32,000 bases of DNA from Geotalea daltonii FRC-32 (GTDB lineage Bacteria; Desulfobacterota; Desulfuromonadia; Geobacterales; Geobacteraceae): assembly GCF_000022265.1 (NCBI RefSeq), contig NC_011979.1, positions 2,490,001 to 2,522,000 of the forward strand. The letters are read 5' to 3'. Under the pieces are notes generated by a model. That model saw nothing but the letters and a program-made list of their open reading frames with translations, was not told the DNA's origin and ran no database searches. Positions 1 through 32,000 of this stretch are shown here, piece after piece. Numbering within the stretch: the stretch's first letter is position 1; every line of letters begins with the position of its first letter. A program made the position numbers and the translations under genes.

Positions 1-423
1 AACTCCATAATTCTCGGAAATCCTCAGGGGAAAAAAAGGCTTTTTGTCTTTACCGATCCAGATTGCCCCTTTTGCGCAAAACTGCATGTGGAGCTGAAGA
101 AGCTTATCGCCATGGATCCGTCGGTAGTCGTGTACGTGAAACTGTTCCCGTTGAAAATGCATCCCGCAGCCTACGACAAATCCCGGGTCATACTCCAGGG
201 ACCGTCGGCCAAGCTTCTCGACGATGCCTTTGCCAAGGTGACCTTGCCTGCTCCTGGCCCTAATACGCCGACCAAAGGTGTGGAGGAAAATATCAAGCTT
301 GCCGGGCGGCTCGGCGTCAATTCTACGCCGACGATGATTTTTTCCGATGGCAGGGTGGTGGCCGGCTCAAAGTCTGCCACTGAAATTCAGGCTCTTTTTA
401 AGATTAAAAAGCCGCATAAATGA
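1..423 (+). CDS. DsbC/DsbG-family periplasmic thiol:disulfide interchange protein, C-terminal thioredoxin-fold part (5' end lies outside the window)
   Basis: Frame 1 is open from base 1 (NSIILGNPQGKKRLFVFTDPDCPFCAKLH...), so the GTG at 88 is internal. It has a CPFC active-site CxxC and a downstream GVNSTPT cis-Pro loop. Stop is TGA at 421-423, followed by a hairpin terminator. Confidence 0.75.
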   Translation, partial: NSIILGNPQGKKRLFVFTDPDCPFCAKLHVELKKLIAMDPSVVVYVKLFPLKMHPAAYDKSRVILQGPSAKLLDDAFAKVTLPAPGPNTPTKGVEENIKLAGRLGVNSTPTMIFSDGRVVAGSKSATEIQALFKIKKPHK

Positions 424-443
424 TGACCAACATGGATGAAAAG

Positions 444-479
444 AAAGGCCTGTCGATGGGACAGGCCTTTTTCTTATTT
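444..479. terminator. Rho-independent-type hairpin, possibly bidirectional
   Basis: AAAGGCCTGTC (444-454), loop GATGG, GACAGGCCTTT (460-470) give a perfect 11-bp stem. TTCTTATTT follows on the + strand. An A-rich run precedes it, which reads as a T-run on the - strand. Confidence 0.65.
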
Positions 480-716
480 CGTGGAATTTTCTTTTTTGTT
501 TTCTCCATCCTTTTTCCCCCGACCCGCGGTGGAGCATGCGTCGGCCATTCAGGTGGAGACGCCGAGACGTGGGAGGATATATTTCTGTAAGACTACCCAC
601 AAGACGAGAAATCCCAGCACTAAAAAAATCTCTTGCATGAAAACCTCCTTTTTCCCAATAAAGTAACATATATTCTAAAAACTGCATACAACGAAAATCA
701 GACTTGCAAAAAACGG

Positions 717-745
717 TTGACATACCCATTGTCTATCGCTATAGT
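717..745 (+). promoter_or_regulatory. Sigma70-type promoter of fur
   Basis: TTGACA (717-722), a 17-nt spacer, then TATAGT (740-745). It lies 29 nt upstream of the proposed GTG start at 774. Confidence 0.6.
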
Positions 746-758
746 GAAAATCATTTTC
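740..758 (+). promoter_or_regulatory. Fur-box-like operator overlapping the fur -10 element (autoregulation candidate)
   Basis: TATAGTGAAAATCATTTTC matches the E. coli Fur box consensus GATAATGATAATCATTATC at 15 of 19 positions. It contains the perfect inverted repeat GAAAAT-C-ATTTTC (746-758). Confidence 0.5.
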
Positions 759-773
759 AATCCGGAGAGGCCT

Positions 774-1205
774 GTGAAGCGTGCCAAGAAAAAAGCTTTC
801 AGCGAGTTTATTGCCCAGAAGGGCCTCAAGTCCACGCGCCAGCGTGACATTATCCTCGATTTCTTCCTGTCTTCGTCGGAACACATGAGCCTTGAAGAGC
901 TTTATCTCAAACTTCGGGCAAAGCACCCGGCCATCGGCTATGCCACGGTCTATCGCACACTGAAGCTTTTCGCCGAGTCAGGCATAGCCCGTGAAATCCA
1001 GTTCGGTGACGGACAGACTCGTTATGAGCATGTGACTGAAGGGGAGCACCATGACCATCTGGTTTGTACCCGCTGCGGCGCCATTGCCGAGTTTGAGAAC
1101 GAGACCATTGAAAAGCTGCAGGACGAGATAGCTGCCGGTTACGGCTTTCTCATCAAAACACATAAGCTCGAGCTGTATGGCCTATGTGCCAAATGCCGCA
1201 GATAA
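774..1205 (+). CDS. fur: Ferric uptake regulator family transcriptional repressor
   Basis: It has a winged-helix region (YATVYRTLKLFAESGIA), an HHDH metal site, and CxxC...CxxC (CTRCG...CAKC). The track ORF starts at 633, but that start lies upstream of the predicted promoter. GTG at 774 is preceded by GGAGAGG and gives a typical 143-aa Fur. Confidence 0.9.
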   Translation: MKRAKKKAFSEFIAQKGLKSTRQRDIILDFFLSSSEHMSLEELYLKLRAKHPAIGYATVYRTLKLFAESGIAREIQFGDGQTRYEHVTEGEHHDHLVCTRCGAIAEFENETIEKLQDEIAAGYGFLIKTHKLELYGLCAKCRR

Positions 1206-1210
1206 AATTT

Positions 1211-1243
1211 TTTACCGCACATTTGAAAATGACTATCAATTAC
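1211..1243 (+). promoter_or_regulatory. Candidate feoB promoter with an overlapping Fur-box-like operator
   Basis: TTTACC (1211-1216), 17-nt spacer, TATCAA (1234-1239). GAAAATGACTATCAATTAC (1225-1243) matches the 19-bp Fur consensus at 13 of 19 positions and covers the spacer and -10 element. Confidence 0.45.
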
Positions 1244-1263
1244 AACTAAGGAAGTAAACCCAA

Positions 1264-3255
1264 ATGGATGTATTCAAGAAAAAGGCTTCATGTCATTCCA
1301 ATGCCAGTGCATCAACCGGTGCGGCCAAGAAGGTCGCACTGGTGGGAAACCCTAATGTGGGGAAAAGTGTCCTTTTCAATGCCTTGACCGGTGCTTATGT
1401 CACGGTTTCCAATTACCCCGGCACTTCGGTAGAGGTGGCTCGCGGTTCCGCCTCGATCAACGGCGAAGTATGTGAGATCATAGACACGCCGGGCATGTAT
1501 TCTCTCCTGCCGATTACCGAGGAGGAGCGGGTAGCCCGCGAGATTCTACTCAAGGAATCTCCCGATGTGGTTCTGCACGTGCTGGATGCAAGGAACCTGG
1601 AGCGGATGCTGGTCATGACCCTGCAGCTTATCGATGCCCAGTTGCCGGTGGTGCTGGTGGTGAATATCATGGACGAGGCGGAGCGGATGGGACTTGTAAT
1701 CGACATCCCACTCCTGCAGGAAAAACTCGGCATTCCGGTCATAGGTGCTGCCACCGCCAAAAAACGTGGCCTGGAAGAGATCAGGAAGGCCATTACCGGC
1801 TACAGCAGGAAGACTCGTGCGGTATTCGGCTACAGCAAACGGCTGGAGGCGGATATCGAAAGTGTCGCTCAGCTGATCAAGTGCGACTATCCGTTAGCGA
1901 AAAAATCGCTGGCGCTGCTGCTCTTGCAGAGGGACGAAGAGGTAACCGCCCTCATTGCCGAACGTGAAGGTGAAGGTTTTGCAGCCGTTTCCGACAAAGT
2001 GCGCGAGAAAACCTTCGAGCGGCGGGAATCCTTTAACCTGGACCTGTCCATGGAGCGAAAAGGTATAGTCAAAGGACTCCTTGCCGGGGTTTTCAATCTG
2101 CCGGACAAGAGGGTCGTTACATTTAATGAGCGCCTTTCCAGTTGGGCGGTCAGACCCTTAACAGGGATACCTTTGTTGCTGATAGTTCTTTATTATGGCC
2201 TTTACCAGTTCGTCGGTGTCTTTGGTGCCGGTACGCTCGTTGATTTTCTCGAAGGGACTCTCTTTGAAGGATATTTCAACCCCTGGATCACAGAATTCAT
2301 CAAAGGGGTGGTTCCCTGGGAAGTCATTCAGGAACTTTTTGTCGGAGAATACGGTGTGCTGACCCTTGGTCTGCGTTATGCAGTGGGAATCATTCTTCCC
2401 ATTGTTGCGACCTTTTTCCTCTTCTTTTCCATTCTTGAGGACAGCGGCTATTTTCCGCGGCTGGCGTTGCTGGTAGACAGGGTCTTCAAGAAAATCGGCC
2501 TCACCGGCCGTGCCGTCATTCCCATCGTTCTCGGTTTCGGTTGCGATACCATGGCTACCATGGTTACCCGTACGCTGGAAACGGTGCGTGAGCGAATTCT
2601 CGCCACCCTGCTGCTGGCTCTGGCCATTCCCTGTTCCGCACAGCTCGGCGTTATTCTGGCGCTTTTATCCAAGGCGCCCGGGGCTCTTCTGGTCTGGAGC
2701 ATCAGCCTTTTGCTCATATTCCTTTTAATTGGATTTCTTGCGGCCCGCCTTGTGCCCGGCGAGACCCCGATGTTCTATATGGAGCTGCCACCCATGCGGC
2801 TTCCCCAGCTGTCCAACGTTCTAACCAAGACCTATACCAGGATGCAATGGTACTTTCTGGAAATCCTGCCGCTCTTCATACTGGCATCGGTGCTGCTGTG
2901 GATCGGCAAACTCACTCATTTTTTCGAGAAGTCAGTGGAAGTCATGAGCCCGGTAATGTCCATGATGGGACTGCCCAAGGATGTAGCTGTCGCCTTCATC
3001 TTCGGCTTCTTCCGTCGGGATTATGGGGCTGCCGGACTGTATGATCTGCAGACCAAGGGTATACTGGATGGACGGCAATTGACGGTTGCAGCGGTGACGC
3101 TGACCCTCTTCATTCCCTGTGTGGCCCAGTTCCTGGTCATGAAAAGAGAGCGAGGTTTAAAGGTCGCCTTGGCCATCGGTGTCTTTGTCAGCGCTCTTGC
3201 CTTTGGCAGCGGTTATCTGCTCAACCAGTTCCTGCTCGTCACCAAGCTGGTGTAA
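1264..3255 (+). CDS. feoB: Ferrous iron transporter FeoB (N-terminal G domain plus polytopic membrane domain)
   Basis: G1 motif GNPNVGKS, G3 motif DTPG, and NIMD for G4. A long hydrophobic C-terminal domain is typical of FeoB. The protein is 663 aa, and an AAGGAAG RBS precedes the ATG. Confidence 0.95.
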   Translation: MDVFKKKASCHSNASASTGAAKKVALVGNPNVGKSVLFNALTGAYVTVSNYPGTSVEVARGSASINGEVCEIIDTPGMYSLLPITEEERVAREILLKESPDVVLHVLDARNLERMLVMTLQLIDAQLPVVLVVNIMDEAERMGLVIDIPLLQEKLGIPVIGAATAKKRGLEEIRKAITGYSRKTRAVFGYSKRLEADIESVAQLIKCDYPLAKKSLALLLLQRDEEVTALIAEREGEGFAAVSDKVREKTFERRESFNLDLSMERKGIVKGLLAGVFNLPDKRVVTFNERLSSWAVRPLTGIPLLLIVLYYGLYQFVGVFGAGTLVDFLEGTLFEGYFNPWITEFIKGVVPWEVIQELFVGEYGVLTLGLRYAVGIILPIVATFFLFFSILEDSGYFPRLALLVDRVFKKIGLTGRAVIPIVLGFGCDTMATMVTRTLETVRERILATLLLALAIPCSAQLGVILALLSKAPGALLVWSISLLLIFLLIGFLAARLVPGETPMFYMELPPMRLPQLSNVLTKTYTRMQWYFLEILPLFILASVLLWIGKLTHFFEKSVEVMSPVMSMMGLPKDVAVAFIFGFFRRDYGAAGLYDLQTKGILDGRQLTVAAVTLTLFIPCVAQFLVMKRERGLKVALAIGVFVSALAFGSGYLLNQFLLVTKLV

Positions 3256-3270
3256 CAAGAGGTTATCTCA

Positions 3271-3453
3271 ATGAAGTGCGGCTATTGCGGACACGAATTC
3301 AGCCAGGAAGAAGGCATCACCGGTTGCGGGAAATGCGGCAAACCGGGGAAATGTAGCATGGTACGCTGTCCACGCTGCTACTATGAGAATCCACCTGAAA
3401 TGAAGGTGTTGAAGAAACTAAAGGGATTGTTGGTGAAAAACGATAAAGAATAG
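3271..3453 (+). CDS. Small Cys-rich zinc-ribbon-like protein coupled to feoB
   Basis: The 60-aa product has three CxxC knuckles (CGYC, CGKC, CPRC) plus one extra Cys, and a basic C-terminal tail. It starts 15 nt after the feoB stop and has an AGAGG RBS. It has no TM segment, so it differs from winged-helix FeoC and from the TM-anchored FeoB-associated Cys-rich family. Confidence 0.6.
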   Translation: MKCGYCGHEFSQEEGITGCGKCGKPGKCSMVRCPRCYYENPPEMKVLKKLKGLLVKNDKE

Positions 3454-3480
3454 CAGGTTAAAACAATACAAGGAGCATGT

Positions 3481-4125
3481 ATGAAGTTATCGGATAAAGC
3501 GGAAGAAATTTTGGAAGCGCTATGGATTGCCGTTGAGGAGGAAGGAAAAGGCTTTGCCGAGATCGATAATATCGGCATTCCGGCCGGTGATCCAGCCTAC
3601 CAGGAGTTGACCTCCCAGACCCTGGTCGAGGTAAAGGAGGGGCGGGTCTACTTTCGTCCGGAGGGCAAGGTAGAAGGCAGGCGTACGATCCGCCGCCACC
3701 GGCTGGCAGAACGGCTGCTCATGGATGTGCTGAATGTACGTGGGGAGGCCGGAGACGACAAGGCTTGCCAGTTCGAGCATCTGCTCAACGAAGGGGTCGA
3801 TGCCAAGGTCTGCACCATGCTCAACCATCCCACCACCTGTCCCCACGGCAAACACATTCCGCCCGGGGAGTGCTGCGAGGAAGCGAAAAAAAGCGGTGAT
3901 CTGGGTGTTGTCCCCCTCACGGAGCTGAAATCGGGCGAAGAAGGGGAAATAGCCTATATCCAGACAGAAGACAGTAAAAAGATGCAGAAACTCATGGCCA
4001 TGGGGGTGCTTCCCGGCAACCGCATCATCCTCTCCCAGACCTTCCCCACCTACATTTTCAGGGTAGGTTTTTCCGAATTTGCCATCGATTCGGCCATGGC
4101 CCGTGAAATTTTTGTCCGAAAGTAG
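3481..4125 (+). CDS. ideR: DtxR/IdeR-family metal-dependent transcriptional regulator with a C-terminal FeoA/SH3-like domain
   Basis: It has RRHRLAERLL dimerisation and metal-site helices, and CQFEH, which is the DtxR-type C-x-x-E-H metal site. The C-terminal LTELKSGEEGEIAYI...GVLPGNRI is an SH3/FeoA-like fold. An AAGGAG RBS is present. Confidence 0.85.
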   Translation: MKLSDKAEEILEALWIAVEEEGKGFAEIDNIGIPAGDPAYQELTSQTLVEVKEGRVYFRPEGKVEGRRTIRRHRLAERLLMDVLNVRGEAGDDKACQFEHLLNEGVDAKVCTMLNHPTTCPHGKHIPPGECCEEAKKSGDLGVVPLTELKSGEEGEIAYIQTEDSKKMQKLMAMGVLPGNRIILSQTFPTYIFRVGFSEFAIDSAMAREIFVRK

Positions 4126-4301
4126 GCGGCGTTAAAAGTCTATAAATAGCTGCCGATTTCCTGTAACTTAGTATACTTATAGATGTGTACCTGCTGAAGA
4201 GGCATGTTTTTCTTGAATAAAGGACGCAAATTTATTACCCTTCACCGGCGTTTGGACTACGGACCGGTCCACATACAAATCACGCTTTGGAGGACACATC
4301 A

Positions 4302-4772
4302 ATGAAAAAAAATTCTGTCATGCTGACGGCTGTTTCCCTGCTCTTCGCCGCCACCTCAGCATTTGCTGCCACCGGCACGCTACCCAAGGGGTACGAAAAG
4401 TGGGAGAAAAGCAAGGAAAAGGTAGTCAGTGACAAGAGTTCGCTTTTCTATGGGGTTCACAACATCTATGTGGACAAGAAAGCCATGCCCGCCTACAAAG
4501 CCGGAGGAAAATATCCCGAAGGCAGCCGCTTTGTGGTCGATTACTACAAGTTAAAGGAAGAAAACGGCAAGCCGGTAAAAGGTAAAAAGAACATGATTGT
4601 CCTGATGAAAAAGGACAAGAAATTCAAAGAAACCGGCGGCTGGCAATTCGTCGGTTTCACCGGCGAGGGGAAGGCTTCCAAGCTTGACCCGGTGAAAAAC
4701 TGCTATGAATGCCATCTGAAAGAAGCAAAAGATAGAGATTACGTCATTTCGAAGTATACCGATTTCAAATAA
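4302..4772 (+). CDS. Periplasmic monohaem c-type cytochrome, cytochrome P460 / c'-beta family-like
   Basis: It has a signal peptide (MKKNSVMLTAVSLLFAATSAFA) and a single C-terminal CYECH haem c motif, followed by DYVI. The upstream GGWQFVGF fits the pattern I associate with the P460 family. The GGAGGA RBS favours ATG 4302 over TTG 4287. Confidence 0.6.
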   Translation: MKKNSVMLTAVSLLFAATSAFAATGTLPKGYEKWEKSKEKVVSDKSSLFYGVHNIYVDKKAMPAYKAGGKYPEGSRFVVDYYKLKEENGKPVKGKKNMIVLMKKDKKFKETGGWQFVGFTGEGKASKLDPVKNCYECHLKEAKDRDYVISKYTDFK

Positions 4773-4803
4773 CAAACCCCCGCGAGAAGTCTCCATCTCA
4801 AAA

Positions 4804-4836
4804 AGCATCACAGGACCTGTGGTGCTTTTTTATTTT
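4804..4836 (+). terminator. Rho-independent terminator
   Basis: AGCATCACA pairs with TGTGGTGCT (9 bp, one G-U), with loop GGACC, followed by TTTTTTATTTT. Confidence 0.7.
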
Positions 4837-4854
4837 CTAAAAATTATTTATCCC

Positions 4855-4881
4855 TCAAGCTATTCCGCCTTCTGACGATAT
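4855..4881 (+). promoter_or_regulatory. Weak sigma28 (FliA)-like promoter candidate for the che operon
   Basis: TCAA-N15-GACGATAT compared with consensus TAAA-N15-GCCGATAA gives 3 of 4 and 6 of 8 matches. It lies 58 nt upstream of the ATG at 4939. Confidence 0.3.
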
Positions 4882-4938
4882 GTTTAAAAACAAGGGTGGT
4901 GCACTGCCTTTACATCTGCATGAAACAGGGTTGAAACT

Positions 4939-6765
4939 ATGTTTATGGATAACAACGTGCCGGCCTTCAATGTCAAATCCTTGCCATCCTCCTGGCCTGC
5001 ACGCCTCGCCTCGGCAAGCCGGCTATTGATGGAGATATCAGGCACCACAGAGGAAGAATTCCTGGCAACCGGGGCTAGGCTCCACGATTTTTACGACCGG
5101 GCCGGACAAATCTCACAAATGTCTTCGGAGATGGCCGGCCAGGTTTCCGGCGAAGAAATTTCCCATACCATTGGCCGCCTTCGGGAGATACTTGTCCAGA
5201 TGGACGAGTACCTGGTCCATGGGGAGAAGGAGACGGAACAGAGTTCCCAAACCTTGCGCTCAATTCTTCTTTTATTGGACAGGACTGCTGCTCCCCTTTC
5301 AGGTTTCAGGAAAATAAACAAGTCGCTGCGCATGCTCGGTATTTCAACCAAGATAGAAAGTGCACGTCTTGGGCAGAGCGCTGCAGGATTCGATACGCTG
5401 GCAAACGATGTCGCTCAGCTTTCCATTCAGGTTCTTGAAAAGGCGGGGACAATACTTGAACAAAAGGAACTGCTGACCTCTGTGATCCGCCAGACCCTGA
5501 ACCAGGTTCTTGATCTGGGCATAGAACAAAAGGGTCAGGTAAAGGGAATACTGGAAAGAACCCAGGCAAGTCTTGCTGCCCTGACTGAAGTCAATTCCCG
5601 TTGTTCCACGGCTGCATCTGCCATAGCCGAAGCTTCGGGAGTCGTGTCCCGAAACATTGGCGAAGTTGTCATGTCCATGCAGTTCCACGATATAGTCCGT
5701 CAACAGATCGAGCATGTGGCCGAGGCTCTGGATGATCTGCAGAACAGCCTGGAAAGCGAGGGAGAAGACCGGGATGGGATGGCGCCCGCTCTGGCGCAGA
5801 CTGCTGTCGGTATTTGCCAACTGCAGGCGGCACAGCTATCCCATGCCAGCGATGAACTCAATGGCGCTGTGGGGCGTATTGTCGACAACTTGCACGGCAT
5901 AGCGGCAAAGGAAGCACGCCTTTCCGAAGATACCAGTGCCATGGCAGGTGTGGCAGATCAGACGGGAAGCTCTTTCCTGACGGGACTGGAAGCCGATCTC
6001 ACCGTGGTTGGCGCCGTTCTGGACCAGAGTTCCCAGCTCAATCGTGCCCTGACCAAGGCCATGAACACCGTTGCCGAAACGGTAACGGAGATTACGGCGT
6101 TTGTCAGCGATATTGAGTTCATCGGTGAGGAAATCGAACTCATCGCCCTCAATGCACAGGTGAAAGCTGCCCTGACCGGTGACGATGGTGCCGCGCTTGG
6201 AGTCCTTGCAGAGGCTATTCAACGGCTGTCGGTGGATGCCATTGCCCAGACCTCTGCCGTTTCCAATATGTTGACCGAAGTTACCAATGCCACCGAAGGA
6301 CTCTGCAACAGCGCCAGGGCAGATGCGACCGAGCTTGACCAGGAAGTGGAAGAAATGGTCAGTTCACTGCCGGGGCTGCTTCAATCCCTGCAGAGAGTGA
6401 ATGATTCACTTAGCGAATGTCTGAAGAACATGCAAGGGGCTGTTGAAACGCTTTGTACAGATATTGACGCAGCAACCAACGGCATTACGGCCCATTTTCA
6501 GGTGACCCAGGTGATCGACCAGGTAAGGAGCGAACTGTGCACCATTATCGATGAAGCCCGTCTCATCGCTCCGTCATCTGATGCTGAAAACGGCAATCTG
6601 ATGCAGCTTGCCGACCGCTACACCATGGACAGCGAACGCAAGATCCATCATTCCATGATCAAAAAAGAAGAGGGAGCAAGTACTCAACCTGTACCTGCCG
6701 ATCCTGTCAGCGAAGTTTCTTCGCCGGCATCCGATGGGCTGGGAGATAACGTGGAGCTGTTTTAA
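4939..6765 (+). CDS. Soluble MCP-like coiled-coil protein with two degenerate MCP signalling-tip motifs
   Basis: No hydrophobic TM segment is visible. Residues 123-165 (LRMLGISTKIESARLGQSAAGFDTLANDVAQLS) and 392-434 (IELIALNAQVKAALTGDDGAALGVLAEAIQRLS) both align with the MCP hairpin tip [31 protein letters not shown] seen in the five MCPs of this window. The protein is rich in Ala, Glu, Gln and Leu in a heptad-like pattern. The start could alternatively be ATG 4945. Confidence 0.6.
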   Translation: MFMDNNVPAFNVKSLPSSWPARLASASRLLMEISGTTEEEFLATGARLHDFYDRAGQISQMSSEMAGQVSGEEISHTIGRLREILVQMDEYLVHGEKETEQSSQTLRSILLLLDRTAAPLSGFRKINKSLRMLGISTKIESARLGQSAAGFDTLANDVAQLSIQVLEKAGTILEQKELLTSVIRQTLNQVLDLGIEQKGQVKGILERTQASLAALTEVNSRCSTAASAIAEASGVVSRNIGEVVMSMQFHDIVRQQIEHVAEALDDLQNSLESEGEDRDGMAPALAQTAVGICQLQAAQLSHASDELNGAVGRIVDNLHGIAAKEARLSEDTSAMAGVADQTGSSFLTGLEADLTVVGAVLDQSSQLNRALTKAMNTVAETVTEITAFVSDIEFIGEEIELIALNAQVKAALTGDDGAALGVLAEAIQRLSVDAIAQTSAVSNMLTEVTNATEGLCNSARADATELDQEVEEMVSSLPGLLQSLQRVNDSLSECLKNMQGAVETLCTDIDAATNGITAHFQVTQVIDQVRSELCTIIDEARLIAPSSDAENGNLMQLADRYTMDSERKIHHSMIKKEEGASTQPVPADPVSEVSSPASDGLGDNVELF

Positions 6766-6798
6766 TATTCAGCGTCAGCTTTAGGAGGAGAATCTGTT

Positions 6799-7161
6799 AT
6801 GGGTGAACTGAAGGTGACCATGGCCAAAGCGGAAGGGAACCCTGCTGCCTTGGTTGTAAAAGTCAGCGGACCGCTTACCGTCCAGAACGTTGGAGAATTG
6901 AAAACTTCTCTTTTGCAGGCATTGGAGGGAGGGGAACAGCTTTGCCTCGACCTGGCCGGGGTGACGGAGGTCGACCTGGCAGGCCTGCAACTCCTATGCT
7001 CGGCTCACCGCAGTTCCCTGCACCTTAACAAGCATCTCTGCATTACTACCGGTGATAGTGATATTATTGATACGGCGAGCATGGAAGCAGGTTTTCAGCG
7101 CCATGTGGGATGTGCCCAGGACAAGGAAAAAAGCTGCTTTTGGGTGGGAGGGAATGATTGA
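6799..7161 (+). CDS. STAS-domain protein (anti-sigma-factor-antagonist fold) lacking the phosphorylatable Ser
   Basis: LVVKVSGPLTVQNVGELKTSL...LCLDLAGVTEVDLAGLQLL has the SpoIIAA/RsbV-like topology. The DSSG position reads DLAG. An AGGAGGA RBS is present, and the stop overlaps the cheY start (TGATG). Confidence 0.75.
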   Translation: MGELKVTMAKAEGNPAALVVKVSGPLTVQNVGELKTSLLQALEGGEQLCLDLAGVTEVDLAGLQLLCSAHRSSLHLNKHLCITTGDSDIIDTASMEAGFQRHVGCAQDKEKSCFWVGGND

Positions 7162-7526
7162 TGGGAAAGATAATCATGACGGCGGATGATTCTGCCAGTG
7201 TCCGACAGATGGTCAGTTTTACCCTGAAACAGAACGGGTACGAGGTGGTGGAAGCGGTGGACGGAAAAGATGCGCTGCAGAAGCTTGGCGGACAAAAGGT
7301 CGATATGCTCATCACCGACCTGAACATGCCGAACCTGGACGGCATCGGCCTGATCAAGGGGGCGCGGGCTCTGCCTGCCTGTAAATTCATTCCTATCGTT
7401 ATGCTTACCACGGAATCCCAGGACAGCAAAAAACAGGAAGGAAAGGCCGCCGGGGCAACCGGCTGGATAGTAAAGCCTTTCAAGCCTGAACAGCTGATGG
7501 CGGTGGTGAAGAAGGTGCTCGGATGA
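7161..7526 (+). CDS. cheY: CheY-type single-domain response regulator
   Basis: Receiver signature is complete: DD (ADDSAS), phospho-acceptor D in MLITDLNMP, T in LTTES, and K in VKPF. The product is about 121 aa. Its stop overlaps the cheA start (ATGA). Confidence 0.9.
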   Translation: MGKIIMTADDSASVRQMVSFTLKQNGYEVVEAVDGKDALQKLGGQKVDMLITDLNMPNLDGIGLIKGARALPACKFIPIVMLTTESQDSKKQEGKAAGATGWIVKPFKPEQLMAVVKKVLG

Positions 7527-9628
7527 TGGACCAACATCAAGAGGCATTCAAGGAAGAGGCTTACGAGCTTCTGGCAGAGTTGGAAACGTCCCTCCTGGAG
7601 CTTGAAGAAAGGCCTGATGATGAGGAAGTGATCGGCCGGGTCTTCCGGGCCATGCATACCATCAAGGGATCGGGGGCAATGTTCGGTTTTGAAGACATTG
7701 CCGCTTTTACCCACGAAGTGGAAACGGTTTTCGATCTGGTGCGCAACGGTCTGATTCCGGTAACCAAAACACTGGTCAACGTTACCCTGGCCGCTCGCGA
7801 TCAGATCAAGGCCATGCTTGATGCTTCAACCGGGGGCGCTGTGGTTGACGTAGCCTGCACCGCAGAGATCATTGCCACCCTGAAGAGCATGCTTCCCGAA
7901 ACGGAGTCTGAAAAATCATCGGCGAACCTTCAACCGGCCGAAGAGGCAAAAGGGGGGCAGCAGGAATCGGCTGAAGTTACCTACCGGATCCGTTTCGAAC
8001 CAGACCAGGGTATTTTCATGCGAGGAACTAATCCCCTGAGCCTGGTCAAGGAATTGAGGGAACTTGGTCAGAGCCGGGTAATTGCCCAGGTGACCAACCT
8101 GCTTCCCCTGGAGGAGATGGATGCGGAGAGCTGCTATGTTTACTGGGATGTGATTTTGACCACCAACAGGGGAATTGACGCCATCAAGGATGTATTCATA
8201 TTTGTAGAGGACGATTGCGAGCTGAAGATCGAGGCCATTGACAGTGGGGCACCTTTCGCCGGCGAAGATGGCTACAAGAAACTTGGCGAAATACTGGTGG
8301 AACGGGGTGATCTGAGCTTCGAGGAGATGAAGAATATCCTGTCCCAGCAGAAACGATTTGGGGAAATTGCCATCGAGAGCGGGTTTGTGGAACCGGAAAA
8401 AATCATCTCTGCCCTTGTGGAGCAGCAGCATGTGAAGGAGGTCCGGCAGGAAAGGCAATCCCAGGAGAACGCTTCCAGCATCCGTGTTCCTGCAGAAAAA
8501 CTGGACGTTTTGGTAAACCTGGTGGGAGAACTGGTCACGGTCCAGGCTCGTCTTAGTCAGACCTCCGCCGGGCGCAGGGATGCGGAACTGATGTCCATCG
8601 CCGAAGAGGTGGAGCGTCTGACCGCAGAATTGCGGGATAACGCTCTCAACATCAGGATGCTGCCCATCGGCACCACCTTCAGTAAGTTCAAACGCCTGGT
8701 TCGCGATCTTTCCAACGAACTGGGCAAAAAGATTGAAATGGAGACTTCCGGCGCTGAGACGGAGCTGGATAAGACCGTCATAGAAAAGCTCAACGATCCC
8801 TTGGTGCACCTGATCCGCAACAGCATCGACCACGGCATAGAAATGCCCGAAGAGCGAGCGGCAGCCGGCAAGCCGGCACAGGGGACGGTGCATCTCTCCG
8901 CCGTTCATTCCGGCGACAGTGTCTTCATTACCATCAAAGACGACGGTGCAGGACTGGATAAGGAGGCCATTCGGGCCAAGGCCATAGAAAAGGGGCTTAT
9001 TCCGCCCACCACAGAACTGTCCGAAAAAGAGATTTTTGCCCAGATATTTGCTCCCGGCTTTTCCACTGCTAAAAAGATCTCCAGTGTCTCCGGGCGCGGT
9101 GTCGGAATGGATGTGGTCAAGAGGGCCATCGAAGCGTTGCGCGGCACCATCGAAATAACCAGCAAACGGGGAGAAGGCACCACCATTACCGTAAAGATAC
9201 CCCTGACCCTGGCCATCATCGAAAGCCTGCTGGTTCAGATCGGCGGCGACCGTTTCCTGCTTCCACTTTCACTGGTGGATGAATGTGTGGAATTGACCGG
9301 CAGCGACATCGAAAAGTCCCATGGAAGAAATCTGGCCACCGTTCGTGACCACATGGTGCCATACATCCCACTCCGGGAGAAGTTCCGGATCATCGGCAAT
9401 GCGCCGGAAATCCAGCAGATCGTCATCACCCAGGTCAACGGCATGCGTGTCGGCTTTGTGGTCGACCACGTCATAGGCGAGCACCAGACGGTTATCAAAT
9501 CACTGGGACGGGCTTATAAAAATGTCGAGGGCATATCGGGAGCGACGATTCTGGGTGACGGGGCGGTTGCACTGATCGTGGATATCCCGCAACTGATAAA
9601 GGAAGTGGAGGCGCAGAGCCTGCAATAG
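7523..9628 (+). CDS. cheA: Chemotaxis histidine kinase CheA with an unusual insert
   Basis: Hpt domain with HTIKGSGAMFG; P3 domain SIRVPAEKLDVLVNLVGELV; N box HLIRNSIDHGIE; G1 DDGAGLD; G2 GRGVGMDVV; and a C-terminal CheW-like P5 domain. A tandem T2SSE_N/MshEN-like motif lies at 8279-8425. Confidence 0.95.
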   Translation: MMDQHQEAFKEEAYELLAELETSLLELEERPDDEEVIGRVFRAMHTIKGSGAMFGFEDIAAFTHEVETVFDLVRNGLIPVTKTLVNVTLAARDQIKAMLDASTGGAVVDVACTAEIIATLKSMLPETESEKSSANLQPAEEAKGGQQESAEVTYRIRFEPDQGIFMRGTNPLSLVKELRELGQSRVIAQVTNLLPLEEMDAESCYVYWDVILTTNRGIDAIKDVFIFVEDDCELKIEAIDSGAPFAGEDGYKKLGEILVERGDLSFEEMKNILSQQKRFGEIAIESGFVEPEKIISALVEQQHVKEVRQERQSQENASSIRVPAEKLDVLVNLVGELVTVQARLSQTSAGRRDAELMSIAEEVERLTAELRDNALNIRMLPIGTTFSKFKRLVRDLSNELGKKIEMETSGAETELDKTVIEKLNDPLVHLIRNSIDHGIEMPEERAAAGKPAQGTVHLSAVHSGDSVFITIKDDGAGLDKEAIRAKAIEKGLIPPTTELSEKEIFAQIFAPGFSTAKKISSVSGRGVGMDVVKRAIEALRGTIEITSKRGEGTTITVKIPLTLAIIESLLVQIGGDRFLLPLSLVDECVELTGSDIEKSHGRNLATVRDHMVPYIPLREKFRIIGNAPEIQQIVITQVNGMRVGFVVDHVIGEHQTVIKSLGRAYKNVEGISGATILGDGAVALIVDIPQLIKEVEAQSLQ

Positions 9629-9680
9629 GTTGTTTAAGGGCAATCTTATGTAATGTGGTTAGAAAGGGAGGAAACATTTC

Positions 9681-11756
9681 ATGGACATCAGCAATATGAA
9701 ACTTGCTACAAAATTGTACGGTGGTATTGGTCTGATCGTCGCAGCTCTTGTGTGTGTTGTCCTGTTCCAGGTGATAAAGATGCGGGAGCTGGGCAATGTC
9801 CAGGATCACGGAGCCGACCTGAGTGGCAACGCAGTCGCCATTCAGGAAGTGCAGGTGCGGCTTGAGGCTCTGTACGGCATAATGGCCGACGCTGTTATCA
9901 ATCGCAATCTTGCCGAATCACGCAAGGAATTCAAGGACGCTAAAGACAACCTTCTGAAAGATGTGGATAATGTGCGTAAACTGGCCGATACGGCGGAGGA
10001 AAAGCAGTTGGCTGAAGCCTTTGCCGTCAATCTCGCCAAATATCAGGACCTGTTTGAAAACAGGCAGCTGCCCGAGTTGCAGAAAGGCGCCGGCTCCAGC
10101 ACGGAAGAGCTCCGCAGGATAGACGCTCTGCTCGATGCAGCACGGGATGCCGCAATCGAGCCGTTGCATAAGATTGTCGTCTCCATCAAGAAGGAAAGCA
10201 CCAATGGTGATGAAATGTTCGATGCCTTGAGGCAGCGAACCTCCACCATATCCATTGTTTGCAGCGTAGCGGCACTGATCTTCTCGGTCATTTTCGGCTG
10301 GCTGCTGGTCAGGAACGTGCAGCGGCAGTTGGGGGGAGATCCTCTCTACGTGGTCGAGATAACACGCAAGGTCGCAGCAGGTGACCTGTCAATGTCCATA
10401 GACACCACAGGCAAGGATGAACGAAGTTTGATCTTTGCCATGGCGCAGATGATGTGTACCATAAAGGCACTGGTCGACGATACCGGCGTGCTGGTAAAGG
10501 CGGCCATCGACGGCAAGCTCGATGTAAGGGCTGACGCCGACAAGCACCATGGGGAATTCCAGAAAATAGTTCATGGAGTCAACGCGACCCTTGATGCCGT
10601 AGTAACCCCTCTGAACGTGACGGCCGATTATGTTGCCCGCATCTCAAAGGGTGACATGCCTCCTCAGATAACGGAGGAGTATAAGGGGCAGTACAATCTG
10701 ATCAAACAGAACCTTAACCTGCTGATCGATTCCACTAACCGTATAGCAGCAGCAGCCAGGGAAGTGGCAGACGGCAACCTGCAAGTTGAGCTGAAGGTTC
10801 GTTCGGAGAATGATGAGCTGATGAAAGCATTGTCAGCCATGGTGGCCAATCTTGTGGAAATCATCGGCAATGTGAAATCTGCCGCAGACAACGTTGCAGC
10901 CGGCAGCCAGCAGCTTTCCGCAGGTTCCGAGGAAATGTCCCAGGGAGCAAGCGAGCAGGCTGCCGCTGCCGAAGAAGCATCCTCTTCCATGGAAGAAATG
11001 ACCGCAAGTATCAGACAGAATGCTGACAATGCCATGCAGACCGAAAAAATCGCCCTGAAATCAACCGCTGACGCCCAGGAAGGGGGAAGGGCCGTTGATG
11101 AAACAGTCCTGGCCATGAAGGAAATAGCAAGCCGGATCACCATCATAGAAGAGATAGCCCGGCAAACGAACCTGCTTGCGTTGAACGCAGCCATTGAGGC
11201 GGCCCGTGCCGGTGAGCATGGCAAGGGATTTGCCGTTGTTGCTTCCGAAGTACGCAAGTTGGCCGAGCGTAGTCAGAAGGCAGCGGGTGAAATAAGCGAA
11301 CTTTCGGCTTCCAGTGTCGACATTGCCGAAAAAGCAGGTCAAATGCTCAGTTCCATACTTCCCGATATTCAGAAGACGGCGGAACTGGTGCAGGAGATAA
11401 ATGCATCCAGTAAAGAGCAGGATACGGGGGCAGAGCAGATAAACAAAGCAATACAGCAGCTTGATCAGGTTATACAAACCAATGCAGGTGCTTCGGAAGA
11501 GATGGCCTCCACTGCCGAAGAGCTGGCGTCCCAGGCCGAACAGCTGCAACAGGCAATCGCCTACTTTAAAATCGACAGTTCGGCAGTGGACAAACGACCG
11601 ATAACCGAAAAAAAGCCGGTGCAAAAGCAACAGGCTAAAGCTGACAAATCTCTGAAAAATGCCAAAGCCAACTGTTATTCAAAAAAGGCCGTGGGCCATG
11701 ATCTTGATATGCAGGAACCACACAATGAATTGGATTCTGATTTCGAGAAATTCTGA
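9681..11756 (+). CDS. mcp: Methyl-accepting chemotaxis protein (2 TM, periplasmic helical sensor, HAMP array, signalling domain)
   Basis: TM1 is [21 protein letters not shown] and TM2 is [25 protein letters not shown]-type AAGDLSMSI and ADGNLQVEL motifs are present. The canonical tip is [52 protein letters not shown] and [12 protein letters not shown] look like methylation-site regions. An AGGGAGG RBS is present. Confidence 0.95.
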
Positions 11757-11797
11757 GTAAGGGCAGGAGGTAACAGAGATTCTTATATTTCCAGTTA

Positions 11798-11835
11798 TAT
11801 GAGAGGCGCTGCTCATCGTTGCAGCGCCTCTCATA
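11798..11835 (+). terminator. Strong hairpin after MCP1 (probable terminator, weak T tract)
   Basis: TATGAGAGGCGCTGC (11798-11812), an 8-nt loop, then GCAGCGCCTCTCATA (11821-11835) form a perfect 15-bp stem. The downstream sequence is only moderately T-rich. Confidence 0.45.
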
Positions 11836-12139
11836 CCTCATCTTTACTTAGACCGACAGCCCCGGATAACAGCCTGAGACCCACCCCCCAATATACTCCC
11901 ATGCTTATCTTTGATGACTCCAGAAATTAGTAATTACCTACCATTTTACTATTAAAATTATTTCCACATTCTTTATAAAAAAAGTTTAGAAAAAAAAATA
12001 AATTCCGAAAAGTGACATTGTTGAAGCAGAATTTTAATCTCCTTTATTCATCCTTGATGGGGATGCTTGAAGATTAGAGCTGCTCCATCTGCAAATGAAC
12101 CATATTTCCAGGTTCAATCACATCAACGTGGAGGGGTAA

Positions 12140-14482
12140 ATGTTCAAGAACATGAAGATCGGTACCAAACTGGGAATCGGGTATGGCGTTGTTCTTTTGC
12201 TTATGGTGTTAATGGGAGTGCTGGCCTATGTGAATGTGAGCAGGTTGAGCAACAGTATCGATGAGCTTGCCGCAGACAGGTTCCCTAAGACCGTCCAGGC
12301 CAACGATGTTATCGATCAACTGAATATTGCCGCCAGAGCTACCAGAAACGCCATCCTTACCGATGACAGGTCGGAGGCAGCTAAAGAAATTGGCCGTATA
12401 CCAGATTGTTCCAGGATAATTAATGACAGGATGGAAAAACTCAAGGCTGCTATTCAAGATCCGAAAGGTAAGGAGCTCTTTTCTGCCGTTGAAGTTGGCA
12501 GGGAAAAGTACCGTGATGATCTGAAACAATTGATCGATCTCATTAATCAGGGGAAGAACGCACAGGCGAAAGCCCTTCTTTTCGGCAAGATGAGGACGAG
12601 CCAGCAGGATTATATGCAGGGCATAGCCGAGCTTATCGCCTATGAGACCCAAGAGGTGAATCGGATCGGCAAGGAGGGTATAGCACTTGGCAAGCATACC
12701 ATAACGATTATTCTGGCGTGCACGATTTTTGCTCTGTTGCTGGGCGCTACAATCGCGTTGATCATCACCCGAGCCATTACCAAACCTGTTGCAGCATGTA
12801 TTACCGCAGCCAACAAGATAGCCGGCGGCGATATGGATGTGGCTCTGGATGTGACGGCTCAGGACGAAACCGGAAAACTGCAGGCAGCCATGCAGACAAT
12901 GGTTGAAGCCATAAAAGCTTTAGTGGCAGATGCCAACATGCTTGCCCAGGCGGCACAGGAAGGCAGGCTGGCAACCCGTGCCGATGCAGCCAGGCACCAG
13001 GGAGACTACCAACGGATCGTTGCAGGAGTCAATCAGACACTGGATGCCGTTATCAACCCTCTCAACCTGGCCGCGGAATATGTGGACCTGATCAGCAAGG
13101 GGGACATCCCGACAAAGATAACCGATAACTACAACGGCGACTTCAACCAGATAAAGATCAATTTGAACAACTGCATCGACATTATGCAGAGGCTGCTGGA
13201 GCAGACCGACATCCTCATTCGCGGTGCTGCTGAGGGTGAGCTTGACAAACGTGCCAATGCGGAGCTTTTTACCGGTGGATGGAAGGACCTGGTGAGCGGT
13301 GTCAATAATATCCTCACCAATATCGTCAATCCGCTCATGCTGACAGCAGACTATGTAGACCGCATTTCCAAGGGCAACATGCCACCGCTGATAACAGCCG
13401 AATACAAGGGGCAGTACAACATTATCAAGAACAACCTGAATCTATTGGTGGATTCGACCAACGGCATCACAGCGGCAGCTAAGGAGATAGCCGGCGGCAA
13501 TCTGCAGGTGGAGCTCAAGATGCGTTCGGCCGAGGATGAACTGATGCAGGCTTTGTCCGCAATGGTGGAGAAGCTTGTAGCTATTATAAAAGAAGTGAAG
13601 TCGGCAGCGGACAACGTGGCCGGCGGTAGTATGCAATTGTCATCGGCGGCACAGGAAATGTCCCAGGGGGCAAGCGAACAGGCGGCAGCAGCCGAAGAAG
13701 CATCATCATCCATGGAGGAGATGACCTCGATTATAAGGCAGAACGCCGACAACGCACAGCAGACGGAAAAGATAGCGGTGAAATCGGCCGAGGACGCCAA
13801 GGAGGGGGGCAAGGCCGTTGCCGAGACGGTGCAGGCCATGAGGGATATCGCTGACAAGATTTCCATCATCGAGGAAATCGCCCGGCAGACCAACATGCTG
13901 GCGCTGAACGCAGCCATCGAGGCCGCACGCGCCGGAGAGCACGGCAAAGGATTTGCCGTGGTGGCAAGCGAGGTAAGGAAGCTGGCCGAGAGAAGCCAGA
14001 ACGCTGCGGGCGAAATCTCCACCCTTTCCGTTTCCAGTGTGGAGGTGGCTGAGAAGGCAGGCCAGATGCTGGCAAACATCCTTCCCGACATCCAGAAGAC
14101 TGCTGAACTGGTGCAGGAGATCAATGCCGCGAGCAGGGAACAGGATTCAGGTGCGGAGCAGATCAACAAGGCGATCCAGCAGCTTGATCAGGTCATTCAG
14201 CAGAATGCAGGAGCTTCGGAAGAGATGGCTTCAACGGCCGAAGAGCTTTCTTCCCAGGCGGAGCAACTGCAGGATAATATTTCCTTCTTCAGGATCGGTG
14301 CGACGGAGCCGGCAAAGCAGGCTAAGGACAAAAAGAAATCTGCCAATGCTACCCATGCCGCTCCTGCAATGGACAACATCAAACACGCCAAGGCCAATGG
14401 ATATCACAAGAAGGTGGTCGGGCACGATCTGGATATGAATGATGACCATGACAACCTGGACGGGGATTTTGAAAAATATTGA
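12140..14482 (+). CDS. mcp: Methyl-accepting chemotaxis protein (4-helix-bundle-type periplasmic sensor, poly-HAMP array with two 91-aa modules)
   Basis: It has two TM segments and a sensor containing [28 protein letters not shown] first HAMP domain is followed by two in-register 91-aa modules (12959-13231 and 13232-13504), a terminal HAMP domain, and a canonical MCP tip and methylation regions. Confidence 0.95.
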
Positions 14483-14552
14483 TTACAGGTAAAAGAAGAG
14501 GAGCCGGATAACTTCCGGCTCTTCGCCAAACTTGCTATGCTCAGGCAGCAAA

Positions 14553-14590
14553 GGGCTGGAACCCAATCCATCGGGTCCAGCCCTTTTTCA
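14553..14590 (+). terminator. Rho-independent terminator
   Basis: GGGCTGGAACC ... GGGTCCAGCCC forms an imperfect hairpin followed by TTTTTCATT. Confidence 0.6.
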
Positions 14591-14771
14591 TTCTCCAGCC
14601 TCCCGATTTGCTCCAGATTTCCCGCCACTTTGTACATGTTTTACTATTTGATTCTACTGTTTTGCGTGCTGAAATTAGAAAAATTTACCTTCAAGTTCTC
14701 CGTAATATTACCGAAGAATGTCGGTAGCGACGGAATTCAAGGTAAATGGCATGCAACGGCGGAGGAAAATC

Positions 14772-17700
14772 ATGTTTAAAGAAATGAAGTTGGCAACGCG
14801 TTTGGCCCTGTCTTATGGCGTGATCATCGTTTTGATGGTGATTATGGGGGGCATCTCACACCTGGGGTTGAAAAAAATCAATGATGCTGTCGAAGTTCTG
14901 GTAACGGACAAATGGCCGAAGACGGTCCAGGCCAACGCAATGATCGGTGAGGTGAATGTGGTTGCCAGGGCGTTGCGCAACATGCTCCTGACCGATGACA
15001 AAACCGTCATGCAGAAGGAACGGTCAAGGGTAATCGACGCTACTGCAGCCATCAACAAGCACTATGACGAGCTGGAAAAGACGGTCACGAGCGAGAAAGG
15101 CAAAGGGCTTCTAAATACGCTCCAGGACGCACGTGCCAAATACGAGGCGGAAATGGCCCACGTTCTTTCAGTCATAGATGCGGGAGATAAAAAAGCTGCG
15201 ACAGGCTTGCTTTTCGGCAAGTACCGTCAATTGCAGACCGCATATCTGGAGGCATCGTCAGAGATGATCAGGTACCAGAGCGGTGAAATGGACCGGACCG
15301 GCAAAGAGGCGGTGGAGACCTATGGCAGAATTTCCCTGCTTATCTACGTTCTTCTGGCTGTCTGCTTCGCCTTGGCGGGGGTGATCGGCTGGCTGGTGAC
15401 GAGAAGCATCACCAGGCCCATAGCACAGGCGGTTGACATCAGCAACCGGGTTGCCGCCGGCGACATGAGCGTGGAAATAGGCAATACGGGCGCCGATGAA
15501 ACAGGCCTGCTTTTAAACAGCATGAAGAAAATGATCGACCACATAAAAATGCTGGTGGACGATACGGATATGCTTGCCAAGGCGGCCGTGGAGGGCAAAC
15601 TTACCCTGCGCGCCGATTCCTCTAAACACGAAGGAGATTTCCGCAGGGTGGTCGAAGGGGTCAACGCGACCATTAACAGGCTGGTAGGCCTGTTGGACAG
15701 TATGCCGGCTCCGGCAATGATAATCGATAATGACTTCAATATCCTATATATGAATGAATTGGGCGCCCAGGTGGGGGGCAAGACGCAACAACAGGTGCTC
15801 GGCGCCAAATGTTACGACCATTTCAAGACGTCAGATTGTAAAACCCACAACTGTGCCTGTGGAAGGGCGCTTCAGACCGGGCAGCCGGCAAGCAGCGAGA
15901 CCGATGCCCATCCTGCAGCCGGCATCGATCTGGAAATCTCCTATACCGGGGTTCCGTTACGTAACGATTCCGGCCAGGTAGTCGGGGCTTTCGAGGTGGT
16001 GAGCGATCAAACAGCAGTCAGGAAGGCTGCCCGCCTTGCCGCAAAAATTGCCGATTACCAGAATAAGGAAACGAAAAAGCTGGTGGAAGGGCTGGGAAGG
16101 CTGGCACAGGGTGATGTGGATTTGACGGTGGTACCGGAGTCTGCCGATGGCGACACCATGGAAGTAAAAGCGACCTTCGAAAAAATTGCCGAAGCTGTGA
16201 ATAAATGCGTAGAGGTTATCAACGGCCTGAACACCGATGTAGCAATGCTTGCCCGGGCTGCCATGGAAGGACGGCTGAATATCCGTGCCGATGCCGGCAA
16301 GCACTCGGGGGCATATGGTGCCATCGTCCACGGTGTTAACGAGACCATTGGCAGACTGGTGGGCTTTCTCGACAGCATGCCGTCACCGGCCATGATTATC
16401 GATAATGATTTTACCATCCTCTATATGAATGACCTGGGGGCAAGGGTAGGTGGAAAGACCCCCGCCCAGGTGGTGGGAACCAAATGCTACGATCACTTCA
16501 AGACATCCGATTGCAAAACCGCTCAGTGTGCCTGTCAGCAGGCTATAACCGGCGGAATCGAGGCAACCAGCGAAACGGATGCCCATCCTGCCATCGGTGT
16601 CGATCTGGATATTTCCTATACCGCAGTGCCCATAAAGGATGGCCATGGCCATGTCATGGGTGCCCTGGAGGTAGTAACCGATCTGACCGCTGTGAAAAGG
16701 GCGGCAAGAGTGGCGAAAAAAATAGCCGACTTCCAGGCGGTGGAAACGAACAAGCTGGTTGATGGCCTGGAACGACTGGCGAAGGGAGAGATCAATTTCA
16801 CCATTGCCACCGCACCGGCAGATGACGACACCAAAGAGGTGAAACAGACTTTTGACGTTATCGCCCATGCAGTGAATACCACTGTTCAGGCAACTCAAAC
16901 CATTACGGAGGCTGCCAAACTCGTTGCCGGTGGGGATCTGACCGTAGAGATCAAGGAACGTTCGCCGGAAGATGAACTGATGCATGCCCTTTCGGCGATG
17001 GTTAAAATGCTGAATGAGGTGGTATCTGACGTTAAAAAAGCGGCCGACAATGTGGCGGCCGGAAGCCAGGAATTGTCTTCGGCTTCCACCGGAATGTCCC
17101 AGGGGGCCAGTGAGCAGGCTGCGGCCGCCGAAGAGGCATCTTCCTCCATGGAGGAGATGTCTTCCAATATCCGGCAGAACGCCGATAATGCCATACAGAC
17201 GGAAAAAATAGCATCCAAATCGGCCAAGGATGCCCAGGAGGGTGGGAAAGCGGTACTTGAGACCGTTGCTGCCATGAAGGACATCGCCGGCAAGATATCG
17301 ATCATCGAAGAAATAGCCCGCCAGACCAATCTCCTTGCCCTCAATGCGGCCATAGAGGCGGCCCGGGCAGGCGAACACGGCAAAGGGTTCGCAGTGGTGG
17401 CCAGCGAGGTACGCAAGCTGGCCGAGCGAAGCCAGCGAGCTGCCGCGGAAATTTCGGAGCTGTCCTCAACCAGTGTCGGGGTAGCTGAATCGGCAGGAAA
17501 CATGCTCAGTAAGATCGTTCCCGACATTCAGAAGACGGCAGAACTTGTACTGGAGATAAGCGCCAGTAGCAGAGAGCAGGATGCCGGCGCCGAGCAGATC
17601 AACAAGGCAATACAGCAACTGGATCAGGTGATTCAGCAGAATGCAGGCGCTTCCGAAGAAATGGCATCCACAGCCGAAGAGTTGGCTTCACAGGCTGAGC

Positions 17701-17921
17701 AGCTGCAAAGCACCATAGCCTTCTTCAAGATCCGTGACGCTATTGCCGTGAAACGACCGATGGAACAAAAAGTCATTCCCCAGGTGAAACAAAAGGTGCA
17801 GCCGGTCAAGGAGATAAAAAAAGCCAAGGCCAACGGTTATGGGAAAAAGGCAGTGGTCGGTCATGACCTGGATATGACGGATGGACACGACAATCTGGAC
17901 AGTATTTTCGAAAAATACTAA
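14772..17921 (+). CDS. mcp: Methyl-accepting chemotaxis protein with two cytoplasmic Cys4 PAS domains (HAMP-PAS-HAMP-PAS-HAMP-signalling)
   Basis: GGAGGA RBS at 14761-14766 favours ATG 14772 ([11 protein letters not shown], like the other MCP N-termini). It has two TM segments and a sensor paralogous to MCP2 ([27 protein letters not shown]). Two PAS-like domains each carry [17 protein letters not shown]. It has a canonical MCP tip. Confidence 0.95.
15570..16919 (+). repeat. Intragenic tandem duplication, 2 x 675 bp (225 aa: HAMP-like linker plus PAS-Cys4)
   Basis: Unit 1 starts [16 protein letters not shown] (15570) and unit 2 starts [16 protein letters not shown] (16245). The Cys clusters at 15810-15860 and 16485-16535 are exactly 675 nt apart. 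The units align along their full length without gaps. Confidence 0.85.
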
Positions 17922-17935
17922 AGGGATTTTGGTTC

Positions 17936-17978
17936 CCGGCAAGGCGCGGCGACGCAGCTCCAGCTGCCGCCTTGCCGG
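17936..17978 (+). other. GC-rich nested hairpin immediately after the MCP3 stop codon
   Basis: CCGGCAAGGCG (17936-17946) pairs with CGCCTTGCCGG (17968-17978) as a perfect 11-bp stem. It encloses a second hairpin, GCAGCT-CC-AGCTGC (17954-17967). No T tract follows. Confidence 0.5.
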
Positions 17979-18011
17979 AGGAGCAACACAGCCGGGGCCA
18001 AGGTGAAGCGA

Positions 18012-18041
18012 AAGTGCCTGGTTCAAAAGAACCAGGCACTT
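18012..18041 (+). repeat. Copy 1 of a 30-bp hairpin direct repeat (terminator-like stem without T tract)
   Basis: AAGTGCCTGGTTC-AAAA-GAACCAGGCACTT has a 13-bp perfect stem. It is identical to 18193-18222. Confidence 0.85.
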
Positions 18042-18045
18042 GAGT

Positions 18046-18161
18046 CTGATGAAAAAGCCCTATCTGCGGCGTTGCCCTTACCAGTCGTCGCTGCGGCGTA
18101 CCGTTAAGTACGCCTCACTCCTCAGGTTTCGGGCGCCTTGCACCTAGGGCTTTTTGATCAG
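18046..18161. repeat. Structured intergenic repeat element, copy A (MITE/REP-like, non-coding)
   Basis: Terminal inverted repeats CTGATGAAAAAGCCCTA (18046-18062) and TAGGGCTTTTTGATCAG (18145-18161) match at 16 of 17 positions. The central hairpin is GGCGTAC-CGTTAA-GTACGCC. Core blocks TCTGCGGCGTTGCC, TCACTCCTC and CCTTGCA are shared with the element at 25210-25368. Confidence 0.6.
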
Positions 18162-18192
18162 CCTTACATATTGTGACTTCGTCAGCAATCTG

Positions 18193-18230
18193 AAGTGCCT
18201 GGTTCAAAAGAACCAGGCACTTTTATATTT
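18193..18230 (+). terminator. Copy 2 of the 30-bp hairpin, here followed by a T tract (functional-looking terminator)
   Basis: It has the same 13-bp stem and AAAA loop as 18012-18041, but is followed by TTTATATTT. Confidence 0.7.
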
Positions 18231-18233
18231 AGC

Positions 18234-18261
18234 TTTACCTTTCATGTTAATTGAATATAAT
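18234..18261 (+). promoter_or_regulatory. Sigma70-type promoter candidate for the PAS histidine kinase
   Basis: TTTACC (18234-18239), a 16-nt spacer, then a perfect TATAAT (18256-18261). Confidence 0.45.
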
Positions 18262-18295
18262 AAACTACTTCAAACTTTATCCCGAAAGGATGATG

Positions 18296-19777
18296 ATGCC
18301 GAACGGCTCCAAGGATTATAATATCCTGGTTGATGGGGATGGCAGGGGTGCCCAGCTGTTGGGGCTGGTCTGGACTGTAGTGATTGCGGTCATGGCTATC
18401 GCACTTCTCACCGACATTGAGGAGATGGTCGGTTTGATCAATACTTTTGGCCTCGTAATGTTATGGATAGTGGGGATTGGCGGGATCTGTCTGGGAAGCA
18501 GAAAACTGCGGCAAAGCGAAGAGAGATTATACTCTGCTGAACAGGCTCTGTGGAAATCAAAGCAGAATCTTGAACTAAAAGTCATGGAACGAACTGCGGA
18601 ACTGGAAAGGGCCAATCTGCGGCTCAAAGATGAGGTCGAAGAGCGTTTGCGTGCAGAAACCGCTTTACGAGCATCGGAGATGAAATATCGCATCGTAGCC
18701 GAGAATACCTATGGCTGGGAGTTCTGGCTGGATGTGCAGGGCCGGTTCATCTATTCGTCACCCGCCTGCAAGGAGATCACCGGTCATGGAGCCGAGGAGT
18801 TCGTGACGGATCATGAACTTTTTCGCCGCATTATTTTTCACGAGGATCTGAGGTGTTATGAGACTCACAGAAAAGAGGTTGAAGAGGGGCGCAAAACCGA
18901 TTCAGTTGCTTTTCGCATCGTCAGGCCGGACGGCAGTATGCGCTGGATCGGCCATGTCTGCCAGCCTGCCTACGATGACGAGGGCAATTTCATCGGTACC
19001 CGGGGGAGCAACCGTGATATCAGTGGCCGCAAACGGACAGAAGACGAGATACGCATGCTGAACGAAGAACTGGAGGCCAGGGTAAGAAAAAGGACTGCCC
19101 AACTTGAGGCTTCCAACCGGGAACTGGAGGGATTTTGTTATGCCATATCCCATGACCTTCGAGCTCCGCTGACGCGTCTTGAAGGATACAGCCGGGCATT
19201 GCTCGAAGACTGCGGTGATACCCTCGACAACCAGGGGCGCACCTATGCGGAAAGCATTGAGAGGAACAGCAAACAGCTGAAAGAGGTCATAGATATACTT
19301 CTCGAATTGACAATGCTGACCCGTAGCGACCTGATGGTGGAGGAGATAAATCTGAGCGAGATGTGTCATGAAATTATGAACGACTTGCAAACTGCGTATG
19401 TCGGACGCAACATCGAGTTGTTGGTGGCGCCGATGGTCATGGCCAGAGGAGACAGAAACCTGCTGATGGTGGCCCTTAGAAATCTCCTGGATAATGCCTG
19501 CAAGTATACGGCGAAGCATCAACAGGCGACTATCGAATTCGGCGTGATGGAGCAGAAAACACGAAAGGTCTTTTTCATCCGCGATGATGGTGCAGGCTTC
19601 GATATGAAATTCGCCAAAAAGATGTTCAAGCCGTTCGAACGTATTCACCGCTCGGAAGAATTTTCCGGTGTGGGCATCGGGCTTGCCACCGTGCAGAGGA
19701 TAATTCAGCGCCATGGCGGGCGGATCTGGGCAGAGGGAGAGATTGAGAAAGGAGCGACATTCTTTTTCAGCCTTTAA
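18296..19777 (+). CDS. Membrane-anchored PAS sensor histidine kinase (no adjacent cognate response regulator)
   Basis: It has two TM segments (GLVWTVVIAVMAIALL and FGLVMLWIVGIGGICLG), a coiled coil, and a PAS domain (YRIVAENTYGWEFWLDVQGRFIYSSPACKEITGH). The HisKA H-box is FCYAISHDLRAPL, and the HATPase domain includes DDGAGFD and GVGIGLATVQRI. The track start TTG 18251 lies inside the predicted promoter. ATGs occur at 18290, 18293 and 18296 after AAAGGA, and the exact start is uncertain. Confidence 0.85.
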   Translation: MPNGSKDYNILVDGDGRGAQLLGLVWTVVIAVMAIALLTDIEEMVGLINTFGLVMLWIVGIGGICLGSRKLRQSEERLYSAEQALWKSKQNLELKVMERTAELERANLRLKDEVEERLRAETALRASEMKYRIVAENTYGWEFWLDVQGRFIYSSPACKEITGHGAEEFVTDHELFRRIIFHEDLRCYETHRKEVEEGRKTDSVAFRIVRPDGSMRWIGHVCQPAYDDEGNFIGTRGSNRDISGRKRTEDEIRMLNEELEARVRKRTAQLEASNRELEGFCYAISHDLRAPLTRLEGYSRALLEDCGDTLDNQGRTYAESIERNSKQLKEVIDILLELTMLTRSDLMVEEINLSEMCHEIMNDLQTAYVGRNIELLVAPMVMARGDRNLLMVALRNLLDNACKYTAKHQQATIEFGVMEQKTRKVFFIRDDGAGFDMKFAKKMFKPFERIHRSEEFSGVGIGLATVQRIIQRHGGRIWAEGEIEKGATFFFSL

Positions 19778-19822
19778 CGGGTCATCGGAGTTTCCGGATG
19801 GCCACTAAATAGATTCTTGACC

Positions 19823-19849
19823 AAGCCATGGGTTTCCATGGCTTTTTTT
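19823..19849 (+). terminator. Rho-independent terminator
   Basis: AAGCCATGG-GTTT-CCATGGCTT forms a 9-bp stem followed by TTTTTG. Confidence 0.75.
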
Positions 19850-19892
19850 GTGTCTTTTTTAGGTTCATGTTCATAGTAAATGGAAAAAACCT

Positions 19893-19919
19893 TTAAGAAA
19901 TAAGGTTTCTTTCCGATAA
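19893..19919 (+). promoter_or_regulatory. Sigma28 (FliA)-like promoter candidate upstream of cheW-1
   Basis: TCCGATAA (19912-19919) matches GCCGATAA at 7 of 8 positions. The -35 is imperfect: TTAA with a 15-nt spacer, or TAAG with a 14-nt spacer. Confidence 0.35.
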
Positions 19920-20001
19920 GGCTTACTAGTAATTCAGAAAATAGCTGGTCTTATAAAATTTTACTACGCAAGACATCAAAATGCGGAAAGGAATAAAAAC
20001 A

Positions 20002-20508
20002 ATGGAACAGGCAACCGATCAGACTGGAGCGACTCAATATCTCACTTTTACCCTCGATGACGAAGTTTTTGCCCTGGATATCGGCAAGGTACGGGAGGTG
20101 CTGGACTACACAACGGTGACCAAGGTTCCCCAGACCCCTGATTTCATGCGCGGGGTGATTAATCTGCGCGGCAATGTGGTGCCGGTGGTGGACATGCGGC
20201 TGAAATTCGCCATCAATGCCACGGAGAATACCGTCAACACCTGCATCATCATTGTCGAAGTGGCTGTGGACGGCGAGGTCACTATTCTTGGCGCCATGGC
20301 CGATTCGGTACAGGAAGTGCTGGACCTGGAACCGGATCAGATCGAGCCGCCTCCCAGGATCGGCACAAAAATGAGGACCGATTTCATCAGTGGCATGGGA
20401 AAACGGGATGAGCAGTTCATCATGATACTGGACATCGACAGGATTTTTTCGGGAGAGGAACTGGCTGCGGTGCAGGGAGAAAACATCGCTGCCGCAGCTA
20501 ATGAATAG
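20002..20508 (+). CDS. cheW: CheW adaptor protein, copy 1
   Basis: [24 protein letters not shown]...[17 protein letters not shown] is a canonical CheW core. ATG 20002 (MEQATDQ) parallels the start of copy 2 (MEGSQIE). The track start at 19981 is also possible. Confidence 0.9.
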   Translation: MEQATDQTGATQYLTFTLDDEVFALDIGKVREVLDYTTVTKVPQTPDFMRGVINLRGNVVPVVDMRLKFAINATENTVNTCIIIVEVAVDGEVTILGAMADSVQEVLDLEPDQIEPPPRIGTKMRTDFISGMGKRDEQFIMILDIDRIFSGEELAAVQGENIAAAANE

Positions 20509-20544
20509 GTCATTGAATTGCGTGGCTGAAAAAGGAGGTATGTA

Positions 20545-22233
20545 ATGAAGTTAAGTAACCTGAAAATCGGAACCCGCTTAGGTTTGGGGTTCAGCGTCAT
20601 ATTGGCAGTTTTTGTCATTGCCATTGCCATAACTGCTTTGAGGCTCAATACTGTGCGCCATGAAGCCAGTGAGGTGGTGACGGAATCTCTGCCCCACCTG
20701 ATGGCTGCCTACGAGATAGATATAGAAATTACTTCGATGGCCGAAGCAATAACAGATGCTGCTGCTACACATGACAGGGAAGGTATTAAGGAAGCTGAAG
20801 ACAGCTCTAGGAAGGTGATGGAAAACCTTGAGAAATTCAAGGAGATGTTTCGCAAGGAAAACGACACGGCCAGCCTGAAGGATGTTGAGGCGATTGAGAA
20901 CCGGCTGAAAGATTTCCTGCAACTGGGAGAACGGATGGTGGATGTTTTCATTACCAGTGGCCTGGCAGAAGGAAGCAAGGTTAATGCTGAACTGGATAAA
21001 GCACGCGGGCCGTTGGTGGAGCTCGTTGAAAAGTTGCAAAAAGCTCAAAGCGACGAGGCCATCAGGAACTCCCGTGAAGTGGTCAATCAGGCCATAAAGG
21101 TATCGACCATCCTCCTTTCCATGGGGGCCGGCGCAATTCTGCTGGGCTGCATCATCGCTTTCTTCATGACCCGCAGCATCACCAAACCCCTCAATGACGC
21201 AGTTGGAGTATCCAACCGTCTGGCAGAAGGTGATCTGACAGTGGAAATAGATGCTACCAGCCAGGATGAGACCGGTATTCTGCTTGCTGCCATGAAAAAT
21301 ATGGTTGAGAGGTTGAAGGAAATTGTTGCCGAGGTTAAGACCGCTGCCGACAACGTGGCGTCGGGTAGCCAACAGATGTCATCGGGCTCGGAAGAAATGT
21401 CCCAAGGGGCAAGCGAGCAGGCAGCCGCCGCCGAAGAGGCATCGTCCAGCATGGAGGAGATGTCCTCCAACATCAGGCAGAATGCCGATAACGCCTTGCA
21501 GACGGAAAAAATCGCGGTCAAATCCGCCGGTGACGCCCGTGAAGGGGGGAAGGCAGTGGAAGAAACGGTCCATGCCATGAAGGACATCGCCGGGAAAATA
21601 TCCATCATCGAAGAGATCGCCCGCCAGACCAATCTCCTGGCGCTCAATGCCGCCATAGAAGCCGCCCGTGCCGGAGAACACGGCAAGGGTTTTGCCGTCG
21701 TGGCTTCCGAGGTACGTAAGCTGGCAGAGCGGAGCCAGAAGGCAGCAGCAGAGATCAGCGAACTGTCCGCTTCCAGTGTGGAGGTGGCGGAAAAGGCAGG
21801 GGATCTTTTGACGAAGATGGTGCCGGATATCCAGCGAACCGCCGAACTGGTGCAGGAAATCAGCGCCGCCAGTAGAGAGCAGGATACAGGGGCCGAGCAG
21901 ATCAACAAGGCGATCCAGCAGCTGGACCAGGTGATCCAGCAGAATGCGGGGGCGTCCGAAGAGATGGCCTCCACCGCCGAAGAGCTGGCTTCCCAGGCAG
22001 AACAACTCCAGTCTTCAATTTCCTTCTTCAGGATAGGTGACGGGGAATCGGTGAGAAAGAATACCGCGAAGGCCCCGTCTCCAACCAAAACCGTTCAGCC
22101 CCGCAAGGTGAAGATCCAGCATATTGCCCGTGCCGAAAAGGCGAACGGCTATCCTGCCAAGACTTCAGTTGGTCATGACCTGGATATGACAGGCGGAGTC
22201 GACCATTTTGATAAAGAGTTCGAGAAGTTTTAG
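20545..22233 (+). CDS. mcp: Methyl-accepting chemotaxis protein (short form: periplasmic helical sensor, single HAMP, signalling domain)
   Basis: AAGGAGG RBS is present. It has two TM segments, a single HAMP domain ([27 protein letters not shown]) and a canonical MCP tip. The tail ends EFEKF. Confidence 0.95.
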
Positions 22234-22254
22234 ATCTCGCTGTTGTAGTCACCG

Positions 22255-22282
22255 AAGCCGCGCTTTGCGCGGCTTTTTTTTT
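22255..22282 (+). terminator. Rho-independent terminator
   Basis: AAGCCGCGC-TTT-GCGCGGCTT is followed by a run of nine T residues. Confidence 0.85.
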
Positions 22283-22298
22283 AAATAGTTAAACCATC

Positions 22299-22325
22299 TA
22301 AAGAAAAATATGCGTCAGACGATAA
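22299..22325 (+). promoter_or_regulatory. Sigma28 (FliA)-type promoter upstream of cheW-2
   Basis: TAAA (22299-22302), an exact 15-nt spacer, then GACGATAA (22318-22325, 7 of 8 matches to GCCGATAA). It lies inside the over-long track ORF that starts at 22310. Confidence 0.55.
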
Positions 22326-22369
22326 GTAATCATGCTGCTTTGAACAGATTTGTCGAAAAGGGGGAGTCT

Positions 22370-22879
22370 ATGGAAGGATCTCAGATTGAAGGTGCAACAC
22401 AATACCTTACTTTTACCCTGGATGAAGAAGTCTTCGCCCTGGATATCGGCAAGGTGCGGGAGGTGCTGGATTACACGACGGTGACCAAGGTGCCCCAGAC
22501 CCCCGATTTCATGCGAGGTGTCATCAACCTGCGCGGCAATGTGGTGCCGGTGGTGGACATGCGGCTGAAATTCGCCATCGATGCCACGGAGAATACCGTC
22601 AATACCTGTATCATCATCGTCGAGGTGGATGTGGACGGTGAGATCACGATCCTCGGTGCCATGGCCGATTCGGTGCAGGAGGTGCTGGATCTGGAGCCTG
22701 ATCAGATCGAGCCGCCACCGCGAATCGGCGCCAGGATGAGGACCGATTTCATCCGCGGCATGGGCAAAAGGGATGAGCAATTCATCATGATCCTGGATAT
22801 CGACAGGATCTTTTCCGGTGAAGAACTGGCTGCGGTGCAGGCCATTGATGACGATATCTCACAGGTTTCCAACGGCTGA
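22370..22879 (+). CDS. cheW: CheW adaptor protein, copy 2
   Basis: It is about 90 percent identical by eye at nucleotide level to copy 1 across the core, including a 51-nt perfect tract (20164-20214 = 22529-22579). GGGGAG RBS precedes ATG 22370, which lies downstream of the predicted promoter. Confidence 0.9.
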
Positions 22880-22913
22880 CTTTTACCAGTTGATAGTCAA
22901 AAGGAGGATAGCA

Positions 22914-25124
22914 ATGAAGGTTTGGGACTTGAAGATTGGAATGAGGCTAGGCCTTGGCTTTGGACTGGTGCTGGTCATGTTGCTGCTGGTAGGGTTGGTT
23001 GGCTATTGGGGGGTAAACGCCGTATCGGGTACTACAGTGGCTATGCTGGACGGCGATGCGGTAATAGCCCAGCATTCTGCCCGTGCCCGGGCCAACATCC
23101 TCGGATTGCGGCGTTATGAAAAGGACACGTTCATCAACATCGCTTCCATGGATAAGGTGGATGAGTACTTCAAGAAGTGGAACGGGGAGCGGGAAAAGGT
23201 CGAGGAGCGGATTGCCTCCCTTGAAAAGGTAGCCGTGACTACGCAGGACAAGGAGCAGGTAAAGATCATCAAGGATAAGCTGGCTGGATACGCTGCCGGT
23301 TACAACAAAGTCTATTCCCTTATAAAAGAGGGGAAAATCTTGACTACTGCCGATGCCAACAAGGCCATTGGCGATGTGAAGGATGAAAGTCATAAAATGG
23401 AGGCGACGGCCGTTGAATTTGCCCAAGAGGCCAATAAACGCATGGAAGGGGCGAAGAAACTGGTAACGGCGAAACAGGACAAGACGGTGGTGATGATGCT
23501 TATCGTCAGCCTGATCGCCATAGCTGTTGGATTCCTGATCAGCATCCTCATCACCCGCAGCATCAAGAAACCGATTTCGGAAGCGGTTGATGTCGCCAAT
23601 AAGCTGGCGGATGGAGACCTGTCGGTGGATATCGTGGTTATGTCCGGCGATGAGACCGGTCAGCTGTTGAGTGCCATGAAGAACATGATCGACAGTCTGC
23701 GTGAATCGGCGCTGGCTGCGGAAAGGGTGGCAGCAGGGGATATGTCCGTCGAGATAAAAATCCGTTCGGACAAGGACCTCCTGGGTCAGAACCTGACGGC
23801 AATGGTTGCTGCCATCAAGGGCATACTCAAGGAAACGGTCACCCTCATTACAGCCATTCAGGAAGGAAAGCTGGATCGGCGCGGCGACACCTCCGGTTAC
23901 CAGGGGGGATGGGCCGATCTGTTGACCGGAATCAACAGGCTGGTGGATGCCTTTGTAACGCCATTCAAAATGACCGCCGATTGTGTCAATCGCATCAGCA
24001 AGGGTGACGTACCGCCGCAGATTACCGATGCCTATCAAGGGGATTTTAACGAGATCAAGAACAACATCAATCAGCTGATAGAGGCGATGAACAATGTTAC
24101 ACTGCTGGCCCAGGAGATTGCGGGGGGTAATCTCCTGGTCAAGGTGGAAGATCGCTCGGCAAACGACCGCCTGATGCAGGCCCTGGCCCTGATGGTGAAA
24201 AAGTTGACGGAGATTGTCACCGAGGTCAAAAACGCTGCCGATAACGTGGCCTCAGGGAGCCAGCAGATGTCGTCGGGCTCGGAAGAAATGTCCCAGGGGG
24301 CAAGCGAGCAGGCGGCAGCTGCCGAAGAGGCATCATCCAGCATGGAAGAGATGTCATCCAACATCAGGCAGAACGCCGACAACGCCCTGCAGACGGAAAA
24401 GATAGCGGTGAAATCTGCCGGCGACGCCCGTGAAGGGGGCAAGGCAGTGGAAGAAACGGTCCGTGCCATGAAGGACATCGCCGGGAAGATATCCATCATC
24501 GAAGAGATCGCCCGCCAGACAAACCTGCTGGCGCTGAATGCAGCCATAGAGGCCGCCCGTGCGGGAGAACACGGCAAGGGTTTTGCGGTGGTTGCCTCCG
24601 AGGTGCGCAAGCTGGCAGAGCGGAGCCAGAAGGCCGCAGCAGAGATCAGCGAACTGTCCGCCTCAAGCGTTGACGTGGCGGTAAGGGCTGGGGACCTGCT
24701 GACGAAGATGGTGCCGGATATCCAGCGAACCGCCGAACTGGTGCAGGAAATCAGCGCCGCCAGCAGAGAGCAGGATACCGGCGCCGAGCAGATCAACAAG
24801 GCGATCCAGCAGCTGGACCAGGTGATCCAGCAGAATGCGGGGGCGTCCGAAGAGATGGCTTCCACTGCCGAAGAGCTGGCTTCTCAAGCAGAGCAGCTCC
24901 AATGTTCAATCTCCTTTTTCCGAATTGAGAATGTCGAGCAGGGGAGAAAAGCCGCTGCCAGGGCACCTGCTTACCAGAAAGACAAGCAACCCCAAAGGAT
25001 CAGGATTCAGCACATGGGCAATGGGGAAAAGGCCAACAGCCATCCATCCAAGTCTGCCGTAGGCCATGATCTGGATATGGACAGCGGAGTCGACCACATG
25101 GACGTGGATTTCGAAAAATACTGA
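22914..25124 (+). CDS. mcp: Methyl-accepting chemotaxis protein (periplasmic helical sensor, multi-HAMP array, signalling domain)
   Basis: AAGGAGGA RBS (22901-22908) precedes ATG 22914 ([17 protein letters not shown]). The track start at 22818 overlaps cheW-2. It has two TM segments, HAMP motifs [18 protein letters not shown] and AGGNLLVKV, and one 91-aa-type module. The signalling domain is near-identical to that of the MCP at 20545-22233. Confidence 0.95.
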
Positions 25125-25147
25125 TCTGTCCATATCTCTTGTATCTG

Positions 25148-25190
25148 AAGGGCAGAAGTCCGTTGGCGTCAGCCGGACTTCTGCCCTTTT
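25148..25190 (+). terminator. Rho-independent terminator
   Basis: GGGCAGAAGTCCG (25150-25162), an 11-nt loop, then CGGACTTCTGCCC (25174-25186) form a perfect 13-bp stem followed by TTTT. Confidence 0.75.
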
Positions 25191-25209
25191 CCATGCTCGT
25201 TTTCTTTAG

Positions 25210-25368
25210 CAGGCTGTTGAAAAACTATTGCGGACCCGCGGGGCCTGAAGGGCCGGTCTGCTGTGTTGCCGCTCACTCGGAAACTCAACGTACATCACGG
25301 TACGTTTCGCTCCCTCCTTCACTTGAGCCTTGCATCCCGACCTCCTCATCACGTTTTTCAACAACCTG
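25210..25368. repeat. Structured intergenic repeat element, copy B (same family as 18046-18161)
   Basis: Terminal inverted repeats CAGGCTGTTGAAAAAC (25210-25225) and GTTTTTCAACAACCTG (25353-25368) match at 15 of 16 positions. The central hairpin is AACGTAC-ATCACG-GTACGTT. Core blocks TCTGCTGTGTTGCC, TCGCTCCCTCC and CCTTGCA are present. Confidence 0.6.
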
Positions 25369-25369
25369 T

Positions 25370-25396
25370 TAAACAATAGTCTCCTTGATCCGATAA
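25370..25396 (+). promoter_or_regulatory. Sigma28 (FliA)-type promoter upstream of cheR-cheB
   Basis: TAAA (25370-25373), an exact 15-nt spacer, then TCCGATAA (25389-25396, 7 of 8 matches). It lies 55 nt upstream of the cheR ATG. Confidence 0.6.
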
Positions 25397-25450
25397 GTAC
25401 TCCAAAGAACTACCTGCTGCAATCTGCAGGAGTATCACAGGGAGGTGATA

Positions 25451-26311
25451 ATGGACCATGCTTCCGACGCTGCTCTGAATGGACGTCAATCCTTGTCGAC
25501 AAAGGATTTTAACCGGTTGAGCCAGTTCATATACGATGAGCTGGGCATAAAGATGCCGCCGGCAAAAAAAACAATGCTCGAGGCGCGGCTGCAGAAACGG
25601 CTGCGTACCCTGGATATATCTTCATTCAGTGACTACTGCGAGTATCTTTTCAGTAGCGAAGGGATGGAAGAAGAGATGGTCCAGATGACCGACCTGGTGA
25701 CGACCAATAAGACCGATTTTTTCCGCGAACCTGAACACTTCGATTATCTTTTGAACAGGGTTCTCCCCGAATGGGAAAACAAGCACAGGGGGAAAAAGCT
25801 TATGGTCTGGAGCGCCGGCTGTTCCTCGGGAGAGGAGCCATATACCCTGGCCATGGTGCTATCCGAGTTTGGTGAAGCCTGTCCTGGGTTCAGATTCGAA
25901 ATTTTGGCTACCGATATTTCCTCACGGGTCCTGGAGAAAGCCAGGCTTGCCATATATGAGGAAGAGCGGGTGATTCCTGTCCCCATGGCCCTGAAGAAAA
26001 AGTATCTGCTGCGCGGCAAAGACAAAAACAATCCCCGGGTGAGGATTATCCCTGCCCTGCGCGACAAGGTCCATTTTCGCAGGCTGAATTTCATGGATGG
26101 CGATTTCGGCATGCGGGAACAGCTGGATATTATTTTTTGCAGAAATGTCATTATTTATTTCGACCGTCAGACTCAGGAGCGGCTCTTGAACCACTTTTAC
26201 ATGCACATGGCTCAAGGTTCGCATATTTTCATGGGGCACTCCGAAACCCTCAACGGATTAAACGTGCCACTTACGGCGGTTCATCCGACTGTCTACAGGA
26301 AACTCAGATGA
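25451..26311 (+). CDS. cheR: Chemotaxis protein methyltransferase CheR
   Basis: The N-terminal helical domain contains FNRLSQFIYDELGI. The SAM-binding motif is VWSAGCSSGEEPYTLAM, and IFCRNVIIYFD is present. AGGGAGG RBS lies 5 nt before ATG 25451. Confidence 0.95.
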   Translation: MDHASDAALNGRQSLSTKDFNRLSQFIYDELGIKMPPAKKTMLEARLQKRLRTLDISSFSDYCEYLFSSEGMEEEMVQMTDLVTTNKTDFFREPEHFDYLLNRVLPEWENKHRGKKLMVWSAGCSSGEEPYTLAMVLSEFGEACPGFRFEILATDISSRVLEKARLAIYEEERVIPVPMALKKKYLLRGKDKNNPRVRIIPALRDKVHFRRLNFMDGDFGMREQLDIIFCRNVIIYFDRQTQERLLNHFYMHMAQGSHIFMGHSETLNGLNVPLTAVHPTVYRKLR

Positions 26312-26344
26312 GAGGAATAATCTCGAATTTAAAGCGTGGTGGCC

Positions 26345-27412
26345 ATGAAAGATAAAATTCGCGTGCTCGTTGTGGATGATTCTGCTGTGGTTCGGCAGAC
26401 GATGGTGGAAATCCTCGAGTCTGACCCCCAGATCAAAGTCATTGCCACGGCAGCTGACCCGTTTATTGCCGCTGACCGCATCAGAGACGAGGTGCCTGAC
26501 GTCATAACCCTTGATGTGGAAATGCCTCGCATGGACGGTATTACCTTTCTCCACAAGATAATGAGCCAGCACCCGATTCCGGTGGTGATGTGTTCCAGTC
26601 TTACGGATTTAGGCTCGGAGACGGCCTTGAAAGCTTTGGAATACGGAGCTGTGGAAATTATCCAGAAACCGCGGATGGGAACGAAGCAGTTTCTGGAAGA
26701 ATCCAGGATGAGGATCTGCGATGTGGTCAAGGCTGCCAGCCAGGCCAGATTAAGAAAGGTGGCGGCAAAGCCGCGTGCCATTGCCCCGAAACTGACAGCT
26801 GACGTCATTATGGCAAAACCGAGTTCCAAGGCTATGATGCAGACCACGGAGAAAGTTGTGGTGGTGGGAGCCTCCACCGGGGGAACCGAGGCATTGCGCG
26901 CCTTCCTGGAGGTCCTGCCTGCGGACAGCCCGGGAATAGTCATTGTGCAGCACATGCCAGAAGGTTTTACGCGGGCTTTTTCCCAGAGGTTGGACGGAAT
27001 ATGCCGGGTTTCCGTGAAGGAGGCGGAAAATAACGATACGGTGGTGCGTGGGCGGGCTCTCATTGCCCCTGGCAATCATCACCTGCTGTTGAAAAGAAGC
27101 GGCGCCCGCTATTACGTAGAGGTTAAGGAGGGGCCCCTTGTCTCCAGGCATCGCCCGTCTGTCGACGTGCTCTTTCGCTCGGCAGCCCGCTATGCCGGTA
27201 AAAATGCCGTGGGGGTTATCATGACTGGCATGGGGGACGACGGCGCCAAGGGAATGCTGGAAATGAAAGAGGCGGGGGCAAAGACCATCGCCCAGGACGA
27301 GGCGACTTCGGTGGTGTTCGGTATGCCGAATGAAGCGATAAAACTGGGGGGGGTTGATCTGGTTCGGCCTCTGGATTGCATAGCAAGAGAAGTTATACGC
27401 CTGTGTGATTAG
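26345..27412 (+). CDS. cheB: Chemotaxis response regulator protein-glutamate methylesterase CheB
   Basis: The receiver domain has VVDDS and [11 protein letters not shown]. The methylesterase domain has a Ser (GASTGG), His (VQHMP) and Asp (GMGDDG) catalytic triad. The start is either ATG 26345 or GTG 26336, and the RBS is weak. Confidence 0.9.
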
Positions 27413-27465
27413 CCGGCTGCACAGTGGCGTAGCAGAGAGATGCAACCAGCATTCAGGGAGACATT

Positions 27466-28704
27466 GTGGGGCAGGAAAAATTCTTTCTAGGACGTCAACC
27501 GATTCTGGACATAAACCAGAAGATAATCGGCTTCGAGCTTCTCTTCCGCTCGGCGGAAAGTCTCTGTTCTGCCAATATCACCGACAGCTTCCAGGCCAGT
27601 GCCAGTGTCATAATCAATGCCCTCACTGACTTCGGCACTAACGAGGTACTTGGTCGGCACAAGGGGTATTTCAACGTGGACCTGGAGATGCTCATGAGCG
27701 ACAGCCTGGAACTTTTGCCCCGGGAACAGGTGGTGGTTGAGCTCTTGGAGACCATCGAAATAAACAGTCAAGTGATCGAGCGCTGCAGGGAACTCAAAAA
27801 GCAGGGTTTTACCATAGCTCTTGATGATCATGAATACAACCCGGCCTTTGAAGAGCTTTACACGCTGACCGACATTATCAAAGTGGACATCCTCCAGACC
27901 TCACCTGAGAGAATTCCGGAAATGATGCAGCTGTTGAAGCGCTGGCCCCTCACCATGCTGGCGGAAAAGGTGGAGACAGCCGAACAATACGCTTTCTGCT
28001 CAGCCCAAGGTTTTCAGTTGTTTCAGGGCTATTTTTTTGCCCATCCGGTAGTCTTGAAACAGAAGCGGGTGGACATTGCCCAGCTGACACTGACAAAACT
28101 GCTGGAAAAGGTGATGAGAGAGGCGGAGTTGAGCGAGATCGAGGAAACCTTCAAGGAAAACCCGAACCTTACTTACAACCTGCTGCGGCTGGTGAATTCG
28201 GTGGCCATCGGCCTGAGAGAGAGAATCAAGACCCTGCGTCACGCTCTTATGGTTTTAGGGCTGCAGCAGTTGAAACGGTGGATCATGCTGGCCCTTTATG
28301 CCAGCAAAAGCGACCAGGGGGTATTCAGCCCTCTTCTGGAAATTGCGGCAAGCAGGGGCAAACTGATGGAACTTCTGGTCAAAAAACAGCAAGCCTTGCT
28401 CGTTAACACTGATTTTTCGGATCGTGCGTTCATGACCGGTGTTCTTTCTCTGGTTGATTCACTGTTTGAGGTTTCCATGGAAGAGATGGTGCAGCAGCTC
28501 AATCTGGATGATGATATCCGCCGGGCTTTACTGGCTCGGGAAGGGATTCTCGGCCATTTTCTGCAACTGACGGAGACGGTTGAACAGGCCGATTTCAAAA
28601 TGGCGAGCCAACTGATGAACCGGACGAAACTGACACCCGATCATCTTCTGGAAGCCCAACTGGAGACGATTAACTGGACCAATGGCTTGACAGGCATGGT
28701 CTAA
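27466..28704 (+). CDS. EAL-domain plus HDOD-domain signalling protein (putative c-di-GMP phosphodiesterase or sensor)
   Basis: The N-terminal FLGRQPILDINQKIIGFELLFR is typical of EAL+HDOD proteins. EAL catalytic positions look present: ELLFR (E and R), FNVD (N), ELLE (ExxE), ALDD (DD), KVD (K), EKVE (E) and QGYFF (Q). The C-terminal HDOD signature is NPNLTYNLLRLVNS...ALMVLGLQQLKRW. AGGGAG RBS precedes GTG 27466. Confidence 0.85.
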   Translation: MGQEKFFLGRQPILDINQKIIGFELLFRSAESLCSANITDSFQASASVIINALTDFGTNEVLGRHKGYFNVDLEMLMSDSLELLPREQVVVELLETIEINSQVIERCRELKKQGFTIALDDHEYNPAFEELYTLTDIIKVDILQTSPERIPEMMQLLKRWPLTMLAEKVETAEQYAFCSAQGFQLFQGYFFAHPVVLKQKRVDIAQLTLTKLLEKVMREAELSEIEETFKENPNLTYNLLRLVNSVAIGLRERIKTLRHALMVLGLQQLKRWIMLALYASKSDQGVFSPLLEIAASRGKLMELLVKKQQALLVNTDFSDRAFMTGVLSLVDSLFEVSMEEMVQQLNLDDDIRRALLAREGILGHFLQLTETVEQADFKMASQLMNRTKLTPDHLLEAQLETINWTNGLTGMV

Positions 28705-28805
28705 TTCCCTCCTTGACACGACCCTTTCTTTTGATGTAACTTACTTTGTCCCGCCCGATGAGAAGGGACACATTCCACTTTTTCTTGTTACGGTCCCTCT
28801 ATCCT

Positions 28806-29567
28806 ATGAAGATAACTGCAATTATCCCCGCAAGATATGCTTCGACCCGTTTCGAAGGGAAAGCCCTGGCTCAGATTCAGGGAAAGCCCATGGTGCAGCA
28901 TGTTTACGAACGTACCCTGAAGGCATCGCTGGTCTCGGAAGTTATCGTGGCCACCGACGATGAGCGTATCGTTGCGGCTGTTCGTGCTTTCGGCGGCAGA
29001 GCGGAAATGACCTCCAGGTCCCATGAGACCGGCACCGACCGCCTGGCTGAGGTGGCTGCCCGGCTCGATTCGGACATTATCGTCAATGTACAGGGAGACG
29101 AACCCCTCATAGATCCGGCAATGATCGATGAGGCCATCAGTCCCCTTGCCGAGGACTCTTCCCTGCTCATGGGAACACTCAAGACACGCATCAAGAGCCT
29201 GCATGACTTTCTCAGTCCCAACGTGGTCAAGGTTGTAACCGATTGGGAGGGGTATGCCCTCTATTTTTCCCGTTCGCCGCTGCCGAACTTTCGCGACAAA
29301 TGGAATGATCTGAAGGACGAGGCGTTCTCCTCACGTAAGCTGCTCTGCTTCAAACATGTGGGGCTGTACGTCTACAGGCGCGAGTTCCTTCTTCAGTTCG
29401 CCCAGATGTCACCCACCTATCTTGAGATGGCGGAAAAACTGGAACAGCTCAGGGTTTTGGAGAATGGTTATCGCATCAAGGTGGTCGAGACCGATTTTGA
29501 ATCGATCGGTGTCGATACACCTGGTGACCTGGATAAGGTGCTGGAAAGGTTGAAGGACCGGGGATAA
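28806..29567 (+). CDS. kdsB: 3-deoxy-manno-octulosonate cytidylyltransferase (CMP-KDO synthetase)
   Basis: [21 protein letters not shown]...VNVQGDEP...[11 protein letters not shown] is the canonical KdsB sequence. The track start at 28746 adds an implausible 20-aa extension. Confidence 0.92.
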
Positions 29568-29601
29568 GCTTTTCCCCATTGATATTACAGGAGTTACTGC
29601 G

Positions 29602-31206
29602 ATGAAAACCAAATTTATTTTTGTAACCGGCGGCGTTGTGTCCTCCATCGGCAAGGGACTCGCCGCCGCTTCTTTGGGTGCTCTGCTGGAGTCCAGAGGC
29701 CTCAGGGTAACCCATCAGAAGCTGGATCCCTATATAAATGTGGATCCGGGAACCATGTCACCATTCCAGCATGGCGAAGTATTTGTTACCGATGACGGTG
29801 CCGAAACCGACCTTGACCTGGGGCATTATGAGCGCTACACCTCAGCCCGCCTTTCGAAAAAGAGCAATTTTACGACCGGACAGGTTTATTTTTCGGTAAT
29901 TGAGAAGGAACGGCGGGGTGACTATCTGGGGGGGACGGTCCAGGTCATTCCCCATATAACCGACGAAATAAAATCGAAGATCATCGAGAACGCCAAAGGG
30001 TCGGACATTGCCATTATCGAGATCGGCGGGACGGTCGGCGACATAGAATCGCTCCCTTTCCTTGAGGCTATCCGCCAGTTCAAGGCTGACCGTGGCGCGG
30101 CCAATGTCCTTTACCTCCATGTGACGCTGGTCCCGTTCATCAAGACTGCCGACGAATTGAAGACCAAACCTACCCAGCACTCGGTGAAAGAGTTGCGGGA
30201 GATCGGCATTCAGCCTGATATTCTCATTTGCCGATGTGAGCAGGATCTGCCCCGGGACATGAAGGCAAAGATTGCCCTCTTCTGCAATGTGGAAGAAAAA
30301 GCAGTCATAACCTCCCAGGACGCTGAGCATATCTATGCCGTTCCATTGGCTCTTCACCGGGAAGGTCTGGACGAGCAGGTGGTGGAAAAGCTCAATATCT
30401 GGACCAAGGCTCCAGACCTGGCCCCATGGCAGCAGGTCGTGGAAAAGCTGATGAATCCAAGTCACGGCAAGGTACGTATTGCCATCGTCGGTAAGTACGT
30501 CAACCTGACCGAATCGTACAAATCGCTATCCGAAGCCCTTACCCACGGCGGCATTGCAAATGATTGCCGGGTACACCTGACTTACCTGGATTCGGAAAAG
30601 ATAGAGCAGGAGGGCATAGACGGCCTTCTTGAGGATGTGGACGGGATTCTGGTGCCGGGCGGCTTTGGTGAAAGGGGTACCGAGGGGAAAATAAAGACAA
30701 TCGAGTTTGCCAGGACGCGAAAAATCCCGTTTTTCGGCATCTGTCTCGGCATGCAGATGGCGGTGGTGGAGTATGCCCGCAATGTTTGCGGCTTGGAGGA
30801 TGCGTTTTCCAGCGAGTTCAAGCCCGACTGTCTGAATCCGGTCATACATTTAATGGAAGAGCAGAAAGGTGTCAGCCGCAAGGGGGGAACCATGCGCCTG
30901 GGGGCCTACCCCTGCACCTTGACCAAAGGGAGCTTTGCCCAGAAGGCGTACGGGACACTGGATATATCCGAGCGCCACCGTCACCGCTACGAGTTCAATA
31001 ACAAGAACCGCACTGTACTTGTGGAAAACGGGCTGGTCCTTTCTGGTGTTTACAAGGAAGGGGATCTTGTTGAAATTGTCGAGATAACAGACCATCCGTG
31101 GTTTGTCGGTTGCCAATTCCACCCTGAATTCAAATCAAAGCCGCTCAATCCGCATCCTCTTTTCAAGGCGTTCATTGCCGCTGCGCTGCAGAACAAAAAA
31201 GCGTAA
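29602..31206 (+). CDS. pyrG: CTP synthase
   Basis: [20 protein letters not shown]-terminus, and a glutamine amidotransferase domain with GICLGMQ and the HRHRYE motif. The product is 534 aa. Confidence 0.97.
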
Positions 31207-31247
31207 AAGACACAAGGGTGCGAAATCGGTGCCCCAAAGGAAGCGAA

Positions 31248-32000
31248 ATGGTTAAGGAAATTTCGGTCGGCAATATAAAAATAGGTGGAGATCGCCCACT
31301 GGTGTTGGTGGCGGGCCCTTGCGTCATTGAAAACGAAGCGGCAACCCTGCGCTGTGCCGAGCGTCTCATGACCATCTGCAATGGTGTCTCCATGCCATTG
31401 ATATTCAAGGCCTCATACGACAAGGCCAACCGCACCTCGGTAAACTCCTTTCGCGGTCCTGGCCTCAAGGATGGCCTGAAGATTCTGAAAAAGGTCAAGG
31501 AATCACTTGGCGTCCCTGTCCTTTCCGACATACATTCCATAGAACAGGTGGAGCCTGCCGCCGAGGTGCTTGATGTCATTCAGATCCCGGCTTTTCTCTG
31601 CCGCCAGACCGATCTGGTGGTGGCCGCGGCCATGAGCGGCCGTGTCATCAATATCAAAAAGGGACAGTTTCTGGCCCCCTGGGATATGGAAAACGTGGTG
31701 GGCAAGGCGGTTTCCACCGGCAATGACAACGTGATCCTTACCGAGAGGGGGGTCTCCTTCGGCTACAATAACCTGGTGTCGGACATGCGCAGTTTTCCCA
31801 TTCTGAGGCAGACCGGCTACCCTGTCATTTTTGATGCGACCCATAGCGTGCAGTTGCCCGGTGGCCTTGGCGGTTCTTCAGGCGGTCAGCGGGAATTCGT
31901 CGAATATCTAGGGCGAGCGGCAGTTGCTACCGGCATAGACGGTATTTTCATGGAAGTACATGAGGATCCGGAAAAAGCGCTCTGTGACGGCCCGAATTCC
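31248..32000 (+). CDS. kdsA: 2-dehydro-3-deoxyphosphooctonate aldolase (KDO-8-P synthase), 3' end outside the window
   Basis: This gene is absent from the ORF track because it has no stop in the window. My translation from ATG 31248 is open to base 32000: [30 protein letters not shown]...[12 protein letters not shown]...[13 protein letters not shown]...[12 protein letters not shown]. These are classic KdsA motifs. Confidence 0.9.

Follow-up and report, generated by a model that had tools for sequence, protein, structure and literature searches.

The window analysed here is a stretch of 32,000 nucleotides of Geotalea daltonii FRC-32 (contig NC_011979.1, positions 2,490,001 to 2,522,000). It contains a chemotaxis (che) cluster, headed by the gene for a double-hairpin protein resembling methyl-accepting chemotaxis proteins (MCPs), hereafter DH. 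The features of the cluster, in window coordinates, are as follows.

4800..4830, + strand: intrinsic-terminator-like hairpin, with a 14-bp stem and a T run after it, which ends the upstream cytochrome P460 gene
4939..6765, + strand: DH gene, ATG start, soluble double-hairpin MCP-like protein of 608 aa
6799..7161, + strand: STAS-domain protein in a CheS-like position (Pfam STAS_2, E 4e-13)
7158..7526, + strand: CheY-type single-domain response regulator (Pfam Response_reg, E 1e-25)
7523..9628, + strand: CheA histidine kinase with Hpt, H-kinase_dim, HATPase_c and CheW domains
9681..25124, + strand: remainder of the cluster, with five transmembrane MCPs (xFEK[FY] ends), a PAS histidine kinase and two single-domain CheW proteins
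25445-26311, + strand: CheR
26336-27412, + strand: CheB

The strong terminator at 4800-4830 implies that a new transcription unit begins with DH. With the STAS, CheY and CheA genes following on its 3' side, the proposal of the first-pass annotation that DH heads a STAS-cheY-cheA operon is borne out. The same holds for its description of DH as a soluble 608-residue protein, since the open reading frame has this length and no transmembrane segment was found in DH (the highest 19-residue Kyte-Doolittle mean is 1.23). Neither CheZ nor CheC nor CheX is encoded in this che cluster, and cheZ is absent from Geobacter genomes (PMC2577667).

DH is 98% identical to its counterpart in Geotalea toluenoxydans (locus L001). 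The family to which it belongs is large (773 clusters when grouped at 50% identity), has members in Geobacterales, Syntrophorhabdus, Nitrospirota, Ignavibacteria, Brocadia and Omnitrophota and is annotated just as 'methyl-accepting chemotaxis protein'. Comparison of 78 DH loci answers the suggestion that its distribution beside STAS-cheY-cheA be surveyed: the order DH-STAS-CheY-CheA is common to most of them, a Syntrophorhabdus type has CheY-DH-CheY-CheR-CheB, and a STAS gene adjoins DH in most loci. A CheY gene is adjacent to DH, or one gene off, in nearly all loci that are sufficiently long.

Two tandem MCP signalling hairpins

DH is an ancient tandem duplication of the MCP signalling hairpin; helices A and B form one copy, C and D the other. 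The Pfam MCPsignal profile (PF00015) matches the whole protein over two stretches with an E value of 9.9e-14. Taken alone, the C half exceeds the cut-off of 34.6 bits (43 bits, E 4.4e-11), and the N half scores 22.3 bits (E 1.3e-4), under the same gathering cut-off. Both regions are detected, and with family profiles the two halves are clear. The family profile of the N half matched eight solved MCP structures (E 1.7e-13 to 8e-9) and brought the tips into register; among them are TM14 of T. maritima (3g67, E 1.7e-13) and 2ch7 (E 6e-9). With the whole-family profile, the C half (residues 285-565) aligned to TM1143 (2ch7) at E 1e-15.

The two halves also resemble each other. In blastp a single gap suffices to align them over 217 aa (E 3e-9), and their Smith-Waterman score of 100 compares with 45.3 +/- 7.6 for 300 shuffles (z 7.2) and with 70 for a reversed-sequence control. 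The family profiles of the N and C halves align over 249 columns in hhalign (E 8.8e-7, probability 84%). Together with the matches to solved MCPs, this internal repeat supports the tandem hairpin duplication that had been read from the sequence at first pass. An ordinary soluble MCP fused to an unrelated helical domain, whose 'hairpin' is a mere likeness in coiled-coil composition, would fit the sub-threshold score of the N half alone, but is refuted, with next to no probability left to it, by the eight structural matches, the shuffles, the 249-column profile alignment and a coevolution ladder whose centre falls on the predicted tip of hairpin 1.

The peptides quoted in the first-pass annotation were all recovered at their positions in DH, which ends in DNVELF, and its two degenerate hairpin-tip motifs (residues 132-162, within nt 5305-5433, and residues 401-431, within nt 6112-6240) stand, both by their coordinates and by the coevolution described below. 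In Tsr, the residues of the tip that make trimer contacts and bind CheA and CheW are F373, I377, L380, N381, E385, R388 and F396. Tip 1 of DH retains the equivalents of E385, R388 and F396 and has Ser at the N381 position. Tip 2 retains LIALNA, including the equivalents of L380 and N381, and has K, L and L in place of E385, R388 and F396. The complete Tsr set is thus present in neither tip of DH, and the residues that the two tips retain are complementary.

Coevolution and predicted fold

The bundle comprises the following segments.

4993..5382, + strand: helix A, N-arm of hairpin 1, residues 19-148 (AlphaFold2 DSSP; coevolution ladders A-B and A-D)
5326..5424, + strand: tip 1, residues 130-162, LRMLGISTKIESARLGQSAAGFDTLANDVAQLS, conserved across phyla and aligned to the TM14 tip
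5389..5760, + strand: helix B, C-arm of hairpin 1, residues 151-274 (AlphaFold2; coevolution)
5761..5781, + strand: Gly/Asp/Pro-rich inter-hairpin loop, residues 275-281
5782..6177, + strand: helix C, N-arm of hairpin 2, residues 282-413, beginning with a conserved C-E-L-Q-x-A-Q-L
6112..6240, + strand: tip 2, residues 392-434, IEFIGEEIELIALNAQVKAALTGDDGAALGVLAEAIQRLS
6181..6567, + strand: helix D, C-arm of hairpin 2, residues 415-543 (AlphaFold2; coevolution)

We analysed coevolution by mean-field direct coupling analysis (DCA) of 334 homologues, taking the top 0.5% of couplings. These are concentrated on exactly three antidiagonals. The first (i+j 288-301, z 5.6) corresponds to hairpin 1 and places its turn at residue ~147; the second (i+j 827-847, z 3.7 for the 7-wide bin at 827) corresponds to hairpin 2, with its turn centred at ~416. 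The third and strongest ladder runs between the hairpins (i+j 554-581, z 7.4 and 3.6). It comprises 49 pairs between helices A and D and 32 between helices B and C, which span the entire bundle. The centres of the ladders agree with each other (147 + 416 = 563). A parallel diagonal at j-i 264-277 is also raised (z 3.6).

AlphaFold2 predicts the DH monomer (pLDDT 87.1, pTM 0.66) as four helices of ~125-132 residues each, with breaks at the turn of tip 1, at the loop 275-281 and ahead of the tail; dips in pLDDT are located at both tips. The inter-hairpin loop is prone to indels, and its length differs by up to ~25 residues across the family. Both the ladders and the monomer model support the intramolecular four-helix bundle of side-by-side hairpins envisaged at first pass, where the covariation signal is one that an antiparallel domain-swapped dimer would produce equally. 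The fold supported by these data is a fold-back pseudo-dimer, in which the two hairpins are predicted to pack along their full length, with both tips together at one end.

DH thereby resembles the canonical MCP homodimer (Tsr, TM1143, TM14). Each half is an antiparallel coiled-coil hairpin with a conserved tip, and the neighbour pattern of the four helices is that of CD1/CD2 and CD1'/CD2'. In contrast to the homodimer, DH is a single chain with diverged tips; since the 'dimer' is contained in one chain, the tips are free to diverge. DH further differs from canonical MCPs in that HAMP, transmembrane and ligand-binding domains are absent and the methylation consensus almost so.

Conserved motifs at the tip-distal end and in the tail

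Outside the tips, conservation is concentrated in a small number of segments.

5044..5073, + strand: T-E-[DE]-E-F-L-A-x-G on helix A (E38, F41, L42 and G45 at 96-98%)
5665..5718, + strand: invariant V-V-x-S-M-Q-F-H-D-I-[VT]-R-Q-Q-I-E-H-V on helix B, residues 243-260
5677-5718, + strand: MQFHDIVRQQIEHV, residues 247-260, the first of two related motifs noted at first pass
6598..6648, + strand: R-Y-T-M-x-S-E-R-x-x-H on short helices (Y561, T562, M563, E566, R567 and H570 at 96-99%)
6661..6738, + strand: variable linker with many Pro, Ala, Ser and acidic residues, ~residues 575-600, predicted to be disordered (pLDDT <50)
6739..6762, + strand: C-terminal peptide L-G-D-N-V-E-L-F (N604 99%, V605 84%, E606 92%, L607 94%, F608 99%)

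The end of the bundle opposite the tips carries an invariant polar cluster, formed by T-E-x-E-F-L of helix A, S-x-Q-F-H-D-x-x-R-Q-Q-x-E-H of helix B, C-E-L-Q-x-A-Q-L of helix C and the Y-T-M-x-x-E-R-x-x-H mini-helix. Within hairpin 1, the helix A motif faces HDxxxQ of helix B. Q248, D251 and Q255 are conserved in all 334 sequences, which come from several phyla, and thus exceed the histidines; the other positions of the motif follow with R254 at 99%, H259 at 98%, E258 at 97%, H250 at 96% and S246 at 94%. Of the 334 sequences, 13 lack H250 and have in its place Gln or Asn (11 sequences) or Ser or Arg. F249 is variable and is Ala in the Geomonas clade. C222 is Ser in one third of the sequences, and C293 is conserved at 86%.

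The D/Q motif is found on one hairpin only, and each chain has one tail. The second related motif of the first-pass annotation, HFQVTQ..., begins at residue 519 (nt 6493). It does occupy the equivalent position, but its conservation is not comparable to that of the invariant first motif, as it is poorly conserved save for H519 (85%).

The tether-like tail that had been proposed is recognisable in all homologues as a conserved peptide behind a variable linker; in the linker itself (~575-600), sequence conservation among homologues is absent. The C-terminal peptide is duplicated in tandem in the homologues at loci L067 and L074. What does not hold for the tail is the CheR/CheB pentapeptide rule, under which the C-terminus reads xZxxZ with Z being F, W or Y (PMC7390727). 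NVELF has F at position 5 (99%), but position 2 is Val/Ile, with Val in 84%. All five co-encoded MCPs satisfy the rule. The DH tail shares with NWETF-type receptors a conserved pentapeptide of the form N-x-E-x-F that ends in Phe after an unstructured linker, and differs from them in having Val/Ile at position 2 instead of the defining aromatic residue.

With [ASTG][ASTG]xx[EQ][EQ]xx[ASTG][ASTG] as the methylation consensus, DH has a single match, at residues 35-44; the five MCPs encoded nearby have 3-5 each. Multiple sites of this consensus were not found in DH, and the family consensus at 35-44 reads T-E-D-E. A known sensor domain was not found in the DH family either, longer members included.

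Possible roles of the double-hairpin protein

We propose that DH is a single-chain mimic of a chemoreceptor dimer that may act as an array-docked phosphatase or sink for CheY-P, an inferred reading to which we give a probability of about 40%. Here, the pseudo-dimeric tip, judging from its conservation, would dock DH into the array formed by the transmembrane MCPs of the operon with CheA and CheW. At the tip-distal end, D251 and Q255 would act like D143 and Q147 of CheZ and speed up the hydrolysis of CheY-P, and the tethered C-terminal peptide would capture CheY in the manner of the C-terminal peptide of CheZ. The STAS protein, in the position of CheS, may assist at CheA. CheY-P bound at the tip-distal end may also exert feedback on the bundle and, through it, on CheA. 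DH would in this way provide an array-localised CheY-P phosphatase or sink otherwise missing from the che cluster of organisms without CheZ.

Several observations point in this direction. Q248, D251 and Q255 are invariant, beyond the histidines, and S-x-Q-F-H-D-x-x-x-Q mirrors A-x-x-F-Q-D-x-x-x-Q of CheZ (PMC7750401). The Pfam CheZ profile weakly matches exactly this stretch: in the N half, DH residues 205-271 align to profile positions 83-149 with E 6e-4, and 8 of 35 family members give similarly weak matches over the motif, all below the cut-off. The layout also resembles that of CheZ, in which a four-helix bundle of two hairpins is followed by a flexible linker and a short conserved C-terminal peptide, and the motif of DH can be written together with that of CheZ as [A/S]-x-x-F-[Q/H]-D-x-x-x-Q on a C-terminal helix (PMC7750401). 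The restriction of the motif to one hairpin and of the tail to one per chain, the CheY gene near DH in nearly all loci and the lack of CheZ, CheC and CheX from the cluster and of cheZ from Geobacter genomes (PMC2577667) are in line with this reading. So is the alpha-proteobacterial CheS, a STAS protein encoded at the same gene position, which affects the turnover of CheY1-P via CheA (PMC12654446). CheZ is localised to receptor clusters (PMC7750401), and tip conservation suggests the same for DH.

The likeness to CheZ remains at the level of the motif, and homology is not statistically supported. The CheZ profiles score far below their thresholds (Pfam 13.8-20.2 bits versus a cut-off of 30.7; NCBIfam Phos_CheZ 11 bits versus 350), CheZ structures are absent from a search of the PDB with the motif-region profile even at E 10, and fold searches with DH did not return CheZ. 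Unlike CheZ, DH has an MCP-derived bundle about twice as long and one site instead of two. Against a phosphatase also stand the variability of F249, a tail that resembles NWETF (N-x-E-x-F) no less than the CheZ tail, and the presence of CheR and CheB in clusters with DH. The helix B motif could alternatively be derived from the conserved C-arm region of MCPs, to which it aligns weakly, or it could bind a ligand or a metal or be related to methylation.

Somewhat less probable in our view is a second reading, in which DH is a genuine cytoplasmic chemoreceptor whose pseudo-dimer enters trimers of dimers and regulates CheA. Its polar cluster would sense a small ligand, a metal or the redox state, its tail would be a variant of the CheR/CheB tether and E38-E40 would be its adaptation site. 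Both tips are indeed conserved on a par with those of working MCPs, CheR and CheB lie within the cluster, the N-x-E-x-F tail follows a disordered linker as NWETF does, and GTTEEEFLAT matches the methylation consensus. The invariant set H250, H259, H570, E258 and E566, together with C293 at 86%, would suit a sensor. There is also a precedent at the same operon position: the soluble MCP514 of Agrobacterium, encoded by the first gene of the che operon before CheS-CheY-CheA, is polar via its hairpin and has a general effect on chemotaxis (PMC8466855). MCP514 (Atu0514, A. fabrum) and IcpA (S. meliloti) resemble DH in being the first gene before cheS(STAS)-cheY1-cheA (PMC8466855, PMC12654446) and soluble, without a recognised ligand-binding domain, but each has a single signalling domain by its published description, and DH has two. 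However, Val/Ile at position 2 of the tail fails the xZxxZ rule with which the five co-encoded MCPs comply, and the one methylation site, against 3-5 in each neighbour, usually has a D-E pair, not [EQ][EQ]. Asp and Gln, rather than His or Cys, vary least: H250 gives way to Gln or Asn 11 times and C222 to Ser in a third of the sequences. Even the longer family members contain no known sensor domain.

A further comparison concerns DosM (VC1403) of Vibrio cholerae and its homologues in F9 systems, soluble proteins with two tandem MCP signalling domains, no transmembrane segment and usually no sensor, encoded in che clusters (PMC9321776, PMC7534058). The first-pass annotation knew of no receptor with the architecture of DH. 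That goes too far, as two signalling domains in one soluble, sensor-free chain are already known from DosM, but the DH family does differ from it. DosM is reported as an extended rod with a tip at each end, in which each hairpin pairs with the same hairpin of the partner; in DH, coevolution sets hairpin 1 on hairpin 2 and tip 1 against tip 2. A DosM-like DH would instead form an antiparallel swapped pair, with hairpin 1 on hairpin 2' of the partner. The resulting rod would present one pseudo-dimeric tip to each of two CheA/CheW baseplates, which it would bridge, and would stabilise a double-layer array in the cytoplasm. We consider such a structural receptor improbable. It shares the domain content of DosM, A-D and B-C contacts covary alike within and between chains, and the alignment of hairpin 2 with a 44H receptor, the class of DosM, is nearly free of gaps. 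On the other hand, helices B and C are joined by a variable Gly/Pro/Asp loop and not by a continuous helix, AlphaFold2 models the monomer with confidence (pTM 0.66), and the invariant D/Q motif and the tail would be left unexplained. The genomic context differs as well. The F9 cluster has the order DosM-CheW3-CheB-CheR-CheY-CheA with a triple CheW (PMC9321776), an order found in none of the 78 DH loci, and Geobacter is absent from the published F9 table. DH precedes STAS-CheY-CheA in a cluster with xFEK[FY]-tailed MCPs, where both CheW genes are single-domain and a triple CheW is absent. SxQFHDxxRQ, YTMxxERxxH and LGDNVELF are not among the features given in the published description of DosM. 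The fold-back of DH, its gene order and the lack of a triple CheW set the family apart from the known DosM/F9 receptors.

Still less probable is that H250 is a phospho-accepting histidine and DH a phosphate sink or relay for CheY-P that is not a hydrolytic phosphatase. H-D-x-x-x-Q is the H-box motif of the HisKA_3 DHp domain. In DH it belongs to one of the helices of a four-helix bundle; H250 is conserved at 96%, D251 and Q255 at 100%, and the neighbouring STAS-CheY-CheA genes match the alpha-proteobacterial phosphate-sink arrangement. Yet similarity to HisKA, HisKA_3, DHp or Hpt was not found in Pfam or the PDB, and H250 is replaced in 13 of the 334 sequences, D251 and Q255 in none. As the histidine varies and the D/Q pair is invariant, a phosphatase motif fits better than an obligatory phospho-acceptor.

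Extending the phosphatase reading to the whole family, DH may represent a widespread, unrecognised class of pseudo-dimers that plug into the array by their tips and have a CheZ-like phosphatase or sensor end for CheY-P and a CheY-capturing peptide; we put this forward tentatively and with the odds against it. By analogy, the CheZ-like end, convergent or very distantly related, would serve signal termination and perhaps feedback on CheA in the numerous che clusters of the DH-STAS-CheY-CheA type that have no CheZ.

Our comparison with DosM cautions against classing all MCPs with double signalling domains as DosM-like. In the array, the tips of a receptor homodimer have separate roles: one is turned towards the trimer axis, and CheA-P5 or CheW is bound by the other. 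Mutations do not easily tell these roles apart when both tips are identical. A single-chain pseudo-dimer whose tips have diverged and complement each other would offer a natural system in which to assign them. Should the D/Q site prove to be a phosphatase, this would account for the termination of CheY-P signals in 'E. coli-like' clusters that lack CheZ, and it would mean that the MCP fold can be converted into the scaffold of an enzyme.

Two MCP hairpins in one chain

The first-pass annotation described a soluble protein with a tandem duplication of the MCP signalling hairpin, and this observation is confirmed. All peptides quoted in its support are found at the positions assigned to them, and the 608-residue double-hairpin protein (DH) has no membrane span, with a highest 19-residue hydropathy mean of 1.23. 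DH is also the first gene of its unit, since a terminator closes the preceding gene. The features of the locus are as follows (window coordinates).

4800-4830, upstream of DH: terminator with a 14-bp stem, closing the cytochrome P460 gene
4939-6765, + strand: DH gene, ATG start, 608 residues
6799-7161, + strand, downstream of DH: STAS protein gene
7158-7526, + strand, downstream of DH: CheY gene
7523-9628, + strand, downstream of DH: CheA gene
Farther downstream, + strand: five transmembrane MCPs, a PAS histidine kinase and two single-domain CheW genes
11620-11756, 14350-14482, 17790-17921, 22100-22233 and 24990-25124: MCP C-termini with a shared linker segment
18251-19777: the PAS-HisKA-HATPase histidine kinase, embedded among the cluster's MCP genes
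19981-20508 and 22310-22879: the two CheW genes
Also downstream, + strand: CheR, CheB and an EAL-HDOD protein
27466-28704: the EAL-HDOD protein, after CheB

The two predicted MCPsignal regions are both present. Pfam matches the whole protein over two stretches (E 9.9e-14). Scanned alone, the C half gives a clearly significant match (E 4.4e-11) and the N half a weak one, under the gathering score (E 1.3e-4). The matter is settled by family profiles, which match solved MCPs and confirm both halves. A profile built from 24 N halves from several phyla matches eight solved MCP sequences, the best being T. maritima TM14 (E 1.7e-13), where LRMLGISTKIESARLG..GF..LA.DV..LS of the N half is aligned with the TM14 segment. 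The whole-family profile aligns residues 285-565 with the full TM1143 cytoplasmic domain (E 1e-15), and each hairpin aligns, tips in register, with the signalling domain of the MCP from the same operon. The suspected internal repeat is likewise seen by blastp (217 residues of the N half aligned with the C half, single gap), by Smith-Waterman (score 100, with shuffles at 45 +/- 7.6, z 7.2, and a reversed control at 70) and by profile-profile comparison (E 8.8e-7, 249 columns).

The fold of the chain was addressed by mean-field direct coupling analysis (DCA) of 334 aligned family members (effective number 224), in which pairs separated by 12 residues or more were ranked and their top 0.5% sorted by antidiagonal. 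Only three antidiagonal bands stand out. The band at i+j = 288-301 (z 5.6) corresponds to hairpin 1 (helices A and B) with a turn at about residue 147, and that at 827-847 to hairpin 2 (helices C and D) with a turn at about residue 416 (z 3.7 for the 7-wide bin at 827). The strongest band, at 554-581 (z 7.4 and 3.6), contains 49 pairs between helices A and D and 32 between B and C, and forms an unbroken ladder, running 29-528 through 143-419 and 148-412 through 271-311. Its centre at about 563 equals 147 + 416, as expected for side-by-side hairpins with their tips together. Enrichment is seen, too, on the parallel diagonal j-i = 264-277 (z 3.6), and a mean-score statistic returns the same three bands and no others.

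An AlphaFold2 monomer model from 113 sequences (pLDDT 87.1, pTM 0.66, 400 residues >90) has helices at 19-148, 151-274, 282-~413 and ~415-543; after the last come two short helices and then a disordered tail. A model built before it, from 35 sequences, is similar (the models are m152ce5fd6c90 and m3f2393d2d237). The B-C junction is a Gly/Asp/Pro loop that varies in length by up to ~25 residues in the family, and therefore suits a turn rather than a continuous helix. The DCA ladders and the monomer model together bear out the proposal that the hairpins pack against each other with their tips together. DH is thereby shown by computation to be a single-chain pseudo-dimer, with the proviso that an antiparallel domain-swapped dimer would give the same covariation between chains. 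A parallel rod as in the V. cholerae receptor DosM, with hairpin 1 paired to hairpin 1', is ruled out by the A-D/B-C ladder.

A hairpin turn at residue 116, an idea taken from the first AlphaFold model, in which the DSSP string is unbroken at tip 1, was rejected, there being no ladder at i+j ~232 and a clear one at 288-301. In the second model, DSSP shows a break at 149-150 and none at tip 2. Because each model omits one DCA-supported turn, the DSSP helix/other string misses tight U-turns and is unfit alone to locate them. Foldseek comparison of the model with full-length MCPs gave RMSDs of 75-120 Å, which are not interpretable. The structural interpretation is well supported, and the function of DH is a reasoned guess.

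Conserved sites and the surrounding che cluster

Across the 334 sequences both tips are conserved yet complementary: tip 1 retains the equivalents of Tsr E385, R388 and F396, and tip 2 those of L380 and N381. With the exception of the tips and the tail, every conserved segment is found at the bundle end away from the tips. Here, helix B carries the motif V-V-x-S-M-Q-F-H-D-I-[VT]-R-Q-Q-I-E-H (residues 243-259), with Q248, D251 and Q255 in 334/334 sequences, R254 in 333/334, and H259, E258 and H250 in 98%, 97% and 96%, respectively. Opposite the motif within hairpin 1 lies the helix A segment T-E-x-E-F-L-A-x-G. Helix C opens with a conserved C-E-L-Q-x-A-Q-L, and a post-bundle segment, Y-T-M-x-x-E-R-x-x-H, is also conserved (96-99%). 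The tail L-G-D-N-V-E-L-F is conserved and follows a linker without conserved sequence. The computation shows a conserved polar site, together with a tethered peptide, at one end of the bundle. In hairpin 2 the position equivalent to the helix B motif is not conserved, so that each chain has one site of this type. The heptad register around D251 and Q255 is ambiguous from sequence alone.

Two distant homologues (loci L067, ~11700-11860, and L074, ~2260-2386) have a doubled tail peptide, reading ...LGDGVELF...LGDNVELF and ...GGVELF...LGANIELF, as one would expect were the peptide a tether that can gain extra copies. The helix B motif region (window 5665-5718) aligns weakly (21.6 bits) with an MCP C-arm segment that contains a methylation-consensus site (window ~11400-11470, in the MCP at 9681-11756), and the motif may derive from this conserved MCP region.

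Judged by its gene content and MCP tails (DFEKF, DFEKY, IFEKY, EFEKF), the cluster is of the 'Type 2 E. coli-like' Geobacter kind, which has 34H receptors and xF/YxxF/Y pentapeptides (PMC2577667). The C-terminal 'linkers' of the five transmembrane MCPs are not variable. They have in common K-A-N-G-Y-x-K-K-x-V-G-H-D-L-D-M, ~15 residues ahead of the xFEK[FY] pentapeptide, which is unusual in a supposedly unstructured tether. The EAL-HDOD protein after CheB suggests a possible connection to c-di-GMP signalling. The genes ahead of the che cluster (window 633-4772) form an iron-related block: a Fur family regulator, FeoB, a DtxR-type regulator that carries a FeoA domain, and cytochrome P460.

Neither a sigma-70-like promoter nor a sigma-54 site was found upstream of DH. 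A weak sigma-28-like TAAA-N17-GCCTTTAC was seen, by eye only, before the gene (window 4885-4913), and sigma-28 control has been proposed for Geobacter che genes (PMC2577667). The corresponding locus of Geotalea toluenoxydans (L001) has 98% protein-level identity to the window. In this public draft, the MCP genes after CheA (L001 14743-21825) appear broken into many short ORFs, which they are not in the window; this suggests frameshift errors in that assembly.

A candidate CheZ-like role

We favour a CheZ-like role for DH, as a reasoned guess by analogy. CheZ is a four-helix bundle of two hairpins with the catalytic signature A-x-x-F-Q-D-x-x-x-Q; beyond the bundle come a flexible linker and a C-terminal helix that binds CheY, and the protein localises to receptor clusters (PMC7750401). 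DH has the same bundle-linker-peptide layout and reads S-x-Q-F-H-D-x-x-R-Q at the helix B motif; no residue of the protein is more invariant than the D and Q of this motif. Weak matches of the Pfam CheZ model fall exactly over this stretch, and a CheY gene adjoins DH or is one gene away in nearly all loci. The DH tail (...DDGLGDNVELF) resembles that of E. coli CheZ, which we take to be ...DDLLDSLGF. The window cluster encodes no CheZ, CheC or CheX, and Geobacter genomes are without cheZ altogether (PMC2577667). The alpha-proteobacterial STAS protein CheS, whose gene occupies the equivalent position, promotes turnover of CheY1-P at CheA (PMC12654446). It is on these grounds together that the role is favoured. 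Against it, F249 varies in the family and the tail resembles NWETF equally well. Homology to CheZ was set aside, as nothing significant emerged from Pfam or NCBIfam, from a profile of the motif region run on the PDB or from two fold searches; the resemblance is an analogy of motif and architecture only.

The main rival is that DH is a true soluble receptor, with a distal cluster that detects a ligand or metal and a tail that tethers CheR or CheB. However, the tail breaks the xZxxZ rule that five of five neighbouring MCPs obey, DH has one methylation-consensus match where each of these has 3-5, and Asp and Gln are more invariant in the family than His or Cys. The CheZ-like and soluble-receptor readings are not mutually exclusive, and CheY-P binding at the tip-distal end could feed back on CheA.

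Family distribution and relation to known receptors

A HMMER scan of 1.84 billion representatives returned 773 clusters at E <= 1e-30, nearly all of ~590-650 residues and matched end to end; extra fused domains were looked for in longer members and none were found. A genome scan gave 78 DH loci, down to 28% identity, in Geobacterales, Syntrophorhabdus, Syntrophales, Nitrospirota, Ignavibacteria/Melioribacter, Brocadia, Omnitrophota and Desulfobacterales. Most loci read DH-STAS-CheY-CheA and continue with CheR-CheB or with MCP and CheW genes. Among the Syntrophorhabdus loci (L052, L064, L050, L053 and related ones), DH has two flanking CheY genes in place of a following STAS (CheY-DH-CheY-CheR-CheB), with STAS-CheA-MCP-CheW immediately upstream. 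Two metagenome-assembled genomes hold paralogous pairs, each copy in its own che cluster (L025 and L026 in JBGPID01; L036 and L062 in BP8.bin69). Source annotations read 'methyl-accepting chemotaxis protein' or 'chemotaxis protein' only.

The earlier statement that no such receptor had been described was too strong, since DosM (VC1403, WP_001185438.1) has two tandem signalling domains. Together with a triple CheW, DosM is the signature of F9 systems, where it is reported to form an extended rod spanning two baseplates (PMC9321776, PMC7534058). The DH family has this domain content in common with DosM, as the latter is described, but departs from F9 systems in the other features: the window cluster has single-domain CheWs, the gene order differs in all 78 loci, the published F9 table lists no Geobacter, and the tips lie together according to DCA. 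S. meliloti IcpA and A. fabrum MCP514 (Atu0514), soluble first-gene MCPs of alpha-proteobacterial che operons, resemble DH in their position before STAS-CheY-CheA but are described with one signalling domain; MCP514 localises to the pole through its hairpin (PMC8466855). A tblastn search of a plasmid collection for annotated relatives or rhizobial IcpA-like genes gave no match. DosM apart, literature searches gave nothing relevant on tandem or pseudo-dimer MCPs, and we found neither a fold-back pseudo-dimer MCP nor the D/Q motif described in any paper.

DH is a real and well-conserved feature among double-signalling-domain MCPs, set apart from those already known by a different, computationally supported topology and by a putative catalytic or binding site.

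What the first reader, a model, noticed from the sequence alone, without database searches (positions are those of the whole stretch)
8279..8425. CheA carries an internal tandem MshEN/T2SSE_N-like motif pair of the c-di-GMP receptor type
Between the Hpt domain (HTIKGS) and the P3 dimerisation helix (SIRVPAEKLDVLVNLVGELV), the cheA ORF encodes KLGEILVERGDLSFEEMKNILSQQ-K-RFGEIAIESGFVEPEKIISALVEQ. Each 24-residue half fits, position for position, the MshEN c-di-GMP-binding motif RLGxx(L/V/I)(L/V/I)xxG(L/V/I)(L/V/I)xxxxLxxxLxxQ, as I recall it from the Vibrio MshE work. Half 1 reads K-L-G, I-L-V, G-D-L, M, L, Q. Half 2 reads R-F-G, I-A-I, G-F-V, I, L, Q. Canonical MshEN joins the halves with a 5-residue spacer. 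Here the spacer is a single Lys, so the binding geometry may differ or binding may be lost. The same cluster ends with an EAL+HDOD gene. A chemotaxis kinase directly gated by c-di-GMP is something I do not know to have been characterised.
Basis: partly seen in the sequence, partly recalled or inferred. Interest (0 to 1): 0.75.

Follow-up and report, generated by a model that had tools for sequence, protein, structure and literature searches.

The report
CheA kinase with c-di-GMP-type insert
A Geobacter-family chemotaxis kinase (CheA) carries, just before its dimerisation domain, a compact 49-residue copy of the MshEN-type module that binds cyclic-di-GMP in other proteins, so the second messenger may act directly on the kinase; this domain combination was already listed in a 2016 survey, and I found no paper that tests it.

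Summary
The cheA ORF (7523-9628, +) encodes KLGEILVERGDLSFEEMKNILSQQ-K-RFGEIAIESGFVEPEKIISALVEQ at aa 253-301 (nt 8279-8425), between a P2-like domain and P3. It is not chance: the motif occurs nowhere else in the six-frame translation, and 0 of 200,000 CheA shuffles gave a pair.

It is homologous to the MshEN_N four-helix c-di-GMP-binding subdomain. hhalign gives 99.1% probability (E 6e-19), with a single 4-residue gap at the spacer. All 12 ligand-contact positions are identical or conservatively replaced.

The missing Pfam T2SSE_N hit means nothing. The crystallographic MshE module itself gives no PF05157 hit either.

The 1-residue spacer is the usual form in a large CheA family (Desulfuromonadota, other Thermodesulfobacteriota lineages, Nitrospirota, Spirochaetes). 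Gammaproteobacterial members have 9-12 residues.

Wang et al. [quoted passage not shown] I found no paper that tests it.

The EAL-HDOD gene is a lineage-specific neighbour (3/27 loci). A CheS-like STAS gene is the conserved partner (63/72).

c-di-GMP binding is likely but unproven. AF2 gives a confident four-helix insert, but Foldseek finds no significant match. Verdict: new member of a known, uncharacterised kind.

The parts
7523..9628 (+). cheA ORF, 701 aa: P1 - P2-like - MshEN_N-like insert - P3 - P4 - P5
   Evidence: ORF list. [quoted passage not shown] 98% identical to Geotalea toluenoxydans CheA.
7541..7825 (+). P1 (Hpt) domain, aa 7-101, phospho-accepting His in MHTIKGS
   Evidence: Pfam PF01627, E 1.2e-15.
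8000..8257 (+). P2-like domain, aa ~160-245 (YRIRFEP...GTNPL...ESCY...VFIFVEDDC). Called 'CheY-binding' in Wang 2016. No Pfam hit.
   Evidence: No Pfam hit. Conserved in Aeromonas and Pseudomonas CheA and in alphaproteobacterial STAS-linked CheAs that lack the insert.
8279..8350 (+). MshEN-type motif I, aa 253-276, KLGEILVERGDLSFEEMKNILSQQ (predicted helix 1 - turn - helix 2)
   Evidence: G255 is invariant and K/R253 is basic in 99 of 117 diverse family members. AF2 helices at aa 254-260 and 266-275.
8351..8353 (+). Spacer, the single residue K277 (canonical MshEN has 5 residues)
   Evidence: A one-residue spacer in 119 of 120 orthologues and in 47 of 51 motif pairs among diverse representatives. 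hhalign places one 4-residue gap here.
8354..8425 (+). MshEN-type motif II, aa 278-301, RFGEIAIESGFVEPEKIISALVEQ (predicted helix 3 - turn - helix 4)
   Evidence: G280 and Q301 are invariant in 117 of 117, A297 in 114 and L298 in 111.
8426..8473 (+). Conserved helical connector, aa 302-317 (QHVKEVRQERQSQENA). It continues helix 4 towards P3.
   Evidence: Conserved in orthologues. AF2 shows one helix from aa 291 to 317 in the insert+P3 model and from 291 to 311 in the insert model.
8474..8653 (+). P3 dimerisation domain, aa 318-377
   Evidence: Pfam PF02895, E 1.6e-13. Foldseek best matches were T. maritima CheA P3: TM 0.39-0.41 normalised to the 146-residue query, rmsd 1.2-2.5 A over 58-63 aligned columns, E 0.14-0.65, so not significant by E-value.
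8795..9607 (+). P4 kinase (aa 425-562) and P5 CheW-like (aa 568-695) domains
   Evidence: Pfam PF02518, E 4e-20, and PF01584, E 2e-27.
6799..7161 (+). STAS-domain protein (CheS-like), the conserved upstream partner gene
   Evidence: Pfam STAS_2 and STAS. Present within 1.6 kb upstream of cheA in 63 of 72 related loci. STAS genes are also annotated next to the Aeromonas and Pseudomonas CheAs.
7158..7526 (+). CheY response regulator, overlapping the cheA start
   Evidence: Pfam Response_reg, E 1e-25. Upstream of cheA in 58 of 72 loci.
4939..6765 (+). MCP with no Pfam sensor or HAMP hit (IcpA-like position; presumed soluble, topology not tested). First gene of the MCP-STAS-cheY-cheA block.
   Evidence: Pfam MCPsignal only. 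Syntenic in 36 of 80 loci.
27466..28704 (+). EAL-HDOD protein at the end of the che cluster. It keeps ELLFR, ELLE, DD, KVD, EKVE and QGYF.
   Evidence: Pfam. Translation. Follows cheB in only 3 of 27 informative loci.

Best explanation
The 49-residue insert (aa 253-301) is an MshEN_N-type module: two helix-turn-helix hairpins, each carrying the 24-residue RLG...L...L..Q motif. It has been inserted into the P2-P3 linker of a CheA from a STAS/CheS-associated chemosensory class.

Shown: it is homologous to the c-di-GMP-binding subdomain of MshE and PilF. It keeps the ligand-contact residues. It is under strong purifying selection across many phyla. It is predicted as a confident four-helix unit whose last helix runs on to within six residues of P3.

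Inferred: one c-di-GMP binds across the two hairpins. The backbone NH of G255 and G280 reads the guanine O6/N7. K253 and R278 stack on the bases. The L254/I294/L298 and F279/M269/L273 clusters sandwich the bases. Q276 and Q301 bind ribose and phosphate. Binding orders or re-orients the module that tethers P1 and P2 to the P3-P4 core. This would change autophosphorylation, or phosphotransfer to the co-encoded CheY (possibly together with the CheS-like STAS protein). Cellular c-di-GMP would then tune the kinase directly. The sign of the effect cannot be predicted.
For: Sequence homology:
- phmmer of aa 233-316 against PDB gives T. thermophilus PilF at 1.1e-8 and V. cholerae MshE-N (5HTL) at 0.0026.
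- A family profile gives PilF 2e-13, the c-di-GMP-binding GSPII-B domain 1.3e-4 and MshE 4.8e-4.
- hhalign of 90 diverse CheA inserts against 14 MshEN_N sequences gives 99.1%, E 5.8e-19, over 52 columns with one 4-residue gap.

Contact residues. Wang 2016 names R, L, G, L17, L21 and Q24 of each motif as the contacts. Here they are K, L, G, M, L, Q and R, F, G, I, L, Q. PilF GSPII-B, described as a high-affinity binder (title of PMC11731258), also has K-L-G in motif I and L-L-G in motif II. Of the eight changes blamed for loss of binding in XpsE, seven positions are intact here.

Conservation. G255, G280 and Q301 are invariant in 117 of 117 representatives clustered at 50% identity.

The N-subdomain alone can be enough. 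c-di-GMP binding was re-established in the isolated N-subdomain PilF1-65 (PMC12002112), and c-di-GMP lies mainly in MshEN_N.

Structure. AF2 of the insert alone gives pLDDT 91.8 and four helices.

Spacer length. It varies within the same CheA family (1, 2, 9-12 and >20 residues). One orthologue has exactly 5 through a small duplication. That is what a loop would show.

Literature. Wang 2016 already assign this architecture to MshEN_N.
Against: - No binding data exist for any CheA of this type in the literature I could search.
- The spacer is 1 residue. In Wang's alignment the spacers run from about 3 (Bd2402) to 9 (the Aeromonas CheA itself), and PilF GSPII-C has 7. A 4-residue deletion in the helix 2-helix 3 connection could change how the hairpins pack, and the site is formed across both hairpins.
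- Foldseek of the confident insert model found no significant PDB match. The best was PilF GSPII-A at E 5, TM 0.34, rmsd 10.8 A.
- D263 sits at a core position (I19 in MshE). I19R is among the XpsE changes listed.
- Across the family, position 1 of motif II varies (R46, P26, K19, L14) and Q276 is R or K in a third of members.
- Homologues such as XpsE have lost binding, so homology alone does not prove it.
Confidence: 0.55

Rival explanations
1. A degenerate MshEN_N relic. The module keeps the fold-determining residues but no longer binds nucleotide. It serves as a rigid spacer or as a docking surface for partner proteins (the CheS-like STAS protein, CheY, or P1) next to P3.
For: STAS and CheY genes are almost always directly upstream (63/72 and 58/72 loci; also in Aeromonas and Pseudomonas). 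The review PMC12654446 reports that S. meliloti CheS binds CheA and affects its binding to CheY. That the site lies between P1 and P3 (CheA163-256, Dogra et al. 2012) is my recollection and was not read here. The spacer is shorter than in any spacer I could read from the available alignments. Foldseek gives no MshEN match. There is an acidic residue at a core position.
Against: Alphaproteobacterial STAS-CheY-CheA clusters (Agrobacterium, Shinella) have the same P2-like domain but a Pro/Ala-rich linker in place of the insert. STAS partnership therefore does not need the insert. The invariant residues are the ligand-contact glycines and the terminal Gln, which is solvent-facing in MshE, not only core residues. 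The contact set is closer to consensus than that of PilF GSPII-B, described as a high-affinity binder.
Confidence: 0.3
2. The module binds a different ligand from c-di-GMP, for example 3'3'-cGAMP (used as a second messenger by Geobacter, from my own knowledge) or another dinucleotide. The shortened spacer would have re-shaped the site.
For: Only indirect: altered spacer geometry, and Geobacteraceae use cGAMP signalling (own knowledge, not tested here).
Against: The short-spacer form occurs in MAGs labelled Geobacteraceae, Nitrospirota, Spirochaetes, Brocadiaceae and Bacillota, which looks broader than the known users of cGAMP signalling (own knowledge). Both halves keep the same Gly-backbone reader.
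Confidence: 0.08
3. A chance resemblance in an unstructured, low-complexity P2-P3 linker.
For: Pfam reports no domain here. Linkers at this position are Pro/Ala-rich and unstructured in alphaproteobacterial relatives and, from my recollection of the sequence, in E. coli CheA.
Against: 0 of 200,000 shuffles give a motif pair. hhalign probability is 99.1%. Three columns are invariant across 117 diverse sequences. AF2 pLDDT is 91.8 with four helices.
Confidence: 0.01

Closest known systems
Vibrio cholerae MshE N-terminal domain, N-subdomain MshEN_N (PDB 5HTL; Wang et al. 2016, PMC5013675)
   Same: Two tandem 24-residue RLGxxhhxxGhhxxxxLxxxLxxQ motifs, each a helix-turn-helix. All six contact positions per motif are identical or conservatively replaced. 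Profile homology is 99.1%.
   Different: The spacer is 1 residue instead of 5 (a 49-residue module, not 53). There is no MshEN_C subdomain, so no Asp108-type extra contact and no PF05157 hit. The module is internal to a kinase rather than N-terminal to a secretion ATPase. D replaces the core Ile19.
Thermus thermophilus PilF GSPII-B and GSPII-C domains (PDB 8PDK, 6F8L; PMC11731258, PMC12002112)
   Same: Best sequence matches in PDB. K-L-G start of motif I as here. c-di-GMP binding was re-established in the isolated PilF1-65 N-subdomain of the related GSPII-A domain, showing that the N-subdomain alone can suffice.
   Different: Spacers of 5-7 residues. Part of a pilus ATPase. Binding is measured there and not here.
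Aeromonas CheA with MshEN_N: A. veronii EKB11881 in Wang 2016 Suppl. Table 4; Aeromonas sp. BC14 plasmid WP_168966300.1
   Same: Same architecture, P1 - P2-like - MshEN_N - P3 - P4 - P5. 41% identity end to end. Same neighbourhood of short MCP, CheY, STAS, CheA, MCP, CheW, CheR, CheB.
   Different: Spacer of 9 residues (12 in Pseudomonas sp. HR96) against 1. Motif I starts M-L-G in Aeromonas. Gene order is cheY-STAS, not STAS-cheY. A cheD gene is present. No EAL-HDOD gene.
Sinorhizobium meliloti CheS-CheA-CheY1 phosphate-sink system (Dogra et al. 2012, as summarised in PMC12654446)
   Same: Gene order MCP - STAS (CheS) - cheY - cheA matches icpA-cheS-cheY1-cheA (that order is from my own knowledge). 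The P2-like domain is shared with alphaproteobacterial CheAs of STAS-linked clusters.
   Different: The alphaproteobacterial CheAs examined have a Pro/Ala-rich linker where this CheA has the MshEN_N module.
Other routes by which c-di-GMP reaches chemotaxis or histidine kinases: MapZ-CheR1, YcgR, Cle CheY-like proteins, CckA, ShkA (own knowledge)
   Same: They couple c-di-GMP level to chemotactic output or to histidine-kinase activity.
   Different: Those use PilZ adaptors, an arginine-rich CheY tail, or sites in the catalytic or receiver domains. None is an MshEN module inside CheA itself.

Membership tests
MshEN_N c-di-GMP-binding subdomain (Wang et al. 2016) | Two tandem copies of the 24-residue motif RLGxx(L/V/I)(L/V/I)xxG(L/V/I)(L/V/I)xxxxLxxxLxxQ | tested here: met
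   Both copies are present. Deviations are K for R, D at position 11 and M at 17 in copy I, and F at 2, A at 6 and I at 17 in copy II. Copy II fits the authors' relaxed search motif. Copy I fits it except at position 11.
MshEN_N c-di-GMP-binding subdomain (Wang et al. 2016) | A five-residue spacer giving a 53-residue module | tested here: not met
   The spacer is the single K277, giving a 49-residue module. hhalign needs a 4-residue gap. Spacer length is variable in the published alignment, from about 3 (Bd2402) to 9 (CheA_Aerve), and PilF GSPII-C has 7. It is 1 to >20 in this CheA family. It therefore looks less like a defining feature than a typical value.
MshEN_N c-di-GMP-binding subdomain (Wang et al. 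2016) | Detectable sequence or profile homology to MshE and PilF N-subdomains | tested here: met
   phmmer against 5HTL E 0.0026, PilF 1e-8. Profile against PDB 2e-13 to 5e-4. hhalign 99.1%. The weak Pfam hits (DUF4388, FumaraseC_C) are the same ones that true MshEN_N fragments give.
MshEN_N c-di-GMP-binding subdomain (Wang et al. 2016) | Four-helix bundle fold formed by the two hairpins | tested here: inconclusive
   AF2 predicts four helices with pLDDT 91.8. Foldseek against PDB gives no significant hit; the best is PilF GSPII-A at E 5, TM 0.34.
MshEN_N c-di-GMP-binding subdomain (Wang et al. 2016) | Binds c-di-GMP with nM-uM affinity | not testable with these tools
   Needs ITC or DRaCALA. 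No published measurement for any CheA of this type was found.
Full MshEN / Pfam T2SSE_N (PF05157) | C-terminal alpha/beta subdomain (MshEN_C), which is what the Pfam model mostly covers | tested here: not met
   No PF05157 hit for CheA, the fragment, or 39 orthologues. Motif II is followed directly by the connector helix and P3. Control: the MshE, PilF and Moth_1554 N-subdomains alone give no PF05157 hit either.
CheA histidine kinase | Hpt (P1), dimerisation (P3), HATPase_c (P4) and CheW-like (P5) domains in order | tested here: met
   All four Pfam domains are above their gathering scores.
[quoted passage not shown] Table 4) | MshEN_N placed between the P2-like domain and P3 of CheA | tested here: met
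   Insert at aa 253-301, P2-like domain at ~160-245, P3 from 318. Collinear with an Aeromonas CheA of this type at 41% identity. The published row was read.
STAS(CheS)-associated chemosensory cluster | A single-domain STAS gene adjacent to cheY and cheA | tested here: met
   STAS at 6799-7161, cheY at 7158-7526. 63 of 72 related loci.

The most novel reading that the evidence does not exclude
A chemotaxis kinase is gated directly by c-di-GMP through a minimal 49-residue MshEN_N variant lying about 16 residues upstream of the dimerisation domain. Because the one-residue spacer may not allow the canonical intramolecular bundle, the two inserts of a CheA dimer could pair across the subunit interface next to P3. 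c-di-GMP would then act as an inter-subunit clamp controlling trans-autophosphorylation, in concert with the CheS-like STAS protein. The direct-gating part is the likelier half. The inter-subunit version is pure speculation that nothing here excludes.
Probability: 0.4. Interest if true: 0.7.

Novelty: new member of a known kind. Interest (0 to 1): 0.42.

Why it matters
c-di-GMP is known to reach chemotaxis through adaptors (PilZ proteins on the motor or on CheR, CheY-like Cle proteins). A direct second-messenger input into CheA itself has been predicted from domain architecture since 2016. As far as I could find, it has never been tested.

This family is large. 454 clusters at 50% identity scored E <= 1e-10, although some of these match P3 alone. 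At least 354 species-level genomes matched from one exact peptide pattern alone. The organisms include environmentally important anaerobes.

The family also offers a natural series of spacer lengths (1, 2, 5, 9, 12). That series would show how much linker the longest known nucleotide-binding motif needs. If binding is confirmed, it gives a simple, testable route by which the sessile/motile decision feeds into chemoreceptor-array output.

Tried and rejected
1. Pfam scans for T2SSE_N on CheA, the fragment and 39 orthologues found no hit. I rejected this as evidence after the positive control and the published alignment showed that PF05157 does not cover the N-subdomain.

2. Foldseek with the insert+P3 model returned only CheA P3 hairpins. 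With the insert-only model nothing was significant. The structural test stays inconclusive.

It was repeated with 17 sequences sharing LGEILVERG, so the taxonomic survey is biased towards that exact peptide.

4. The search for homologous proteins with the insert profile returned only short stand-alone repeat proteins and CheA fragments, not full CheAs.

5. The listing of cluster members gave no organism names.

6. EAL-HDOD as a general functional partner is rejected: 3 of 27 loci.

7. The insert as the docking site for the STAS protein is weakened. STAS-linked alphaproteobacterial CheAs lack the insert.

8. The apparent alignment of E. coli CheA to the insert region is low-identity (about 30%) and I did not inspect it. 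From my recollection of the E. coli sequence there is no motif pair there. I treat it as an alignment extension from P3.
Full report
OBSERVATION. The window encodes a 701-aa CheA at 7523..9628 on the + strand. Pfam finds Hpt (aa 7-101), H-kinase_dim (318-377), HATPase_c (425-562) and CheW (568-695). It consists of two 24-residue halves, K253-Q276 and R278-Q301, joined by the single K277.

A regex for the motif matches nowhere else in the 63,996 residues of the six-frame translation of the window. In 200,000 composition-preserving shuffles of CheA, four gave a single match and none gave a pair.

WHAT IT IS. A phmmer search of aa 233-316 against all PDB sequences returns T. thermophilus PilF (E 1.1e-8, several repeats) and the V. 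cholerae MshE N-terminal domain 5HTL (E 0.0026). The alignment needs a 4-residue gap at the spacer. A profile of 39 orthologous fragments strengthens this: PilF 2e-13, the c-di-GMP-binding PilF GSPII-B domain 1.3e-4, Geobacter PilB 2.3e-4, MshE 4.8e-4. A profile-profile comparison of 90 diverse CheA inserts with 14 MshEN_N sequences gives 99.1% probability, E 5.8e-19, over 52 columns with one 4-residue gap. Those 14 sequences came from the PDB alignments and from the supplement of Wang et al. 2016.

The Pfam T2SSE_N model (PF05157) does not hit CheA, the fragment, or any of 39 orthologues. In the published alignment the Pfam consensus starts only in the middle of motif II. In a positive control, the ligand-binding N-subdomains of MshE, PilF GSPII-B and Moth_1554 also give no PF05157 hit. 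They give the same weak DUF4388 and FumaraseC_C matches as the CheA insert.

LIGAND-CONTACT RESIDUES. Wang et al. describe six key residues per motif:
- Arg at position 1 stacks on guanine.
- Leu at position 2 forms a hydrophobic cluster with L17 and L21 of the other motif.
- The backbone of Gly at position 3 reads the guanine O6/N7.
- Gln at position 24 binds ribose and phosphate.

In this CheA they are K253, L254, G255, M269, L273, Q276 and R278, F279, G280, I294, L298, Q301. That is eight identical and four conservative. K-L-G is also the start of motif I in PilF GSPII-B, which the title of PMC11731258 describes as a high-affinity binder. Of the eight substitutions blamed for loss of binding in XpsE, only the I19 position is changed here (D263). 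That is a core position, not a contact. c-di-GMP lies mainly in the N-subdomain, and binding was re-established in the isolated N-subdomain PilF1-65. A module lacking MshEN_C is therefore not disqualified.

CONSERVATION AND DISTRIBUTION. All 120 closest CheA homologues (70-98% identity, Geobacteraceae) keep the insert, and 119 have the one-residue spacer. One (P0061) has a 4-residue duplication, QQKREQKRFG, that gives exactly five.

An exhaustive HMMER search of 1.84 billion representatives with aa 240-385 found 2,269 clusters at E <= 1e-3 and 454 at E <= 1e-10. The latter figure includes some P3-only matches. Of the best 150, 116 align across the insert. G255, G280 and Q301 are invariant (117/117). 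A297, L298, L258 and I257 are nearly so. Position 253 is R or K in 99 of 117. Position 278 varies (R/P/K/L). Q276 is Q/R/K. The spacer is one residue in 47 of 51 regex-detected pairs.

A scan of GTDB species genomes with the single peptide pattern [LI]GEILVERG gave at least 354 confirmed loci. They come from Geobacteraceae, Desulfuromonadales, Desulfobulbales, Desulfobacterales, Syntrophobacteraceae, Smithella, Syntrophorhabdus, Desulfovibrionales, Nitrospirota, Spirochaetes, Brocadiaceae and Bacillota MAGs.

Plasmid-borne CheAs of Aeromonas and Pseudomonas have the same architecture with spacers of 9 and 12 residues. The Aeromonas protein is 41% identical to the window's CheA from end to end. 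Spacer length therefore behaves like a loop. The one-residue form is the usual state in the non-gammaproteobacterial branch.

STRUCTURE PREDICTION. AF2 of aa 240-385 gives four short helices followed by the P3 hairpin. The insert has only moderate confidence there (pLDDT 61-75). AF2 of aa 248-312 alone gives pLDDT 91.8 with helices at 254-260, 266-275, 279-286 and 291-311. This is the helix-turn-helix x 2 pattern of MshEN_N, with a three-residue connection (Q276-K277-R278). The last helix continues through the conserved EQQHVKEVRQERQ segment to within six residues of P3.

Foldseek against PDB found nothing significant for the insert. The best match was PilF GSPII-A at E 5, TM 0.34, rmsd 10.8 A. 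Such short all-helical queries are hard for Foldseek, and I had no coordinates for a direct superposition. The fold test is therefore inconclusive. It neither confirms nor excludes a canonical bundle.

CONTEXT. The che cluster reads as follows:
- MCP with no recognised sensor domain (4939-6765)
- STAS (6799-7161)
- CheY (7158-7526)
- CheA
- three MCPs
- PAS histidine kinase
- CheW
- MCP
- CheW
- MCP
- CheR
- CheB
- EAL-HDOD (27466-28704)

One MCP ends in ...DFEKF. Together with the multiple MCP genes, this fits the 'type 2 E. coli-like' cluster with class 34H receptors of Tran et al. 2008 (PMC2577667). That assignment is my inference.

In 80 related loci, STAS lies within 1.6 kb upstream of cheA in 63 of 72 informative cases, and CheY in 58 of 72. 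EAL-HDOD follows cheB in only 3 of 27. The conserved partner is the STAS protein. This recalls CheS of S. meliloti, which binds CheA and affects its binding to CheY (PMC12654446). That the CheS site is CheA163-256 and that the operon order is icpA-cheS-cheY1-cheA are my recollection of Dogra et al. 2012.

I therefore asked whether the insert might be the CheS dock. Alphaproteobacterial plasmid clusters of the form STAS-CheY-CheA (Shinella) or small ORF-CheY-CheA (Agrobacterium) have the same P2-like domain. They have a Pro/Ala-rich linker where the window's CheA has the insert. The STAS partnership goes with the P2-like domain and does not need the insert.

MECHANISM. The steps shown are homology, retained contact residues, strong selection, a confident helical prediction, and the position next to P3. 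The steps inferred are as follows. One c-di-GMP binds across the two hairpins. Binding orders or re-orients the tether that delivers P1/P2 to the P3-P4 core. This alters autophosphorylation or phosphotransfer to CheY, possibly together with the STAS protein. The sign of the effect cannot be predicted.

I put about 0.55 on this and about 0.3 on a non-binding structural or docking relic. I put under 0.1 on a different ligand, and essentially nothing on chance.

WHAT IS KNOWN. Wang et al. [quoted passage not shown] Full-text searches for MshEN, GSPII, CheA, c-di-GMP and Geobacter found no paper that measures c-di-GMP binding or regulation for any such CheA.

The finding is thus a correct rediscovery of a catalogued but uncharacterised architecture. 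What this analysis adds is that the compact one-residue-spacer form is the usual one in a very large CheA family, that it is tied to a CheS-like STAS gene rather than to EAL-HDOD, and that the Pfam criterion is not a valid test.

VERDICT. This is a new member of a known kind, of moderate interest (0.42). The direct c-di-GMP-to-CheA link is still untested and is easy to test.

Noticed in passing
window 8000-8257 (CheA aa ~160-245): A conserved P2-like domain (YRIRFEP...GTNPL...ESCY...VFIFVEDDC) has no Pfam hit. It is shared by gamma-, delta- and alphaproteobacterial CheAs that sit next to a STAS gene. It is the more likely docking site for the CheS-like protein.
   Followed up: partly
window 6799-7161: A single-domain STAS gene lies directly upstream of cheY-cheA. 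It is conserved in 63 of 72 related loci and in Aeromonas and Pseudomonas plasmids (there in the order cheY-STAS). It resembles S. meliloti CheS. Its role in these non-alphaproteobacterial systems appears unstudied.
   Followed up: partly
protein P0061 (orthologue of window 8279-8425): One Geobacteraceae orthologue has a 4-residue tandem duplication (QQKREQKRFG). It turns the 1-residue spacer into exactly the canonical 5. This is either a natural spacer variant or an assembly artefact.
   Followed up: no
proteins P0271, P0272, P0274, P0276: Small stand-alone proteins of 65-129 aa consist only of 2-4 of these 24-residue hairpin units. In P0271 and P0272 spacers of 2 and 5 residues alternate. 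Short-spacer pairs therefore recur outside CheA.
   Followed up: no
window 27466-28704: The EAL-HDOD protein keeps ELLFR (the ExLxR motif), ELLE, DD, KVD, EKVE and QGYF. It may be an active phosphodiesterase or a c-di-GMP sensor. Pfam matches only the C-terminal two thirds of the EAL model.
   Followed up: partly
window 9681-11756: This MCP ends in ...DFEKF, a CheR-tethering-type pentapeptide typical of class 34H receptors. The cluster carries six MCP genes and two cheW genes.
   Followed up: no
window 22310-22879 and 22818-25124: The listed cheW ORF and the following MCP ORF (GTG start) overlap by 62 nt. The MCP start is probably further downstream than the mechanical ORF call.
   Followed up: no
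window 1264-4772: Upstream of the che cluster lie feoB, a DtxR-type repressor fused to FeoA, and a cytochrome P460 gene. They have no evident link to the finding.
   Followed up: no
locus L083 3423-4565 (Agrobacterium leguminum plasmid): In an alphaproteobacterial relative that lacks the insert, a gene annotated 'HD domain-containing phosphohydrolase', with a phosphorelay GO term, sits just upstream of the small ORF-cheY-cheA block. It could be an HD-GYP-type enzyme, another possible cyclic-dinucleotide link. Not examined.
   Followed up: no
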